A program made the translations under genes and the position numbers. From Gemmatimonadota bacterium (GTDB lineage Bacteria; Latescibacterota; UBA2968; UBA8231): DNA of 64,000 nt. Shown here piece by piece: positions 1-64,000 of this stretch; positions within the stretch are counted from its first letter, which is position 1, and each line of letters opens with the position of its first letter. A model generated the notes under the pieces. The model searched no databases and was not told where the DNA came from. It saw only the letters and a list, made by a program, of their open reading frames with translations. The stretch spans positions 24,156 to 88,155 of the forward strand of contig JABHFS010000001.1 in assembly GCA_018672475.1 (NCBI GenBank). Direction: 5' to 3'.

Positions 1-19
1 TGCGAGTGCAAAAAGGAGA

Positions 20-1204
20 ATGGCTTTGAGTGATTTTTATGAGAGGTCGACGATCGTGCACGAACATTTACGCGGCAAGATCGGTATAGTTAGCAAGATG
101 CGGATCGAGTCGCAGGATGACTTGTCCATCGCCTATACACCCGGGGTGGCTGGTCCCTGTCTGAAAATCGCGGAAAACGGTGCGCTGGCTCGCGAGTTGA
201 CCATTAAGCGCAATACGGTGGCGGTGGTCACGGATGGTTCGGCGGTATTGGGCTTGGGCAATATCGGCCCGCTGGCGGCGCTGCCGGTGATGGAGGGCAA
301 GGCCCTGTTGTTCAAGGAATTCGCCAATATTGATGCATGGCCGATTTGTCTGGATACGCAAAATGCCGATGAGATCATCGAGACCGTGCGGCGTATTGCG
401 CCGGGTTTCGGTGGGATTAATCTCGAAGATATTTCGGCGCCGCGTTGCTTTGAGGTAGAAAATAGCCTGCAGGATCTGGGGATTCCGGTCTTTCACGATG
501 ATCAACACGGTACGGCGATTGTACTCTTGGCGGGGTTGATTAACGCTTGCCGGGTGCTCGGTCGTGATTCGGCGAGATTGAAGGTGGTGATCAGCGGTGC
601 AGGTGCGGCGGGCACCGCCATCGCGAAACTATTGCGCGGCATTAATGTTACCGACGACGCTTGGGCACCGGTCGAGGATTTGGTTGTCTGCGACTCGCGT
701 GGAGCGATCCATGCCGGTCGCGAGGGGTTGTCGCCGGAAAAACAGGCCCTGCTCGATTATACCAATAGCCAAGGCCACACTGGCAGCGTGCACGAAGTTT
801 TAGAGGGGGCGGATGTTTTTATCGGCGTTAGCAAGGGCGGCTTGTTGGACGGCGATGATATCAAGCGCATGGCCAAAGACCCCATTATTCTGGCGATGGC
901 CAACCCCGAACCCGAAATTATGCCGGATGTGGCGCTGGCGGCCGGGGCGGCGATTGTCGGCACGGGGCGCAGCGACTTCCCGAACCAGGTCAACAATGTG
1001 CTGGCCTTCCCCGGGATCTTCCGTGGGGCCCTCGACGCCGGGGCCGTGGCGATCAATGGGGCGATGAAGATTGCAGCGGCGCATGCGCTAGCCGATGCAG
1101 TCGCTGAGCCGCTTGCCGAGCGCATCCTGCCGCAACCATTGGATCGTTCGGTCGCACCGCTGATCGCCGAGGCGGTGCGCCGGGCGGCGACTAAAAGTCC
1201 TTGA
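20..1204 (+). CDS. NAD(P)-dependent malic enzyme (short form, no PTA domain)
   Basis: Motifs AYTPGVA, VVTDGSAVLGLGNIG, PVMEGKA, INLEDI, FHDDQHGTA, GAGAAG, TGRSDFPNQVNN. Confidence 0.95.
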   Translation: MALSDFYERSTIVHEHLRGKIGIVSKMRIESQDDLSIAYTPGVAGPCLKIAENGALARELTIKRNTVAVVTDGSAVLGLGNIGPLAALPVMEGKALLFKEFANIDAWPICLDTQNADEIIETVRRIAPGFGGINLEDISAPRCFEVENSLQDLGIPVFHDDQHGTAIVLLAGLINACRVLGRDSARLKVVISGAGAAGTAIAKLLRGINVTDDAWAPVEDLVVCDSRGAIHAGREGLSPEKQALLDYTNSQGHTGSVHEVLEGADVFIGVSKGGLLDGDDIKRMAKDPIILAMANPEPEIMPDVALAAGAAIVGTGRSDFPNQVNNVLAFPGIFRGALDAGAVAINGAMKIAAAHALADAVAEPLAERILPQPLDRSVAPLIAEAVRRAATKSP

Positions 1205-1230
1205 CATAATTTGCGATCTGCCGATACTTT
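1201..1230 (+). promoter_or_regulatory. Putative sigma70 promoter of the thrS leader
   Basis: TTGACA at 1201-1206 (overlapping the malic enzyme stop) followed by GATACT/TACTTT 16-18 nt downstream. Confidence 0.55.
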
Positions 1231-1271
1231 GTACGGAACTTAACTGCACTAAATACGGAGGTTACCCCTAG

Positions 1272-1391
1272 ATGTCTGCTCTGTTTCCGGCCGCGCCGCT
1301 ATGGCGCCATGTGTTGTCACCGGCAGAGAAGATGTCTGCCCCATCCATCACTGGCTCGACTACTACCAAGGCGACTACGCGCGCCAAATAG
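1272..1391 (+). CDS. Thr-rich attenuator leader peptide (MSALFPAAPLWRHVLSPAEKMSAPSITGSTTTKATTRAK; alternative start 1332)
   Basis: GGAGGT SD at 1257-1262; six Thr codons in the last 13 sense codons; directly upstream of a terminator and thrS. Confidence 0.8.
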   Translation: MSALFPAAPLWRHVLSPAEKMSAPSITGSTTTKATTRAK

Positions 1392-1418
1392 TATCGACGG
1401 TCACTGGATATTTTCGAT

Positions 1419-1456
1419 CCTCCCCGCTGTCGACTTTTGACAGGGGGGCATTTTTA
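1419..1456 (+). terminator. Attenuator terminator upstream of thrS
   Basis: CCCC-G-CTGTCGA / TTGACAG-GGGG hairpin followed by ATTTTT; left arm can alternatively pair with 1394-1401. Confidence 0.75.
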
Positions 1457-1498
1457 ATGCCTGAAAATTAATAAGTCTACTTGTAATGGGAGTGAAAA

Positions 1499-3490
<1,992 letters not shown>

Positions 3491-3836
3491 AAAATAGCAA
3501 CGCCCTGGAACCATTGTTGGGACTCGACTTGCTGGAAAACGGCGATAGTGACGCGGCGTTCTGGTTTACCGAATTTGATTGCCAGGACGATTGGGTGATG
3601 GGGGGCGATCGCGCGGGGGACTCTCTGGGGGTATTCGATTTTTTCGCGAGTCCCAGTTCGACTTCAAGCTGCGGCAGGGGGACGAAGGTTTGTGAAAAAA
3701 TATCCACTAGGATGACGGCTCGATCGCCGGTGATTGCGGCGGGCCGGTGGCTAATGCCCATTGAAGGGGTTCGAAAATTGGGCTGAGCGATTTACCTTGA
3801 TAGCGAAGGTCCACCAAGGACGCTATTTTAGGGGTT

Positions 3837-4544
3837 ATGAGATTATTCAGCCGAACGCGCTATATCATCGGGGTTTTTTGGTACTTTCGTTATTATGTCC
3901 TGTGCACGGGGCTGGCAATGGCCTTTTGGGATACGGGACTGATCAAACCCTTCCGTTTTTTTGTCGTACTGGTGCACGAGGTCAATCACGCGGCGGCGGC
4001 TTTATTGACCGGTGGCGAGGTCGTCGAGATCCGCACGCATTGGAATGAGTCGGGCCACACCTTGGCGCGCGGCGGGATCTATCCGCTGATCAGCGCGGCG
4101 GGTTATGTGGGTTCGGCATTGATCGGTTCGTTATTGATTTACACCGGGCTTTACCCGCAGGCGCAGCGTTTTGTATTGTTGTGCATCGGTGCGGTCTGTA
4201 TGGGCATGACGATGGCGTATACCCCCTTGGGGGGTGTTGACTTTTTTCTCGGCATCGGCGGCGGTTTTGTGCTCTGCGCGATGGCGATAAAGTCACAGCG
4301 GATGGCCAGGGTCGGGTCGGTGTGGATGGGAGTGATGCTCTGTTTGTATAGTTTATTCGATTTCCGTACTGACCTTTGGTATCACGCGGAGCGGACCGAC
4401 GCGGGGCTTTTGTCGGCTTATTGGGGCCTCGATCCCCTGCAGGTGCCCTACCTGGCTTATTTGATCGCTCTGAGCTGGGTCTTGTTGTCGCTAGCGTGTA
4501 TGTATCGGGCGATGCGCGCATTGGTCTTAAAAAGAAAATCTTGA
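3837..4544 (+). CDS. M50B-family membrane metallopeptidase
   Basis: HEVNH zinc motif followed by AALLTGG, then SAAGY and a downstream TDA motif; several hydrophobic helices. Confidence 0.85.
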   Translation: MRLFSRTRYIIGVFWYFRYYVLCTGLAMAFWDTGLIKPFRFFVVLVHEVNHAAAALLTGGEVVEIRTHWNESGHTLARGGIYPLISAAGYVGSALIGSLLIYTGLYPQAQRFVLLCIGAVCMGMTMAYTPLGGVDFFLGIGGGFVLCAMAIKSQRMARVGSVWMGVMLCLYSLFDFRTDLWYHAERTDAGLLSAYWGLDPLQVPYLAYLIALSWVLLSLACMYRAMRALVLKRKS

Positions 4545-4581
4545 CCTTATGCGTCTATTGTTTCTACCTTCAGCAAAATTC

Positions 4582-4665
4582 ATGAAAAACAACACGCACC
4601 ATAGCTTCGTTCCGTCTTCCGTACGGGTATTCGCACTGGGCGATAGACGGGGGTGCGTCTCGTAA
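4582..4665 (+). CDS. Putative leader peptide (MKNNTHHSFVPSSVRVFALGDRRGCVS)
   Basis: 27-codon ORF between a TTGACC..TACCTT promoter-like site (4541-4570) and a terminator, overlapping alternative stems; no clear SD. Confidence 0.45.
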   Translation: MKNNTHHSFVPSSVRVFALGDRRGCVS

Positions 4666-4690
4666 ACTGACTGAGAAATTCATCCGCATC

Positions 4691-4720
4691 CGCCGTCGAT
4701 TTAATCGACGGCGTTTTTTT
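4691..4720 (+). terminator. Intrinsic terminator (possible attenuator)
   Basis: Perfect 10-bp stem CGCCGTCGAT/ATCGACGGCG plus T7. Confidence 0.85.
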
Positions 4721-4978
4721 ATGATTAAAAGAAAGTGAATGCCATGTTTGTGATGGAGTTTAAAAGAAGGGCTGAGATCAACTAATACTGGTCGTCGATA
4801 CAGTATGTTCGGTAGCGGTATGTGCAAAGTGGATGGCGTGGGTGAAACGGTAGACATCGATTTGCACCGGATTGAGGGGCGGTCGGTATTTCGGTTGAGT
4901 GGAGTGGTTTGATGGGCTAAGTTATCCAGATTACATAGAATTGCAAGATCTGGGTAATTTGACGCATTGAGACTGTGA

Positions 4979-6109
4979 ATGGATGATCGGGAGAAAAGTA
5001 AAGAAGAGCTCTCTTGGGAACTGACCGCGCTCAAGGTGCGGTTGGCAAAACTGGACTTTATAGAGGCTGAACGCGGTGCGGCTGAGGAAGAGTTACGTCG
5101 GAGCGAAGAGCGTTTTCGCATGGCGGTGGAGTGTTTGGATGAAGGCCTGTTGATCACCGACTTGGACGATGTGGTGCTCTATGTCAATTCACGTATCAGC
5201 GAAATGACCGGCTATGCCCAGGATGAGATGATCGGTCGACCGGCCTATGAGCTTATTCTGCCGTCGGATCAGTGGCCTGATCTCCGGCAACGCAACCAGC
5301 AGCGCAGTGAAGGGCGTTCCGATTGCTCTGAGATGCAGGTGGTGCGCAAGGACGGCAGCCGGTTTTGGATCGAGAGCAATGCGATGCCCTACCTCGATGG
5401 TGCTGGCGAGGTCATCGGCACGCTGGGGGCGATAACTGATATAACACAGCGCAAGGAGGTGGAGCGCCAACTGCAGCAATCGCTGGAGGACAAGGAGGTG
5501 TTGCTCAAGGAAATACACCATCGGGTGAAAAATAATCTCCAGGTTATCTCTAGCTTGCTAGACTTGCAGGCACAGCACTTTTCCGATGACCGGATCCGCG
5601 CCGCTTTCACCGATAGCCAAAATCGGATTCGATCGATGGCGCTGATCCACGAACTGCTCTATCGCTCGACCGATCTGGCGCAGATCGATATGGGCGAATA
5701 CATTCAGGATCTGGCGATGAGCCTGTTTAGCTCCTATGGCGACGAGATCAGCGATGTCGCGCTGCAAACGGACATAACCTCCGTAGTGCTTGATGTAGAC
5801 CAGGCGATGCCCTGCGGTTTTATTGTCAACGAGTTGGTTTCCAATGCGCTGAAATATGCCTTCGCAGATGGGCGCAAGGGTGTGTTGTTTATCGGACTCA
5901 GTGGCGGATCTGGCGATAGCGTAGAGATGGTAGTGCGCGATAATGGTGTGGGCTTGCCGCCCGGCTTCGATTGTCAGCAGTCTACTTCATTGGGGTTGCG
6001 TCTGGTGCATACTTTGGTGGAGCAATTGCGCGGGAAATTACAGGTGGTGGGCGATGGTGGTGCGGAGTTTAAGGTGTGTTTTGCTATAACAAAAAATGAA
6101 TCAAAATAG
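4979..6109 (+). CDS. PAS/PAC sensor histidine kinase (HisKA_2 type)
   Basis: PAS-PAC domain ending DITQRK; H-box EIHHRVKNNLQ; NELVSNALKYAF; DNGVG; SLGL. Confidence 0.93.
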   Translation: MDDREKSKEELSWELTALKVRLAKLDFIEAERGAAEEELRRSEERFRMAVECLDEGLLITDLDDVVLYVNSRISEMTGYAQDEMIGRPAYELILPSDQWPDLRQRNQQRSEGRSDCSEMQVVRKDGSRFWIESNAMPYLDGAGEVIGTLGAITDITQRKEVERQLQQSLEDKEVLLKEIHHRVKNNLQVISSLLDLQAQHFSDDRIRAAFTDSQNRIRSMALIHELLYRSTDLAQIDMGEYIQDLAMSLFSSYGDEISDVALQTDITSVVLDVDQAMPCGFIVNELVSNALKYAFADGRKGVLFIGLSGGSGDSVEMVVRDNGVGLPPGFDCQQSTSLGLRLVHTLVEQLRGKLQVVGDGGAEFKVCFAITKNESK

Positions 6110-6125
6110 AGGAGAGGGTAGATCC

Positions 6126-7895
6126 ATGAGAATGAGCCGGCTTTTTAGCCAGACCTTGCGCGATATAACCGCCGACGCCGAAGTGGCGAGCCACCAGCTA
6201 TTGTTGAGGGCGGGTTTTATCCGTCAATTGGCCAGCGGGATCTTTAGCTATTTACCGCTAGGGCATAAAGCCCTACGCAAGGTAGAGGAGATTATCCGCC
6301 GGGAGATGGACGCGATCGGGGGGCAGGAGATCACGATGCCCGTGGTACACCCGGCCGAAATTTGGCAACAGACCGGTCGCTGGTACGAGGTCGGCTCGGA
6401 GATGAGTCGTTTTAAGGATAAGAACGACCGCGATATGGTCCTGGCGATGACGCATGAGGAAGTCGTCGCCGACCTAGTCAGCCGCGAGATTCATTCCTAC
6501 AAGCAATTGCCCCAGTTGGTTTATCAGATCCAGACGAAATGGCGCGATGATCCTCGGCCCCGTTCCGGCCTTATCCGGGTCCGCGAGTTCACGATGAAGG
6601 ACTCCTATAGCCTCGACGCTGATTGGGAAGGCTTAGACAAGCAGTACCGGGTCCACTATCAGAGCTATTTCAATATTTTCAACCGCTGTGGCCTCGATGT
6701 GATCGCGGTCAGTTCCGATACCGGGATGATGGGCGGCGAGATGGCGCACGAGTATATGTATTTGACGCCGATCGGCGAAGATACTTTGCTGCTATGTGAT
6801 GGCTGCGGTTATGCCGCAAATCGCCAGATTGCGACCTTCGCCAAAAAAGCTAATCCGAAAGAAGAGCCCGCTGTACAGGAGAAGATCGCCACGCCGGGTA
6901 CGGCGACCATCGATGATTTGGCCAGGTTGCTCGACATGCCCGCCAGTAAGACTGCCAAGGCGGTGTTTATGATGGCGACCGTCGGCAAGGGCGAGGAGAA
7001 GGAAGACAAGTTTATCCTAGCCGTTGTGCGCGGTGATATGGAGGTCAACGAGACCAAATTGGCCAATGCCGTTGGTGCGTTAGAGATGTGGCCGGCGAAT
7101 GAGGCGGAGATTCGCGCGGTTGGCTCGGAGCCGGGGTATGGTTCGCCGATCGGGGTCAAGGGGGCGCTGATTATCGTCGATGACGCGGTGGCCTCAGCGA
7201 CTAATTTGGTCGCCGGTGCCAATGAGCCGGGTTTTCACGTCAAAAATGTGAATTGTGGCCGGGATTACGAGGCCGAGCAAATCGTCGATATCGCCTCGGC
7301 ACGCGAGGGGGACGGTTGCCCGCGCTGCGAGGCAGCGCTAAGGGCGGTACGCGGAGTTGAGACGGGCAATATCTTCCAGCTCGGCACCAAGTTTACCGAG
7401 GCGCTGGGTGGGAATTTTCTCGACGCCAATGGCAAGGCGCAGTCGGTAGTGATGGGTTCGTACGGGATCGGCGTCGGGCGGATGTTGGCCTGTATCGCTG
7501 AGGAATACAACGACGACAACGGGCTGGTCTGGCCGATTACGGTCGCACCCTTCCAGGTGCATATCGTATTATTGGCCAAGGGCGAAGGCGAGGCGCAGGA
7601 CGTGGCGGAAAAACTCTATGGTGAATTGACAGGGCGCGGGCTCGATGTGCTCCTGGACGATCGCAAAGATAACCCGGGCGTCAAATTCAAGGACGCCGAT
7701 CTTATCGGCATACCGGTGCGGGTGACGGTCGGCGACCGCGGTTTGAAAAACGGGATCGTCGAGTTCAAGTTGCGCCGGGAAGAGCAGCGGCTGGAGATAC
7801 CGGTCGAAGATGCGTTTGAGCACGTCGTCGCGGCGGTCGAAGGTTTGTATAATGAGCTGGAAGAGCGGGTCGTCGAAGTCGAATACGAAAAATAA
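6126..7895 (+). CDS. proS: Proline--tRNA ligase (with editing insertion)
   Basis: MRMSRLF start after AGGAGAGG SD; SHQLLLRAG, RPRSGLIRVREFTMKDSYS, GSYGIGVGR, DADLIGIP. Confidence 0.97.
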   Translation: MRMSRLFSQTLRDITADAEVASHQLLLRAGFIRQLASGIFSYLPLGHKALRKVEEIIRREMDAIGGQEITMPVVHPAEIWQQTGRWYEVGSEMSRFKDKNDRDMVLAMTHEEVVADLVSREIHSYKQLPQLVYQIQTKWRDDPRPRSGLIRVREFTMKDSYSLDADWEGLDKQYRVHYQSYFNIFNRCGLDVIAVSSDTGMMGGEMAHEYMYLTPIGEDTLLLCDGCGYAANRQIATFAKKANPKEEPAVQEKIATPGTATIDDLARLLDMPASKTAKAVFMMATVGKGEEKEDKFILAVVRGDMEVNETKLANAVGALEMWPANEAEIRAVGSEPGYGSPIGVKGALIIVDDAVASATNLVAGANEPGFHVKNVNCGRDYEAEQIVDIASAREGDGCPRCEAALRAVRGVETGNIFQLGTKFTEALGGNFLDANGKAQSVVMGSYGIGVGRMLACIAEEYNDDNGLVWPITVAPFQVHIVLLAKGEGEAQDVAEKLYGELTGRGLDVLLDDRKDNPGVKFKDADLIGIPVRVTVGDRGLKNGIVEFKLRREEQRLEIPVEDAFEHVVAAVEGLYNELEERVVEVEYEK

Positions 7896-7908
7896 GCGGG
7901 GTTGGCCG

Positions 7909-9255
7909 ATGGAAACGATACAATCGCTATTTGTCGAAGGGTATGCGGACCAAGTCAGCTACAAAGCAGGGGATACCGCGCGCTTTCACGTTTCGACCAG
8001 CGCAGAATCGTATGCGTTGGAGATTGCGCGTATCGGTGCCGAACGCGAGGTCGTCTGGCAACAAGACGGATTGTCGGCGGCGGTGTACTCGGTGCCCGAA
8101 GACGCCTCTTCGCACGGTTGCAATTGGCCGGTTTCTTGTGAGTTGGCAATACCTGCCGACTGGCAGAGCGGCTATTACGAACTCGTGTTCCGCGCCGAGG
8201 ACCGAGGTGGTAAGTTTACCCAGCGCGGTCGCCGCACGGTCGAAAGCCAGGGCCTTTTTATCGTACGGCCGTCGGGGTCGATCAATAAAAAGATTCTTCT
8301 GCAATTGGCCACCAACACTTACGCCGCCTATAACAACTGGGGTGGATATGGCCTCTATGGTTATCACGGTCGCGGCGGTTTGCAGGGGCATCGCGTCTCT
8401 TTCGATCGGCCGATGGAAGGGTTATTTGATCGCTGGGAACGCGATTTCGTCGCTTGGGTCGAAGCGGCGGGTTATGCCATAGACTACTGTGCCAATTCCG
8501 ATCTCGAATTTTATCCTGAGCTATTGGACAATTATAGTTTAGTGCTGAGTGTTGGGCACGATGAGTATTGGTCGGGGCCGATGCGCGATTCTCTCGAAGC
8601 CCGTATCGCCGGTGGGGGGAATGCCGCTTTTTTTAGCGGCAATTCCGTCTGCTGGCAGGTCCGTAGCGAGGAGGCGGGGCGGGCGCTTACTTGCTGGAAG
8701 CAGCTCTTCAATATGGACCCAGCGTACGCGGCAGGTGATTATGCGAATCTGTCTACCTTGTGGAGTCACCATTTGCTCGACCGGCCCGAAAACCAATTGA
8801 CCGGTGTTGGTTTTCTCTATGGGGGCTATCATTTGAGCCACGGGCAATATATGGATGGCTCAGGCGCTTTTGAGGTGCATAGACCTGAGCATTGGGTTTT
8901 TGCAGGTACGGGTTTAAAACAGGGCGAGGAATTTGGCGGGGAGCATACGGTTGTCGGTTATGAGTGCGACGGCTGTGAGTTTACGATGGAAGGCGGGTTG
9001 CCGGTGCCAGTAGGTAGTCATGGGACGCCGAAGGATTTCACTATTCTGTCAACGGGATCGGCGCGCTGGCACCCCGATGACAGCGTATGGTATGAGCGCT
9101 GGGAGAACGGCCGGGAAGGCGCGGCGGTGATGGGGGTTTATACAAGAGGCGGCACGGTGTTCACGGCGGGGACGACGGATTGGCCGCACGGGCTTAAAGG
9201 CGACGAGCAGGTCGTGCGCATCACGCGGAACGTGCTGGACCGTTTGGGGCAGTAG
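7909..9255 (+). CDS. N,N-dimethylformamidase beta-subunit-like protein
   Basis: TYAAYNNWGG, VSFDRP, SVGHDEYWS, FFSGN, VGYECD, GGTVFTAGTTDW. Confidence 0.8.
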   Translation: METIQSLFVEGYADQVSYKAGDTARFHVSTSAESYALEIARIGAEREVVWQQDGLSAAVYSVPEDASSHGCNWPVSCELAIPADWQSGYYELVFRAEDRGGKFTQRGRRTVESQGLFIVRPSGSINKKILLQLATNTYAAYNNWGGYGLYGYHGRGGLQGHRVSFDRPMEGLFDRWERDFVAWVEAAGYAIDYCANSDLEFYPELLDNYSLVLSVGHDEYWSGPMRDSLEARIAGGGNAAFFSGNSVCWQVRSEEAGRALTCWKQLFNMDPAYAAGDYANLSTLWSHHLLDRPENQLTGVGFLYGGYHLSHGQYMDGSGAFEVHRPEHWVFAGTGLKQGEEFGGEHTVVGYECDGCEFTMEGGLPVPVGSHGTPKDFTILSTGSARWHPDDSVWYERWENGREGAAVMGVYTRGGTVFTAGTTDWPHGLKGDEQVVRITRNVLDRLGQ

Positions 9256-9352
9256 AATGGATCTTCCCTATAGTATTGGGCTTTGCCCGGAGTGATTGAA
9301 CCGAAGCCAGGCTGCTGCCATATTTAATTCATGATATGATCGGCCATGTAGT

Positions 9353-10051
9353 TTACTTATCCCAATCCTCCTCTGGCACCTGCGCGTAATCGTGCGGCTC
9401 GTAGCCGATCACTCTTTTCCCATGTTCCATATCGTAGAGCGGCCAGTTGCTACCCGAGACCCCGAAGACGGTTTCGAATTTGACGCCTGGGTGGGTCAGC
9501 GCCTGCTCGAAGACGCGCACGCAATCGCCGTGGCTCAAATGGTGCGGGTGCTCGGGCTGGTCGCGTTCGAGGCTGAAGTTGCCGATGCGCACGCAGACGA
9601 ATTCCATATCGTGCTGGTGGGCGAAGGAATGCGCCAGGGCTTCGGCGAAGACCTTGCTGACGGTGTAGATGCCCACTGGTGTCGTCGTCATATCGATCGT
9701 GCGGGTCTGTCTGCGTGGGTAGAGCCCCAATACCCCGGCTCGGCTGGCGTAGGCGATGCGCTTGACTCCATTCTGGCGGGCGGCTTCGAAGACATTGTAG
9801 GTGCCGATGAAATTACTCTGCAGCATCGGCTGCCATTCGTTACCGCCGGGCAGGCCGCCGATATGGGCTATGGCGTCGATGTTGCGGGTGGCTTCGAGCA
9901 GGGTGTCGAAGTCGTCGAGGTCGGAGACGAAGGTGTCGTCGAGGTCGGGCATTTCCGCGCGGTCGTGGCCGCGGACTTGGTGACGGGCTTTGAGGCCTTG
10001 GGCAACGGTGGTGCCTACGCGGCCGGCGGCGCCGGTGACGAGTATGCGCAT
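9353..10051 (-). CDS. NAD-dependent epimerase/dehydratase (uronate dehydrogenase-like SDR)
   Basis: TGAAGRVG, YTVSK (YxxxK), VRIG, LSHGDC. Confidence 0.88.
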   Translation of the reverse strand: MRILVTGAAGRVGTTVAQGLKARHQVRGHDRAEMPDLDDTFVSDLDDFDTLLEATRNIDAIAHIGGLPGGNEWQPMLQSNFIGTYNVFEAARQNGVKRIAYASRAGVLGLYPRRQTRTIDMTTTPVGIYTVSKVFAEALAHSFAHQHDMEFVCVRIGNFSLERDQPEHPHHLSHGDCVRVFEQALTHPGVKFETVFGVSGSNWPLYDMEHGKRVIGYEPHDYAQVPEEDWDK

Positions 10052-10316
10052 GGGATCGATCCTTCCAGTATGGGTGTTGTATGGCGTCCTAGTATTATTC
10101 CCTAAAATAGGTGCAGGTGGTCTGGTCGCGGGCAGCGTTTTTGGGGGTTTTCAGGCTCCTGGCCCCTTCGCCCCTCGGGCGCTTTCGCGACCACTCCCCC
10201 CGGCCCTTTCCCCCAACGACCTCCCCGAAAAAAACCTGCGTCACACCTTGCGACCGGACCTCGGAAAATCGAGCGTTTTCTGTGGGGTCCCTTGGTGCAA
10301 TGATTGCGGCAGTCGT

Positions 10317-11501
10317 TCAAGAGCGGTGCAGGGTAAATAGCGGGGCCTCTGGTGGGCAGCCGAAGCGAAAGGGCAACCAGTGGCCTACGCCGGCGGTGGT
10401 ATAGAGCTGCGTCTGCTCTTTGGCGTAATGGCCCCAAATATAGCGTTCTGGGAAGAATGGCTCGAGGGCGCTGCGGCCGGCTATACCGCATTGAAAGCCG
10501 TGCGTATGTCCGGCGAGGATCAGGTCGACGCCGCCGAGGGGTACGGCGTAGTCTAGGGCTTGCGAGCGGTGGCTCATTAATAAGGTGAAGGCATCGCTGG
10601 TCGAATCGCCGACGGCTTTTTCTACTGAGTTTTGCAGGTGCTGGTAGGATTCTTCACTGCGCAAAATACGCGGGTCGTCGACTCCACCCAAAAAGAGCGT
10701 CGCTTCGCCGACGGGTATCGATAATCCCTCGTCGACTAAGAGGGGGATTGTCGTCTTGTCGAAATGGCCGCGGATACGGCCGATGCCGCGGATATACTCG
10801 TGATTGCCCAGACTGGCGTAGACTCCGAGCGGGGCCGGGGCGCTTTCGAGCAGGCGCAGGGCGGCGAGATAATCCGGTTTGTGATCGCAGATATCGCCGG
10901 TGACCAGGATTAGGTCAGGGGCGAGGGCGCCGGCGCGTTCGAGCAGTTTTTCGAGATCCGACAATTGGATATAGGGGCCGATATGCATATCGCTGATTTG
11001 TAGGATTTTCAGTCCTTCGAGATCGGCGGGCAGATGCGGATAATTGAGTGGGATGACCGGTATGCGGGTTTGCGCGCCTGAGGCGTAGATGCCGTGGCCG
11101 ACGCCGGCGACCCCGAGGGCGGGCACGACGGCTAAACTGCGGCGTAGGAAGTGGCGTCGCTCAAGTGAGGTCGGTGCTTCTTGGGGGCCAGGCCGTAGGC
11201 GGTCGTAGAGTTTGCTGCCCAGTACGGTCGGCGTAATCAGCAGCAGGGCGATCAGAAAAGACCCCTGTATAAGGAAAAGTACGGCGAATAGGCCCCAACC
11301 GATCGACAGCAGCCAAGTTAGCTCATAGGGGCGGCTCAAAAGCCAGAGGCTGCTGCCGACTAGGCCCAGGGAAAATTGTCCGTAGAGCAGGCGGCGCAAC
11401 CAGACCTTGTGCCACCAATGCCCGTGTAGGTTGGCGACAAGGGTCAAGGTTATGAAGTAGAGCACGCAGTAGAGCGTGGTTACATAGAGGGCGTAGCGCA
11501 T
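10317..11501 (-). CDS. Membrane-anchored calcineurin-like metallophosphoesterase (YkuE-like)
   Basis: N-terminal TM helices; SDMH, TGD, GNHE, SH, GHTHG. Confidence 0.92.
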   Translation of the reverse strand: MRYALYVTTLYCVLYFITLTLVANLHGHWWHKVWLRRLLYGQFSLGLVGSSLWLLSRPYELTWLLSIGWGLFAVLFLIQGSFLIALLLITPTVLGSKLYDRLRPGPQEAPTSLERRHFLRRSLAVVPALGVAGVGHGIYASGAQTRIPVIPLNYPHLPADLEGLKILQISDMHIGPYIQLSDLEKLLERAGALAPDLILVTGDICDHKPDYLAALRLLESAPAPLGVYASLGNHEYIRGIGRIRGHFDKTTIPLLVDEGLSIPVGEATLFLGGVDDPRILRSEESYQHLQNSVEKAVGDSTSDAFTLLMSHRSQALDYAVPLGGVDLILAGHTHGFQCGIAGRSALEPFFPERYIWGHYAKEQTQLYTTAGVGHWLPFRFGCPPEAPLFTLHRS

Positions 11502-11513
11502 TATTACTCGTTG

Positions 11514-14500
11514 TTAGGGCGCGACCGAACCTGGGTCTTTGCCTGTATGCCACCAGCAATAGAAGATAAGCAAAAGGGCCAGCAGTAACAGCACGCCGGC
11601 TTGTATCTGGTAGGCGGTAGAAGATAGCGCTCCCAGACTTACGATGGTTGAAAACACCGAGGTGAATCCGAGCAGGATGTAGGCGAATAGGTTTTTGCGC
11701 AGCAATAGTACGACGGCGGCGACGGCAAAGGCGGTATCGGCTATAAAATTCAACAGGCCGTAATAGAATTCGTTTAGATGCACGGCTTCGCTGCCGTTGC
11801 TGATTAGGCCGAGGCCAACGCCGACTAGTGCCCATTGCATCCTCTTCCTTAATAAGGTGCGGCCGAAATGCAGCGCGATGCCGGCAACGATCGGGGCGGC
11901 GAAAGCCAAGCCCAAGCCGCTGCTGAGACCATTCCAGAAGGGCAAATACGCATCGAGACCGGATGGCAGGGAATAGCCGGGCGATGGGTTGTGGGCTATA
12001 AATTGCGCGGCCCAATAGCCGCGCAGGTGTTTCCATGACTGGCCGACGATAAGCAATAGACCGACCGCAATAAGGGCGTCGCGTAATTCGGGTACGCGGC
12101 GCGCGGCACGCAGGCGTTCGGGCCAGTCCGGGTAGAGGCCAGTCGCTAGGCCGAGGGCACCGACGATTAACAGGCCGACCCCCAGGCTGCTGGAGATGGC
12201 GACGAAGCATTGCGTAATAGTGAAGATCAGTAAGGTTAGTTGTGTGCTGTAGCCGCGTTCAAAAGTCGCGAGGCCGTTGAGGTAATTGAGCAAGAAGAAG
12301 ACCATGCCGACCGCGGCGATTTTGACGAGCGGTGCCCAGTTCAGGCCTTTGTGCCGGACTTGCTGGATTAGCAGCCAGAGGCTGTAGAGGATGGCGGCGA
12401 CCATCAATAGCGCGAGTAGCCCGGTGAGCGTGGATTTTAGCGTCGTGCTTTCTTGGCGCTCGCGCTGCCAGGCCTCGGGAATCTTAAGGAAACGCAGAAT
12501 ATTGCTGGCCTGGTCGCCGGCGATATCGACCCGCACCCTGTAGCGCAATTCGTCGATATTGCGCGGGTCGCCCGGAACGGCTTCAAAGACGAAACGATGG
12601 TCGCGACGGGCGGGTAATTTTTCAGAGCTAGATTCTTTGAGCAGCAGTTTTTCGCTATCGAAGCCGAAGGCCTGTAGGTGATTGAGCGCTATCGCGCGGG
12701 CTTGCGCCTCGTCGAGGTCGGCGCCTGGTGCTTCCTCGGGAAGCAGATGGCGCAAGGAATACAGCGCGCCGGTTTCTGGATGGATGGCGAGCTGGTATTC
12801 TTCCTTTTCTCCATAGCGGAAGAAGCGCGTCACCCAGAGGCTAGCTAAGAGGTCCTCCTGGTAGAGTCGATTGACGGTGCTTACCGGCTCGCGTTCGAGG
12901 ATGTATTTGATGCCCGAGCTATTGGGCTGGTTTTGGTGGAAGGTGACGATTTTATAGGTAGTGGCTTCTACCCCTGTCGCCTGCAAGTGCCCGATGGCCT
13001 TAGCTTCGGCTTGGGTGCGCGAAAGATCGATGTCGACGAAGTCGAGTGGCTTTTCGTAGTCGAGGGTGAAAAAACCGAGCGAAGCGACGGCGAGGATGGC
13101 GACGAGGGCGGTGCGTTGCAACGGTAGGGGCTTGTAGTCAAAGCTGGTTACGGCGGGTTGTCTGTCGACGGGGTCTGCTGTTTTCTCGGGGGATATTACA
13201 GCGGGTGTTATGGCTTGATCGTGCTCGTTGAGCAAGGGGGTTGGATCGGTGAAGTGCCGTTGGCGGAAGTAGAGGAAGAGTGCTACGGCCAAGGGCAATA
13301 ACATCAGCCCTGCAGAGATCGCCGCCGAGACAACGAAATAACTATTAGACGAGCGCAACAGAATCAACGCAGTATAGAGGGCGTCGACGGTATAGTGCCA
13401 GACTAATGGGGCGAGCAGGCCAAAGCGCAAGAATACGAAGCCGATGATAATACCGGCGATGCCGACTTCGATCCCGCGCACATAAAAGGGCTGTTGCGGA
13501 TACCCGGCGTGCGCGAATCCCCAGATGACGGCGGAGACTACGACCGCCGCCCAGCGCGATTTGAGGTATTTGTGCAAGAAGGGAATAGAAAAGGCCCGGG
13601 ACATGAATTCCTCGGAGACGGCGGGCATAAAGCCGATCAGTAGCACCATAATCCAAGGGAAGTAGGTATTGACCATCTCACTATAGGGAATTTGCGCTGG
13701 GCTCCAGGCACCGAATTTTTCCGCGATGATATAAAAGAGGGTCTGGTAGGCGAAGAAGAATGCGGTCATTGCCAGGCCGAGCACCGAACCGAGGAGGAAG
13801 CGTTTGGTGCGCATACCTGTGGGGGTGAACTGCGCACCAAGTTGGATCTGGTCGCCGTAATATTGCCGGTAGAGCGGTTCGGCCGCCGCCGTCAGAAAGA
13901 AAATGAATAGGCCCTGACCGATGGCTACGAGACCGGCATTGAGCAACTGGCGTGTCAGGAATGAGCCATAGGTGTCGGTCGTGTCGAAGCCGAATTCGGC
14001 TAAGGGCAAGTTGTTGAGTTCGGCTAGCAGCGTTAGGGCCGCGGCGATCCCGCCAAAGATCAGCGCGGTTTTCCAGCGGATGTCTTGGCCGCGCACTCGG
14101 CCGAAGAACACGGCCAACATCGCCAGCATGGTCAAGAGTAAAAACAGGCTGGCGACCATGCCGGTCGCCTGGTTGCGCGATTGCAGTTCGGTAAATTCGC
14201 GTTGCCAGGCTTCTGGCACTTTGAGATACTCGCCAAAACCGCCGACCTGGTCGCCCTGGATGCGCACATAGACGCGGTAGGTGCCTTCGCTGACGGCGAA
14301 GTCGCGCAACTTCCAGGTAAAGGTGTGGTCTACGCGATTAGGGCGTTCGTTGGTTTCGGCCTCGACGTATTCAAGTATCGTTAGGTCCCGCCCGAGATCA
14401 TCGGTGAGGAAGCGTTCGGCGTTCGCGCGGGCATTGATCTCGTCCAGACGGGCGCCCGGGTCCTCTTCGGCGATGATATGTGAGAAGCCGACGAGTTGGC

Positions 14501-14876
14501 CTGAAGTCGTGATATCGACTTGGTATTCTTGCTTTTGCAAGTCGCGCACCCAGCGGTTGCTCCAGCGCCAGAGTTGCACCGGTTGGCCGATTTTTTCGGT
14601 CGCCCCCTGTAGGCCGAGCTCGCGTTCGAGAAAGGTTTTGCTCTTGTCGTCGTAGCGAAATACGGCGCTGTGGCGATACTCCTCGAGGTCAAAACCGCGT
14701 TTGGCGAGGAAGGCGGCCGCTTGCGTCTCGGCTTGGTCGCGAGTAAGGCGAAAATCGATCGATGCCTCGGGAAATGCTTGATAGAAGTAGTGGACGCCAA
14801 TGGCTAGGCTGACGACGGCGACCAACAGACAGACGCCGATAAAACCCAGGTCTTTTTTTTCTAATTCCCCTTCCAT
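11514..14876 (-). CDS. Large CPBP (Abi/CAAX) intramembrane glutamic endopeptidase with internal duplication
   Basis: EEFMSR, WGFAH, WHYTVD motifs; many TM helices; two homologous extracytoplasmic repeats. Confidence 0.85.
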   Translation of the reverse strand: MEGELEKKDLGFIGVCLLVAVVSLAIGVHYFYQAFPEASIDFRLTRDQAETQAAAFLAKRGFDLEEYRHSAVFRYDDKSKTFLERELGLQGATEKIGQPVQLWRWSNRWVRDLQKQEYQVDITTSGQLVGFSHIIAEEDPGARLDEINARANAERFLTDDLGRDLTILEYVEAETNERPNRVDHTFTWKLRDFAVSEGTYRVYVRIQGDQVGGFGEYLKVPEAWQREFTELQSRNQATGMVASLFLLLTMLAMLAVFFGRVRGQDIRWKTALIFGGIAAALTLLAELNNLPLAEFGFDTTDTYGSFLTRQLLNAGLVAIGQGLFIFFLTAAAEPLYRQYYGDQIQLGAQFTPTGMRTKRFLLGSVLGLAMTAFFFAYQTLFYIIAEKFGAWSPAQIPYSEMVNTYFPWIMVLLIGFMPAVSEEFMSRAFSIPFLHKYLKSRWAAVVVSAVIWGFAHAGYPQQPFYVRGIEVGIAGIIIGFVFLRFGLLAPLVWHYTVDALYTALILLRSSNSYFVVSAAISAGLMLLPLAVALFLYFRQRHFTDPTPLLNEHDQAITPAVISPEKTADPVDRQPAVTSFDYKPLPLQRTALVAILAVASLGFFTLDYEKPLDFVDIDLSRTQAEAKAIGHLQATGVEATTYKIVTFHQNQPNSSGIKYILEREPVSTVNRLYQEDLLASLWVTRFFRYGEKEEYQLAIHPETGALYSLRHLLPEEAPGADLDEAQARAIALNHLQAFGFDSEKLLLKESSSEKLPARRDHRFVFEAVPGDPRNIDELRYRVRVDIAGDQASNILRFLKIPEAWQRERQESTTLKSTLTGLLALLMVAAILYSLWLLIQQVRHKGLNWAPLVKIAAVGMVFFLLNYLNGLATFERGYSTQLTLLIFTITQCFVAISSSLGVGLLIVGALGLATGLYPDWPERLRAARRVPELRDALIAVGLLLIVGQSWKHLRGYWAAQFIAHNPSPGYSLPSGLDAYLPFWNGLSSGLGLAFAAPIVAGIALHFGRTLLRKRMQWALVGVGLGLISNGSEAVHLNEFYYGLLNFIADTAFAVAAVVLLLRKNLFAYILLGFTSVFSTIVSLGALSSTAYQIQAGVLLLLALLLIFYCWWHTGKDPGSVAP

Positions 14877-15081
14877 CTCGATCTCCCATTGCTTGCCGTG
14901 TATTCGATAGGGTCCTTATATAATATGGCATAGGCATACTAACAAGCTATTTCTAATTGCGAACCGGCTTGCAAAATGATCAGCGGGTTGCCGGCCTGAA
15001 GTTGACGCGACCGGGCTGATTTTTTAGCCTTGGAAGCGTATTCTAACACGCGTAGAAACCAATTATTAAAAGGAGACCTCG

Positions 15082-16095
15082 ATGAGTAAAGGCGATGGGT
15101 TTCGCTGTGGTGTAGTCGGCTATGGTGGCGCCTTCAATATGGGCCGGTTGCATCTTACTTCAATGCAGAAGAATAAACGCATGGAAGTGGCTGCAGTTTG
15201 CGAGTTGGATCCGACGCGGCGGGCGGTGGCGAACGACGATTTCCCGGGTATTAAAACCTATGGCAGTGTCGGCAATATGCTGCGCGGTGCCGAGTTGGAC
15301 CTCGTTACGATCATTACCCCGCACAATACCCACGCCAAGCTGGCGGTGCAGTGCCTTAATGCGGGGGTAAACGTGGTCTGCGAAAAACCGCTGGCGATCA
15401 CCAGCGCCGAGGTCAAGCAGATGCTGACTACCGCCAAGAAGAAGAAGGTGATGATCTCCACTTTTCACAATCGGCGTTGGGACGGCGACTTCGTGGTCTT
15501 GCGCGATCTGATCCGCAAGGAAAAGATCATTGGCCGAGTTTTTCGCATTGAAGCCGGTTTTTTTGGCTATGGCGAGCAGGGGACCTGGTGGCGATCGAAC
15601 AAAGAAGTCTCGGGTGGGGCCATCTACGACTGGGGTGCGCATTTCACTGACTGGATCCTGAATATCATCACTGATCCGGTCGATTGGGTCAGCGGTTATC
15701 AGGTCAAAAATAACGAATGGAGTAAATACGATAACGAGGACCACTCCGAGTATACGGTGCAGTTTAAGGGCGGTTGCACCGCGACCTTGACGATGTCGAA
15801 TCTGTCGATGAGTCCTCGGCCGCGGTGGCGGATACTCGGCGAAAAAGGGTCGATCGAGGATGTCGGCGGCAAATACCTGGTCAATACAATCGTCAATGGC
15901 CGGCAGATGAGCACCGAAGTGCCCTTCGCCGAATCCAATTGGGATGCCTATTACGAGAATGTCTACAAGCATTTGATGGGCCGCGCCAAACTGGTGATTA
16001 CTCCCGAGTCCGCAGGCCGGGTGATCGGCGTGCTGGAAGCGGCCAATATCTCGGCCGCGCGCGGGTCACAACAGGTCAAACCCGCTTTTGCTTGA
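15082..16095 (+). CDS. Gfo/Idh/MocA family oxidoreductase
   Basis: GVVGYGG, TPHNTH, CEKP, FHNRRWD, GGAIYDWGAH. Confidence 0.93.
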   Translation: MSKGDGFRCGVVGYGGAFNMGRLHLTSMQKNKRMEVAAVCELDPTRRAVANDDFPGIKTYGSVGNMLRGAELDLVTIITPHNTHAKLAVQCLNAGVNVVCEKPLAITSAEVKQMLTTAKKKKVMISTFHNRRWDGDFVVLRDLIRKEKIIGRVFRIEAGFFGYGEQGTWWRSNKEVSGGAIYDWGAHFTDWILNIITDPVDWVSGYQVKNNEWSKYDNEDHSEYTVQFKGGCTATLTMSNLSMSPRPRWRILGEKGSIEDVGGKYLVNTIVNGRQMSTEVPFAESNWDAYYENVYKHLMGRAKLVITPESAGRVIGVLEAANISAARGSQQVKPAFA

Positions 16096-16423
16096 GCCGG
16101 AATTACCTACCTTGGACCTGGTGCAAGCCCAGGCCCTGTCGCCGTTATTGGGCATCGGTTGCCGCTCCGGTGATACCGTTATCGGCCTTTCGTCGGTGCG
16201 CCGGGCGGGCAAATTGGCCTTTGTCTTTGCCAGCGGGGATTTGGCCGTGCGCACCCTGCGCGAACTCGCGGGGTTGGCTGCGCGGGGCGTACGAGTATAT
16301 CTAGTCGAAGATTTTTCTGCTCTGACTAAGAGTTTTGGCCGCGCCGACGCCCAGGTGGTGGCCGTCGCGCGCGGCGACTTGGCCAAGGGCCTGGCCAAAC
16401 GTTTAAAGGGAGACAAAAAATGA
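16088..16423 (+). CDS. Divergent L7Ae/L30e (YlxQ-like) RNA-binding protein
   Basis: LLGIGCRSG..VIG..VRR..K...VFASGD...L..SFGR..VVAV pattern; translationally coupled to both neighbours. Confidence 0.6.
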   Translation: MLEPELPTLDLVQAQALSPLLGIGCRSGDTVIGLSSVRRAGKLAFVFASGDLAVRTLRELAGLAARGVRVYLVEDFSALTKSFGRADAQVVAVARGDLAKGLAKRLKGDKK

Positions 16424-17166
16424 TTCTTGCCGAGATGACCTCGCCAGAAATAGACGCTCTGCCGCGCGATATCGTAGTGCTGATGCCGGTGGCCTCTTGC
16501 GAACAGCACAGTTTACACTTGCCGGTGTTTACCGACTCGATGATCGGCGGCGAAGTCGCCCGCCGGGTGCACGAGCGAGTGCCCGACGACGTGTTGGTGC
16601 TGCCAGTGCAATGGCTGGGCTATTCGCAGCACCATATCCGTTATCCAGGCACGATCAGCGCGATATCCGAAACTCATTTATTGTTAATGATGGATATCGT
16701 CGCTGCGATGGTCGGTTATGGTTTCAAGAAGATCCTGGTACAAAACAGCCACGGCGGTAATAGCCCCAATATTTCGGTGTTGTTGCAAAGACTGATGGAG
16801 CGCTATGGCGACGAGCAGATCGAGGTCTACTCGCGCTGGGCTTGGGCTGGCGGCGACAAGCTCGACGAGATCCGTACGCTGGGCGGTGGCGGCTCGGGGC
16901 ATGCGGGTGAAACCGAGACCTCGATGGTCCTGGCGATGCGTCCGGACCTGGTGCGCACCGATCGCCTCGACCCCGACGGGGAACGCGAGGGCATGCGGGT
17001 GCCGGGCGTCGCTGCCTATCATCGTTTTGACCAGCGCACGCAACACGGCGGTGTCGGCGATCCGCGGCCGTCGACGGCGGAACAGGGCCAGGCGCTGCTC
17101 GATGCTTCCGCTGACGAGGTGGCCGAAGCGGTGCGGCAGATCAGGGAGTTAAAGCCTTTTAGCTAA
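16420..17166 (+). CDS. Creatininase family amidohydrolase
   Basis: EQHSLHLPVFTD, NSHGGN, HAGETETS, GGVGDP. Confidence 0.92.
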   Translation: MILAEMTSPEIDALPRDIVVLMPVASCEQHSLHLPVFTDSMIGGEVARRVHERVPDDVLVLPVQWLGYSQHHIRYPGTISAISETHLLLMMDIVAAMVGYGFKKILVQNSHGGNSPNISVLLQRLMERYGDEQIEVYSRWAWAGGDKLDEIRTLGGGGSGHAGETETSMVLAMRPDLVRTDRLDPDGEREGMRVPGVAAYHRFDQRTQHGGVGDPRPSTAEQGQALLDASADEVAEAVRQIRELKPFS

Positions 17167-17174
17167 GCTGTCGT

Positions 17175-17430
17175 GAAACTGGCTACTGGCTACTTCTATT
17201 GACCACTGGATCTAGTGGGAGAGGCGGACGACCAGCCGCATATCGCTTTGCGCGACCACGATGGCTCCGATCACGGTCCGGGCGACGCGGCTTATGCCGT
17301 GCGGGCCGGGGGCCGGCTGGACGCTCGAACTATTCGAGTCGCCCGTGAGCGACGGCGAGGGCCGTGATCTATTCTATGCCGTCAACGACGGCGCGGGTTG
17401 GACGATTGAAGCGGTCGACCCGCCGGGGCG
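17175..17430 (+). pseudogene. Degraded fragment of a beta-propeller-type repeat protein
   Basis: Broken frames reading DDQPHIA..D..AAYAV / GWTLE / DLFYAVNDGAGWTIEAVD, with a stop and a frameshift. Confidence 0.45.
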
Positions 17431-17651
17431 GGGCGTTATTTGCTGCGTTTGCAGGCAGATGCCCAATAGGCTACGAGGAAGGTGTTCTTGTGGCGATGCC
17501 CCGACTGTTTTGTAGTAGGCCATGGGGAAGCGGTTGACATGGTTTCGGGCGGAATCTATTTTGGCTAGTAGAGCTTGCCAACCCATGGTCTCTACTGTGA
17601 TTTAGAGACTCAAGGCCGCGGGGAATCGACCTGCGGCCCTTCCCTTATATA

Positions 17652-19904
17652 ATGCAGACAATAGCACCAAGCCCCCGATTATTAGAAACTCCGCCCGAGG
17701 CCGTGCGCACCGTGTTAACGGATCGTTTACCCGCGGGCGAAGAGGTCTTGATCCAGGTCGTTACGGATCTGACGGCGGAGCGTGCCTATGGTGCGCAATG
17801 GATTGTCGTGACGGCTGAACGCGTGATCATCGTGCCCGTCGAGGGGAACGATGCAACGGTGGAGGTAGCCGTCGACAAGATCAAGCTGGCGCGGACTGAG
17901 CCCTTGGTCGGTGGCGGCCGACTCGAGATCGAACAAGAGGCGGCCGCGACGCTTTTGCTGCCTTATTCCGGCTCCTTGTCTGGCAAGTTTTCGGAAGTAG
18001 CTCGCGGTATAGAACAATTGCGCAAGGGCGAGCCCTTCTTTATCAACGCCAAACTCGACCGCACCCGTTGCGAAAAGTGCGATCGCCTACTCCCAGAAAA
18101 AAACGGTATTTGCCCAGCGTGCATCAGAAAGCTCGCAACGCTCAAGCGTATCGCCTCGTTTATGGTCCCCTACAAGGGCCGGGCGGCGATACTCGCGATC
18201 GCCTCGGTCGCGACGACGGTGGCAGAGCTGATGCCACCTTTGGTGACCAGGCATCTGGTCGACGATGTCTTGGCGCCGATGGTGGGCAGCAATCTCAAGA
18301 TTGAAGACCGCTACGATCTGTTGGGTATGTTGGTATTGGCATTGGTCGGGGTCAGGATCTGGAGTTGGGGCGCCGAGTTGGTGCACCATTGGGTGGTGTC
18401 GTGGCTCGGAGCTAGGGTGACGACGGATATTCGCGCATTGCTCTATCGCCGGCTGGAGATGCTTTCGCTGCAATTTTACGACAAGCGATCAATCGGCGGC
18501 TTGATCTCTAGGGTATCGCGCGATGCCGAGATGATGCAGGATTTTCTCGTCGATGGTCTGCCCTACCTGATCATCGAAGGTCTGATGGTGATCGGCATAC
18601 TAGGCTTTCTGTTTTCGATGAGTTGGAAGATCACCCTGTTGATCATGATACCGGTGCCGCTGCTTTTGCTCTGGAGCATTTTTTTTTGGCGGCGGATGCG
18701 GTGGATCTTCCGCAAATGGCACCATGGCTGGTCGCAGCTGAGCGGCCGGCTCAATGAGGCCCTGCATGGGATTCGAGTCGTCAAGGCTTTTGCGCAAGAG
18801 CATCGCGAGATCGAGGCCTTTACAGAGCACAATGAATATTTAGCCGTCTCCGGGCGACGCGCTTCCCGCAATTGGTTCGTCTTGTGGTCGACGATGAGCT
18901 TGGCCACGGGGTTGGGCATTCTCATCGTCTGGTATTTCGGAGGCGCTGAAGTGCTGCGCGGCGAACTGACCTTGGGAACCTTAATGGCGATCTACTACTA
19001 TATGTGGCTGGTCTACGGACCGTTGGAGTGGTTTGCCGAAGTCAATTCCTGGATGACTCGGGCATTTGCCGGTGCCGAGCGCATCTTCGAGGTCATCGAC
19101 GCACCGGCCGAAGCCTACGAAGACCCCGATGCAGTCGCCATGCGCCAAATGCAGGGGCGGGTGGTGTTCGACGGGGTGACGTTCGGTTATGACAAGAGTA
19201 AACCTGTGCTGCACGAGATCGACTTAGAGGTCGAGCCGGGCGAGATGATCGGCCTGGTCGGTCGCTCGGGAGTGGGCAAGACCACCACGATCAACCTGGT
19301 GAGCCGCTTCTACGACGTCGACCGGGGCGAACTCTCGATCGATGGGGTCGATATTCGCAAAATAAAACTGCAGGATTTACGCTCGCAAATCGGCATCGTG
19401 CCACAGGAGCCGGTGCTTTTTTCGGGGACGATCGCCGAGAATATCAGCTATGGCAAACCCGGGGCCGGATTGCCTGATATTATGGATGCGGCGAGGGCGG
19501 CCAACGCGCACAAGTTTATCATGGCCAAGCCAGATGGCTACGATACGCCGATAGGCGAACGAGGGGCCGGGGTTTCCGGCGGCGAGCGCCAACGGATCGC
19601 CATCGCCCGCGCGATATTGCACGACCCCAAGGTGCTGATCCTCGATGAGGCGACCTCGTCGGTAGACGTGGAGACCGAGAAGCAGATACAAGAGTCGATC
19701 GCCCACTTGATCAAAGGGCGTACCACCTTCGCCATAGCGCACCGGCTTTCTACCTTGCGCAATGCCGATCGCTTGGTCGTACTCGATGCCGGGCGCATCG
19801 TCGAGATCGGCACCCATGACGAATTGATCGAGCAGGGGGGGCGCTTCGCTGAGCTGGTGCGTTTGCAGCAGGAAGTGGCTGAAATCATCGCGATCAAGGA
19901 TTGA
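17652..19904 (+). CDS. ABC exporter, fused permease/ATPase with N-terminal domain and CxxC-x10-CxxC
   Basis: GRSGVGKT, VSGGE, ILDEAT, AHRLST; six-TM region; CEKC..CPAC. Confidence 0.93.
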   Translation: MQTIAPSPRLLETPPEAVRTVLTDRLPAGEEVLIQVVTDLTAERAYGAQWIVVTAERVIIVPVEGNDATVEVAVDKIKLARTEPLVGGGRLEIEQEAAATLLLPYSGSLSGKFSEVARGIEQLRKGEPFFINAKLDRTRCEKCDRLLPEKNGICPACIRKLATLKRIASFMVPYKGRAAILAIASVATTVAELMPPLVTRHLVDDVLAPMVGSNLKIEDRYDLLGMLVLALVGVRIWSWGAELVHHWVVSWLGARVTTDIRALLYRRLEMLSLQFYDKRSIGGLISRVSRDAEMMQDFLVDGLPYLIIEGLMVIGILGFLFSMSWKITLLIMIPVPLLLLWSIFFWRRMRWIFRKWHHGWSQLSGRLNEALHGIRVVKAFAQEHREIEAFTEHNEYLAVSGRRASRNWFVLWSTMSLATGLGILIVWYFGGAEVLRGELTLGTLMAIYYYMWLVYGPLEWFAEVNSWMTRAFAGAERIFEVIDAPAEAYEDPDAVAMRQMQGRVVFDGVTFGYDKSKPVLHEIDLEVEPGEMIGLVGRSGVGKTTTINLVSRFYDVDRGELSIDGVDIRKIKLQDLRSQIGIVPQEPVLFSGTIAENISYGKPGAGLPDIMDAARAANAHKFIMAKPDGYDTPIGERGAGVSGGERQRIAIARAILHDPKVLILDEATSSVDVETEKQIQESIAHLIKGRTTFAIAHRLSTLRNADRLVVLDAGRIVEIGTHDELIEQGGRFAELVRLQQEVAEIIAIKD

Positions 19905-22174
19905 ATGTGGAAACTTCCGTTTTAGACAGACCGTTTATCGAGGACCCACCGTTTATTGTAGCGGATAAGTTCGACGGGGTGCGGGCAGAGGGCGAAGTTC
20001 TCCATATCCAAGTCGCCACCGATATGTCCGATGAGCAAGTCTACGGCGAGCGTTGGCTGCTGGCGACTGATAAGCAGGTTTGCATTATCCCCGTCGATGG
20101 CATCGACGGCATCGAGCAGATCGCGTTAGACCAGGTGCAAGGGGCCGAGGTGCGGGAATTGGTCGGCGGGGGGTATCTCGAGGTCTCGTGCAAGGAGGGG
20201 CCGCCGAGTTACCTATACTACTCGAATTCACTGCACTCCAAATTCGTCGAAGTCGCCGCCGGCATCGCCCGTCTCGCAGAGGGCGAAGACCCGGAGTTGC
20301 CGACTCTGATCGAGCGTACGCGCTGCGAAAAATGTGAGCGCCTGCTGCCCGAAAAAGATGGTTTCTGCCCATTCTGCTTGTCGAAGTGGGGGACCTTCAA
20401 ACGCATCGCCTCTTTTTTGTTGCCCTACAAATCCAGGGTCATCGGGTTGATATTGGGTTCGGTGCTAACGACGGCGTTGGGGCTTTTGCCGCCCTACGTG
20501 GTCTCGCTTATCATCGACGACGTGCTGACGCCTGCGGCCGAAGGGCAGATGACCTTTGACGCCGGTGTCGAGTTGTTGGCGCTTCTGGTCGGTGGGTTAC
20601 TGGGCGCGCAGGTGTTGGCTTGGGGAATCGAGGTTTTCACTGGTTTTATGCGCGCCGATTTATCGGCGTGGTCAACCCGTGACGTGCGGGCCAAGCTCTA
20701 TCGCAATTTGCAGTTTTTGCCGCTGAGATTTTACGAGAAACGCCAGGTCGGTAATTTGATTGCGCGTTTTACCCAGGACTCCGACCGTCTAGAGATGCTG
20801 CTGTTAATGTTTATCCCCTTCGTGATTACCAATGTCCTGTTGTTCTTTGGGGTGTTGGGGTTGCTGCTCTATATGAACTGGCAACTGACGCTCTACGTAC
20901 TGGCGCCGACGCCGTTTATCGTCTACGCCAGTCTCAGGCGTTTTTCGTTGATGCGGGTGCAGTGGGGCCGTTGGTCTACTAAGTGGTCCAGGCTCTCGTC
21001 GCATCTTAATGAGTCGATCAACGGGATCCGTATCGTCAAGGCTTTCGCGCAGGAGGAGCGCGAGGAAAAGCGCTTTGCAGTCCGCAACGAAGACCTGTGG
21101 AAGACAGCCGTTACTGCCGAACGAACTTGGGTGGTGCTCTACGCGGTATCGAACTTCGTAATGAGTTTCGGCATCTTTCTGGTGTGGTATTTCGGTGGGC
21201 GTCAGATCCTCAGTGATGAATTGACGTTGGGTGTGTTGATGGCCTTTATCAGTTATATCTGGCAGCTCTACCGCCCGATACAGTTTTTCACCAACGCCAG
21301 TAATATGCTCACACGCTCTTTTGCCGGGGCGGAGCGCATCTTCGAAGTCATCGACGCCAAAGCCGAGCCCTTTGACGATCCTCAGGCGGTGCGCTTGCCG
21401 AAGTTGGAGGGGCGGGTGGAGTTTCGCGACGCCTTCTTCGGTTACGACCCGGGCAAACCTGTGCTCAAAGGGGTAGATCTCGTCGTCGACCCGGGTGAGA
21501 TGATCGGTTTGGTGGGTAAATCAGGCGCGGGTAAGAGTACCTTAATTAATCTTATCTGCCGGTTTTACGATGTTGACCGGGGTGCCGTGCACGTCGACGG
21601 CACGGATATTCGCCAATTGAGCCTCGGGGATCTGCGCGGGCAGATCGGCATGGTGGCGCAGGAATCCTTCCTCTTTAACGGCTCTATATTCGAGAATATT
21701 TGTTATGCCCGGCCAGACGCCTCGTTCGCAGAGGTGATGCGCGCGGCAAAAGCGGCCAATGCGCACGAGTTTATCGTGCAAAAGCCCGACGGCTACGATA
21801 GCAAAGTCGGCGAGAGGGGCGACAAGCTTTCGGGCGGGGAAAAACAGCGCATCTCCATCGCCCGCGCGATCCTGCACGACCCCAAGATTCTGATCCTCGA
21901 TGAGGCGACTTCCTCGGTCGATACACCAACCGAAAAGAAAGTGCAGGAAGCCATCCAAAGGCTAGTGCAAGGGCGGACGACTTTTGCGATCGCCCATAGG
22001 CTCTCCACTTTGCGCAATGCCGATCGTCTTGTGGTGATAGACGAGGGTAAGGTCGCCGAAGTCGGGACCCACCAGGAGTTGATGGAGAGAGAGGGCATCT
22101 TCTACAAGCTGGTGAACACGCAACAACAGACGACGGCGGTGATGGCGGTGGGAGGGGGAAAAGATGCAGACTAA
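19901..22174 (+). CDS. ABC exporter paralog, fused permease/ATPase with CxxC-x10-CxxC
   Basis: GKSGAGKS, LSGGE, ILDEAT, AHRLST; CEKC..CPFC; overlaps the upstream stop. Confidence 0.93.
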   Translation: MNVETSVLDRPFIEDPPFIVADKFDGVRAEGEVLHIQVATDMSDEQVYGERWLLATDKQVCIIPVDGIDGIEQIALDQVQGAEVRELVGGGYLEVSCKEGPPSYLYYSNSLHSKFVEVAAGIARLAEGEDPELPTLIERTRCEKCERLLPEKDGFCPFCLSKWGTFKRIASFLLPYKSRVIGLILGSVLTTALGLLPPYVVSLIIDDVLTPAAEGQMTFDAGVELLALLVGGLLGAQVLAWGIEVFTGFMRADLSAWSTRDVRAKLYRNLQFLPLRFYEKRQVGNLIARFTQDSDRLEMLLLMFIPFVITNVLLFFGVLGLLLYMNWQLTLYVLAPTPFIVYASLRRFSLMRVQWGRWSTKWSRLSSHLNESINGIRIVKAFAQEEREEKRFAVRNEDLWKTAVTAERTWVVLYAVSNFVMSFGIFLVWYFGGRQILSDELTLGVLMAFISYIWQLYRPIQFFTNASNMLTRSFAGAERIFEVIDAKAEPFDDPQAVRLPKLEGRVEFRDAFFGYDPGKPVLKGVDLVVDPGEMIGLVGKSGAGKSTLINLICRFYDVDRGAVHVDGTDIRQLSLGDLRGQIGMVAQESFLFNGSIFENICYARPDASFAEVMRAAKAANAHEFIVQKPDGYDSKVGERGDKLSGGEKQRISIARAILHDPKILILDEATSSVDTPTEKKVQEAIQRLVQGRTTFAIAHRLSTLRNADRLVVIDEGKVAEVGTHQELMEREGIFYKLVNTQQQTTAVMAVGGGKDAD

Positions 22175-22250
22175 TCATCGGCAAGTCGGGGGCGCTTTTT
22201 TGCTTGTCGATGGAGTGTGGTAAGGGGCCGCGGCCCTCGCGAGATGCTTT

Positions 22251-22982
22251 ATGATTGGGGTTGAAATTTGCATCGACTGCGATAGCGGGCAGCCGGTGGA
22301 TGAAGCGGTCGCGGCTGCCTTCGAGGGCGGGGCTGCAACCGTGGAATTGTGCGGAACGATGGCTTGCGACGGGCTGACGCCTACCCAGAAACAGGTTATC
22401 GCAGCGAGAAGAACTTTTAGCACGCGGCCGGGCTTGATGGTGATGATCCGGCCGCGGTCGGGCGGTTTTTGCTATGGGCAACACGAATTGGCGACGATGC
22501 GAAGACAGATCGCCATGGTTGCTGCCGCCGGTGCCGATGGGGTGGTTTTCGGGGTTTTGCATGAATGTGAGCGCCGCATCGACACGGCGGCGTTGCAAGT
22601 ATTACTGGCGACCAGCGCCGAATTTGATTTGTGCGTGACTTTTCACAGGGCCTTTGACGCGGTTGCGGATCCCTTTGTCGCGCTGGAAATATTGATTGAT
22701 GCCGGCGTGGACCGCATCCTGACCAGCGGCACCCCTTGGGGAAAGGAGAAGTCGGCGGTCGATGGTATAGAGCCGTTGCGTCAAATCATTGCGTCGGCGG
22801 CGGGGCGGATCGAGATAGTCGTCGGTGGTGGTATATGTGCATCAAATATACAAGATGTTTTTGCTACGCTTGTCCCTTCGCGGCGCCGAGTTTCGCTACA
22901 TGCGCATTCAGGTGCTCAGCAGGGGGGAATCACTACGGTATCAGCCGTGCAAGCGTTGGTGGCCGCGGCGCGGCCTTTTTAA
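22251..22982 (+). CDS. cutC: Copper homeostasis protein CutC family
   Basis: VEICID, VELC, GLTP, VMIRPRSGGF, TFHRAFD, RILTSG. Confidence 0.92.
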   Translation: MIGVEICIDCDSGQPVDEAVAAAFEGGAATVELCGTMACDGLTPTQKQVIAARRTFSTRPGLMVMIRPRSGGFCYGQHELATMRRQIAMVAAAGADGVVFGVLHECERRIDTAALQVLLATSAEFDLCVTFHRAFDAVADPFVALEILIDAGVDRILTSGTPWGKEKSAVDGIEPLRQIIASAAGRIEIVVGGGICASNIQDVFATLVPSRRRVSLHAHSGAQQGGITTVSAVQALVAAARPF

Positions 22983-22993
22983 AAAAATAGAAT

Positions 22994-23467
22994 ATGGCTC
23001 TGGAGATCGAAAGAAAATACCTCGTTGCCGACACGGCCTTTCTCGATGGTTTGACCGGTGTGTACTTCAAGCAGGGTTATATATCCGCCGGCGAGGGGAC
23101 AACGGTGCGGGTTCGGATTGAGGGTGAACGGGCCGTGATTACGCTCAAGGGAATGAGTAAGGGCATCACGCGCAGCGAATATGAATACGAGATACCCCTC
23201 GCCGACGCTGAGGGCATGCTCGAGGAGTTTTGTCTACGGCCCTTCATCGAAAAAACGCGGTACACCATAATGTGGCGCGGCCAGGCTTGGCAAGTCGACC
23301 TATTTGCGGGTGAGAATAAAGGGCTCGTCGTAGCCGAAATTGAATTGCAGAGCGAGGAAGAGGCGATAGAAAAACCGCCCTGGTTGGGAAAAGAAGTGTC
23401 GGGCGATCCGCGTTATTACAATGGGAGCCTGGTACACAACCCCTATGGTGGATGGTCAGAACGCTAA
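22994..23467 (+). CDS. CYTH domain protein (triphosphate tunnel metalloenzyme)
   Basis: EIERKYLV, QGY, VRVR, RSEYEYEI, EKTRY, AEIEL, DPRYYN. Confidence 0.93.
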   Translation: MALEIERKYLVADTAFLDGLTGVYFKQGYISAGEGTTVRVRIEGERAVITLKGMSKGITRSEYEYEIPLADAEGMLEEFCLRPFIEKTRYTIMWRGQAWQVDLFAGENKGLVVAEIELQSEEEAIEKPPWLGKEVSGDPRYYNGSLVHNPYGGWSER

Positions 23468-23570
23468 TCGGGCGGATACAACAAGGCCGCTTTACCACCA
23501 GGTCCGGCCTGCTATAATTTTAGACGCTTAACAACTGTTTATCGACGCGGTCTCTTGATGGGCCGCATTT

Positions 23571-24449
23571 TTATTTGCCGGTAAAAAGCATGCTCATATC
23601 CAGAGCCGGGGCAGAATGTGTCAGGGCGCCGATAGAGATCAGGTCGACGCCTGTTTCTGCGGCCTCGCGCACCGTTTCTAGGGTATAGCCGCCAGTGGCC
23701 TCGATCTCTATGGTCTGGTTCGATGCGCGAATGGTCTCTACGGCCTGGCGCATAGCTGCCGCGTCCATATTGTCGAGCATGATGCGGTCCGGCCCTTCGG
23801 CCAGTACGTCCTGGACTTCGTCGAGGTTTTCGGTCTCGACGAAGATCGGCACGCGCTTGTCGAGGTTTTGCAGCCGGGCTTTGGCTACGGCTTGACCGAC
23901 GCCGCCGGCGGCCGCCGCGTGGTTTTCCTTGATCAGTACCGCGTCGTACAGACCCATGCGGTGATTGACGCCGCCGCCCAATTGCACGGCCCATTTTTGC
24001 AGTTGGCGCCAGCCCGGAGTGGTCTTGCGGGTGTCGGTAATGCGCGCGGAGGTGCCCTCGATAGCGTCGACGAACAGGCCGGTGAGGGTGGCGACGCCGG
24101 AGAGTTGTTGGAGAAAATTGAGCGCGGTGCGTTCGCCGGCCAACAACGCCCGGGCCGATCCCTGGAGACGGATCAACACCTCGTCCGCCGCGACCGGTGC
24201 GCCGTCCTCGACTTGGGGTAGGAAACGGATGCGTTCGTCTAAGCGGGCGAAGACGGCGCGGGCTACTTCGATACCGGCACTAATACCGGCTTGGCGGGCG
24301 ATGATGCGGGCGCTGTCTTCGGCGTCTTTGGCCACCGTCCAGGCTGCGGTCAAATCGGCTTCAACGTCAATCGTGCCCAAGTCCTCGCGCAATGCCAGAT
24401 CGACTAGTTGTTCGTAAGTGGCTGGTGGGTTTGATGCAGTGATGGTCAT
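23571..24449 (-). CDS. nadC: Quinolinate phosphoribosyltransferase
   Basis: ERTALNFLQ, DTRKTTPG, NHRMGLYD, IKENH, MLDNM, SIGALTHS. Confidence 0.96.
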   Translation of the reverse strand: MTITASNPPATYEQLVDLALREDLGTIDVEADLTAAWTVAKDAEDSARIIARQAGISAGIEVARAVFARLDERIRFLPQVEDGAPVAADEVLIRLQGSARALLAGERTALNFLQQLSGVATLTGLFVDAIEGTSARITDTRKTTPGWRQLQKWAVQLGGGVNHRMGLYDAVLIKENHAAAAGGVGQAVAKARLQNLDKRVPIFVETENLDEVQDVLAEGPDRIMLDNMDAAAMRQAVETIRASNQTIEIEATGGYTLETVREAAETGVDLISIGALTHSAPALDMSMLFTGK

Positions 24450-24729
24450 TTTTTCTCTTTTTCGACGGTTGCCGTATTGAACTGGTCGAGGTTGCCGATG
24501 CAGGTTTCTTGCGCCTCGAGCGAATTCTTCTCCTCCTGCAAAATTTCGAGATCAAGCGTGAGGGTGTCAAACGCCTCGCTATTGCTTTTTAGGCGAGCCT
24601 ACAGGTGCTTTTTTTTGTAGGCGGCTCCGTTCGTCTTTGCATGACCCCGCCGCGGACCGCGTATTGCGTTAAGGTGACGACGATCAGTCCGCCGAAGACG
24701 GTTAGCAGGATGATGTAGAATATTTCTAA
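24446..24729 (-). pseudogene. Small TM/coiled-coil protein gene disrupted by an IS, with a frameshift and a stop
   Basis: Minus strand reads LEIFYIILLTVFGGLIVVTLTQY.., then shifts frame to ..HL*ARLKSNSEAFDTLTLDLEILQEEKNSLEAQE..; its stop overlaps the nadC start. Confidence 0.55.
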
Positions 24730-25496
24730 GAGGTTGTTTTAAAAAAGTAAATTAGTAGCAATTGCAGGTGCGTATTCACTCGGCGATACTTAGGTGTCTG
24801 CAAAGAATCCTGAACCGAAAGGGCCAAGATGAGTACGCAGGATCAATATCCGACAGACGCGACGGATGGGCAATGGCATCTTCTTCAACGACTGCTGCCC
24901 AAGCCGCGTTGGCAACCCGGTGGGGAGGGAGAGACGGGGTCGCCGCCCGCTGCCTTTGGCGTCAGGTGCTCAACGGAGTGCTTTATGTGACGAAAACTGG
25001 CTGCCAATGGCGACAATTGCCGCCGAGTTTCGGCCGATGGTCTACAATCTATGGCTACTTCAATCGCTAGGCTCAAGAAGGGATCTGGCAACAGATCCCA
25101 CACCGTGCTCTAATACAACGCGAGCGCCAACGCCGAAGGACGGCCCTCGATGTCTTCGGCGGGCAGTATCGATAGTCAATCGATTAAGACGGCTCACCAA
25201 CCAGGACCCAAGGGTTTCGACACGGGTAAACCGGTCAACGGTCGGCAACGACCTTGCTTGGTCGATACTTTAGGCATGATCGACTTGGAGGTCGTCAAGG
25301 AAAAAGGGGCCGGTTTTACCGTATTACCCCGTCGATGGGTCGTCGAACGCACCTTTTTGCCTGACGGTTGAATTACCGCCGGCATAGAAAGGATTACGGA
25401 GTCCTAACCCGCAATAGTGAAGCTTTCATTCAAGCCGCTATGATTCAGCTGTTGGTTAGACGACTTGCGAAAAAATAGGTTTCTTAAAATAGCCTC
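24730..25496 (+). mobile_element. Degenerate IS5-family (IS1031-like) insertion sequence
   Basis: Terminal IRs GAGGTTGTTTTAAAAA / TTCTTAAAATAGCCTC (3 mismatches); TAA duplicated at 24727-24729 and 25497-25499; transposase remnants KTGCQWRQLP, IDSQSIKT, VDTLG, RRWVVERTF with stops and frameshifts. Confidence 0.92.
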
Positions 25497-25758
25497 TAAG
25501 CTAAACGTCGGCAGTTTCCCAGCCCAGCCAAGGTGTGTTCGACAATCCAGCGTTTGGGTTGTATCTGAAATCCATTGTTGGTTTTTTCTACGATGTCGAC
25601 GCGTCGATTGACGCTCTTGCGTTGAATTGACACTAACCGAGTGCATCGCTACCTTTTTTCCGGTTTTTTGAACGCGGTATCGAGGGGCGTCGGGCCGCTT
25701 GGGTTTTACCCGCCGCGTTCTCCCTTCAGATTGTGGGTGCCCTTTCCCCTTCGTCATT

Positions 25759-26967
25759 GTGAATTTTAATTCGATATCATCGCGCGGCGCGTTCAAGCGC
25801 CTTGTTCAGCCGTTGGCTCTGCTCTTCTGCTCGGTCCTGTTGGTCGCTTGTGTCCCGGGCGATAGCAACGTCGAGCAACTGGCCCCCGGTGTGGTCTACC
25901 ACAAAATCCATCTGCTCGAAGGGCCGTGGTGGATCCACGTGATCGAAGTGGATCTACCCGAAGCTTGGGCGGCGGGTGTTCGCTTGCGCACGGCGATGGG
26001 GCATTCGGAGCGGGGTGGGGTGCAGAAAACCAGCAGTCTGGCGGCCGGCGCTCTGGCGGGGATCAACGGCGACTATCTCTACACCAGTAAGACCAGTCAC
26101 ACCGCGGGTTTGCAGATTGCCGCTGGAAGTCTAATCCGCACCCCCCAGCGGCAATCGGCTTTCGCCATTTCTGGCGCAGGTAAGCCGTTGATTGCGGTCT
26201 ATCAAATGGAATTGGGCGTGTTGACGGCGGCGGGTGAGGATTTGCGCGCCCAGGGTTTTAACCGCGAGCCGAGTAGCAAGGAACTGGTCGTCTATAACCA
26301 CTACGCGCAGGTATGGCACGATTCGGTCCACGCGGCGCGGGGATTCTTGTTGCAGGGTTTAGACGGCGAATCGACCATTAACGATACCGTCATTACCCGG
26401 GTGCAGCAGGTCCGGCGGCGGGCTTGGCCGTTGTTTTTGGAACCCGGCCAATGGTTGTTGGCCGCCGGGGCTGAATACGACGCTTCGTCGTCGATCGCTC
26501 CAGGTGACACGGTGGGTCTCTATTGCCGTCTACCACCTGCCCATGACAAAATGGTGGAAGCGGTCGGTGGTGGACCGCGGATCCTGCGCGATGGTGCGAT
26601 CTCAATTGAAGTTGAAAAAGAGAGACTCAGCCGAACCTTTGCCGACGAGCGCCACCCGCGCACGGCGATTGGCTATTCGCAAAATGGGCAAGTGCTCTTC
26701 CTAATCGCCGTCGACGGACGACAACCGGGACATAGCGTCGGTATGAGTTTGCAGGAATTGGCCGAGTTTATGCGTATGCGACTGGCCGATTTTTCTTTCT
26801 CCAAGGAAAACGCCTACCAAGGCCTCAATCTCGACGGCGGTGGATCGACGACGATGGTTGTTGGCGACCAGGTCGTCAACAGCCCTTCAGATCCCACGGG
26901 TGAGCGGCCGGTGGCCAATGCCTTGTTGGTCGTTGCCCCACCCGAGGGTGGAGAGGATAAACCCTAA
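25759..26967 (+). CDS. Phosphodiester glycosidase (NAGPA-like) family protein, possible lipoprotein; start uncertain
   Basis: INGD, GGGP, RHPRTAIG, VDGRQ, NLDGGGSTT, ERPVANAL; LLVAC lipobox. Confidence 0.85.
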   Translation: MNFNSISSRGAFKRLVQPLALLFCSVLLVACVPGDSNVEQLAPGVVYHKIHLLEGPWWIHVIEVDLPEAWAAGVRLRTAMGHSERGGVQKTSSLAAGALAGINGDYLYTSKTSHTAGLQIAAGSLIRTPQRQSAFAISGAGKPLIAVYQMELGVLTAAGEDLRAQGFNREPSSKELVVYNHYAQVWHDSVHAARGFLLQGLDGESTINDTVITRVQQVRRRAWPLFLEPGQWLLAAGAEYDASSSIAPGDTVGLYCRLPPAHDKMVEAVGGGPRILRDGAISIEVEKERLSRTFADERHPRTAIGYSQNGQVLFLIAVDGRQPGHSVGMSLQELAEFMRMRLADFSFSKENAYQGLNLDGGGSTTMVVGDQVVNSPSDPTGERPVANALLVVAPPEGGEDKP

Positions 26968-28031
26968 TGCCCACGTTGCAACCACAGGACCTCGACACTT
27001 TGGCCCGGGCCTGCCTTGGCCGGGTCGGTGTGCCGGCAGTAGATGCCGCGCTCGTCGCCGATCACCTGGTCGAAGCGGGTTTGATGGGGCACGATACCCA
27101 CAGTGTATTGCGCTTGCCGCAATATGTGAATATGGCGCGCGAAGGGGTAGTCGAATTGGGGGCCGAGTTGCAGGTTTTGCAGCAAAGCGATTATGGTGCC
27201 CAGTTGAGTGGTGGTTGGAATTATGGCCCAGTGACGGCGACTCGGGCCGTGGAACTGGCGCTCGAGAAAGTGCGGGACGGGGCGATTTCGGTGGTCGGGG
27301 TACGCGATTGCAATCACGTTGCCCGGCTCGGTCGTTTCGCCGAATTGGCTACCCGCGAAGATTGTATCTGCCTAATGGTGGCCAACGGGCACGGCGGTGA
27401 TTGCTCGGTGGCGCCCTTTGGCGGTCGCACTCGTCGCTTGCCGACTAACCCAATCTGCTGTGGCATCCCCACGGGTGGCGATTGGCCGGTTATTCTGGAT
27501 ATGACGACCAGCATGATCTCGGGCGGCGATATGCGGCTTTTACGCAATAAGGGCGAAGACGCGCCGGAGGGCATGCTGATTGACGGCAACGGTAACCCGA
27601 CGATAAAGGTCGAAGAATATTATGGGCCGCCGCCGGGCGCGATTCTGCCGTTGGGTTACCCGGGCAGCGGGCATAAGGGGTATGGGCTTTCGGTGATGGT
27701 CGATATTTTGGCTGGGTCGGTATCTGGTGCGGGGATGACGGAGGAGGCGCCTGAGCGCACGGGCAACGCGCTTTTTATCGCCATGCTCAAGGTCGAAGCT
27801 TTTCAGCCTTTGGCCGAATTTTACGGTGAGGTCCAAGGATTCATCGAGTATGTCAAATCGTGTCCACCTACGGCGGGCTTTGACGAGGTCTATCTGCCGG
27901 GAGAGCGGGCGCATCGGCGGATGTTGGTTAGACGGCGGGAGGGCTTGTATGTGGATGAGGGGGCTTGGGAGGAGATTGGTGAGTTGGCAGGTGAGTTGTC
28001 GGTGGAGTTGCCGGAGTCGGTTGGGGAGTAG
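26967..28031 (+). CDS. Ldh_2 family (malate/L-lactate-type) dehydrogenase
   Basis: GHDTH, NHVARLG, PTNP, LDMTTS, GHKGYGL, YLPGE. Confidence 0.9.
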   Translation: MPTLQPQDLDTLARACLGRVGVPAVDAALVADHLVEAGLMGHDTHSVLRLPQYVNMAREGVVELGAELQVLQQSDYGAQLSGGWNYGPVTATRAVELALEKVRDGAISVVGVRDCNHVARLGRFAELATREDCICLMVANGHGGDCSVAPFGGRTRRLPTNPICCGIPTGGDWPVILDMTTSMISGGDMRLLRNKGEDAPEGMLIDGNGNPTIKVEEYYGPPPGAILPLGYPGSGHKGYGLSVMVDILAGSVSGAGMTEEAPERTGNALFIAMLKVEAFQPLAEFYGEVQGFIEYVKSCPPTAGFDEVYLPGERAHRRMLVRRREGLYVDEGAWEEIGELAGELSVELPESVGE

Positions 28032-28118
28032 GCGGGGATGTGTGATCACCGCTCAGACAGTTATTGGCTAATTTAGCATAACACTAATTTTGAGATCAAC
28101 TTAAAAGGGAGAGAAGCG

Positions 28119-29114
28119 ATGTTGCAGATTGGTATAGTTGGTTTAGGGGGGATTGGGAATAATCACGCGCGTTGTTATACGGCGAACAAATACAGTAAGC
28201 TCGTCGCGGTATGTGATGTGATCAAGGAGAAGGCGGATGCGGCGGCGGAGCAATATGGGGCGCAGGCTTTTTATAGTGTCAAGCAAATGCTCAAGAGTGG
28301 GATTAAGCTCGATGGGTGTTCGGTGACGACGGCGGGGGTGGAGAATGGTAGCGACCATTACAACCCGACGATGGAGTTGTTGCAGGCCGGTATTCCAGTG
28401 TTGGGGGAGAAGCCGATTTCGAACGATGTCGCGAAAGCGCGTAAAATGGTGGCGTTGGCGAAGAAGAAGCGGGTGCGCTACGGAATCAATTTGAACCACC
28501 GTTTTACGCCGGCGGCGGTCAAGGCCAAAGAGTGGTTGCAGGGCGGGCGCTTGGGCGAGCTTAACATTGTCAATATGACGATGTGGATCAATAACCCCAA
28601 CGAGTCGAGCCCATGGTTTCATATCCGTGCGCTGCATCCGCACTCGCTGGATGTGATGAGCTATTTTGCCGGCGAAGTAGATCAGGTGCAGGCCTTTTTC
28701 AAGAAGGGCAAGGGGCGCAAGATCTGGTCCAATGTACAAGCCAATCTCTTATACAAGAACGGAGTAATCGGGCATCTGACCGGTTCGTACGACGCGGGCG
28801 GTAGTTATGGCTTGGAGACCTTGGAGTTGGTAGGCTCGGAGGGGCGGGTGGTTATTAACGAGGCTTGTGAGAAGCTGAGTTATTATCCGCGTTTTTCCAA
28901 AGAGGTGGAGAGTTTTGACCATCTTGGTGGGATGGGGAGTTTTGGCGATACCTTTCCTTCGCGCATAGGCGCTTGGGTGGACGACTTGCGCAAGAAGGTG
29001 GCGCCTTCGAAGATTGACGCGAAGGCGGAGGATGCGTTGAAGGTGCAATTGGTGATTGAATCTATTATTAAGAGTTGGGAAACCGGTAAGGTGGTGAAGG
29101 TGCCGCAGAAGTAG
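28119..29114 (+). CDS. Gfo/Idh/MocA family oxidoreductase
   Basis: GIVGLGGIG, EKP, NLNHRFTP. Confidence 0.92.
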   Translation: MLQIGIVGLGGIGNNHARCYTANKYSKLVAVCDVIKEKADAAAEQYGAQAFYSVKQMLKSGIKLDGCSVTTAGVENGSDHYNPTMELLQAGIPVLGEKPISNDVAKARKMVALAKKKRVRYGINLNHRFTPAAVKAKEWLQGGRLGELNIVNMTMWINNPNESSPWFHIRALHPHSLDVMSYFAGEVDQVQAFFKKGKGRKIWSNVQANLLYKNGVIGHLTGSYDAGGSYGLETLELVGSEGRVVINEACEKLSYYPRFSKEVESFDHLGGMGSFGDTFPSRIGAWVDDLRKKVAPSKIDAKAEDALKVQLVIESIIKSWETGKVVKVPQK

Positions 29115-29135
29115 TTGATGGTGTTGTGCGGGGAC

Positions 29136-29302
29136 GGTCCATCTTGGGATAATCCCCTTGCTCATGCACGCATCGCTGCGCGATAGGCGCCCTGGGGGAA
29201 CTTGGAACACACTACTGTGTTCCTCCGAGGGCAGTCCCCGATTTCACTGTCCTGTGAAATCGGGGACTGCAAATCCGCTGTGGGGATATCCTCAGACGGA
29301 CC
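29136..29302. repeat. Nested palindromic (REP/MITE-like) element
   Basis: Imperfect outer IR 29136-29157 / 29282-29302; perfect 17-bp inner stem 29231-29247 / 29254-29270. Confidence 0.7.
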
Positions 29303-29373
29303 TCAGCCATGTCGGATAGATTTTATAGGGCTTGGAGAATGAGAGAGTAAAACGATAACATTGGATTGATATT

Positions 29374-30372
29374 ATGCAGAGAGTGGGAGTGATTGGTTTG
29401 GGGCCTATCGGCAATAGGCATGCCAGCATATACGCGGCGATGGAGAATGCGGAGTTAGCCGGGGTTTGTGATGTGGATCGCGAGCGGGCGGATGCTACGG
29501 CGGCGCGTCTTGGCGTTAGAGCATTTTATAGTGTGCAGGAAATGTTGGGCGAGGTCGAGTTGCATATGGCGAGTGTGGCGACCGGGGGGGAAGAGTATGG
29601 CAGCGACCACTATCAGCCGACGATCGAGGCGCTGGAGGGCGGTTTGCACGTCTTGTGCGAGAAGCCGATTTCCAATGAGATCGCGCCGGCAGAGCAGATG
29701 GTGGCACTCGCCAAGGAGAAGGGGCTTTGTTTCGGCGTCGACTTGAACCATCGTTTTACGCCGGCGGCGCGGTTGGCCAAGCAGTGGATGGAGGACGGCC
29801 GGGTCGGACACTTGCTCTTTATGAATATGAGCATGTGGATCCAGAATCCGCGCGAGTCGAGTCCGTGGTTTCAGATTAAGGCGCTGCACCCGCACACCGT
29901 CGATATCATGCGCTATTATTGCGGCGATATTGAGGCGGTGCAGTGTTTCGCGGTGAAGGCACCGGGGCGGTCAATCTATTCGACGGCGCAATTCAATATG
30001 CGCTTTAAGAATGGTTGCCTGGGGCACCTGACCGGCTCGTATGACATTGAACGCGGGCATCCGATGGAACGATGTGAAGTGGCGGGGCTGAAGGGGCGCT
30101 TTGTAATCGACGATATGTATCGCGAGGCGACGCTGTATCCGGCGGGTGATATGGAGAAGCGGGTTTTTTCGAACCCGGTCTTCGGCGGCATGCGCGACTT
30201 CGAGGATACGTTCGTAAATCGCTTGGGGCATTTTGTCGAGCAGTTAGAGGAGGGGGCCAAGCCGGAGGATATCGACGGGTCAGGGCACGACGGGCTGCAG
30301 GCGCAAAAGGTGCTGGCGGCGGCGATTGAGTCGGTGAAACGGGAAGAAATAGTTTACGTCGAGGAACAATAG
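29374..30372 (+). CDS. Gfo/Idh/MocA family oxidoreductase (paralog of 28119-29114)
   Basis: Shares GSDHY, EKPISN, LNHRFTPAA, NPxESSPWF, ALHPH, GHLTGSYD with the upstream gene. Confidence 0.92.
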   Translation: MQRVGVIGLGPIGNRHASIYAAMENAELAGVCDVDRERADATAARLGVRAFYSVQEMLGEVELHMASVATGGEEYGSDHYQPTIEALEGGLHVLCEKPISNEIAPAEQMVALAKEKGLCFGVDLNHRFTPAARLAKQWMEDGRVGHLLFMNMSMWIQNPRESSPWFQIKALHPHTVDIMRYYCGDIEAVQCFAVKAPGRSIYSTAQFNMRFKNGCLGHLTGSYDIERGHPMERCEVAGLKGRFVIDDMYREATLYPAGDMEKRVFSNPVFGGMRDFEDTFVNRLGHFVEQLEEGAKPEDIDGSGHDGLQAQKVLAAAIESVKREEIVYVEEQ

Positions 30373-31013
30373 TGCAATACAACGAAAAAATGCTCGCGGC
30401 CAAGGCCAAGCTCTTAGAGCGCTTCAAAAAACAGGAGCCGCGCCAAACGGACCCGAACCAAGAACGCTTGCCTCCGGGGCAACACCTGACGAATGGATTC
30501 CCTGTGCTCGACCTCGGTGTCAGACCGAAGTTCAACCCCGAAAGCTGGCGCTTTAAGGTTGAGGGTTTGGTTGAGGAGCCGTTCGATCTAGGCTGGGATG
30601 AATTCCAGGCCTTGCCGCGCGAAAAGCAGACGTCCGACTTCCACTGTGTGACGACCTGGTCGAAATACGATGTCGATTGGGATGGCGTGAGGTTTGTCGA
30701 TTTGGCCGCGATCGTGCGTCCCACCGAAGAGGCAAATTTTGTAATCGCGCACGGTTGCGACGACTACACGACAAACCTGCCGCTGGCGGATTGCCTCGAC
30801 CAGGACGTGATATTAGCGGACCGGCTCTATGGCCAGCCGCTGCCGATTGAACACGGCGGGCCTATGCGATTGATCGTACCGGCGCTATACGCTTGGAAAT
30901 CGGCCAAGTTTTTACAGAAACTGGTCTTTGTCGCGGAGGATCAGCCGGGTTTTTGGGAGGAACGGGGTTACCACGACCGCGGCGACCCCTGGCAGGAAGA
31001 GCGCTACGGCTAG
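30372..31013 (+). CDS. Sulfite oxidase-like molybdopterin oxidoreductase (YuiH-like)
   Basis: RLPPGQ, DFHCVTTWS, YTTNLPL, EHGGPMRL, YAWKSAK, GFWEERGYH. Confidence 0.92.
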   Translation: MQYNEKMLAAKAKLLERFKKQEPRQTDPNQERLPPGQHLTNGFPVLDLGVRPKFNPESWRFKVEGLVEEPFDLGWDEFQALPREKQTSDFHCVTTWSKYDVDWDGVRFVDLAAIVRPTEEANFVIAHGCDDYTTNLPLADCLDQDVILADRLYGQPLPIEHGGPMRLIVPALYAWKSAKFLQKLVFVAEDQPGFWEERGYHDRGDPWQEERYG

Positions 31014-31513
31014 AAGCTGTTCAGGTCGTAACGGACGGCGTTGAGCGCGCTTGTTAGTGCACGACCGGCTTCGTCGGCTTCGGCGAGTCTTACGCCGAAT
31101 TGTTCGAAAAATGCAGAATCGTTTAGACGGGCGCCCTCGATGGCCAGGTCGAAGGCCTCCAGGCGCAGGCGCAGATAGTTGCGCAGGTGTTTGTGCACGG
31201 TGGCCAATTCTGGGGCGGGAGTAATTTCCTGCACCTTGTTGGAGAGCGCGATAAGCTTCGGATGGAAGTGAGATTGGATCAGCGGGACGATCACGTCGCT
31301 GGAGACTGAGTCGGCGGGTACGGCGCGGGCGATTTCCATATCCAACGAGCGCAGCTCTTGCAATAGCGGCTTGAGGTGGCCGAGATAGGCGTCGATGGCC
31401 CCTGCGGTGGTGCGAGGCACTTCTTCTTCGGTGATTTCGCCGCAACCGAGTGCGATAAGGCAGCATCCCATCGCGCCCAAAAATTTTGTCAACACGTGTT
31501 TTAATCCCTTCAT
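31010..31513 (-). CDS. Hypothetical helical lipoprotein
   Basis: Signal-like N-terminus with ALGC lipobox; coupled to the upstream MBL gene. Confidence 0.65.
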   Translation of the reverse strand: MKGLKHVLTKFLGAMGCCLIALGCGEITEEEVPRTTAGAIDAYLGHLKPLLQELRSLDMEIARAVPADSVSSDVIVPLIQSHFHPKLIALSNKVQEITPAPELATVHKHLRNYLRLRLEAFDLAIEGARLNDSAFFEQFGVRLAEADEAGRALTSALNAVRYDLNSF

Positions 31514-32337
31514 AGTGCGTATTCGGTTCCTTCGCGTCCGGCGTCGACGGCTACGCCGTTTCCTGAACAGGCCGCTAAAATGGTGTCTATTTCTGTATCA
31601 CTGCGGTCGGGGTGGTGACTGAAGAGCACTAGCCTGCCGACTTTGGCCCGTACGGCGATATCGATGCCGTCATCAATAGAGCAATGACCCCTGCCGCGAT
31701 GTTTCGGGTATTCTTCGGAGGTTAGCATGGCGTCGTGGAAGAGCAGGTCGACGCCTGCAATAAGATCAATGACCTGTTGGCGATGCGCTTCTTGTAAATA
31801 CTCGACATCGGGTAAATAAGCGATCGAACGTCCGTTGGCTTCGATGCGGAAGCCCAGGCAGGTTATGCCTGCTTGATGGTTGATGAGGGCGGTTTTTATT
31901 TTTGCCGTGCCGATAGAAAAATCACTTGCTTCGACGTCTTCGACGACCACATCGGCTCCGATGCCCTCGAGGAAAAAATTTGGCACGGGGCAAAAAATGG
32001 TGTCCATCTGGGTTCGGAGTTGGGAGGGCAGCGCAGTATCGGGGCCGTAGATGGTGACGTGGTTCCCCGGTATTAACATCGGTATAAAGAAGGGGATGCC
32101 CTGGATATGATCCCAGTGGACGTGGGTCAGGAGGATATGCGCGCGGCCCTGGCCCCGTCCGAAGTCGCCTTTAAGCAGATCGTTGCCCAACCAATGCAGG
32201 CCCATGCCCGCGTCGAGGATGAGTGTGTGGGTGCCCTCGACCTGAACTTCGAGGCAGACGGTATTGCCCCCGTGGATCTGGGTGTTCGGGTGGGGGGTGG
32301 GCACCTGTGCGCGGGTGCCCCAAAGCTTGACCTTCAA
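31510..32337 (-). CDS. MBL-fold metallohydrolase (RNase Z/phosphodiesterase-like)
   Basis: TTG start after AAGAGAGG; WGTR, GGNT, LDAG, THVHWDHIQG, HDA, GHCS, SHHP. Confidence 0.88.
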   Translation of the reverse strand: MKVKLWGTRAQVPTPHPNTQIHGGNTVCLEVQVEGTHTLILDAGMGLHWLGNDLLKGDFGRGQGRAHILLTHVHWDHIQGIPFFIPMLIPGNHVTIYGPDTALPSQLRTQMDTIFCPVPNFFLEGIGADVVVEDVEASDFSIGTAKIKTALINHQAGITCLGFRIEANGRSIAYLPDVEYLQEAHRQQVIDLIAGVDLLFHDAMLTSEEYPKHRGRGHCSIDDGIDIAVRAKVGRLVLFSHHPDRSDTEIDTILAACSGNGVAVDAGREGTEYAL

Positions 32338-32350
32338 GGTTGAACCTCTC

Positions 32351-33217
32351 TTAGAGCGCCAACTCCAGGCCTTCGACCGAGGCAAAGAGGTCGAAGGGAG
32401 CTTCTTTGCGATAGCGCGCCTGAATGGCGTCTATTTCGTCGTCGCTGCGGTGTGGCTCATGATGGAAGAGGGCCAGACGTTCGATCTGAGCCTCTTCGCC
32501 GAGACGCAGGGCGTCTCCGGGCCGGCTGTGTCCCCAGTCGGGCTTGTACTCTTCGGGGAGGAAGAAAGTATCGCAAACCATAAGGTCCGCTCTGTGGGCG
32601 AGATCAAGTGCACCTTTTTGCAGGTGTCGATGCCAGGCCCGCTGTTGCTCGGGGGAACCGTTTTTCATGCCGTCCCCGAGCAGAATCGGACCGTAGAGAT
32701 CGACATCGCTGACATAGGACAGGACTTTGCCCTGGTGCTCGATACGGTAACCGCCGGTAACGCTGGGGTGGTTTAGCCGGTGGCAGGTGATTTGCGCCTC
32801 GCCAATAGTGATGGGTTCGCCGTCCTGCAATTCAATAAACTCGATTTGCGCTTCGGCATCGGCGAGTGGGATTGGGGAAAAAGGGGCCTGTTGTTGGGCC
32901 CGGAAGATATCGCCGAGTGAACGGTCCTCATGAGCTAATGAATAAATGCGGATATGGGCGTTTTTGTTGTACTGGGGGGCAAAGTGCGGAAAGCCTTGTA
33001 TATGATCCCAATGGGTGTGGCCGATGAGCAGGTGGATTTCCAGTTGATCGCGTTCGACAAGGTCTTTGCCGAGTGAGCAAATACCGGTGCCGGCATCGAT
33101 AATCAGGCAGGTTTCCCCTGCCGACACCTCTAGACAAGGGGTATTACCGCCATAACGGACGCTATGTGGGGCCGCGACGGGGTAGGAGCCGCGAACCCCC
33201 CTGAAGGTGATCTGCAT
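32351..33217 (-). CDS. MBL-fold metallohydrolase (paralog)
   Basis: RGVRGS, YGGNTPC, DAGTG, HTHWDHIQG, WGHS, FHHEP. Confidence 0.9.
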   Translation of the reverse strand: MQITFRGVRGSYPVAAPHSVRYGGNTPCLEVSAGETCLIIDAGTGICSLGKDLVERDQLEIHLLIGHTHWDHIQGFPHFAPQYNKNAHIRIYSLAHEDRSLGDIFRAQQQAPFSPIPLADAEAQIEFIELQDGEPITIGEAQITCHRLNHPSVTGGYRIEHQGKVLSYVSDVDLYGPILLGDGMKNGSPEQQRAWHRHLQKGALDLAHRADLMVCDTFFLPEEYKPDWGHSRPGDALRLGEEAQIERLALFHHEPHRSDDEIDAIQARYRKEAPFDLFASVEGLELAL

Positions 33218-33389
33218 GATACGGATCTATAGGTTTATACTGAATATAGGAAGTTTATACAGTTTATTATATGACGGATATCTTTATTTCACAAGGATTT
33301 ACTTTACATTGACATTTTCGTTTTGGCGGGCTCTATCAGTTGAACTGAAGTAGATTCGCGGCATCCCTAATAGGAATAAAAAGCAGACA

Positions 33390-33418
33390 TTTACAAGGAC
33401 ATAGGCGTTTGTTATAAT
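33390..33418 (+). promoter_or_regulatory. Near-consensus sigma70 promoter of the lepB-proteasome operon
   Basis: TTTACA-N17-TATAAT with an extended -10 TG. Confidence 0.75.
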
Positions 33419-33447
33419 ATTTGGAAGCCTTTTATTTGAGGAGAAAA

Positions 33448-34152
33448 ATGAATAGTACCAGCAAAAAATCGGGTATCGGCGAATATGTGTCCTCGATTCT
33501 GATCGCTATTGGTTTAGCCCTGTTGATTCGCACTGGAGTCGTCCAGGCCTTCTATATTCCTTCGGGATCGATGGAAGATACGCTCCTGGTCGGCGACTAT
33601 CTTTTGGCCAATAAGTTTATCTACGGCGCGCCCATCGATGTGCCGCTGACCAATATTTCCCTCTTTCGCCTGCCCGCGATTAGAGATCCTGAGCCGGGAG
33701 ATATCGTTATTTTTCGCTCGCCGGTGGATGAGGACCGCGATTTGATCAAACGCTGTGTCGCGATTGGGGGGCAAGAGATACGAATCGTCAATAAAGTGCT
33801 CTATATTGACGGCGCGCCTTTCCAAGACCCGCCTTTGGCCAAATATGTCGATCGGACCTTCTACCCGGCGATGGCCAATCCCAGGGACAATTTTGGCCCT
33901 TATACCGTGCCTGCGGATCATTTTTTTATGATGGGCGATAATCGCGACAATAGCGCCGATAGTCGATATTGGCGGGCGGTGCCGAAAGAATTGATTAAGG
34001 GCAAGGCGATGAGCATATATTGGTCTTGGGCGCCGGATACCCGTGGGCCTTATTACACCGACTTGAGTTCATTGCCGAAGGTGGCGGCGAGCTTTGCCTG
34101 GCGTCTGCCCGGCCGAGTGCGTTACGAGCGCCTCGGCGATGTGATTCACTAA
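33448..34152 (+). CDS. lepB: Signal peptidase I
   Basis: IPSGSM (catalytic Ser), IKRC (Lys), MMGDNRDNSADSRYW; GAGGAG SD. Confidence 0.95.
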   Translation: MNSTSKKSGIGEYVSSILIAIGLALLIRTGVVQAFYIPSGSMEDTLLVGDYLLANKFIYGAPIDVPLTNISLFRLPAIRDPEPGDIVIFRSPVDEDRDLIKRCVAIGGQEIRIVNKVLYIDGAPFQDPPLAKYVDRTFYPAMANPRDNFGPYTVPADHFFMMGDNRDNSADSRYWRAVPKELIKGKAMSIYWSWAPDTRGPYYTDLSSLPKVAASFAWRLPGRVRYERLGDVIH

Positions 34153-34164
34153 GCGGAGGATGCG

Positions 34165-35877
34165 ATGAACCGCAGGAATTCGCGCGACGATTACGACGAC
34201 GGTTTAGACGGTGCGAGCGAGTCGGAGGAGCAGACCGAGGACGAACCGTTGCGATTGGTCGATGAACTGCTCGCACTGGCCCCGGATCGCGATTCGGGCC
34301 GGCCGTTGCTCTACCAACTCAGACGCCAACTGATGGATCGCGAAATATCGTACCAGGAGGCCCGGCGGGTGGCTGTGGAGCTCGAAACGGCTCTTGAGAA
34401 AGTGACCGCCCCCGCGAACCGCGTCGGCATTTTCTTGGGGATGCCGAGCGAGGGGATCGCCACGGTCTATGTTGGCGGATCCGAATACTATACTAATATC
34501 GATCCGCGCGTTGAAGCCGCCGAGCTCAAGGTTGGTTGCCGGGTCTTGGTCAATGAGGCGTATGCGGTCGTTGGCGATTTGGGTTATAGCCCTTCTGGCC
34601 CGGTGGCCAAAATTGGCGATTTACTCGAGGGGGGCCGGTTGCGCATCGCGCAGGCGCATGGGGCCCAAGAGATGATCCTGGAGCGCTCGGCGGATCTGGC
34701 TGATGTCAATCTGCAGGTGGGCGACGAAGTGCGGATGGATCCGGCTTTCAAGGTCGCGTTGGAACTTTTGCAGACAACGGGCAGCAAGGAATATTTCATC
34801 GAGGATGTTCCGCCGACCCCATGGGAGAGCATTGGCGGGCAGGAGGAGGCGATCCAGGCGATTCGCGATACCATCGAGTTGCCGGCGTTGCATCCAGAGC
34901 TTTTCAAGCGCTTCGAATATTCGACCCCCAAGGGTTTCCTGCTCTATGGCCCTCCGGGTTGCGGCAAGACCCTGATCGGCAAAGCCACCGCCTACAATTT
35001 GGTGCAGCACATGCGCGAGGAGGAAGGGCTCGAGCTAGAAGAATACTTCATGCACATCAAAGGGCCGGAGATTCTCAATATGTGGCTCGGCGAGACCGAG
35101 CGGATGGTACGGGAGATCTTTGCCCAAGCCCGCCAGAAGCGCAAAGAAGGTTATCTGCCCTTTATCTTTATCGACGAGGCCGAGTCGATTTTGGGCACCC
35201 GGCGTTCTATGCGTAGCCACAATATTTCCAATACCGTCGTGCCGATGTTTTGCACCGAGATGGACGGCATTGAGTCGCTGCACGACGTGGTGCTGGTCTT
35301 GGCGTCGAATCGCCACGACCTGATCGACCCGGCGATTCTCCGCCCCGGCCGCATTGACCGCAAGATTAAGGTCGCCCGTCCAAACTATGAGGCTGCACGC
35401 GATATCTTGGGGATCTATATCAAAGCCGAATTGCCGATCGATCGCGAGGAGATCAAACAGCACGGTGGCGTAGAAGAAGCGCGGGCGGCGTTGGTCCAGG
35501 CGGGTTTGGACGAGCTATTCGCTAAGAGCGATGAGGCTCGTTTTTTGGAGGTCTCTTTGCGCAGCGGGCGGCAAGAAGTGCTTTATCGCGGCGACCTGAC
35601 TTCGGGGGCGATTATCGCTTCGGTGGTGTCGAGGGCCAAGGAAATGGCCATCAAGCGGGCCATCGCCAACAACGACCCCGATGGCGGCATCTGCAGCGAA
35701 GATTTGCGGCTGGCGGCGCGGGCCGAATACCGCGAGAACGAGGTGTTCCCGCCCTCCGACAGCGTCGAAGACTGGCTCAAATTACTCGATTACGAGCCCG
35801 AGAACGTAGTGAAGGTTATGCCGGTCAAGCCCCAAACGGAAAAGGCGCCCGAGCCGCGTTCGGGTCGGGTGATCTGA
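34165..35877 (+). CDS. arc: Proteasome-associated AAA ATPase (ARC/Mpa)
   Basis: N-terminal coiled coil and OB region; GPPGCGKT, IKGPEILN, FIDEAE, RRSMRSHNISNTVVP, DPAILRPGRID, SGAII; operon context. Confidence 0.93.
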   Translation: MNRRNSRDDYDDGLDGASESEEQTEDEPLRLVDELLALAPDRDSGRPLLYQLRRQLMDREISYQEARRVAVELETALEKVTAPANRVGIFLGMPSEGIATVYVGGSEYYTNIDPRVEAAELKVGCRVLVNEAYAVVGDLGYSPSGPVAKIGDLLEGGRLRIAQAHGAQEMILERSADLADVNLQVGDEVRMDPAFKVALELLQTTGSKEYFIEDVPPTPWESIGGQEEAIQAIRDTIELPALHPELFKRFEYSTPKGFLLYGPPGCGKTLIGKATAYNLVQHMREEEGLELEEYFMHIKGPEILNMWLGETERMVREIFAQARQKRKEGYLPFIFIDEAESILGTRRSMRSHNISNTVVPMFCTEMDGIESLHDVVLVLASNRHDLIDPAILRPGRIDRKIKVARPNYEAARDILGIYIKAELPIDREEIKQHGGVEEARAALVQAGLDELFAKSDEARFLEVSLRSGRQEVLYRGDLTSGAIIASVVSRAKEMAIKRAIANNDPDGGICSEDLRLAARAEYRENEVFPPSDSVEDWLKLLDYEPENVVKVMPVKPQTEKAPEPRSGRVI

Positions 35878-35884
35878 CGGGCTT

Positions 35885-37441
35885 ATGCGGCGAATCTGTG
35901 GGGTAGAAACCGAATACGGAATACAGGTGGACGGGGTCGATAATATGGACGTGGTGGTGGAGTCCATGGAATTGATCCGCTGTTACCTGCATCAGGACTT
36001 CGTCGCGATATGGAACTACGCGCTGGAGAACCCGCGTTTGGATATGCGCGGCTTCGAAGTTGACGAGCTGCGCAACGACGTTGACGAGACGCTGCACCTG
36101 CAGAAGGACCGCCAGCGCCAGATCCCGCTCAAAGACCTCAAGAGCGACCTGATTATCCACAATGGCGCCCGTCTTTACAATGACCATACCCATCCCGAAT
36201 TTTCGACCCCCGAATGTTATGGTCTACACGACCTAGTGGCCGTCGACCGCGCTGGCGAGCAGATCTTGCTGCAATGTGCCAAAGAGCGCACGGCAACGCG
36301 CGGCGAGGGCGTTGTTCGGCTCTATAAGAACAATACTGACTTCGAAGGGCACAGCTACGGTTGCCACGAGAATTTCCTGCTCAGCCGGGAGATTCCCTTC
36401 CAGCAGGTGATTGACGGACTGCTGCCCTTCGTAGTGACGCGGCAGATTTTCGCCGGGGCCGGCAAGGTCGGTGTTGAACAGGACAGCAGAGCCAGCGCTG
36501 CGACTTATCAGTTGGCCCAGCGCGCTGATTTTTTTGAGGTCATCGCCAGCGTCGATACGATGCATCGCCGGCCGTTGGTTAACACCCGTGACGAACCGCA
36601 TGCCGACGCCGACCGCTATCGTCGCCTCCATCTGATCATCGGCGACGCAAATATGTGCGAATACGCGACCGCGCTGAAGGTCGGCAGTGCGGCTTTGGCG
36701 ATCGATCTGCTGGAAGCCGGCGAACTGCCTACTTGTGAATTGGCCGATCCGATCGGTGCGCTCAAGGAGATTTCCCGCGATGAGTCCCGGCACTGGACCG
36801 TGGTCTTGGCTGCGGGGAGAACCAGTTCGGCTTTGGAAATTCAGACCGATATCATGATGGCGGCCCAGCGGCTTTTTAAAGGGCGCGATAAGGAGACCGA
36901 CTGGATCCTTGACGAATGGCGCGGCACGCTGGAGGCCTTGGCGCGAGATCCGCAAGAGCTGATCGGACGTCTCGATTGGGTGACCAAAAAGTGGCTATTG
37001 GATGCATTCGCAGAGTCGGAGGGACTCGACTGGGAAAAACCCGCGGATCGCACTTGGCTGCAGAGTCAGGATCTCGAATATCACAATATCGACCCGGCCG
37101 AAGGCCTTTATTCTATGCTGGAGCAGCAAGGCCAGGTAGAACGCCTAGTCACCGAGGAGGACGTGCTCAGGGCCATGGTCGATCCGCCACGGGATACCCG
37201 GGCGTACTTTCGCGGCAAAACGTTGCAGAAATTCTCCAACGAAGTGCGTTCGCTTAACTGGGACAGCATCGAATTTTCCGTTGGAGGCGGTAGCCGAGTC
37301 GTCGATCTCAAGGGTTGTGTAGACGAGCAGACGGCAGCTTATTACAATGAAGCCTTAGACGCTGCGACAAGCGTTGAGGATCTGTTGCAAAGACTGGCGG
37401 TTGCTTCCGGGCAGCCACCCGAAACAGGAGGTGCCCAATGA
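35885..37441 (+). CDS. dop: Pup/UBact deamidase-depupylase
   Basis: RRICGVETEYGI, WNYALENPRLDMRG (Dop-type insertion), NGARLYNDHTHPEFSTPE, KNNTD..GHSYGCHEN, NTRDEPHAD, DLEYH. Confidence 0.9.
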   Translation: MRRICGVETEYGIQVDGVDNMDVVVESMELIRCYLHQDFVAIWNYALENPRLDMRGFEVDELRNDVDETLHLQKDRQRQIPLKDLKSDLIIHNGARLYNDHTHPEFSTPECYGLHDLVAVDRAGEQILLQCAKERTATRGEGVVRLYKNNTDFEGHSYGCHENFLLSREIPFQQVIDGLLPFVVTRQIFAGAGKVGVEQDSRASAATYQLAQRADFFEVIASVDTMHRRPLVNTRDEPHADADRYRRLHLIIGDANMCEYATALKVGSAALAIDLLEAGELPTCELADPIGALKEISRDESRHWTVVLAAGRTSSALEIQTDIMMAAQRLFKGRDKETDWILDEWRGTLEALARDPQELIGRLDWVTKKWLLDAFAESEGLDWEKPADRTWLQSQDLEYHNIDPAEGLYSMLEQQGQVERLVTEEDVLRAMVDPPRDTRAYFRGKTLQKFSNEVRSLNWDSIEFSVGGGSRVVDLKGCVDEQTAAYYNEALDAATSVEDLLQRLAVASGQPPETGGAQ

Positions 37442-37629
37442 GCGATTTTATTGATTACAGGGATCGCGCGCCCCGGCCGACCAAACCGATCGATGATGGC
37501 GGTGGGGAGTCGGATGAAGGGCCGCGCCGGCCCAAAGTCGAGAAACCCAGCACCGACGATATTTTAAAGCGAATGAAGAAAGTCGACCCCAATCAAGCGC
37601 GGCGCTATCGCCAGCGTACGGGGCAGTAA
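37438..37629 (+). CDS. ubact: Ubiquitin-like protein UBact (Pup analogue)
   Basis: 63 aa, charged and disorder-prone; ILKRMKKVDPNQARRYRQRTGQ matches the UBact R[S/T]G[E/Q] C-terminus; AGGAGG SD; located between dop and prcB. Confidence 0.92.
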   Translation: MSDFIDYRDRAPRPTKPIDDGGGESDEGPRRPKVEKPSTDDILKRMKKVDPNQARRYRQRTGQ

Positions 37630-37635
37630 CTGCGC

Positions 37636-38391
37636 ATGGAGAGCTGCGATTTTCTCGGCTTGCTCAAGGAAGGTGGGCATTTGTCAGCCGCACCGGGCAT
37701 GGTTCAAGAAGGGCTACTCGAGCAGGTCGAGGGTACGACTATTATGGCCGTGCGCTACGCCGACGGGGTCTTGGTTGCCGGCGACCGCCGGGCGACGATG
37801 GGCAACTTGGTGGTCTATGACCGGGCCGATAAGGTCTTGAGCATCGACGACGACACGGTTATGGCGATCGCCGGGTCGCCGTCGGTCGCCTATGATATCG
37901 CCCGAATGTTGGAGATGTCGGTGCAGTACTATCGCCGGAGTCAGTTGCAGCGGTTGAGCCTCGACGGCAAGTTGCGCACGCTCTCGCGACTGTTGCGCCA
38001 GAACTTGCCGATGGCGATCCAGGGGATCGGTGCGGTGGTGCCGATCTACGCGGCCTATGACCAGGACGCCGGTGAGAGCAAGATTTTCTTTTACGACCTC
38101 CTGGGCGCCGAGTTCGAATGCGTCGATTTCTGCACCACGGGGTCGGGTTCGAACATTATCCGCGGTGCGCTCTACTACCAGAATCGCTGGGGCACGCCGC
38201 TCGCGGAGATGGCGGAGGAACAGGCAGTGGAGACGGTGCTCAAGATGCTAGAGACTGCTGCCGAATACGATACCGCCACCGGCGGATTTCGCGAGACGGC
38301 GCGAATTTTCCCTCAGATTATGAAAGTCACGGCCGCCGGGCTGAACAAGGTGTCCGAAGACGAAATGGCCGCACTCTACGAGAAGGCTTAG
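37636..38391 (+). CDS. prcB: 20S proteasome beta subunit
   Basis: 33-aa propeptide ending EG|TT; Thr1, Asp17 (GDRRAT), Lys33; TGSGS; DTATGG. Confidence 0.93.
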   Translation: MESCDFLGLLKEGGHLSAAPGMVQEGLLEQVEGTTIMAVRYADGVLVAGDRRATMGNLVVYDRADKVLSIDDDTVMAIAGSPSVAYDIARMLEMSVQYYRRSQLQRLSLDGKLRTLSRLLRQNLPMAIQGIGAVVPIYAAYDQDAGESKIFFYDLLGAEFECVDFCTTGSGSNIIRGALYYQNRWGTPLAEMAEEQAVETVLKMLETAAEYDTATGGFRETARIFPQIMKVTAAGLNKVSEDEMAALYEKA

Positions 38392-38395
38392 GGAT

Positions 38396-39151
38396 ATGCT
38401 GGAAGAACCTTATCGCTGGGTTGAGGCGATCAACAACCGCCGCGAATATCTGGAGGACCAACTCTCGGCCGGCAGTCCGGTGGTGGGCATGACCTATGCG
38501 GGGGGGGTGCTGTTGCTGACGACCACCCCGGGGCCGCGCAAGCTCTTTGAAATCTACAATGAGATCGCCTTTGCCGCTGTCGGGCACCCCGCTGACATAG
38601 AAAAGTTGCGCAAGGCGGTTATCGATATTGCCCATATCGAAGGTTTTAATCTCTCCGCCCGCGATGTGACCTTACAGCGCCTGGTAAGTTTCGGTATAGG
38701 CCCGCTGATGAAGGCGGCCTTCGATGAGATCTTCCGTTCGCCCTTTATCGCCCGAGTGATGATGGCCGAGTTAGACCCGGTTGAGGGCGGGGATGTCTTC
38801 TATACTATCGACGCAGATGGCTCCTTCGCGCAGGGCGGCCGAGTGGCGGCTATCAGCGGCAGCGAAAAAAGCGCCCGGGCGATGACGGCGAAGCTCGGGG
38901 AAGTCGATGGGGCGTTGCCGCTCCAAGAAGCTTTGGGTGCGGCGTTACAGGTCTGGGGATTGGGGCGGTTGGTGCTCGATTCTGAGGAGGGGCAAGAACC
39001 GAGTGAGAGTGATGTGCGTGAATTCTTAAAGGACGGTTTGCAGGGGCTGAAGGTCGAGGCCGCCGTGTTGGACCGTGAACGAAGTGTCAAATCGAAGTTC
39101 AACCTGCTGACCGAAGATGAGCTTCCTTTGGCCGCCTACATCGGGGCATAG
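38396..39151 (+). CDS. prcA: 20S proteasome alpha subunit
   Basis: GSPVVG, KLFEIYNEIAFAAVG..ADIE.LR, C-terminal EAAVLDR; operon position. Confidence 0.9.
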   Translation: MLEEPYRWVEAINNRREYLEDQLSAGSPVVGMTYAGGVLLLTTTPGPRKLFEIYNEIAFAAVGHPADIEKLRKAVIDIAHIEGFNLSARDVTLQRLVSFGIGPLMKAAFDEIFRSPFIARVMMAELDPVEGGDVFYTIDADGSFAQGGRVAAISGSEKSARAMTAKLGEVDGALPLQEALGAALQVWGLGRLVLDSEEGQEPSESDVREFLKDGLQGLKVEAAVLDRERSVKSKFNLLTEDELPLAAYIGA

Positions 39152-39154
39152 GCC

Positions 39155-40573
39155 ATGAAGGATCGAATTTACGGTATTGAAACGGAATTCGGCTGTCTGC
39201 CGCCGGACTCAGACCCCTTTCTAAGCCCCGATTTTATATCGGTGAAAACCAAAGACTGCGTGTTTTATCGCGAGGGCTTGGGGATCGTCGATATCCATTA
39301 TCGCGGGCGCGACGAGCCCCCGGGCAATGGCGGCTTTCTCTTTAATGGCGGCCGGCTCTATATCGACATGGGCCATGTTGAATACGCTACGCCCGAATGC
39401 AACGGCCTTTTTGACCTGGTCGCTTCCGATCGGGCGGGGGAATTGATGGTCCAACGCGCGCTAGAGGAACTGGATCTGGCCGAGACCGCTTCTTTCTTTA
39501 AGAATAATATCGACCATTACACCGGGGCGACTTTCGGCTGCCACGAGAACTATCTCGTGCGTCGCGATGTGCCTTTCTCGCAGGTGTTGCTGCCGGCGAT
39601 GTTGCCCTTCTTTGTCACCCGACAGATTTTCGCCGGCGCCGGCAGGGTGGGTTGTCACACAGATGCTTTCGAGCCCGGTAGCGCCGAGGACGAAGGCGTT
39701 TCCTTCCAGATCTCGCAGCGGGCTGATCACATTGTCACCGAGATCTACCAGTGGATCCAGTTCAGTCGCGCGATCATTAATACGCGCGATGAGCCCTTGG
39801 CCGACTGGGGTCTATATCGCCGTTTGCATTTGCTGGTCGGCGACTCGAATATGATGGAGTTCGCCACTGCGCTCAAAGTGGGTACTACGGGTTTGGTGCT
39901 ACAGCTTTTGGAAGAGGGCATTGTCCCCGAGATCAAACTGCTCGATCCGGTGCAGGCGATTCGCGATATTTCGCGAGATATGAGCTTCCGCTGGGAAATA
40001 CAATTGGAAGACGGCAGTTATACCACCGCCGCCGAAGTTCAGCGAGAGTATCTCGATTTGGCCGAGCGCTATTTGCGCGGCCAGGACGAGGAGGGCGATT
40101 GGGTCTTAGACGAGTGGCGTTTTGTGATTGACGGTTTGACTCACGATCCAGGGTCGTTGGTTGATCGAGTCGATTGGGTGGCTAAGAAGTGGCTCTTGGA
40201 GCGTTTTATGAAAGAAGAGGGCTTGGATTGGCACGATACCTGGGTCCAGAGTTTGGATTTGGAATATCACAATCTCAACGCTGAAAAAGGCCTCTATTTC
40301 GATCTCTATCGGCGCGGGCTGGTTAAACGTGTCGTCGACGATGAGCAAATCAACCAGGCCATAGCGAATCCACCCGCCAATACTCGCGCTAAAGCGCGTT
40401 CGCAGGTTATGCGGGCACTGGCGGGGCGGAAGGCGCGCTATGTGATCGATTGGGATTCCATTTATGTCGAAGATGAGAAATATCTCAACCTCGATGATCC
40501 CTTTCTTACCTACGAGCGAGAAGCCGACGATTTTATCCGCGAATGCGAGCAGCGCCCGGTCGAGGATATTTAG
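39155..40573 (+). CDS. pafA: Pup/UBact--protein ligase
   Basis: RIYGIETEFG, FLFNGGRLYIDMGHVEYATPEC, KNNID..GATFGCHENY, SQRADH, INTRDEP, RRLHLLVGDSNM, DLEYH. Confidence 0.92.
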   Translation: MKDRIYGIETEFGCLPPDSDPFLSPDFISVKTKDCVFYREGLGIVDIHYRGRDEPPGNGGFLFNGGRLYIDMGHVEYATPECNGLFDLVASDRAGELMVQRALEELDLAETASFFKNNIDHYTGATFGCHENYLVRRDVPFSQVLLPAMLPFFVTRQIFAGAGRVGCHTDAFEPGSAEDEGVSFQISQRADHIVTEIYQWIQFSRAIINTRDEPLADWGLYRRLHLLVGDSNMMEFATALKVGTTGLVLQLLEEGIVPEIKLLDPVQAIRDISRDMSFRWEIQLEDGSYTTAAEVQREYLDLAERYLRGQDEEGDWVLDEWRFVIDGLTHDPGSLVDRVDWVAKKWLLERFMKEEGLDWHDTWVQSLDLEYHNLNAEKGLYFDLYRRGLVKRVVDDEQINQAIANPPANTRAKARSQVMRALAGRKARYVIDWDSIYVEDEKYLNLDDPFLTYEREADDFIRECEQRPVEDI

Positions 40574-40649
40574 TTTTTGGCGATTGCCAATTTTTTGTTA
40601 TATTAATCAGTGTTGCAGTTAGTTAGACGGATCCCCCAAGGAGAAGTCC

Positions 40650-41096
40650 ATGTTACTTTCAACTGCGGCCACAGGTGTGTTCAGCGTACCACTCAAGGCC
40701 CGTCATCAGCGGCGTGTACCCTCTCAGGGGGTTGGTTTCAAAGACGGCCTAGGTATTTCGCCATTGCGTGCCACCAGTGGTCCACCCAGTATTTCTCAGA
40801 CGGCCCCTCGACGGACGGGCAGCCTCGTCAAACCGCCACAGGCGGGTGGTGGGGTATTGTCCAAGTTGCAGGGGGCGGTGCGTAGTACTAGCCCGCTGAC
40901 AGCCGGCGTGCGCATCGGTCATCGTTTCCAGGCTAAAACTGCCGGCGTGTTGCAAGCGCGCCAGTCGAGTCTTATCAGTTCGTTTCGCAAGATCGATCGC
41001 GGCAGTCGTTTGCTCCAGGCTAGTGCCAGTCCTTTCCGCCTGCAGGGTGGTTTTGGTGTCCAACTCGGTACGAGTAGTCTGAATTTGTTGGGTTAG
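40650..41096 (+). CDS. Hypothetical basic low-complexity protein
   Basis: AAGGAG SD; fills the gap before the M6 gene; almost no acidic residues. Confidence 0.55.
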   Translation: MLLSTAATGVFSVPLKARHQRRVPSQGVGFKDGLGISPLRATSGPPSISQTAPRRTGSLVKPPQAGGGVLSKLQGAVRSTSPLTAGVRIGHRFQAKTAGVLQARQSSLISSFRKIDRGSRLLQASASPFRLQGGFGVQLGTSSLNLLG

Positions 41097-41104
41097 CGGC
41101 CTCC

Positions 41105-44100
41105 ATGCCGCTGCGGTTTTACCCTTTTTTCTTTTTTCTTTTTTCTCCATTACATATATCAGCGGCGGAATTCGTTTGCGCCGTTGCTGCGCCATCTGCT
41201 AAGATCGGGCTGCAAGCTCCGGAAAGCTTGAGCGCATTGGTCCTCTTTGCGCAATTCCAGGATGAGGGTGCCGGGGAATCTGCGCCTTCATGGGCTGGAG
41301 ATCTTTTTACCGCGGACATGCCCGGCAGTTTCGCGCACTTTTATCGCTCGATGTCCGGTGGCCGATTAGCGGTCGAAGGACAGGTGCTGCCGCGACGGTA
41401 TCGCTCGTTACAGGGGGCGGATGCCTATCTGGCGGAGACGCCGGGGACTTTGGGCGGTTACGGGCGTTTCAATCGTGAAATCCTTGCTCTGGCCGACGGG
41501 GACATTGATCTGGGGCTGTTCGACAATGACGGTCCGGATGGAATGCCGAATTCGGGTGATGACGACGGCTATGTGGATATCGTCTTTATCAATTTGCATA
41601 CAGTGCCGCGCGATTTTTTTATCAGCACGGCGACCGGCATCGCCTCGCTGGGTTTAGACGCCGATTTTATCAGCGATGATCTGGCGGCAGATGGTGGTTT
41701 TGTGCGGGTGCGCAGCCGTTTCACCGGTTTTGGCGGCACGACACAGAGAGGGCATACCTTTAGCGTTACGGCCTCGACGATGTGCCACGAATTCGCGCAT
41801 GTATTGGGGCTGCCGGACCTTTTCGACCAGACCTCGGTTACGGCAGCGGGAGCGTTAGCTCCAGAGGAAGATTCGGCGGGTATCGGCAAGTGGGGGATTA
41901 TGGGGCTGGGGACTCTGGGGTGGGGTGTGGAAGATGGACCGAATGCCTTTTCTGCCTGGTCGTTGGCCGAGCTTGGGTGGGTTGAGGTGGTGGATCTGTT
42001 ACAGGACGTGCGGGGTCTGGAGATCGATGAGATTTTCAGCGGCCGGCGCATATACAAAATAGCGTTGACTGAAGACGAGTATTTTCTGCTTGAACACCGG
42101 CAGGCGGGGAGTTCTTATTACAATCGCAATATTCCCCAGGATGGGCTACTCATATGGCATGTCGACGAACGGGCGGACAACGACGAAGAGCGGCATAAGC
42201 AGGTCGACTTGGTCTGCGCCGACGGGCTTTTTGCCGATCGGGGATTTCCCGGAGCCGTCGAAGACCCGGTCGAGGGCGGTGATAATCTCGATTTTTGGTC
42301 GCGTGACGACGCTTATGCGCAAGTCCATAATGGTAACCAAGGGGATGCGACGGATCCTTTTGACGGGGTGCGTTTCGACCGTTTCGCCTGGGATACTAAT
42401 CCAACTTTTAGCGCTCATATGGGTTTCACGCGGAATTTACCCTTGGGGGTGGCGGTGGAGAATATCCGTCGGCGCGGCGCGGTGATGCTCGTCGATGTAG
42501 TTCGACTGGAGTTGCCCGGACATATTGCGAATAATACAAGGTGGTCGGGGCGAGTGGATCTCGACGCGGACATTGTCGTAGAGCCGGGCGCGAAATTGAC
42601 CATCGCGGCCGATACTCAAGTGCGCTTTGCCCGCGGTGACAAACGGGGTTCGGGGTTTGACCCGGATCGCGGTGAATTGATCGTTTACGGGGATCTCGAG
42701 GTTGGATCGGGGGTTAGCTTTGCCTCAAGCGCGGCGCGCACGGGGGCATTGGATTGGTCGGGTATTTACTTGCTCGACGGTCAGGCCGCGAATTTCGCGG
42801 CGATACCGCTTGAAAACGCCCATCGTGGTCTGGTGCGCTATCGGTTGCCGCAGGGACAGACGCAGTGGACCGACGATCAGGAAATACACGCTGATCTATT
42901 GGTTCCCGCAGGGGCTGAATTGAGGATCGGTCCGGGGGTACTGGCTTTTTTTGATAGGATTGATCGCAGTCAGCGCGGTATCTCGCCGAGTCTCGTCGAA
43001 CTCGTCGTTGAGGGGGTATTGACGATCGAGGGTGAGGCGGGGAACTTGGCGCGGTTGACGACCGACCCGGGGCTGGACAACGATGGTCTCTGGTACGGTA
43101 TTCGCGTAATGCCCGGAGCTCAGGTTGACGTGCGTTATGCGCAATTGGACCGGGCTGGTTTCGGTTTCAGTGGCGAAGTCGACAAGAATACAGGTTTGCG
43201 CATCGCGGATACTGTTGTGCGTGAAAATGGCGGCAATGGATTGCGTTTGACTCTCAACGGCGAGGCGCAAATCGACCGCAGTCTGTTCACGGTTATCACC
43301 GGTGCGGCTTTGCGCCTGGATGGCAGTGGCTTGCTGCGCTTACGCAATTCGCGGGTTGAGGGTAATGGCCAGGAGGGGATTCTGCTCAACAACGCCTCAT
43401 TGGAAGCGATCCGCGTTGTGGTGACGAACAATGGTCTGCTCGATCCGGAGGACCCGCGTTCGGGGGTGCGGGCGGTCGGGGGCAGCGGCCAAAAGATTGA
43501 GATATGGGCCTCGGAGATTGAGCGGAGCACGCAGCACGGCTTGGACTTAGAGGAGTGGTTGGGTGAGGTGGAACTGCACGATAGCCGTATCGGCGCCAAC
43601 CAGCGCGACGGTTTGCGCGCAATGGGCGTAGAACGTCTGGTGTTCGAGCAGGTGCTCGTGGAGCGCAACTTACGCGGTGGGGCGGTGGTTGCGGGTTCGC
43701 CGGTGGAGATCTGGACTTCTACGTTTAGCGCGAATATCGGCGCGGGGCTGCACTTGGGACCAGGGTCCACAGGCGCTATTGAAATGAGCAAATTCCGCGG
43801 CGGGCGGGGATTGCAGTTACAGGGAGTGGCGCAATTGTCGATGCGCGAAAACGATTTTGTCAACGCGACCTTGGGGCTCTCCTCCGACGATTCGACACCG
43901 AGTATCCGCCTTAATCGCTTTACCGGTAATGCCACCGCGATTCGCGTCGAGGGGCAACGGGTACCGGAGGAAATTCGCGGCAATGTCTTTACTGACAATG
44001 CGACCGCGCTTGAAAACCGGAGCGCGGCGAGGTTGGACGCGAAAGATAATTACTGGGGCACGGCTGATAGTTCGGCGATTGCCAGGCAGATCAAAGGCGC

Positions 44101-44452
44101 GGTAGAATGGGCACCCTTTCTGCCCGAAGAGGGGGCGGTCGTGACAGTGGCATCGGAGGTGGGTGCCCTGCCTGCCAATTTTGCGCTCTATCCCGCTTAT
44201 CCGAATCCCTTTAATGCACAGGTCACCTTGTCGTTTGATTTACCACGGTCGACGGCGGTCGAGCTGGTCCTTTATGACGCATTGGGGCGGCCGGTGCGCC
44301 GTCTCGTCGGCGGGGCGCTGGAAGCCGGCGCCTATCGCTTGGATTGGGACGGGCGCGATGAGAGGGGCAAACGGGTCGCTTCGGGGATTTATTTTATTCG
44401 GCTGGTGGCCGGGTCTTTTGCCGAGACGGGCCGAATTGCCCTAGTGCGTTGA
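41105..44452 (+). CDS. Secreted M6 (immune inhibitor A-like) metalloprotease with beta-helix and C-terminal sorting/FlgD-Ig domain
   Basis: Signal peptide; HEFAHVLGLPD; WGIMG Met-turn; GLLIWH; NYWG; YPNPFN..WDG..VASGIY. Confidence 0.88.
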   Translation: MPLRFYPFFFFLFSPLHISAAEFVCAVAAPSAKIGLQAPESLSALVLFAQFQDEGAGESAPSWAGDLFTADMPGSFAHFYRSMSGGRLAVEGQVLPRRYRSLQGADAYLAETPGTLGGYGRFNREILALADGDIDLGLFDNDGPDGMPNSGDDDGYVDIVFINLHTVPRDFFISTATGIASLGLDADFISDDLAADGGFVRVRSRFTGFGGTTQRGHTFSVTASTMCHEFAHVLGLPDLFDQTSVTAAGALAPEEDSAGIGKWGIMGLGTLGWGVEDGPNAFSAWSLAELGWVEVVDLLQDVRGLEIDEIFSGRRIYKIALTEDEYFLLEHRQAGSSYYNRNIPQDGLLIWHVDERADNDEERHKQVDLVCADGLFADRGFPGAVEDPVEGGDNLDFWSRDDAYAQVHNGNQGDATDPFDGVRFDRFAWDTNPTFSAHMGFTRNLPLGVAVENIRRRGAVMLVDVVRLELPGHIANNTRWSGRVDLDADIVVEPGAKLTIAADTQVRFARGDKRGSGFDPDRGELIVYGDLEVGSGVSFASSAARTGALDWSGIYLLDGQAANFAAIPLENAHRGLVRYRLPQGQTQWTDDQEIHADLLVPAGAELRIGPGVLAFFDRIDRSQRGISPSLVELVVEGVLTIEGEAGNLARLTTDPGLDNDGLWYGIRVMPGAQVDVRYAQLDRAGFGFSGEVDKNTGLRIADTVVRENGGNGLRLTLNGEAQIDRSLFTVITGAALRLDGSGLLRLRNSRVEGNGQEGILLNNASLEAIRVVVTNNGLLDPEDPRSGVRAVGGSGQKIEIWASEIERSTQHGLDLEEWLGEVELHDSRIGANQRDGLRAMGVERLVFEQVLVERNLRGGAVVAGSPVEIWTSTFSANIGAGLHLGPGSTGAIEMSKFRGGRGLQLQGVAQLSMRENDFVNATLGLSSDDSTPSIRLNRFTGNATAIRVEGQRVPEEIRGNVFTDNATALENRSAARLDAKDNYWGTADSSAIARQIKGAVEWAPFLPEEGAVVTVASEVGALPANFALYPAYPNPFNAQVTLSFDLPRSTAVELVLYDALGRPVRRLVGGALEAGAYRLDWDGRDERGKRVASGIYFIRLVAGSFAETGRIALVR

Positions 44453-44552
44453 ACCCTTTGACGCTTTTATAGGATATTGACCTGGGGGGTGGTATGGGCG
44501 CCATCGCCGTGGATCAGTGCGCAGCCCGGTCCGCTAGAAGCTGTAGATCAAT

Positions 44553-44600
44553 AAACGCAAAAGAGCCAATCTGGTTTCCCGGACCGGCTCTTTTGCGTTT
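44553..44600. terminator. Bidirectional terminator-like hairpin between convergent genes
   Basis: 15-bp IR AAACGCAAAAGAGCC / GGCTCTTTTGCGTTT. Confidence 0.75.
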
Positions 44601-44612
44601 TGCGTTATTCCC

Positions 44613-46043
44613 TCAGACGCGCAATTGCTTTTTGATCAATTCCTGTACCAATTGTGGATTGGCCTTGCCGCGGGTCTCCTTCATCACTTGGCCCATCAGG
44701 AATTGCACGGTCTTCAAATTACCGTCCTTTATTTTTTCCGCCGCATCTGGGTTCGCCTCGATGACTTTGGCCACCGCTTCGTCGAGCTCGCTGGTGTCGG
44801 AGATCTGCTTGAGGCCCTTGGTTTCGACAATCGCGGCGGGTGAGCCGCCCTTTTCCCAGAGTTCGGTGAAGACTTCGCGGGCGGCGTTCTGGTTGATGGC
44901 GCCGTCTTTGACCAGGGCCAGTAGTTCGACGAGTGCGGCGGGTGAAACTTTGGCGTCGGCGATTAAAACATCCTCATCGTTGAGGCGGCGGAATATCTCT
45001 CCGGTGACCCAGTTGGCAACTGATTTGGGGTCGGCGCCGGAGTGTTGCGCGGCTTCTTCAAAGTAGGCGGCTACCGCGGCGTCTTCGATCAGGACCGCTA
45101 TATCTTTTTGGTTGAGGCCATAAATTTCGCTGAAACGAGCGGCCTTGTCGGCGGGCAGCTCGGGCAGCTCGCGGCCGACCCGGTTGATCCACTCGACTTC
45201 GAGATGCACGTCGAGCAAGTCGGGCTCGGGGAAATAGCGATAATCTTCTGAAGTTTCCTTGGAGCGCTGTTCGCGGGTGACGCCCATCTGCTCATCCCAG
45301 CCCATGGTTACCTGACGGACTTGGCCGCCTTCTTCGATGACCTGCTGTTGGCGTTCGACTTCATAGGCGATGGCGTTGCGTACGGCGCGGAAGGAATTGA
45401 GGTTTTTTACTTCTACCTTGGTGCCAAACTCGTCCGAGCCCTCGGGTCGGATCGAGATATTGGCTTCGCAGCGCATTGCACCCTTTTCCATATCGCCTGA
45501 GGAAGCGCCTAAGTAGCGGACGACTTGGCGGATCTTGTTGAGATAGTCGAAGGCCTCGTCGGCCGAGCGGATTGAGGCGTCGGTGACGATCTCCATCAGC
45601 GGTACGCCGGCGCGATTGTAGTCGATCAGGCTGGCGCGGCCGGTGTGCTGGAGTTTACCGGTGTCTTCTTCTAGATGTACGCGTTCGACGCCGATTTTTT
45701 TAGGGCCGTCCTCGCTGGTTATCTCGACCCAGCCATCCTCGCATAATGGCAGCTCGTATTGCGATACCTGGTAGCCTTTGGGTAGGTCGGGGTAGAGGTA
45801 GTTTTTGCGAGCGAAGACGTTGTGCGGCCTGATCTGGCAATGCAGGGCCAAGCCGGTCATCGCCGTGAGTTCCATCGCTCGGCCGTTGATTACGGGTAGG
45901 GCGCCAGGTTGTGCCGTGCAGACGGGGCAGATATGGGTGTTGGCTTCGACCTGGAAATGATCGGCGGCGCAACCGCAGAACATCTTCGAGGCGGTTTGTA
46001 GTTCGACATGGACTTCCATGCCGATGACGGTTTCGTAACGCAA
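44613..46043 (-). CDS. gatB: Asp/Glu-tRNA amidotransferase subunit B
   Basis: TTG start after AGAGGAG; [56 protein letters not shown]. Confidence 0.97.
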
Positions 46044-46072
46044 GGGGCTTGCTCCTCTAGCTGCACTTGGAC

Positions 46073-46163
46073 GGACGGACCGAGGGTATTCCCTTTGCTT
46101 ATTCTCGGATCGCAATCCTACGATCCTCCGAGGGGTGTCTATGGGAATACCCTCGGTCCGTCC
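46073..46163. repeat. Long palindromic element upstream of gatB
   Basis: Perfect 21-bp IR GGACGGACCGAGGGTATTCCC (46073-46093 / 46143-46163) with an inner stem. Confidence 0.8.
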
Positions 46164-46246
46164 TGCGGTGTTTCAGTGGGTGGTGCTAGGACAAAGAACG
46201 ACTGCTTTAGCTCGGTCTGGATAAATGTAAAAATAAGAATAGGCGG

Positions 46247-46290
46247 TCTTTTCGCCCACCCTCAAATGGTGAGAGCGGGCGAAAAAGAAA
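46247..46290 (-). terminator. Intrinsic terminator of the VOC-S9 peptidase unit
   Basis: TTTTCGCCC / GGGCGAAAA stem with A-run (U-tract on the minus strand). Confidence 0.7.
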
Positions 46291-46307
46291 GGCTTTGCAA
46301 TTTTCGC

Positions 46308-48185
46308 TCAAGCGAAGAGCACGTGCTGGCGGAGGAAGGCCTCGCAGGAAGTGTAGAAAGATTGGATGGTTTCGGGTGTACGCCAGCCGTGGCCTTCGCC
46401 CTCGTAGAGGTGGTATTCGTGGGGGATATTGCGGCGGCGCAGGGACGCGACGATTTCTTGGGCTTGTGAAGGCGGGACGACCTTGTCGTCGCTGCCTTGA
46501 AAGATGGCTATCGGGTCGCGAAGCTGGTCGGCGGAATAGATCGGCGAGCGCTCGCGGTAGAGGTCGCCGGCTTCGGGCAAGGGGCCGAGCAGCGAGTCTA
46601 GGTAATAGGCTTCGAATTTATGGGTGTCGGCGGCGAGGGTGAAGAGATTGGAAATACCGTAGAGGCAGACACCGGCACGAAAGAATCCCGGTTGAACGGT
46701 GAGTGCGCGCAAGACGGTGTAGCCACCGGCGCTGCCGCCCATGATCACTATGCGCTTGGGGTCGGCTAACCCCGTATCGCTAAGGTGTTGAGCGCCGCCG
46801 ACGGCATCTTCGACATCGAGGATGCCCCAGTTGCCGCGCAGGGCTTTCATGTATTTGCGCCCATGGCCGGTGCTGCCGCGATAATCGATGTCGAGCACGG
46901 CCCAGCCGCGGGTGGCGAAATATTGATTTTTGGCCTCAAAACCGGTCTCGATCTGAGTGGTTGGTCCACCGTGTATCATAACGATGAGAGGCGGTCGACC
47001 GCGCCCGGAAAAACGGCTGCTGGCGGGCGGGTAATACAGGCCGTGAACCGTAGTCGAATCCGGCGCCGCCCAGGAGACGGGATCGGGTGCGGAGAGGTCG
47101 GCGGAGGCCAAAGACTCGCCGCTTGAACGGGCGCGTATTTCGCTTTTGCTGGCGGTGCAGGAGACGATGCGGGCCGGGGTCGCGCTCGATGCGGCGATGC
47201 AGGCTAGGCCCTTCCCGCGCGGGGCGGCGGCGATCTGTTCTATATGGGAATATCCAGCGAGTGCCAAGATTGGAGTGATGGTACCGGTCTGCAAGTTGAG
47301 GCTGTGGGCGCGGCGTTGGCTGTTTTCGCCGCGGATAAAATACAGAGTATGGCTATCGGCTGAAAACGAAAAGGCTCTAAGCCCTTGGATCCAGGCAGGG
47401 CCGGCAACGTCGTGGGCGTCTTCGCTTAGGCAGCGGGTCTCGCCGCTTGCTAGGTCGCGAAGCCAGAGATTGCTGTGACCGCGCTGGTCGGAAGCGTAGA
47501 CCAGATGGCGGCCGTTGGGGGAGAAATGGGGTTGCGCGACGACGGTGTCGATGTCTCCGGCGAGGGTTGTCTTGTTGCGGAGGCAGGGCAGGCCGTCGCG
47601 GCTGCGCGCGAGTTGTGCGAGCATCAACCGGGTCCCGTCCCAGGGCATTTGCGGGTGGTCCCATTCTATCCAGGCAAGGCGGTCGCCTTTGGGGTGCCAG
47701 GCCGGTTGCATATAGAAATCGGCTCCGGTGACCAGTCGTTGCGGCCAATGGTGTCCTTCGGTGTCGACAACGGCCAAACTATCGCGGCCTTCATCGCTGT
47801 GTACATAGACCAGATGTCGGCCATCCGGTGAGGGCGTCGGCGATGCGGCCGAACCGAACTCGGGGGTGATGGGGTGTGCAGGACCACTCGCGAGCGCTTG
47901 TCTGTAGAGGCGACCGGAGTATTCGACGAAGTAGGCGTGGCCACGGGCGACGGCGAAATCGCCGCCGCCATAGCCGACTTGTGCGCGAACCGAGAGCGTG
48001 GTGTTGAGATCGCGCGGCGCTTCGCCGTGCGGCTGGCAGACCAGTGTGCCTTGTGGCCCCCGGCCCTCGAGCCAGACGAGGGTGCGGCCGTCGGAATCCC
48101 AAGCCAGGTCGCGGAAACGCGTAGCGGCGGCCAGATCGCCGGGCGCGAGGGGGCTTGGCCAGAGGCCGAAGGGACGGACTTCCAT
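46308..48185 (-). CDS. S9 family (prolyl oligopeptidase-like) peptidase
   Basis: Propeller with WDHPQMPWD; HGGPT, YRGSTG, GGSAGG, QGSDD, GEGHG. Confidence 0.94.
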   Translation of the reverse strand: MEVRPFGLWPSPLAPGDLAAATRFRDLAWDSDGRTLVWLEGRGPQGTLVCQPHGEAPRDLNTTLSVRAQVGYGGGDFAVARGHAYFVEYSGRLYRQALASGPAHPITPEFGSAASPTPSPDGRHLVYVHSDEGRDSLAVVDTEGHHWPQRLVTGADFYMQPAWHPKGDRLAWIEWDHPQMPWDGTRLMLAQLARSRDGLPCLRNKTTLAGDIDTVVAQPHFSPNGRHLVYASDQRGHSNLWLRDLASGETRCLSEDAHDVAGPAWIQGLRAFSFSADSHTLYFIRGENSQRRAHSLNLQTGTITPILALAGYSHIEQIAAAPRGKGLACIAASSATPARIVSCTASKSEIRARSSGESLASADLSAPDPVSWAAPDSTTVHGLYYPPASSRFSGRGRPPLIVMIHGGPTTQIETGFEAKNQYFATRGWAVLDIDYRGSTGHGRKYMKALRGNWGILDVEDAVGGAQHLSDTGLADPKRIVIMGGSAGGYTVLRALTVQPGFFRAGVCLYGISNLFTLAADTHKFEAYYLDSLLGPLPEAGDLYRERSPIYSADQLRDPIAIFQGSDDKVVPPSQAQEIVASLRRRNIPHEYHLYEGEGHGWRTPETIQSFYTSCEAFLRQHVLFA

Positions 48186-48560
48186 CTACTGTAATTCCAT
48201 CAACTCGATTTTGACTTGGTCGGGGCCGTTTATAAAGACGATGCGCATGCCGTTTTCAAGGGTTACGGGCCCCATCCAGATCTCGACGCCTTGTGCTTCG
48301 ATATCGGCGAGGCTTTGGTCGAAGTCGTCGGTGTTGAGGGCGAAGTGGTCGTAGCCTTGGTAACGGCCGAGGTCCATGTCGGTGAATTCGCGATCGGTGA
48401 CTGTGATTTGCGTGGCGCCGATGTGCACGGGGACCCAGGTGGCACCGCCGCGCTCAAAGGGTTCGTCGCTGGTGGCGTTGAAGATTTTTTTGTACCAGGC
48501 GACCGCTTCGTCGACGTTTTTGGTCTCGTGATGGATATGGTTGAAGGTGTAGTTGGGCAT
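48186..48560 (-). CDS. VOC/glyoxalase family protein
   Basis: NHIH, DHFAL, GPDQVKIELME. Confidence 0.88.
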   Translation of the reverse strand: MPNYTFNHIHHETKNVDEAVAWYKKIFNATSDEPFERGGATWVPVHIGATQITVTDREFTDMDLGRYQGYDHFALNTDDFDQSLADIEAQGVEIWMGPVTLENGMRIVFINGPDQVKIELMELQ

Positions 48561-48789
48561 GGTTCGGCTCCTTGGTTAGTTAAATATGCTGTATGGGACC
48601 TCTTTGAGGGGTGCGTCTCCGGTGTTGTTTATTTAAAGTCCTCTCGCCCGTCGCCCCTCTTCATCGCACCACTCCTTAAATAACCGTGCGGCGGACCCTG
48701 TAAAGGCTTGCTTGGAAGATGGTTTTATATTTATGGTCCGCGGCACATAGTAGGCAATTAACAGCCCTATTGATTGTTGGGCTAAGGGT

Positions 48790-49944
48790 TTACGTTTCTG
48801 TTGGTTTCTTCCTGAATTCGTGGTAATCGTCGCTGTACAATAGATCTTTCAGGTTTATGCGCTGGCCGTCGAGTTGGTCAGAGATATTGGCACCGAGTAC
48901 GGCTGCGTGGCTGTTCAGGCTGGAGGTGAAGGTGTTGAGCAAAGGGTCTTCGCTCTTTGCGCCGACAGCGGTGACGAAGGCGCGGGCGATCTCTAAGGTG
49001 GTGTTGTTGCGCGGGCCGAAGTCGAGGTCGTGCCCGAGGGCGGTGGGATCTACCTTGCCTTCGGGCGGCGGGTAAGGGCCGTCGTAATAATAGGCGACCG
49101 GGCCGTTGTCGCCGTCGATTTTTAGATGGCCGCGATCCCACATGATGTCGTGGTAGTTGTCGCCCCAGAAAGTTTTGCGCAGACGGCTCATGATTAGATG
49201 GGCGATGGCGCCGGATTCGAAACCGTAGGTGACGGAATAGGCATCGGGGTTGTCGCCACCGTCTTCGATATCGTCCGCGGCGCGTTGTATATAACGCGCT
49301 TCGGTCCAAGCGATGTCGCCGGCCCAGAAGCGCATCAGGTCGGTCTGGTGGATGCCGGCTTCGACTACGGTGGAGCCGGACCAGGCGCGGTTGGCTGTCC
49401 AAACTCTGTTTTGCGGGCCGCCGACGGTCTCGGTGTGCGTGTGTTTGGTGGAATGCGATTCGAGCGTGCTGTTGACCACGTAGGTCATCATCAGCAGTCG
49501 CTTGTCGGCAAGGAAATTACGGATCCCGATATGCCAATTGTCGTGTCGCTGCTGGAATCCGACCGTCGAGATAATGCCGGATTCGCGGATGGTGCGCTCC
49601 ATTTTCAACATTTCGTCGAGAAAGAGACTGACCGGTTTTTCGGCGAAGAGGTGGATGCCCGCCTGTGCGGCCTGCAGTAATTCGCCTTGGTGGAGCGAGG
49701 GGGGAATGGCGAAGTATATTGCGTCGAAGCCGCCGGCGGTGAGCAGGTCGGCGAAGGTGCCGTAGGTGCGAATGCCGTCGAGGCTAAAGCCTTCGACGAA
49801 CTGCTGAATCTTGTTTTCCGCGAGATTGCCGGCGAAGGGGTCACAAAGCGCGACAATGTGCGCCTCGTCGAGTTGCCAGAGGGCGTTGAGGTGTTGCAAG
49901 CCGCGCTGGCCTAATCCGACGACGGCGATAGAAACCGTTGTCAT
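48790..49944 (-). CDS. Gfo/Idh/MocA family oxidoreductase
   Basis: VVGLGQRG, IPPSLH, AEKP, VGFQQR, GIHQTD. Confidence 0.9.
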   Translation of the reverse strand: MTTVSIAVVGLGQRGLQHLNALWQLDEAHIVALCDPFAGNLAENKIQQFVEGFSLDGIRTYGTFADLLTAGGFDAIYFAIPPSLHQGELLQAAQAGIHLFAEKPVSLFLDEMLKMERTIRESGIISTVGFQQRHDNWHIGIRNFLADKRLLMMTYVVNSTLESHSTKHTHTETVGGPQNRVWTANRAWSGSTVVEAGIHQTDLMRFWAGDIAWTEARYIQRAADDIEDGGDNPDAYSVTYGFESGAIAHLIMSRLRKTFWGDNYHDIMWDRGHLKIDGDNGPVAYYYDGPYPPPEGKVDPTALGHDLDFGPRNNTTLEIARAFVTAVGAKSEDPLLNTFTSSLNSHAAVLGANISDQLDGQRINLKDLLYSDDYHEFRKKPTET

Positions 49945-50073
49945 TGAGGTGTTTCCTTCTTAATAGATGGAATTTAGCTGAATGGCTGCCTGAAAATTCG
50001 CAAAATGGGTCGTAGTGTCAAGGGTTTGCCCGTGTTGGGGGATCTTAGTACACTTAGCGCAGAGGTTTTAACT

Positions 50074-50643
50074 ATGAACAATGCCGAACATATGATCGAC
50101 CCTGAATGGCACAATGTCTTCCGCGAGGAAAGCCATGCCGAGGAACGTTTAGAGGACGCGCTGGACAGGATACCAATTTTTGGCATGTTATCGCCGGAGG
50201 AATTGGACTTGGTCGGTAGCATCGTCCATATCCGGACATTTAAGGCCGGCGAGACGGTTATCCGTCGTGGCGCGCAGCAGTCGGGGCTCTATCTGATTCG
50301 CACAGGGGCGGTAAATATCGTGCGGCGTACAGTGGATGGGGAGAATGAGGTGGTGGGCACGCTTTATCCGCCCGAGTTGTTGGGGGAATTTGCGCTATTG
50401 GACAGTACTCCGCGGAGTTCCTCGGTTGTTGCGGCAGAAATAAGTCAAGTGATCGGTTTTTTCAAACCGGACCTGATGGATATTTTGGTGACCAAGCCCG
50501 CCTTGGGCTGTAAGATTCTTCTGCGATTGGCCGAAGAGATGAACCGCACCCTGAGCAAGGACTACGGGCGGTTGCAAGCTGCGGGTTTTCCCTTCAGCCA
50601 AGATCGTGAGCAGGAAGCGAGAATCGATCCAATGGCATCATGA
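50074..50643 (+). CDS. Stand-alone cyclic nucleotide-binding domain protein
   Basis: LYLIRTGAV, LGEFALL..PRSSSVVA phosphate-binding cassette; no HTH. Confidence 0.88.
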   Translation: MNNAEHMIDPEWHNVFREESHAEERLEDALDRIPIFGMLSPEELDLVGSIVHIRTFKAGETVIRRGAQQSGLYLIRTGAVNIVRRTVDGENEVVGTLYPPELLGEFALLDSTPRSSSVVAAEISQVIGFFKPDLMDILVTKPALGCKILLRLAEEMNRTLSKDYGRLQAAGFPFSQDREQEARIDPMAS

Positions 50644-51026
50644 GCGACAAAAAGAAAAAACCGGCGGGCAAAAAAAAGAAGAAGGCCGCCAAGAAATCTT
50701 TGCTGACCCGGCTCTTCGGCGATAAAAAGGCGAAGGAAAACGGCAAGACGAAGAAAAAAACCGAAGCCAGGGGCAAGGCGCTGACGGCGTTGCAGCGTTC
50801 TATCTCTGAAATCAAACAGATGAAGAAAATCGGTGAGCGCGATCCCGAACGACTGGCGCAATTGCTGGCGACGATGTTGGGCCAAGAGCGGGCGAAAGCC
50901 GAAGAGGCCAAGCGCAAGCTTGACGAGCAGGTGTGGGACATCATTCACCGCGCCGAGCAGAAAGATGCCGCAACGTCCCCCGAAGAAGATGGGCACGACC
51001 CCGAAACCCCGATCTCCCCGAACTAA
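50640..51026 (+). CDS. Hypothetical Lys-rich helical protein
   Basis: ATGA overlap with the upstream gene; poly-Lys N-terminus. Confidence 0.65.
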   Translation: MSDKKKKPAGKKKKKAAKKSLLTRLFGDKKAKENGKTKKKTEARGKALTALQRSISEIKQMKKIGERDPERLAQLLATMLGQERAKAEEAKRKLDEQVWDIIHRAEQKDAATSPEEDGHDPETPISPN

Positions 51027-51030
51027 TTTT

Positions 51031-51849
51031 TTAGAGCGCTGCCGCGATGCCCTTCAGGTAGTGCAGGCTGCCGGCCGCGATACTGCGCGGGTCCGGGGCG
51101 AAGTCGAAAACCTCCACTGACACATAGCGCTGGTAATTTAGCTCGTTGAGGGTGCGCATTACGCTGACGAAATCGGTCTGGCCGAAACCCGGGCCGCGTT
51201 TGTTGGCGTCGTTGACGTGCACATGGTAGAGGTGCTCGCCCGAATCGCGCAGGAGTTGGTTGACGGGGGTCTCCTCGCTGGAGCCAGAGCACACGTCGAC
51301 CATCGTTTGGAAGTTGGAGTGGTTGATCTGCGCGACCATTTCGCGCGCTTCCGCGCAGGTGGAGACAATATTGGTCTGTTCCTTACTCAGCGACTCCATG
51401 CACAGGTAAACGCCGTATTGCTCGGCCAATTGTAAACCGCCCTCGAACGCTCCGCGCATGCGATCCCAGCATTCCTGGTAGTCCCAGCCTTCTTGCACGT
51501 TGCGTTGCATGGGCGAACCGATGATCATCACTTCGCCGCCGAGGTCGCCGCAAAATTGCACTAAGGCCTTGAAGTAAGCGCAGGTGCGTTGGTAGATCTC
51601 GGGGTCGGGATGGGTGATATAGAGGCCTTCGGGGCTGGCCAATAGCCAGTGCAGTCCGACGATTTCGACACCGGCCTTTTCGGCGGCGGCGCGGATTTCG
51701 TCGCGGCGTGCGGCGGAGATATCTTCGACACTAGGCCCCAGGGCGAAGGGGGCGATCTCGACGCCGTCGTAGCCGAGGTCGGCGGCATAGTTGAAGACGT
51801 CTTCGATTGCCCAATTTTCGAAGTATTCGTTACAGGTGGCGAATTTCAT
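51031..51849 (-). CDS. Sugar phosphate isomerase/epimerase (ketose 3-epimerase-like TIM barrel)
   Basis: GYDGVEIAP, GSPMQR, HVHVND..RGPGFG, SVEVFD. Confidence 0.9.
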   Translation of the reverse strand: MKFATCNEYFENWAIEDVFNYAADLGYDGVEIAPFALGPSVEDISAARRDEIRAAAEKAGVEIVGLHWLLASPEGLYITHPDPEIYQRTCAYFKALVQFCGDLGGEVMIIGSPMQRNVQEGWDYQECWDRMRGAFEGGLQLAEQYGVYLCMESLSKEQTNIVSTCAEAREMVAQINHSNFQTMVDVCSGSSEETPVNQLLRDSGEHLYHVHVNDANKRGPGFGQTDFVSVMRTLNELNYQRYVSVEVFDFAPDPRSIAAGSLHYLKGIAAAL

Positions 51850-52135
51850 TGTTGGCTACTCCTTGATGGGGATTGCGTCGAGGTGAGAAATGGTGGGGGG
51901 AAGATACTGGAGGGGGGAGTGTAGCGCAAAAGGGACAGGGGTGGGGGGGAAGGATACAGCGGAATATGCTGTGTGATCATCGGTGGTGGTGTCGAGGTTG
52001 GCCTTTTTACTTATTCTCGCCCGATTGCCTGTCGGGCTCCGAGGGCACTGCAAAGCCGCTCATGGGCCAATCCCGATACCGCTATTGTTGCAGTGTAAAC
52101 GGTGATTGCCAATTAAAAAAAGAGATGGAGAATAT

Positions 52136-52151
52136 TGGCACAGTCGTTGCA
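52136..52151 (+). promoter_or_regulatory. Sigma54 (-24/-12) promoter
   Basis: TGGCAC-AGTCG-TTGCA, 27 nt upstream of the ATG at 52179, which has an AGGAGG SD. Confidence 0.8.
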
Positions 52152-52178
52152 ATAGTTCGGGTAAAAGGAGGAAGGACT

Positions 52179-53732
52179 ATGTGGCGGCTTTGGGTGATTG
52201 TTTTAGTAACCCCAGTAGTGGGGGAAGAAGAATTTTTGGATGGAGAGGATGTAGGGTATCTGGAGCGGCGATTGGATGATGGGAGAGGGTTGGGGGCGCT
52301 GGCGATGCGGTCGAGGGTTAAGGGGGCTGAGGTGGAGTGGGGGCGGTTGCAGCTGTATCAGCGGGTAGAATGGAAACCGCGGGAAGGGCAGTTGTTGTTC
52401 GCTTTGGCCGAGCGGGATCCGGGGGAGACGAATTGGCGCGATTTTAGTTCATTTTATTATCAGGTAAGTGGAAAAAAGGGAGAGCTTGTTGTCGGGGATT
52501 TACGGCCGAGTTTTGCCGCGGGTGTAATTATGGGGCGGTCTCGGCGCGGTGGGATGACAGCATCGGTCTCGGCGGATGATGGCGCGAGGTTGGGGTATCG
52601 GTCGAGTGGGGAAAATGAGGCATTGAGGGGAGCCGTATTTCGATCTGGTTGGGAGAATTGGCAAGGTGTGTTGTTCGTCGGAAAGGCGATGCGAGATGGG
52701 CGGATAAATGAGGATGGGCACGTGAGTTCGTTGCCGACGGGTGGGTACCACGTGACGACGACCGAGGTCGCGGGACAGGATCTGTTGTCCGTCCGGACCG
52801 GTGGCGGTCGGTTGCGGTGGCGGGGTGAGCATTGGCAGTGGGGGGTGACGGCGCTCGGGTTGAGTTTTTCTCATCCGCTCGATTTGCGACGGGCTGGGCG
52901 GACACCTTGGGGTTTTGTCGGTTCGAGGCAGCGCTTGGGCGGTGTGGATATGCGTTTTGGCTGGGGGCGGAGTCGGATGGCGTTGGAGGTGGCAGGCGAC
53001 GGAGTTGGGCATTGGGGTGCGGTCGGGGCTTTGGGGATACGGGTCTTGGATAGGCGGTTGCGGTTGCTTGCGCGCTATTATACACCGGGGTTTCACAGTT
53101 TTTTTGGCGGTGCTCCGGGTGCGTCGGGCATGCAGAATGAACTGGGCGGCATCGCCGTTTTGTCCGGCCGTGGGTGGCGTTTGTACGCTGAGGCCTATCG
53201 TCGGCCTCAGCGGTCCTATTTCGTACCTGTAGCAGCGACCTATGCAACTTGGGGGGCGCAGTGGGCACGGCCATTGGGCGATCTGTCGGTGCGGGGGCAG
53301 TGGCAGGGACGGTGGCGACCGCGCTGGCGGGACGGGCAGCTCGATGCGGAGAGGCAACACAAGTGGCGCTTGGATATTGATCACGCGGCTTGGCGTTGGC
53401 GCACTGAAGCGCAGCGCTTGCTTGTCGACGGGCGGATAGAGTGGGGATTGCTCGGTAGCACACGCTTTAAGACGCGTTGGCTCGCTTTGCACTTGAGCCG
53501 TTTTCAGACCGCTTCGTATGCGACGAGAGTATACGAGTTCGAGGTCGACCTACCTGGGTCGGTGAGTATCCGTCCGCTGTATGGCTCGGGTTGGCGTGCT
53601 TATGCCTTGGTTTCGGCCGCCGTTGGGAGGTGGTCGGTGAGTGCGCGGTATCGCTTGCAGTGGGATCGACGGCTGCGGCGTTATAGCGGTCTACAAGTGG
53701 ATTGGCTCGGCGGTGACGTTGACAAGCGATAG
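52179..53732 (+). CDS. Putative outer-membrane beta-barrel protein
   Basis: Trp/Tyr/Arg-rich amphipathic strands; ERDPGE..DF.SFY, RYY..FHSFF..NE.G, SY..RVYEFE.DLPG motifs reminiscent of Bacteroidota ComEA/HhH-annotated barrels. Confidence 0.65.
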   Translation: MWRLWVIVLVTPVVGEEEFLDGEDVGYLERRLDDGRGLGALAMRSRVKGAEVEWGRLQLYQRVEWKPREGQLLFALAERDPGETNWRDFSSFYYQVSGKKGELVVGDLRPSFAAGVIMGRSRRGGMTASVSADDGARLGYRSSGENEALRGAVFRSGWENWQGVLFVGKAMRDGRINEDGHVSSLPTGGYHVTTTEVAGQDLLSVRTGGGRLRWRGEHWQWGVTALGLSFSHPLDLRRAGRTPWGFVGSRQRLGGVDMRFGWGRSRMALEVAGDGVGHWGAVGALGIRVLDRRLRLLARYYTPGFHSFFGGAPGASGMQNELGGIAVLSGRGWRLYAEAYRRPQRSYFVPVAATYATWGAQWARPLGDLSVRGQWQGRWRPRWRDGQLDAERQHKWRLDIDHAAWRWRTEAQRLLVDGRIEWGLLGSTRFKTRWLALHLSRFQTASYATRVYEFEVDLPGSVSIRPLYGSGWRAYALVSAAVGRWSVSARYRLQWDRRLRRYSGLQVDWLGGDVDKR

Positions 53733-53776
53733 TTGCTTGAATAACTTCGGATATACACCCTGTACAAGGTATTTTC

Positions 53777-55324
53777 ATGCCGTCAGATGCCCAAATTCAT
53801 TACGATCTAGAAGACAGATTACGCCGCCTGAATGAGATCGGCGTGGCGTTATCCTCTGAACAACATAATCTCAACGCACTGCTCGAACGGATTTTGCAGG
53901 AGGCGCGCCGTTTTACCCGCGCCGAGGCCGGTACCCTCTATCTGGCCAAGAACGAGTCTTTGACCTTCGAAATAATACAAAACGACAAGTTGCAGATCTT
54001 TGTCGGTGGTAGCTACGGTAAAGCCGATATCCCCCCGGTCGCACTCAACAGGGAAAGCGTTTCGGGTTATGTGGCGGTTACGGGCGAAATCCTCAATATC
54101 GCCGATGTCTACGCCGAGGAGGGCCAGCATTTCGAGGGGCCGCGCAACTACGACCGGATGACGGGCTATCACACCCGTTCGATGTTGGTGGTGCCGATGC
54201 GCGACCACGATGACCAGGTGATTGGCGTATTGCAGTTGCTCAATGCGCTCTCCCCCGAGATGGATGAAGCCGTGGCTTTTTCCGCCGCGGATGTGGCGTT
54301 GATCGAGTCGTTGGCCTCGCAGGCGGCCGTGGCGATCAACAATGTGCGGTTGATTGCGGAGACCGAGGCGCTCTTTGAGTCGTTCGTGCAGGTTATGGCG
54401 ACCGCGATCGACGAACGGTCTCCTTATACGGGAGGCCATATTCGCAGAGTGGCCGAGTTGACGATGGTCATGGCCGATGCGATTAACGCCAGTTCGACGG
54501 GCTATTTCGCCGACGTCGCGTTCAGCGAAGAGGAACTCGAAGAGCTCCGGATGGCGGCCTGGATGCACGATATCGGCAAGATTACCACGCCCGAATGGAT
54601 TGTCGACAAGCCGACCAAGTTGACGACGATCTTCGATCGCGTCGAATTTTTGCGGTTGCGCTTCGCGCTGGCCCGCAAGGAACTCGAATTGCAGGTTGCT
54701 CGCGGGGTGCTCAACGCGGACGAGGGTCAGCGTCTTATGCAAGAGATTGACGAGGACTTTGACTTTATTGCCTGCAAGAATATGCCCGGCGAGTTTATGG
54801 ACGACGAGGACTTGGTGCGGCTCAAGGAAATTGCGGCCAAAACTTTCGTGCAGAACGGGGAACGGCAGTCCTATATAACGGACGAAGAACTGGAAAACCT
54901 GTCGGTTCGCAAGGGCAGCCTCACCGGCGTCGAAAGGCAGAAGATCAACGACCACGCGGCGATGAGTATCAAGATGCTCGAACAGATCCCCTTTACCCGC
55001 AAGCTGAAACAGGTGCCGACCATCGCCGGTGCCCACCATGAGAAACTCGATGGAACGGGCTATCCGCAAGGTTTGCGGGGCGAACAGATCTCTTTGCAGG
55101 CCAGAATCCTGGCCCTTGTCGATATCTTCGAATCGTTGACGGCCGATGATCGGCCCTATCGCTCTAAGCCCTTGTCGCGGGAATTGGTTCTGCGCATCCT
55201 ACAGGATATGGTCGACTCCAACCATATTGACCGGGAAGTACACGAGATGTTCAAGCGCGAAGACTTCTTCGTCAAGCTCAATGAAATCAAAGCCGAGATG
55301 GTCCACGAGCGCACGGAGCATTGA
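53777..55324 (+). CDS. GAF + HD-GYP cyclic dinucleotide phosphodiesterase
   Basis: GAF (YHTRSMLVVPM..IGVLQLLN); SPYTGGH, MHDIGK, HHEKLDGTGYP, DRPY; TTGACA-N17-TAACTT promoter at 53719-53747. Confidence 0.93.
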   Translation: MPSDAQIHYDLEDRLRRLNEIGVALSSEQHNLNALLERILQEARRFTRAEAGTLYLAKNESLTFEIIQNDKLQIFVGGSYGKADIPPVALNRESVSGYVAVTGEILNIADVYAEEGQHFEGPRNYDRMTGYHTRSMLVVPMRDHDDQVIGVLQLLNALSPEMDEAVAFSAADVALIESLASQAAVAINNVRLIAETEALFESFVQVMATAIDERSPYTGGHIRRVAELTMVMADAINASSTGYFADVAFSEEELEELRMAAWMHDIGKITTPEWIVDKPTKLTTIFDRVEFLRLRFALARKELELQVARGVLNADEGQRLMQEIDEDFDFIACKNMPGEFMDDEDLVRLKEIAAKTFVQNGERQSYITDEELENLSVRKGSLTGVERQKINDHAAMSIKMLEQIPFTRKLKQVPTIAGAHHEKLDGTGYPQGLRGEQISLQARILALVDIFESLTADDRPYRSKPLSRELVLRILQDMVDSNHIDREVHEMFKREDFFVKLNEIKAEMVHERTEH

Positions 55325-55396
55325 TGGAGCCGCGCTTATTGCGTCTCGTTCCCCAGGTGCTTGGGAGCTTTTTTTTCACCTAGGCGTCTGAAGACT

Positions 55397-58114
55397 ATGA
55401 CGCAAGTACAAATCGCTGCATCCCCAATAAAGTCCATTGTCATCATCGCATTGCTCATGCTCGGGGTGGCCAGTGCTGGTGCCGATATCCTGCAGAACGG
55501 CTCCAGCCGCACTGGGCAGATACATGCCCTAACCGTCTTCGCTCGTTTCGCCGACGAAAGCGACCTGGGTGAGGAAGTGCCGGCTTTCGCTGCGGGCATC
55601 TTCGCTGCCGAGCAGCCGGGCAGCCTACCCCATTTTTATCGCGAGATGTCGCGCGGGCAGTTTCAGCTTACGGGCGAGGTTTTGCCGCGTTGGTATGCGG
55701 CTCGCAGTGAGTCCGCGGCCTACGTCGCCCCTAACGGTAACTTCGGTGATTTTGTCCGCGAGGTGCTGGAGGCGGTTGACGACGACGTGGATCTGGGCCT
55801 CTACGATAACGACGGGCCCGACGGCGCGCCTAATTCGGGCGATGACGACGGCTATGTCGACTTTTTCTTTGTCGTTACCCGATCGGCTCCGCAGGGTTTT
55901 ATCATCGATGCGGCGACCGGTGTTGCGCAACTGGGCCTAGGTAGCGATTTCACCAGCAAGGATCCGGCCAGGCGCGGTGGTTCGATTCGGGTGCGCGCCG
56001 ACAGCGGCAGCGGCGGAGTCGGCGGTACGATACAGCGCGGACGGTCCCTGGTCGAGGCGGTGGGCAGCATGGCGCATGAGCTCGGGCATTTTTTGCTCTT
56101 GCCGGATCTCTATGATCTCGACTATGATGCCGATACGGAACTCGGCCCGGTCGACGATTCGGGCGGTATCGGCTATTGGGGGTTGATGGGGCATGGCAAC
56201 CGCGGTTGGGATGACGCGGGTGGCCCCAATCCGTTTAGCGTTTGGAGCCTGGGGCAGTTGGGTTGGCTCGGTGTCGCCAATGGTCAATTGGAAATTTTGA
56301 GTGAAGACCTAGACGACGCGGTTTTCGAGGATGTCAATGCCGGCGGCACCGTCTATATGCTGCCTGAGCCCGACGGGTTGGGTTTTTTCCTCGTCGAGTT
56401 TCGCAGTCGGCAGACCAGCTATTACGAACGCAACCTGCCTGCGGAAGGACTCTTGATTTGGCACGTGAGTACCGTGCGCGGCAGCAATGACCTGGAGTCA
56501 GCCAAGTTGCTCGACTTGGTCTGCGCCGATGGTCTCTATGCCGATGCCGGTTTTCCGTTGGGCAGTGAACCCAGTCCTTTCTCGGGGGGCGACAACCTCG
56601 ACTACTGGGCCCATGACGAGGATTACCGCATCGCCTTCGGCGGCAATCTGGGCGACGCGACCGATGTCTTTGATGGCGAGCGCTTTACCGGTTTCTGGGC
56701 CGCGTCCAACCCGGCTTCCTCGCCGGGCATCAGCGTTAGCAATATCCGCAGCCAGGGCGAGCGTATGGTGGCCGATCTCAAGCTGCGCGACCCTCGCCGC
56801 GCCGGGCCAATAGACACCGATCAGGTTTGGAGTGATCGTATCGAGTTGGTCGGTGACATAACGGTCTTGCCCGGCAGTCATCTCGACATTCTCGCTGGCA
56901 CGGAGATACTTGTGGGGCCGGATGCGTTGCGGGTTGGAGACGATCTGGATCGGGTCGAGCTTGTTGTGTACGGCACATTGACTACCAATGTTTTGGGGCG
57001 AGAGCAGACGATTTTTCGCTCGCTAGCCGCGGACCCGCGGCCTGGGGATTGGCAAGGTATCAGGTTGGGGCAGCCGGGTTCGGCCTTTTTGCGCCACACC
57101 CGTATCGAGCATGCTCGCTATGGTCTATTCGCGGAAAAAATCAACCGTGCTCTTACCCTAGAGGAAGTAGAGATCTTCCGGGCTGGCGAAGATGGAATCC
57201 ACCTAGAAGAGGTTTTAGAGGAGATAGAGCTCAACGGGGTCTTAGTCGAGGAGTCGGGGGGCATCGGGATTATGGTGGCGGGGCCGGGTTTGGTACGGGG
57301 CCGCTTAATCGATTCGCGTTCGAATGGGGTCGCCGGCTTTTTGCGCCAGGGTGGCTTTCTCGAACTCGTCGATAGCCGTTTCAGCGACAATGGCCTCGCC
57401 GCTGTTGACGGTGCTAATCTATTCTTGGGGCGCGAGGTCAGTGGCAGGGTGGCCAATAACGCTTTTAGCGGCGGTGTCGGGATTCGTTGCGTCGAGACGC
57501 GCGAAGTCATTATCGCCGATAATATCCTGAGTAATCACCAAGTTGGCATTCTATCGATCAGCGCCCGTCCGCGGATCACCGGTAATCAGTTCAACCGCAA
57601 TGAACTAGCCTTGCAGGTTGAAGGGGTCGCGGTACCGGCGCGGTTGGATTTGAATGTTGTGCAGAACACGGAGCGTCTGCTCGAAAGCGGAGCCAACCGC
57701 CCCTTAACGGCGACCAATAACTGGTGGGGCCAGACAGACGCCAACTGGATCGAAGCCCGGGTCAGTGGCGACGTGCAATGGCGCCCCTTTCTCAATTTCG
57801 ATCCGCGCGTGCCCTTGGCTTTCGCTCTGAAGCAGAATTATCCCAATCCTTTTAATGGCACAACGCGGATCGATTATCAAATCGGGATCAACGATCCAGT
57901 CGTTGCCGGGCTTACCCAAGTCACGGTGGAGGTTCGCACGATCACTGGAGGGTTAGTCCGGCGGCTTGTCGATGAGTTGGCCTCTCCGGGTTTTTATTCT
58001 ACACAATGGGATGGGCGCAACCAACAGGGTGAACGAGTGGCCAGCGGCACCTACTATTATCAGTTGAAAATCGGGCCGATCGTGCAACTCAATAAGATGC
58101 TCTTCCTCAAATAA
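55397..58114 (+). CDS. Second secreted M6-like metalloprotease with beta-helix and C-terminal sorting/FlgD-Ig domain
   Basis: Signal peptide; DNDGPDG.PNSGDDDGYVD; HELGHFLLLPD; WGLMG; NNWWG; QNYPNPFN..WDG..VASGTY. Confidence 0.87.
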   Translation: MTQVQIAASPIKSIVIIALLMLGVASAGADILQNGSSRTGQIHALTVFARFADESDLGEEVPAFAAGIFAAEQPGSLPHFYREMSRGQFQLTGEVLPRWYAARSESAAYVAPNGNFGDFVREVLEAVDDDVDLGLYDNDGPDGAPNSGDDDGYVDFFFVVTRSAPQGFIIDAATGVAQLGLGSDFTSKDPARRGGSIRVRADSGSGGVGGTIQRGRSLVEAVGSMAHELGHFLLLPDLYDLDYDADTELGPVDDSGGIGYWGLMGHGNRGWDDAGGPNPFSVWSLGQLGWLGVANGQLEILSEDLDDAVFEDVNAGGTVYMLPEPDGLGFFLVEFRSRQTSYYERNLPAEGLLIWHVSTVRGSNDLESAKLLDLVCADGLYADAGFPLGSEPSPFSGGDNLDYWAHDEDYRIAFGGNLGDATDVFDGERFTGFWAASNPASSPGISVSNIRSQGERMVADLKLRDPRRAGPIDTDQVWSDRIELVGDITVLPGSHLDILAGTEILVGPDALRVGDDLDRVELVVYGTLTTNVLGREQTIFRSLAADPRPGDWQGIRLGQPGSAFLRHTRIEHARYGLFAEKINRALTLEEVEIFRAGEDGIHLEEVLEEIELNGVLVEESGGIGIMVAGPGLVRGRLIDSRSNGVAGFLRQGGFLELVDSRFSDNGLAAVDGANLFLGREVSGRVANNAFSGGVGIRCVETREVIIADNILSNHQVGILSISARPRITGNQFNRNELALQVEGVAVPARLDLNVVQNTERLLESGANRPLTATNNWWGQTDANWIEARVSGDVQWRPFLNFDPRVPLAFALKQNYPNPFNGTTRIDYQIGINDPVVAGLTQVTVEVRTITGGLVRRLVDELASPGFYSTQWDGRNQQGERVASGTYYYQLKIGPIVQLNKMLFLK

Positions 58115-58250
58115 TGACCATTGGGGGATGGCGCTACCGGTAAGGGAGAAGTATTTTCCTATAGTACGTCCAAATAGGTAGGCCAAGTTGAGATAGGGCC
58201 TTGGGTACGGGCGAATCGCCGGTACAACATATAGGGGTAGTTCAGGTTTT

Positions 58251-58285
58251 AGCCCGGGGATATAACCCTGGGCTTTTCTTTTCTA
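58251..58285 (+). terminator. Terminator hairpin just upstream of nadB
   Basis: AGCCCGGGG / CCCTGGGCT stem followed by a T-rich tract. Confidence 0.75.
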
Positions 58286-58307
58286 ACTTTTTTATTTTGT
58301 TCAAGAT

Positions 58308-59843
58308 ATGAAGATAGAAGCCGATTATTTAATCATAGGAAGTGGCGTCGCTGGCCTTTTTTTTGCTCTTAAAGCAGCGAGGCATGGTTCGGTGGCAATT
58401 GTCACTAAGCGTGAACGGCGAGAATCCAATACGCAATATGCGCAAGGGGGCATCGCCGCTGTTATTGATGCGAGCGACTCAGTGGCCAGCCATGTAGAAG
58501 ATACGCTCGCGGCTGGCGATGGGTTGTGCGACCGGGCGATCGCGGAAGCGGTTGTTGCCGAAGGACCGGAGGTCGTACGCGAATTACTCGCGATCGGGGC
58601 TCAGTTCAATGAAGTGAGTCCCGGCGTATTGTCATTGATGCGCGAAGGCGGCCACTCGCATGCCCGGGTAGTGCATGCCGACGATATGACCGGCCGCGAA
58701 GTGACCCGGACCTTGGTTCGCGCAGTGGAAGCGCTGCCAAATGTAACGCTATACGATCATCACTTGGCGGTCGATCTGATCGTCGATGTTGAGGGCCGTT
58801 GCCGCGGAGCCCGCGTATTGGATGTCCAGGATGGACAACTGATCGAAGCGTTGGCCCCGGTGACCTTGTTGGCCACGGGAGGCTGCGGGCAGGTGTTTTT
58901 ACATACGACTAACCCGCGCGTGGCCTCGGGTGATGGGGTGGCCATGGCCTGGAGGGCCGGAGCGAATGTGGGCAATATGGAATTCACGCAATTCCATCCG
59001 ACGATGCTCTACGATCCAGGCGGACCGTCGTTTTTGGTTTCCGAGGCTTTGCGCGGTTTTGGCGCGGTCTTGGTCAATGACCGTGCCGAGGTGTTTATCG
59101 ATTCGCTGAAGACCCGTGATAAAGTTTCCCGGGCGATTGTCAGCCAGATGCAGGAAAGCGGCGCCGAATGCGTCTATTTGGATACCACGGTCAAAGACGC
59201 GGACGAAACGCGTCGCCGTTTTCCCAATATTTACCAGCATTGTCTGGGGGCTGGTATCGATATGACGAAACAGCCGATCCCGGTAGTGCCCGCGGCCCAT
59301 TATATGTGCGGCGGGGTTTGCACCGACGAGCACGGCCAGACGAATATCGCGGGCCTCTACGCAGCCGGCGAAGTCGCGATGAGCGGTTTTCAGGGCGCGA
59401 ACAGATTGGCGAGTAATTCGCTTTTGGAAGGCTTGGTTTTTGCGCGTAGGGCCGCTGGGCATGCTCGGATCGAAGCGCCAGTGGGCAAGGGTGTGAAACC
59501 GACCGCAGGCGGCAAGGGAGTCGTCGAAGCGGCGCAATTGGCAGAGCGGAGACAAGCGCTGCGGGAGATGATGTGGAACGAGGTGGGGATCGTGCGCAGC
59601 GATCAGAGCCTGCAACTGGCGAGTGCAGAGGCGGGGCGGATGGCAAAAGAAATTGAAATATTGTACGACGGGATGGCGCTCGACGCGGAGTTGGTGCAAT
59701 TGCGCAATCTGGCGACCGTAGCCGAGCTTATCGCAGGCTCGGCCCGCATGCGGCTGGAGAGCCGCGGCGGGCACTACAACAGCGACCACCCCGAACGCGA
59801 CGACGCCAATTGGCAACGACCGACGTTGCTGGTTGGGCATTAG
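58308..59843 (+). CDS. nadB: L-aspartate oxidase
   Basis: IGSGVAG, YAQGGIA, REGGHS, QFHPT, SEALRG, PAAHYMCGG, GANRLASNSLLE, ESRGGHY. Confidence 0.96.
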   Translation: MKIEADYLIIGSGVAGLFFALKAARHGSVAIVTKRERRESNTQYAQGGIAAVIDASDSVASHVEDTLAAGDGLCDRAIAEAVVAEGPEVVRELLAIGAQFNEVSPGVLSLMREGGHSHARVVHADDMTGREVTRTLVRAVEALPNVTLYDHHLAVDLIVDVEGRCRGARVLDVQDGQLIEALAPVTLLATGGCGQVFLHTTNPRVASGDGVAMAWRAGANVGNMEFTQFHPTMLYDPGGPSFLVSEALRGFGAVLVNDRAEVFIDSLKTRDKVSRAIVSQMQESGAECVYLDTTVKDADETRRRFPNIYQHCLGAGIDMTKQPIPVVPAAHYMCGGVCTDEHGQTNIAGLYAAGEVAMSGFQGANRLASNSLLEGLVFARRAAGHARIEAPVGKGVKPTAGGKGVVEAAQLAERRQALREMMWNEVGIVRSDQSLQLASAEAGRMAKEIEILYDGMALDAELVQLRNLATVAELIAGSARMRLESRGGHYNSDHPERDDANWQRPTLLVGH

Positions 59844-59869
59844 GAAGAACACTGACGAGGTAGTGGATT

Positions 59870-60922
59870 ATGAAAAAAGTCGAGCTGGCGTTGATTTGCC
59901 TGCTATTGGGGGCCTTTTCCAGCCATGCGGGCGAAGCGTTGATTACCAAGGTCCGCGGTTCTAGCCTGACGATTGATACCGGCGCCGAGGCCGGAATGGT
60001 TCAGGGCATGGTCGTAACGATCATCAGGCCTCCTGGCGAGGCTGTGATCCATCCGATCACCGGCGAAAATCTCGGGGCGCCCGAGGTTGAGATCGGCACC
60101 GGCAAGATTTCCAAGACGGCCAATCGCGCCGCTAATGTGCGTATCGGTCCCGGTCTGCTATTACCGGTGCGCCCCGGTGATATCGTTCGTTTCGTGACAT
60201 CAGACGAAGAGATGATCATGGACCAGGAGCGGTCTGTTGCGCGCGAAGATAAGGACGCCCAGGACCACCAGGGTTTCCACAAAGAAATTTCACAGTTGGC
60301 GCGCAATATCCGCAATGTCCAGGGGCGTATCGGCGGTCTGGAGAAGATGATGAAGCGCGTCGAGCGTGTCGAAGACGGTTTCAAGGTCCAGTTGCGCGGG
60401 ATCAATACCGACATGAACACCATGAAAGACGATATCAAGGATCTCAAAGAGTCGGTGGCCTTGATGGGGACAATACCGATTGTCGGTCTCGATGAGAATG
60501 GCGAGTCGATGGGCGGTGGGTTGAACCTCGAGAGCGAAGAAGACGTCGAAGCGCTCAAGCAGGTGGTGCGCGAGGTGCTCGAATCCGAACAGGTCACCAG
60601 CGATCTGCCGCCGCTCGAAGAAGAAGAATTGGCGTTGCCTGCCGAGGATGGCATGGAGATGGAGGAGGATTTAGAGGGACTGGAAGAAGAGGAAGAAGGA
60701 TCATTTTTCACCTCATCGATATTCTTCGGGATCCTGGGAGCGATCGGCATTCTAGCCGTTGCCGCCTTCGCCTATCTCAAAATGACGGCCGGTGGCGAGG
60801 AGGATGAGGAGCATGAGGAGGACGAGGAGATTACGGAAGACGACGATGATCTCGATATGGACGACGATTTGGACATGGAGATCGAAGAGGAGGACGACAT
60901 TGTCGTCGAAGAAACTTCATAG
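59870..60922 (+). CDS. Hypothetical exported protein: beta domain, coiled coil, TM helix, very acidic tail
   Basis: Signal peptide; IDTG..G..HPITGENLG motif; heptad region; hydrophobic helix; D/E-rich C-terminus. Confidence 0.7.
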   Translation: MKKVELALICLLLGAFSSHAGEALITKVRGSSLTIDTGAEAGMVQGMVVTIIRPPGEAVIHPITGENLGAPEVEIGTGKISKTANRAANVRIGPGLLLPVRPGDIVRFVTSDEEMIMDQERSVAREDKDAQDHQGFHKEISQLARNIRNVQGRIGGLEKMMKRVERVEDGFKVQLRGINTDMNTMKDDIKDLKESVALMGTIPIVGLDENGESMGGGLNLESEEDVEALKQVVREVLESEQVTSDLPPLEEEELALPAEDGMEMEEDLEGLEEEEEGSFFTSSIFFGILGAIGILAVAAFAYLKMTAGGEEDEEHEEDEEITEDDDDLDMDDDLDMEIEEEDDIVVEETS

Positions 60923-60955
60923 GCGCCGCGCGCGCTGCGAGCAAAGTGAGCAATT

Positions 60956-61756
60956 ATGTTTAGGCTAAAGACCGGGATTGGCCTCATTTTTCTGGCGATG
61001 TTGGGCACCGCTGGAGCCCAGATGCCGGACAAAGGGCTGGTTATCCGCAATACCGACGGGCTGATCTTCATCGATATGGGACGTCAAGACAATGTGATGA
61101 AGGGTGACCTTTTCGATATTATCGATGAGGACGTCGTTTTACACCCTTTAAGCGGTGACACGTTATCGGTGACGCCCAAGAGCGTCGGTGCCCTCAAAGT
61201 GCTCCAGGTCTACCCCAAGATGGCTCTGGTCCAACTGTTGCACATTCAAGGCAATAAGAATCCGATGTTGATGCGCGTGTCCCCGATCCAGAACCCGGAC
61301 CGCTTGGTGGAAATCGAACGTTATATAAAAAAGAGCGACTCGCTGGCGATGGGCGGCGCGTCGCCGCGTCTGAGCCTGGTGCCGGGTCTGTACCAGTACC
61401 ATATGGGCGAAAAGAAAAAGGGCCTGTCGATGTTGGGCGTGGAAATCACGTCTTTGGCGTTGGGGGTGGCTTACCGCTTGAGCAGTGAAGATTGGTTTAC
61501 GCAATACGAAGATCTCGGGCCTGGCCTCGCGCCGGCGGATTACGACTTCTATTTCAATGAGGCCAGCGGCCGCCGGACGTGGAGTAATCGCTTTTTCTTG
61601 ATCGCTGGCGCGCTCTATGCCTACAATCTGGTCGATGTGATGTGGATGGGGGGCGATCAGATGCCGATGCACGCGCAAGCAAATCGGAAGATGGGCCTAG
61701 GGTTGGGGATCGACGGGGACGGGCGGCCGATGTTTAACCTGGTACGCAGGTTCTAA
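60956..61756 (+). CDS. Hypothetical exported/membrane protein
   Basis: Signal peptide; IDMG..HPLSG motif like the upstream gene; SLVPGL.Q...G..KKG..YAYN.VD pattern; C-terminal Phe. Confidence 0.7.
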   Translation: MFRLKTGIGLIFLAMLGTAGAQMPDKGLVIRNTDGLIFIDMGRQDNVMKGDLFDIIDEDVVLHPLSGDTLSVTPKSVGALKVLQVYPKMALVQLLHIQGNKNPMLMRVSPIQNPDRLVEIERYIKKSDSLAMGGASPRLSLVPGLYQYHMGEKKKGLSMLGVEITSLALGVAYRLSSEDWFTQYEDLGPGLAPADYDFYFNEASGRRTWSNRFFLIAGALYAYNLVDVMWMGGDQMPMHAQANRKMGLGLGIDGDGRPMFNLVRRF

Positions 61757-61761
61757 GGCTT

Positions 61762-62205
61762 ATGCGTTGTACATATCTCATATTGTTATTGCCTTTGCTG
61801 CTGGCTTGTGGCAATGTCAAAAGGACTAATTCCTACGACCCGAGGGGTGGGGGCATCACCGACTTGCGCTCGTTGCTGGTTGGGACTTGGAGTCGCGACG
61901 ACGCGGAGAAAAATCAAATTTACACCTTCAAAGAAGATGGTCGCGCCGAGTTGCGCGATTTCTCGGCGCCCGAAGGTGGTGCGATCGATCGCAACGGGGC
62001 CTATCCGCAGACGCTGGTTTTTAGCTTCTCGGGCACCTATGCGATTGTGGGGGATTTGTTGCGGATCACCTTTACTGACGTACAGACGAACGACCCGGGC
62101 GGTGAGACGCCGATCTTGCGCGATAAGGTCGTTAATATCGCCATTAAAGGCGATGAGTTGACGCTAGAAGAGCCGGATGGAGATAGGGTGTACGCCCGGA
62201 TTTAA
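61762..62205 (+). CDS. Lipoprotein (lipocalin-like beta fold)
   Basis: LLAC lipobox; LVGTW; GTY..GD.L.I. Confidence 0.7.
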   Translation: MRCTYLILLLPLLLACGNVKRTNSYDPRGGGITDLRSLLVGTWSRDDAEKNQIYTFKEDGRAELRDFSAPEGGAIDRNGAYPQTLVFSFSGTYAIVGDLLRITFTDVQTNDPGGETPILRDKVVNIAIKGDELTLEEPDGDRVYARI

Positions 62206-62225
62206 AAAGATATTTTAGAGGAAGA

Positions 62226-62268
62226 ATAAAAGGCCGCGAGAACATATCCTCGCGGCCTTTTATTTTTG
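62226..62268. terminator. Intrinsic terminator
   Basis: ATAAAAGGCCGCGAG / CTCGCGGCCTTTTAT followed by a T-run. Confidence 0.85.
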
Positions 62269-62670
62269 TTAGTAGGCCATTGGCATTGCGTTGCGGAATT
62301 TGAATCTATGATGCTATCGGTTGACCCGCAGCCGGCGAGGCTATTGGCTTCTTTCCAGTTTATTTTGTGTGCCACCCGATAGCCGGTCGCGTTGACAGCG
62401 AATTGACCGTCGGTCAAGTGTTCGAATTGAATTTGCTCAAATACTCGATGAAAAAATATAACAATTTCCAGATTGATGATGGGTTTTTTGCCCAACCTCG
62501 CCAATAAGGTTGGGTCGTTTGCTTTGGCGGCTATGAGCGGAAGAAAAAACGGCGGGTAGCGGTATCCGCCATTTCTTTGGCGGCCATGCTCCGGCTTGCG
62601 ATGCCGGGCGCGTTCTTTATATTCTTAGCCATCTTCTCCCCCCGTCCACCTCTTTTTAGGGGGTTATACC

Positions 62671-64000
62671 TTGGGCATTATCGTGCTCGACTTCGGTGGG
62701 CAATACGCCCACCTTATCGCCAACCGCATTCGCCGCCTCCACGTCTTCGCTGAGATCCGTTCGCCCAATAGCGCCGTCGCCGATCTGGCCGACGCCGAAG
62801 GGCTCATTTTGTCGGGCGGCCCCTCCAGCGTCTACGATGCCGACGCACCCGCTTACAATCCCGAAATCTTAGAGATGGACAAGCCGATGCTGGGGCTGTG
62901 TTATGGCCATCAGTTGCTCTGCCATCGCCTCGGTGGCCAGGTCGAGCCGGGCAATGCGCATGAATTTGGCGCGGCTTATTTACAGGTCAAAGAAGCAAAG
63001 GGCGTGCTTGCAGGCCTCGATGAGCGCGAAATGGTCTGGATGAGCCATCGCGACCAAGTCACCGCGCTGCCGCCGGGTTTTGAGATATTAGCCGCAACCG
63101 AAGATTGTCCGATCGCGGCGATGGGCCACGCTGAGCGCAAGATCTACGGCTTGCAGTTTCATCCGGAGGTGACGCATTCGGTGCGGGGCATGCAGATGCT
63201 CGATAATTTTGTCGCACTGACGGGGGCCGCGCGCGACTGGACGATGGAGCAGTATATCGAACATACGATGGATCGGGTCCGCGAGCAGACCAAGGGGCGC
63301 AAGGTCTTCTTGTTGGTCAGTGGCGGGGTTGACTCGTCGGTGGCCTTTCTGTTGCTCAATAACGCATTGGGCGAGGATCGCGTGTTGGGTCTGCACATCG
63401 ACAATGGTTTTATGCGCAAGGGAGAAACGGCGCTGGTCGAAAGGCTGATGAAGGATTCGGGCTTTGCCAATCTACAGGTCGTCGACGCCACCGATGAATT
63501 TCTCAAAATCACCGAGGGGCTTTCTGAACCGGAGGCGAAACGACTGGCGATCGGCGAGGAGTTTCTCCGGGTCCGTGATCGCGCGCTTGTCGATTTGCAA
63601 CTGGATCCGGAGGAGTGGCTCTTGGGCCAGGGCACGCTCTATACCGATACCATCGAGTCCGGCGGTACCGAAAACGCGGCGCTGATCAAAACGCATCACA
63701 ACCGCGTCGGGGTCATCGAAGAGCTCTTGGCTGAGGGTAAAGTCGTCGAGCCGTTAGACCAGCTCTACAAAGACGAGGCGCGCGAGTTGGGCGAAAAACT
63801 CGGCTTGCCGCATCATTTGGTCTGGCGGCACCCCTTTCCGGGGCCGGGTTTGGCGGTCAGGGCGTTGTGCAGCGACGGGAAAGCGGATATGGATGGCATG
63901 GCCCCGGTGGAGGCCGAGGCGGTGAAGGTCGCCGCGAAATACGGTCTGGCGCTTGAGGTCCTGCCTTTGCGAAGCGTCGGAGTACAGGGCGACTCGCGGA
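62671..64000 (+). CDS. guaA: GMP synthase (glutamine-hydrolysing), truncated by the window end
   Basis: Not in the ORF track; TTG start; VLDFGGQYAHLIA, LSGGPSSVY, GLCYGHQ, QFHPEV, SGGVDS, QGTLY.D.IES, IKTHHN, HPFPGPGL. Confidence 0.95.
   Translation, partial: MGIIVLDFGGQYAHLIANRIRRLHVFAEIRSPNSAVADLADAEGLILSGGPSSVYDADAPAYNPEILEMDKPMLGLCYGHQLLCHRLGGQVEPGNAHEFGAAYLQVKEAKGVLAGLDEREMVWMSHRDQVTALPPGFEILAATEDCPIAAMGHAERKIYGLQFHPEVTHSVRGMQMLDNFVALTGAARDWTMEQYIEHTMDRVREQTKGRKVFLLVSGGVDSSVAFLLLNNALGEDRVLGLHIDNGFMRKGETALVERLMKDSGFANLQVVDATDEFLKITEGLSEPEAKRLAIGEEFLRVRDRALVDLQLDPEEWLLGQGTLYTDTIESGGTENAALIKTHHNRVGVIEELLAEGKVVEPLDQLYKDEARELGEKLGLPHHLVWRHPFPGPGLAVRALCSDGKADMDGMAPVEAEAVKVAAKYGLALEVLPLRSVGVQGDSR

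Follow-up and report, generated by a model that had tools for sequence, protein, structure and literature searches.

Leader-peptide attenuation is a textbook means of controlling amino-acid biosynthesis in Proteobacteria. For example, E. coli thrL controls the threonine biosynthesis genes, and its leader has Ile codons in addition to its run of Thr codons. Other kinds of leader RNA serve the threonyl-tRNA synthetase gene itself: the E. coli thrS operator is tRNA-like and is bound by protein, with ribosome binding blocked, and the T-box of B. subtilis thrS reads uncharged tRNA directly, without translation. On synthetase genes, to our knowledge, most of the documented leader peptides are those of pheST, with a few more from actinobacteria. 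Leader-peptide attenuation of aminoacyl-tRNA synthetase (aaRS) genes is described for pheST in gamma-proteobacteria and for trpS and leuS in Streptomyces, and E. coli pheST is the cited model for aaRS attenuators (PMC1262725). A thrL-thrS leader from S. lividans carries two Thr, is leaderless, and was proposed as a threonine-dependent attenuator with no clear intrinsic terminator according to the authors (PMC8079986). The Streptomyces trpS, leuS, and alaS leaders can be grouped with thrL-thrS as related systems.

The locus analyzed here occupies positions 1201-1498 of a 64,000-nucleotide stretch of genomic DNA, hereafter the window, and, with a probability of about 0.85, we read it as a transcription attenuator of the classical, ribosome-mediated (leader-peptide) kind that acts on the single thrS gene. 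A preliminary description of the same DNA had proposed a Thr-stalling attenuator of thrS, with a promoter, a GGAGGT Shine-Dalgarno sequence (SD), a leader ORF, and six Thr codons, all of which are present where it had placed them (Table 1).

Table 1. Features of the thrS leader region, in window coordinates.
Feature	Position	Strand	Details
Sigma-70-type promoter	1201..1228	+	-35 TTGACA 1201-1206, spacer 16 nt, -10 GATACT 1223-1228
Shine-Dalgarno of leader ORF	1257..1262	+	GGAGGT, 9 nt 5' of ATG
P0, long 5' hairpin	1257..1342	+	From a single-sequence fold and a consensus fold of 6 sequences of three genera
Leader ORF	1272..1391	+	ATG 1272, 39 codons, stop TAG 1389-1391
Regulatory Thr codons	1350, 1359, 1362, 1365, 1374, 1377 (1350..1379)	+	ACT x4, ACC x1, ACG x1
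Region 2, antiterminator strand	1393..1409	+	Core TCGACGGT 1394-1401
Intrinsic terminator (predicted)	1422..1455	+	5' arm 1422-1433 (region 3), 3' arm 1437-1448 (region 4), T-run 1451-1455
thrS, threonine--tRNA ligase, 663 aa	1499..3490	+	Regulated gene; own GGGAG 9 nt 5' of ATG

Several described leaders come close. The arrangement resembles E. coli pheST, where the pheM leader also joins an aaRS gene to a cognate-rich leader peptide and a terminator-antiterminator choice, such that the enzyme's own product is sensed. The amino acid is a different one, no sequence relation is apparent, and, going by the general picture of pheM, the leader here is longer and adds a 5' hairpin over its own SD and start codon. 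With E. coli thrL it shares a run of Thr codons in a short ORF, then alternative hairpins and an intrinsic terminator, but it precedes thrS rather than threonine biosynthesis genes, and the thrL family (RF00506) gives no match. The S. lividans thrL-thrS leader is likewise a short ORF 5' of thrS, and it is leaderless, as in most of the window's genus; here, however, there are 6-13 Thr, a clear predicted terminator, a co-varying antiterminator, and another phylum. The preliminary description had called the strategy less common and perhaps undescribed in this lineage. For aaRS genes in general, the strategy has the precedents above. For this lineage we found no earlier account: the open-access papers and preprints searched held no description of a thrS Thr leader here, of leader peptides in Planctomycetes or Latescibacteria, or of tyrS or glnS leader peptides. 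Judged from sequence comparison, the leader is real, most likely of a classical switch type for which aaRS precedents exist, and newly found in an uncultured marine lineage.

All the individual parts of the leader were identified, in the order that an attenuator requires. The promoter matches the consensus at 10 of 12 positions, a promoter scan of positions 1000-3800 returned no other promoter-like site, and a homologous promoter is present in relatives too; transcription would start at about position 1235. At the leader SD, GGAGG or AGGAG occurs in all six sequences of alignment A2. The ORF product is MSALFPAAPLWRHVLSPAEKMSAPSITGSTTTKATTRAK, with all six Thr within its final 14 residues and with region 1 (1356-1365) sitting on the Thr codons. 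Thr accounts for 5.1% of the long ORFs in the source genome. The codon ACT is used for 12.3% of the Thr in those ORFs, for four of the six in the window leader, and for 82 of 234 (35%) over 25 leaders. A genome search found no second copy of the leader in the source genome. The downstream product matches TIGR00418 at 700 bits (cut-off 384; E = 2.4e-210) as well as Pfam PF00587, and no further thrS was found in the genome.

Two helices compete for the 5' arm of the terminator. Helix 2:3, which had been proposed in the preliminary description and does share a strand with the terminator, pairs the core of region 2 with GCTGTCGA (1426-1433) over 8 bp, including two G-U pairs. The core alone comes to -11.5 kcal/mol, and three extra pairs bring it to -13.5 kcal/mol. 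The duplex energy beats shuffles only moderately, being equalled in 7 of 300 for the window; in other genera, the median p was 0.07, with values below 0.05 in 8 of 20. The terminator stem (1422-1448) reaches -18 to -20 kcal/mol, so that the antiterminator is the weaker of the two (-13.5 versus -18.2 kcal/mol). The terminator had been placed at 1419-1456, essentially where we find it. Its T-run consists of five T only, with CA between the stem and the T-run, and this CA, together with a G-G mismatch in the stem, is the reason a simple terminator scanner missed it. The hairpin lies 43 nt 5' of the thrS ATG (18 nt in most relatives), clear of the thrS SD and start codon. Against shuffles, the fold of the whole leader is ordinary (z = -1.63). 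A further pairing in the preliminary description, helix 1:2, joins TCGACTACTA (1356-1365) to TAGTATCGA (1389-1397) through 9 bp with one bulge at -8.1 kcal/mol; the pairing is there in the window sequence but is not preserved between subgroups.

From this geometry, we infer how the switch would work. A ribosome would load on the leader while RNA polymerase proceeds from about position 1235. Where Thr-tRNA(Thr) is plentiful, the ribosome would reach the stop codon and, because region 2 begins 2 nt 3' of that codon, its footprint would cover region 2. Region 3 would then pair with region 4, and transcription would stop at the T-run. Where little tRNA(Thr) is charged, stalling on the Thr codons would hold the ribosome back and leave region 2 free to pair with region 3 before region 4 exists; no terminator would form, and the polymerase would enter thrS. 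Such a loop would be homeostatic, since the molecule sensed is the product of ThrRS.

Folds in which the ribosome-covered stretch was masked were consistent with this sequence of events. The preliminary description had suggested such folds as a check, and in their full-length form they did not discriminate: the minimum free energy fold showed the terminator under every Thr-codon mask tried. Consequently, we used folds that ended before the 3' arm of the terminator, and these did switch with ribosome position. Helix 2:3 formed for all five Thr codons (1359-1377) on which a ribosome was placed by masking, and was lost when the masked ribosome stood on the stop codon. Four relatives (L012, L007, L021, and L003) behaved as the window does; in two others (L022 and L004), 2:3 was lost at some Thr positions, and in one more (L005) the picture was ambiguous. 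As modeled, the masked folds thus support the behavior that an attenuator needs.

The long 5' hairpin P0 adds a layer to this picture. It pairs the leader SD (1257-1262 with 1338-1342) and the start codon region (1270-1277 with 1329-1336) to mid-ORF sequence. Across the 28 pairs of P0, the paired share of cells is 91.1% (41-51% in slid controls), and seven pairs have changed on both sides, as reached by 1 of 500 shuffles, figures that are biased in favor of P0 because the structure came from the same alignment. We would guess that P0 restricts translation of the leader to the first, co-transcriptionally loaded ribosome; a second guess is that it acts through polymerase pausing.

Conservation of the competing helices was assessed at two depths. 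In 23 sequences of eight genera, 97.0% of terminator cells are paired, and three pairs account for 15 cells with changes on both sides, a level that none of 500 shuffles reached. The antiterminator box (CGRYGGYGG) against the arm (CCRCYGYCG) has 86.5% of cells paired family-wide, compared with 27-68% in slid controls, in an alignment anchored on a box that was hand-picked by the analyst. Five of its cells have changed on both sides, as reached by 4 of 500 shuffles, a count that overstates the support because the aligned sequences are related. The box copies the 3' arm of the terminator genus by genus, and both change together over the eight genera. Within the genus, no antiterminator pair has changed on both sides and two terminator pairs have, both from one sequence; covariation is absent at this depth because both helices are near-invariant, the CGACGG box being almost invariant in 26 sequences.

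These data also bear on what the output of the switch is. A translated Thr-rich ORF could sense Thr-tRNA while the stalled or passing ribosome governs Rho access, the stability of the mRNA, or translation of thrS; the hairpin would then be mainly a stabilizer or processing site. The short T-run in the window (5 T) would fit such an output, as would one genus of the family in which, in three of the four genomes examined, a similar hairpin lies directly 3' of the promoter with no leader ORF between them, which means that such a hairpin does not depend on the switch for its presence. However, a T-run follows the hairpin in every aligned leader-bearing sequence, and the hairpin leaves the thrS SD and start codon free. 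A competing box that mimics the 3' arm is kept as well and varies with the terminator, which is the signature of a terminator-antiterminator pair. We therefore consider an output other than termination unlikely.

The leader also stays with thrS among relatives. A fixed rule asked for 4 or more Thr per 10 residues and for a stop codon no further than 90 nt from a terminator-like hairpin downstream. By this rule, a Thr-rich short ORF with a terminator was found 5' of thrS in all 31 genomes of the genus and in 51 of the 75 genomes of the order. Outside the genus, 20 of 44 genomes in 17 other genera passed, and eight of these genera had at least one pass. Together with the masked folds, this comparison lends support to Thr stalling as the preliminary description had proposed it. 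Among the 24 genomes of the order that fail the rule are L095 and L265, whose leaders are otherwise homologous but contain no more than 2-3 Thr, and the three genomes noted above that have the hairpin but lack a leader ORF. All 25 genus loci examined first have an ATG-started ORF of 23-39 codons with 4-13 Thr (4-12 in the last 16 residues). Over these 25 leaders, the Thr run differs in length by whole codons, and the codons swap among ACC, ACT, ACG, and ACA yet still encode Thr. The leader ORF of 25 relatives has no SD and begins just 6-7 nt 3' of the -10 box, which suggests that it sits on a leaderless transcript.

One could instead read the hairpin and T-run as the terminator of the malic-enzyme gene upstream, with the Thr-rich ORF as a chance frame. 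The hairpin does lie downstream of that gene (stop at 1204), and one RNA-library contig runs from the gene through to 1446, for which read-through or DNA is a possible source. But a promoter stands between the gene and the leader ORF, and the upstream neighbor varies: it is the malic-enzyme gene in the window's subgroup and other sequence elsewhere, and the ORF, the box, and the terminator still travel with thrS throughout the genus and in much of its family. Nor does chance account well for the Thr run. When the 294-nt spacer was put through 5000 dinucleotide shuffles, six Thr per 14-residue window in an ATG-started ORF arose in 6 of them. At thrS, 51 of 75 genomes pass the rule; the same Thr test is passed by 2 of 25 control regions upstream of glnS and 0 of 24 upstream of tyrS. 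An upstream-gene terminator is already contradicted by these sequence comparisons, and we give it very little credence.

Conservation of the ORF, in frame in 25 of 25 genus loci examined, could also be expected of a functional micropeptide that is rich in Thr for its own sake. The peptides of two subgroups of the genus, however, are unrelated outside the Thr run, which itself ranges from 4 to 13 Thr. Among loci labeled Phycisphaerales, a Thr-run leader precedes thrS in 7 of the 12 with upstream DNA; their sequences are unrelated to those of the window's family, and the Thr run alone is held in common. A function of the peptide itself is thus highly improbable. Thr-rich frames were also seen in other phyla (L044, L053, L068, and L086), where they sit at the ends of long frames.

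The remaining alternative is that a factor other than the ribosome acts on the thrS leader RNA, whether ThrRS on a tRNA-like operator, uncharged tRNA(Thr) as in a T-box, or a small ligand. A neighboring group gives this some substance: in other families of the class, thrS has a 5' UTR of about 125 nt that is conserved and closes with a hairpin and T-run, yet it contains no Thr-rich ORF and matches nothing in Rfam, so that a sensor independent of leader peptides probably exists nearby in the tree. For the window, however, an Rfam search of positions 1100-1600 gave no match to Thr_leader (RF00506), T-box (RF00230), or any other relevant family at E up to 10, and nothing relevant was found in the relatives' thrS leaders. 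The locus and the B. subtilis T-box would both sense tRNA(Thr) charging, with antitermination in the thrS leader as the output, but what would be read here is translation rather than the uncharged tRNA. With the E. coli thrS operator, it has in common feedback on thrS through leader RNA. Compared by eye with the general features of that operator, it differs in that no NGU anticodon-like loop is kept, the terminator loop being variable in relatives (GACTTTT, GGCTCCAAT, ACCAAG, and others), and in that the hairpin lies off the thrS ribosome binding site. Conservation falls on a Thr-codon reading frame and not on a structured aptamer. A sensor of this kind is accordingly very improbable for the window, and ribosome-mediated attenuation remains the reading that we prefer.

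The thrS leader is not alone in its genome. Ahead of glnS lies a leader rich in Gln, and ahead of tyrS one rich in Tyr; both have a terminator, and cognate leaders are thus found on 3 of the 20 located aaRS genes (thrS, glnS, and tyrS). The Tyr leader is present before tyrS in 21 of 24 genus loci, and Rfam gave no match at the glnS or tyrS loci (E up to 0.1). A genome-wide scan for short ORFs in which one residue fills at least 5 of 8 positions, with a terminator and then a long ORF downstream, returned 63 candidates. Thr-run candidates on C125 and C40 are an alternative frame of Asp-rich coding sequence within ORFs of 949 and 881 aa, and a third, on C2, lies inside a long open frame; all three were discarded. 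A conserved motif that occurs 5' of gluS, and also 5' of a gene resembling serS or glyS, considered as a synthetase-specific RNA, is a dispersed repeat of about 40 copies.

Considered jointly, these observations may describe a wider regulatory habit, to which we would give roughly even odds. An uncultured marine family would control several aaRS genes by cognate leader peptides (thrS and tyrS genus-wide, and glnS in one subgroup), which would fill the role that the T-box has in Firmicutes, and aaRS leaders that sense Gln and Tyr would be without earlier example. In the ancestral state, the thrS leader would have carried a hairpin that locks the SD and start codon for one co-transcriptional ribosome; most of the genus would have replaced it by a leaderless ORF, and Phycisphaerae would have reached the thrS design independently. 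The findings point to ribosome-based sensing of tRNA charging as a mode of synthetase regulation that is common, and under-annotated, outside the model phyla. It would be a mistake to annotate short ORFs of this type as hypothetical proteins or to read such terminators as the ends of upstream genes. The family also offers a natural series for the evolution of attenuators, with leaders that use an SD or are leaderless, 4 to 13 Thr codons, and losses of the ORF.

Assembled metatranscriptome contigs provide a first view of RNA from the locus. Contigs cannot show RNA ends or levels. Parts left uncovered in some runs were not counted as evidence. Contigs from three runs start at 1251, 1267, and 1268, and contigs from two studies end at 1444 and 1446; both are weak hints, and breaks at a hairpin may be assembly artefacts. 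As a further weak hint, RNA contigs cover the leader, and one spans 1268-1693, from the leader into thrS.

We put the probability that the element at 1201-1498 is a classical leader-peptide attenuator in mechanism at roughly 85%. All of its parts lie, in order, in the spacer between a malic-enzyme-like gene and thrS (table), and their coordinates and pairings in the preliminary description were all borne out by sequence inspection and helix folding. The thrS leader shows every feature of a classical leader-peptide attenuator that can be computed, and it lies outside all Rfam leader families, with no relevant Rfam match to the window leader at E values up to 10. The Thr cluster (six within 14 residues, in an ORF that starts with ATG) was matched in 6 of 5,000 dinucleotide shuffles of the spacer. 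The window lies on contig C160 of a 6.6 Mb assembly.

Features of the thrS leader and of related or neighbouring elements (window positions unless a locus or contig is named; G000 is the window's own genome)
Feature	Position	Strand	Details
Malic-enzyme-like gene	20-1204		upstream neighbour of spacer; NF009501
Spacer			294 nt
Promoter	TTGACA 1201-1206, GATACT 1223-1228		16 nt between boxes; 10/12 matches
SD	1257-1262		GGAGGT
P0, long 5' hairpin	1257-1342		28 pairs
Leader ORF	1272-1391		39 codons, TAG stop
Thr codons	1350, 1359, 1362, 1365, 1374, 1377
Region 1	1356-1365		on Thr codons
CGACGG-containing segment			immediately 3' of leader TAG
Region 2, antiterminator strand	1394-1401		core
Terminator hairpin	1422-1448		GC-rich; 5' arm (region 3) 1422-1433, 3' arm (region 4) 1437-1448; then TTTTT 1451-1455
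thrS	1499-3490		TIGR00418, 700 bits
proS	6095-7892
Dispersed repeat copy	about 29206-29272 (G000:C160:53361-53427)
Tyr-rich leader MTMHTLHVYRYYYYTLSTRGV	L160:2847-2912 = G000:C160:92491-92556	minus	upstream of tyrS (TIGR00234)
Gln-rich leader MNALYQQQRQQQRIYDNARRRFLHW	L116:1215-1292 = G000:C149:3111-3188	+	then terminator, upstream of glnS (TIGR00440)

In the window, the helix of regions 1 and 2 (1:2) has an energy of -8.1 kcal/mol, the antiterminator (2:3) -11.5 kcal/mol for its core and -13.5 when extended, and the terminator (3:4) -18 to -20 kcal/mol. The terminator was present in the full-length fold in every case, as is expected of a switch that works kinetically. We also folded RNA cut before the terminator 3' arm, with a ribosome footprint placed on a chosen codon. 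Five Thr codons were tested, and with the footprint on any of them the antiterminator was the minimum-energy structure. It was gone when the stop codon was covered, since region 2 starts 2 nt after the TAG. These truncated folds behave as needed for the preliminary description, which had ribosomes stalled on Thr codons freeing the antiterminator. The outcome was identical in four of seven relatives (loci L012, L007, L021, and L003), and at L022 and L004 the 2:3 helix was lost at some Thr positions. Four metatranscriptome runs carry the stretch as contigs, which cannot show RNA ends or levels. Contig starts fall at 1251, 1267, and 1268 (three runs); contig ends fall at 1444 and 1446 in runs from two studies and at 1433 in a third. 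One contig spans 1268-1693, and another extends from the upstream gene to 1446. These contigs are a weak hint at most.

The conservation of Thr codons among relatives, on which the earlier proposal had hinged, was found at every one of the 25 genus loci in the initial set. Upstream of thrS, each has a short ORF that begins with ATG and encodes 4-13 Thr, followed by a stop, a CGACGG box, and a terminator (CCCGCTGTCG...GACAGCGGG) with a T-run. The Thr runs differ in length by whole codons, and the codons swap among ACC, ACT, ACG, and ACA, always encoding Thr; ACT is over-used, at 82 of 234 leader Thr codons versus 12.3% in this genome's long ORFs. The upstream neighbor varies, yet the leader element stays with thrS. 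Two architectures occur. In the window's subgroup (five loci), an SD is combined with P0, in which the central part of the leader ORF base-pairs with the SD and start codon. Across six sequences from three genera, 91.1% of P0 cells are paired and seven pairs are changed on both sides, a result matched in 1 of 500 shuffles, with the structure coming from the alignment being scored. A further 25 genomes of the genus (L005-L021, L023-L025, L200, L211, L214, L222, L224, and L226) have an ORF that starts 6-7 nt past the -10 box and has no SD-like sequence, which suggests that the leader peptide is probably translated from a leaderless transcript. The window, whose promoter is homologous to theirs, has a ~37-nt 5' UTR with the SD and P0 instead.

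Covarying stems, also anticipated in the preliminary description, emerged across eight genera and not inside the genus, where the terminator and antiterminator helices are nearly invariant and consequently carry little information. For the terminator (23 sequences, eight genera), 97.0% of cells are paired and three pairs are changed on both sides (15 cells; 0 of 500 shuffles). In the same set, pairing between the box CGRYGGYGG and the 5' arm CCRCYGYCG holds in 86.5% of cells, against 27-68% in slid controls; most of the unpaired cells belong to the window's genus, where only six to eight of nine pairs form. Two antiterminator pairs are changed on both sides (five cells, a count matched in 4 of 500 shuffles), in an alignment of related sequences anchored on a box that we picked. 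This box tracks the terminator 3' arm from genus to genus. The 2:3 duplex energy is only moderately distinct from shuffles: that of the window was matched in 7 of 300, and the median p in other genera was 0.07, with 8 of 20 below 0.05.

Across the order, we searched the 450 nt preceding the gene by a fixed rule: a frame had to contain at least four Thr in 10 residues and to end no more than 90 nt ahead of a terminator-like hairpin. Upstream of thrS, 51 of 75 genomes pass: 31 of 31 in this genus and 20 of 44 in 17 other genera, at least one passing in eight of these. The same Thr rule passed 2 of 25 glnS and 0 of 24 tyrS upstream regions, which served as controls. Several genera had no leader element found upstream of thrS, and L095 and L265 keep a homologous leader with only two or three Thr. 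In one genus of the family, three of the four genomes examined have the hairpin alone (L033, L034, L248, L250, and L253): the leader ORF is absent, a terminator-like hairpin with an interrupted T-run directly follows the promoter, and a strong SD lies downstream. These loci look like decayed or repurposed attenuators. In other families of the same class (L028-L030 and L186-L195), thrS has no Thr-rich ORF, and behind the promoter comes a ~125-nt 5' UTR, highly conserved, which ends in a hairpin and T-run. One family has this T-run directly against the ATG and lacks an SD. These UTRs have no Rfam match and are too uniform for covariation to be seen; they may represent a thrS riboregulator, so far undescribed, that operates without a leader peptide.

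The interest lies chiefly in the breadth of the pattern, which covers thrS, tyrS, and glnS, two architectures, and convergence in another phylum. Streptomyces trpS and leuS are preceded by classical attenuators, as is the pheST operon of gamma-proteobacteria (PMC1262725); the leaderless thrL found ahead of thrS in S. lividans has two Thr and no clear terminator (PMC8079986); and bacilli have His leaders ahead of hisS paralogues (PMC2965389). In the open-access literature, we found no account of Thr leaders for thrS, either in this lineage or in Planctomycetes, nor of a Gln leader on glnS or a Tyr leader on tyrS. Among 80 thrS loci compared outside the lineage, 12 labelled Phycisphaerales include upstream DNA, and seven of these (L070, L077, L080, L087, L088, L089, and L102) carry a short ORF containing a run of Thr, followed by a detected terminator in six. 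The runs hold 5-9 Thr (e.g., MSQKTTTTTTTTSPD; eight are consecutive in one), and these leaders are unrelated in sequence to that of the window.

Of the 20 aaRS genes located in the window's genome, thrS, glnS, and tyrS have a cognate leader and terminator; by inspection, the other 17 have no such leader. The Tyr leader, on the same contig ~4.3 kb past the window end, has its own promoter-like site and terminator and no Rfam match, and a related ORF with at least three Tyr in eight residues occurs at 21 of 24 genus loci. The Gln leader is present at only 4 of 25 genus loci; by eye, a CGCGGCGG segment within its ORF is able to pair with the terminator 5' arm. The region upstream of proS has neither a Pro-rich leader nor a terminator; proS sits directly 3' of a sensor-kinase-like ORF. 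A motif ahead of gluS and a serS- or glyS-like gene was rejected as a dispersed repeat that is not synthetase-specific. This repeat of ~100 nt has about 40 copies in the genome, at 71-93% identity, one of them in the window.

Follow-up and report, generated by a model that had tools for sequence, protein, structure and literature searches.

A predicted UBact-proteasome operon of known type in an uncultured marine member of the Latescibacterota

Pup, the tag of the actinobacterial proteasome system, has the C-terminus G-G-Q or G-G-E, and a terminal Gln and a terminal Glu both occur. PafA-Pup and Dop-Pup complexes are solved structures, and in the relative gene order of actinobacterial loci pafA comes after prcA. 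The UBact-proteasome is the Gram-negative counterpart of this system. Its locus was reportedly described from Gram-negative phyla by Lehmann, Udasin, Livneh and Ciechanover in 2017 (BBRC 483:946), and their list is said to include Candidatus Handelsmanbacteria. In the accessible part of Iyer, Burroughs and Aravind (2008, PMC2588565), tags of 50-90 residues are grouped by a C-terminal G[EQ], with two PafA paralogs adjoining, and non-actinobacterial 'Pup orthologs' are given for Nitrospirae, Methylacidiphilum, Plesiocystis and Rhodopirellula. The locus described here fits that description. The ligases of Plesiocystis and Rhodopirellula, membrane-inserted and unlinked to the proteasome, are a different variant, whereas both enzymes here are of the soluble type and proteasome-linked. 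A sequence-only reading of this DNA had called UBact poorly characterised, and literature searches bear this out: in the accessible literature they found no experimental UBact paper and no conjugation, substrate, deamidation or degradation experiment.

The window, which is the whole stretch of 64,000 nucleotides that was analysed, belongs to an uncultured marine Latescibacterota MAG that is 92% complete. Six genes occupy positions 34165-40573, all on the + strand (Table 1), with exactly the ORF coordinates given by the sequence-only reading. Its statement that the gaps are of 7 nt or less is also correct, as the distances in the order arc-dop-UBact-prcB-prcA-pafA-like are 7, -4 (an ATGA overlap), 6, 4 and 3 nt. 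The HMM searches that it had proposed (UBact versus Pup, Pup_ligase and Proteasome) were run; UBact, Pup_ligase and Proteasome were matched and Pup was not. Gene content and gene order, both directly observed, agree with the UBact locus of Lehmann et al. in the tag family, in the R-T-G-[Q/E] end and in the order mpa/arc-dop-ubact-prcB-prcA-pafA. Nothing of substance differs, the host here being a marine Latescibacterota MAG.

Table 1. Positions of the UBact locus and its flanking elements in the window
Feature	Position	Strand	Basis
sigma-70-like promoter candidate	33390..33418	+	TTTACA-17-TATAAT, 11/12 matches, TG extension; consensus match only
signal peptidase I (lepB-like)	33421..34152	+	Pfam Peptidase_S26 162 bits; NCBIfam TIGR02227 151.2 bits, cut-off 47
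arc/mpa-type proteasomal AAA ATPase, 570 aa	34165..35877	+	Pfam AAA, Prot_ATP_ID_OB_N, Prot_ATP_ID_OB_C
Dop-type deamidase/de-conjugase (putative), 518 aa	35885..37441	+	Pup_ligase 527.9 bits (Pfam)
UBact, 63-aa ubiquitin-like tag ending RTGQ	37438..37629	+	PF20513, NF033388
prcB, 20S proteasome beta subunit, 251 aa	37636..38391	+	Pfam Proteasome 105.2 bits
prcA, 20S proteasome alpha subunit, 251 aa	38396..39151	+	Pfam Proteasome 31.5 bits, cut-off 22.4
second Pup-ligase-family enzyme, PafA-like, 472 aa	39155..40573	+	Pup_ligase 469.1 bits (Pfam)
terminator-like hairpin + T-run	40577..40597	+	TTGGCGATTGCCAA then TTTTTTG; consensus match only

We consider it very probable that these genes form a complete, canonical UBact-proteasome operon, with a tagging and degradation mechanism proposed by homology. 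The Dop-type enzyme would turn Gln63, the C-terminal residue of UBact, into Glu and would also strip the tag from proteins. Its paralog, which has no Dop loop, would use ATP to phosphorylate that last Glu at its gamma-carboxylate and would then join it to lysine side chains. An Arc hexamer would use its N-terminal coiled coil to capture the disordered tag, and would unfold the substrate and feed it to a PrcA/PrcB 20S particle, whose beta subunits would mature by loss of a 33-residue propeptide that exposes Thr1. The parts shared with the actinobacterial Pup-proteasome are the Pup_ligase enzymes (528 and 469 bits), a double-OB, Mpa-like ATPase, a beta subunit with Thr1 and a disordered tag whose end is Gly-Gln or Gly-Glu, each of which occurs in the lineage.

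The layout differs from that of the actinobacterial locus in that the pafA-like gene comes immediately after prcA and arc has a signal peptidase gene in front of it. This signal peptidase gene lies 12 nt upstream of arc in the same orientation and is probably co-transcribed with it; 48 of 80 related loci likewise have such a gene upstream of arc. The promoter candidate upstream of lepB is a possible start of the transcription unit. Its -10 box stops 3 nt before the TTG start of the longest lepB ORF, and the true lepB start is therefore probably further downstream. At the other end, the terminator-like hairpin starts 4 nt after the stop codon of the pafA-like gene. No Rfam match was obtained in 33000-45000 at gathering scores, nor in 40400-41300 at E≤1. 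A small downstream ORF at 40650-41096 has an odd composition and a deep RNA-library contig; an RNA gene at this place was considered and rejected, because the substitutions follow a codon-phase pattern that speaks for a protein. A search of the 92%-complete genome for LpxC gave no match, which is not evidence of its absence.

The tag family was established by profile searches. The 63-aa protein passed both curated UBact models, PF20513 of Pfam (74.5 bits, cut-off 27.8) and NF033388 (ubiq_like_UBact) of NCBIfam (79.7 bits, cut-off 35), with E-values of 1e-21 to 1e-22 in the two libraries. The Pup model (PF05639) did not match it at E≤10 and matched nothing in the whole genome at E≤0.001, while the C. 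glutamicum control did match. A UBact profile had no hit among PDB chains, Pup chains included, at E≤10, and none of 14 control genomes matched. Judged by these models, the claim of the sequence-only reading that the tag is UBact, not Pup, holds. No sequence similarity between UBact and Pup is detectable, and the UBact end is TG[QE] where that of Pup is GG[QE]. The C-terminus is RYRQRTGQ, as had been stated; the accompanying remark that GGE/GGQ is missing is right for the C-terminus and wrong internally, where GGGE occurs at residues 21-24. The T-G-Q end fits the broader G[EQ] signature, without Gly-Gly, in the accessible part of Iyer et al. (2008).

Parts of the stretch are present in 20 RNA runs from 17 studies, which are marine or seawater metatranscriptomes. 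In four runs from four studies, contigs with a likeness of 95% or more (≥99% in 54 of 60) cover 28-30 of the 30 bins of 33000-41500, and in three of these runs (three studies) a single contig spans the 3′ end of dop, UBact and the 5′ end of prcB. RNA-library contigs run from lepB into arc in X1, X4 and X7, and cross the terminator-like hairpin in X1, X4 and X5. The sole variant inside UBact in these contigs, A>G at 37536, is synonymous and falls on the third position of Lys33. The contigs record the presence of the whole stretch in such libraries and are no proof of transcription.

In 77 of 80 related loci the small ORF lies at the same place, with dop before it and prcB after it, and the remaining 3 are cut, so that lack of conservation, which the sequence-only reading had named as grounds for abandoning the tag, was not observed. 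An alignment of relatives shows the last 25 residues to be nearly invariant and the N-terminal half to vary, and the final residue is Gln in 44 of the 77 loci (RTGQ) and Glu in 33 (RTGE). It is scarcely credible that the 63-codon frame arose by chance or is an untranslated spacer within a tag-less proteasome operon. The ORF is short, and its support comes from sequence and RNA libraries, not peptides; against such a reading, however, are the two curated models and the silent control genomes, the constant position and protein-level conservation, a GGAGG Shine-Dalgarno sequence 7-8 nt ahead of the ATG, and the synonymous-only variant in the RNA-library contigs.

Conservation of the whole arrangement was directly observed across the lineage. 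UBact exceeds the cut-off in 128 of 168 genomes of Latescibacterota. All six genes are present in 67 of 80 related loci, and every one of these 67 has them in the same order and on the same strand; contig ends truncate the other 13, which are consistent with this arrangement. The same six-gene order recurs in a Nitrospiraceae MAG (L093), giving at least two phyla overall, and in a MAG named Candidatus Handelsmanbacteria (L038) the operon is the same and its Dop is 70% identical. Within the main class of Latescibacterota the UBact operon is near-universal, and the locus is ordinary for its lineage.

The first Pup-ligase-family enzyme (P0002) scored 452.2 bits with the NCBIfam Dop model TIGR03688 and 368.7 bits with the PafA model. 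The former value is below the Dop equivalog cut-off of 492.3, yet 83 bits above the PafA score. Among PDB entries, the match to Dop (387 bits) extends from end to end and takes in the Dop-loop region; PafA matched with 258 bits. In the alignment with solved Dop, residues 36-92 fall on the loop, and the motif W..ENP..D.RGFEV is common to both. Asp100-His101, Ser107 and Pro109 are present; the Dop-specific positions in Table 1 of Hecht et al. (2020, PMC7947786), in its accessible part, are a His after the catalytic Asp and a Ser and a Pro after Glu-Tyr/Phe. The glutamine-synthetase-fold motifs noted earlier in both enzymes are intact on direct inspection: GhExE reads GVETE at 6-10 in the first paralog and GIETE at 7-11 in the second, and D100 and D71, respectively, align with the catalytic Asp of solved Dop. 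An AlphaFold2 model of the Dop-type enzyme had a pLDDT of 82.3; its alpha-loop region, mostly coil at pLDDT 60-72, was given no weight. The gene is present in every related locus that reaches its position, which is in keeping with a deamidase that acts as a de-conjugase as well. Deamidation by Dop followed by ligation would fit the Gln and Glu ends, a Dop-like first paralog and the single other family gene.

That other gene encodes an enzyme which, in comparison with its actinobacterial relatives, is intermediate between Dop and PafA. It scored 369.9 bits with the PafA model TIGR03686 and 360 bits with the Dop model, missing the PafA equivalog cut-off of 551.3, and Dop structures in the PDB outscored those of PafA (290 versus 256 bits). 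The Dop loop is absent, as Dop alignments begin at its residue 57-61, opposite Dop residue 81-84. PafA-type positions that are present include a hydrophobic residue and Gly after Asp71, Ala-Thr after Glu-Tyr, and the alpha-loop residues His192 and Ser204. Those that are absent include the inserted residue and Ser, the third Ala (replaced by Pro) and Trp/Glu/Gly/Ser-Ser-Ala. The enzyme has Asp-Met-Gly-His, with no extra residue after the catalytic Asp, and it lacks two alpha-loop threonines common to PafA and Dop. In the accessible part of Hecht et al. (PMC7947786, Table 1), PafA has Asp-Val-Gly-Ser at the same site, and the PafA-specific residues are Leu, an inserted Val, Gly and Ser around the catalytic Asp, Ala-Thr-Ala, and an alpha-loop His...Ser; positions that discriminate Dop from PafA switch activity, and mutating the two alpha-loop threonines slowed M. 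smegmatis PafA. NCBI names relatives of this enzyme 'PafA2 family protein'. The label 'PafA' in the sequence-only reading was too firm, since the equivalog cut-off is missed and the trees described below do not settle PafA orthology.

Because the genome holds only two Pup-ligase-family genes, this paralog is the only candidate ligase, and on present sequence comparisons the best reading is that it is the presumed UBact ligase. A division of labour unlike that of the Pup system appears very improbable: the loop-less paralog would then be a second hydrolase, bifunctional or regulatory, and the Dop-type enzyme or an ancestral-like promiscuous activity would carry out ligation. The higher Dop scores in the PDB, the near tie in NCBIfam, the missing insertion and threonines and the lack of firm support for deep branching in the family (37-row tree and AU test) would be in keeping with it, as would the promiscuous ancestor argued for by Hecht et al. 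in the accessible part of PMC7947786. On the other hand, the loop-less form, Ala-Thr and the alpha-loop His and Ser are invariant or nearly so in 22 aligned relatives, which indicates a conserved, distinct function. In addition, the first paralog has the Dop-specific Asp-His and the Dop loop, the system requires a ligase, and the position of the pafA-like gene after prcA matches the relative order of actinobacterial loci. The alpha-loop region is a helix in PafA and a loop in Dop; in an AlphaFold2 model of the PafA-like protein (22 rows, mean pLDDT 64.2), pLDDT fell below 50 over residues 160-231, a level at which helix and loop could not be told apart.

A complex of the presumed ligase with UBact residues 20-63 was predicted with an ipSAE of 0.83 (0.83, 0.83 and 0.84 in three runs), compared with 0.02 for the best of three controls. 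Of 157 solved complexes, 116 reached the score mark, as did 2 of 215 mismatched pairs; these counts are approximate, because the alignments were our own. Between the runs, at least 95% of contacts agree, and the partner has a pLDDT of at least 64. In the model, UBact 39-63 is placed next to E11, D71-H74 and helices 347-383, among other residues; as in the actinobacterial system, the prediction has the tag in the ligase groove and its C-terminus at the active site. The score may reflect likeness to the solved PafA-Pup and Dop-Pup complexes, not binding by this copy.

The 20S subunits both passed PF00227 (Table 1). In PrcB, direct counting places a 33-residue propeptide ending in Gly33 before Thr34, Asp50 and Lys66, which are the Thr1, Asp17 and Lys33 that had been read as intact. 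Scores with the NCBIfam equivalog models fell short of the cut-offs for PrcB (TIGR03690 20S_bact_beta, 177.7 against 191.9 bits), PrcA (TIGR03691 20S_bact_alpha, 74.4 against 139.05 bits) and Arc (TIGR03689 pup_AAA, 451.4 against 504.75 bits). In contrast to the actinobacterial enzymes, all five enzymes here are thus below these cut-offs, and the models are actinobacteria-trained. The best PDB matches of Arc are Mpa structures (327-332 bits; residues 62-552 on Mpa 76-585), with alignment over the OB, AAA and C-terminal domains and an architecture of coiled coil, double OB and AAA. Walker A (G262-T269), Walker B (D337-E338) and a pore loop (M306-W-L-G309) were found.

Arc differs from Mpa at its C-terminus, which is SGRVI and so ends in Val-Ile instead of GQYL. 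A penultimate Tyr occurs in 0 of 79 related Arc proteins, whose tails end in Val-Ile or Ile-Val. Mpa cannot open the 20S gate without its C-terminal GQYL, according to the accessible part of PMC8142254. Since Arc lacks this motif, we infer its docking on the 20S particle from gene linkage only. If tagging were real but Arc and the proteasome were not coupled as in mycobacteria, UBact could act chiefly as a modifier that is regulatory or reversible, or Arc as a stand-alone unfoldase. The missing Tyr of GQYL/HbYX speaks for such an arrangement, which we nevertheless regard as quite improbable, given the translationally close-packed genes in one order in all 67 complete loci and at least two phyla. 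The tail is also constant in length with a hydrophobic end, which suggests, from sequence conservation, a docking role of its own kind within the UBact-proteasome pathway.

Trees of the enzyme family were examined for the origin of the pair. A quick tree of 86 rows had every Dop-type row on the same side of a split (SH-aLRT 97), whereas a careful 37-row tree gave that split a support of only 76/54 and joined five major groups in a star. The second paralog is a lineage of its own (support 99-100), and its link to rows passing the PafA cut-off is without firm support. In an AU test on a 37-row subset of the 86-row set, the tree joining both paralogs of the UBact operon was retained (p 0.564, lnL 1.93 higher). 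A homologue search with the PafA-like protein returned only close relatives at 81-100% identity and no outgroups.

The locus is real, ordinary and already known. It adds little, because UBact has Pfam and NCBIfam models and annotated public relatives, and the operon is near-universal in the main class. As a compact locus present in marine RNA libraries, it would serve for UBact reconstitution as well as any other. A ligase-like paralog that stands between Dop and PafA at activity-switching positions, and an Arc tail without the motif needed by mycobacterial Mpa, could interest specialists. Owing to the AU test result and the star of five groups, there is room for a further reading, which we judge unlikely: that the hydrolase/ligase pair of Latescibacterota and Nitrospirota split independently of actinobacterial Dop/PafA, or very early, and that Arc docks by its Val-Ile tail. 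If so, neither paralog would be a true orthologue of Dop or PafA, and Arc docking on the 20S particle by a conserved Val-Ile tail would follow a mode different from GQYL/HbYX. The UBact systems of Latescibacterota and Nitrospirota would then be no simple transfer of the actinobacterial pathway, and would represent convergent sub-functionalisation of a ubiquitin-like tagging pathway.

The six genes that the sequence-only reading had placed in one compact operon (arc, dop, ubact, prcB, prcA and a pafA-like gene) were recovered at identical coordinates, all on the forward strand, with intergenic spacings of 7, -4, 6, 4 and 3 nt (see Table). Searches with the family models that it had named gave matches to UBact, Pup_ligase and Proteasome, and none to Pup. 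The five enzymes were recognised by family models, yet all scored under the NCBIfam equivalog cut-offs, which belong to actinobacteria-trained models. By direct residue count, the PrcB residues Thr1, Asp17 and Lys33 are present as Thr34, Asp50 and Lys66 after a 33-residue propeptide.

Table. Operon genes and flanking features in the window, with model scores in bits and cut-offs in parentheses
Feature	Position	Strand	Pfam	NCBIfam	Remarks
Promoter-like site	33390-33418				consensus match only
Signal peptidase I gene	33421-34152	+			12 nt 5' of arc
arc	34165-35877	+	AAA, both proteasomal-ATPase OB domains	pup_AAA 451.4 (504.75)	
dop	35885-37441	+	Pup_ligase 527.9	Dop 452.2 (492.3)	518 aa, first paralog
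ubact	37438-37629	+	UBact 74.5 (27.8)	ubiq_like_UBact 79.7 (35)	63 aa
prcB	37636-38391	+	Proteasome 105.2	20S beta 177.7 (191.9)	
prcA	38396-39151	+	Proteasome 31.5	20S alpha 74.4 (139.05)	
pafA-like	39155-40573	+	Pup_ligase 469.1	PafA 369.9 (551.3)	472 aa, second paralog
Hairpin and T-run	40577-40597				consensus match only
148-codon ORF	40650-41096	+			rich in Ser/Gly/Arg/Leu; 76 nt 3' of operon
1115-aa protein	41105-44452	+	weak M6 peptidase match		beta-helix/NosD repeats; FlgD_ig/Por_Secre_tail-type C-terminus

The genome assembly (6.62 Mb, 210 contigs, 92.13% complete, 4.6% contaminated), in which the window occupies C160:24156-88155, holds one UBact gene, two Pup-ligase-family genes, both inside the operon, and no Pup match. 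A scan of named species genomes returned 387 relatives of the Dop-type protein. The best 80 of these 387, whose loci were compared, come almost entirely from assemblies titled Candidatus Latescibacterota, with a few labelled Gemmatimonadota, Handelsmanbacteria or Planctomycetota; the most distant among them is from a Nitrospiraceae assembly (52% identity). All six genes were present in 67 of the 80 loci, always in the order and strand of the window (67/67), and the remaining 13, broken by contig ends, agree with this order as far as they reach. In one Latescibacterota chromosome an insertion of about 1.9 kb (L034:7530-9434) lies between dop and UBact and carries a 400-aa ORF (7581-8783) that matches no Pfam family. 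Across the phylum, the UBact model scored over its cut-off in 128 of 168 genomes: 69/75, 3/3, 22/22 and 31/31 in four families of the window's class, 2/2 in one further family, and none in nine families. Outside the operon, the window's own genome has one more match to the Proteasome family, its third and a weak one (25.5 bits; G000:C101:5070-5579, L098:1261-2019, reverse strand), in a 252-aa ORF that matched no NCBIfam family and is thus not recognised as HslV.

The tag ends in RYRQRTGQ, as had been read from the sequence. The statement that it contains no GGE or GGQ holds for the C-terminus; internally, GGGE occurs at residues 21-24. That it is not Pup agrees with the absence of a Pfam Pup match at E<=10, and a search with the UBact profile returned no PDB chain at E<=10. 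In an alignment of 27 UBact proteins 19 positions are invariant; the C-terminal 25 residues hardly change, in contrast to a variable N-terminal half. The last residue is Gln in 44 of 77 loci and Glu in 33, and a Dop-type gene was found with both kinds. One genome (G038, L002:1488-1910) has a second UBact-like frame (53.9 bits) directly 3' of a normal UBact ending RTGE; it ends RRYRQRDGGVN, without terminal Gln or Glu, and is possibly a duplicate in decay, or else a tag that requires trimming. Two UBact matches were also found in genomes G066 and G109. The UBact family was reportedly named by Lehmann et al. in 2017. Literature searches (UBact by name, Latescibacteria with proteasome, and pupylation outside Actinobacteria) found no bench work on UBact. 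On the basis of a C-terminal G[EQ] signature, Iyer et al. (2008, PMC2588565) grouped Nitrospirae and Methylacidiphilum tags of this kind with Pup.

The first paralog aligns over its full length with solved Dop (387 bits, vs. 258 with solved PafA), shares the Dop-loop motif with it, and carries the Dop states (Ser27, Asp100-His101, Ser107 and Pro109) at the positions that Table 1 of Hecht et al. (2020, PMC7947786) lists as discriminating Dop from PafA. The second paralog is mixed. It lacks the Dop loop, but its score is higher with Dop structures (290 bits) than with those of PafA (256). Its Asp71-Met-Gly-His is PafA-like in the hydrophobic residue and Gly, but without the inserted residue, and Ala-Thr-Pro presents PafA, PafA and Dop states in turn. 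In the alpha-loop the PafA His and Ser are retained and two threonines are absent; where PMC7947786 deals with this loop, mutation of the two threonines is reported to slow PafA. These features are invariant or nearly so in 22 relatives, including one from Nitrospiraceae. The name given by NCBI to relatives is "PafA2 family protein". The earlier assignment of this gene as PafA goes too far: its score is below the PafA cut-off, and trees leave orthology with PafA unsettled.

For these trees, relatives of the second paralog were gathered by an exhaustive search over 1.84 billion representatives, which gave 5856 at E<=0.001. The best 150 of the 5856 were reduced to 120 of 430-620 aa and then to 95 scored with NCBIfam, and 21 of the 95, whose matches were split or partial or whose length pointed to insertions, were omitted before tree building. 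After this, 74 rows remained (7 over the PafA cut-off, 15 over the Dop cut-off); with the window's two proteins and pairs from five loci they made up an 86-row tree. In this quick tree a branch with an SH-aLRT of 97 had all Dop-type rows, operon Dops included, on the same side. A more careful tree of a 37-row subset contained five groups (cut-off Dop; operon Dop; operon PafA-like; cut-off PafA with near-PafA; and one small group), each with support of 97-100, whose order was not resolved; support for the all-Dop split was only 76/54. An alternative in which the two operon paralogs join each other was not rejected by the AU test (p 0.564), its likelihood lying 1.93 units above that of the quick free tree. 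Hecht et al. (PMC7947786) describe well-supported Dop and PafA clusters with Nitrospirae among their members, a resolution not reproduced with the rows used here. Because the Dop/PafA grouping is poorly resolved in our trees, the case for a ligase role of the second paralog would be one of the protein's features and of elimination rather than of orthology.

A complex of the second paralog (alignment A2) with residues 20-63 of UBact (alignment A1) was also predicted, in three runs with three controls. The predicted complex had an ipSAE of 0.83 in the three runs vs. 0.02 for the best control; among solved complexes the score mark is attained by 116 of 157, and among mismatched pairs by 2 of 215, counts that are only a rough guide here because our own alignments were used. 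Contacts agreed between runs to at least 95%, with partner pLDDT of at least 64, and those predicted for UBact 39-63 include E11, D71-H74 and helices at 347-383 of the second paralog. Since Pup complexes of PafA and Dop have already been solved, the prediction may reflect likeness to those rather than binding by this copy.

Arc aligns with Mpa over residues 62-552, and its translation contains Walker A, Walker B and an aromatic-hydrophobic-Gly pore loop. According to PMC8142254, opening of the 20S gate by Mpa depends on a C-terminal GQYL; the window's Arc terminates in Val-Ile. Tyr is the penultimate residue in none of 79 related Arc proteins; apart from three that finish in AI, SV or TV, they all have a Val/Ile pair at the C-terminus. 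As Arc has no GQYL-type end, we infer its coupling to the proteasome from the tight, conserved gene linkage.

Part of the stretch is present in twenty RNA runs, all of them marine or seawater metatranscriptomes and together from 17 studies; 8 of the 20 runs contain at least half of its words. Four runs, each from a different study, have contigs >=95% alike, 54 of the 60 reaching 99% or more, over 28-30 of the 30 bins of 33000-41500; such contigs show neither strand, ends nor level, and DNA may occur in RNA libraries. Single contigs carry the end of dop, the whole UBact ORF and the start of prcB (runs X1, X4 and X5). The junction of the signal peptidase I gene (lepB) with arc is bridged in X1, X4 and X7, and that 3' of the last operon gene in X1, X4 and X5. 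The promoter-like site and the hairpin with its T-run, as consensus matches only, would frame a seven-gene unit.

The signal peptidase I gene is found 5' of arc in 48 of the 80 loci (best 80 of 387), a lineage-limited linkage of a secretion protease to the proteasome operon. Downstream, the 148-codon ORF matched nothing in Pfam, NCBIfam or Rfam and is present in 11 of the 80 loci; it is probably coding, given that substitutions relative to related loci L014, L016 and L017 are most frequent at third codon positions. An RNA-library contig at 40422-40962 had a depth of 94.6 in run X7, vs. about 10 for operon contigs. The 1115-aa product looks like a secreted, T9SS-sorted protease, and several more distant loci encode a relative of it upstream of arc. 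Eight Omp85-family matches in the genome fit a diderm cell. LpxC gave no match in this 92% complete genome, which is no proof of absence: the alternatives are an unassembled gene and an outer membrane without classical lipid A.

The UBact-proteasome locus is therefore real, complete and canonical, and of a kind already known. Its mechanism, transferred by homology, would be that of the Pup paradigm.
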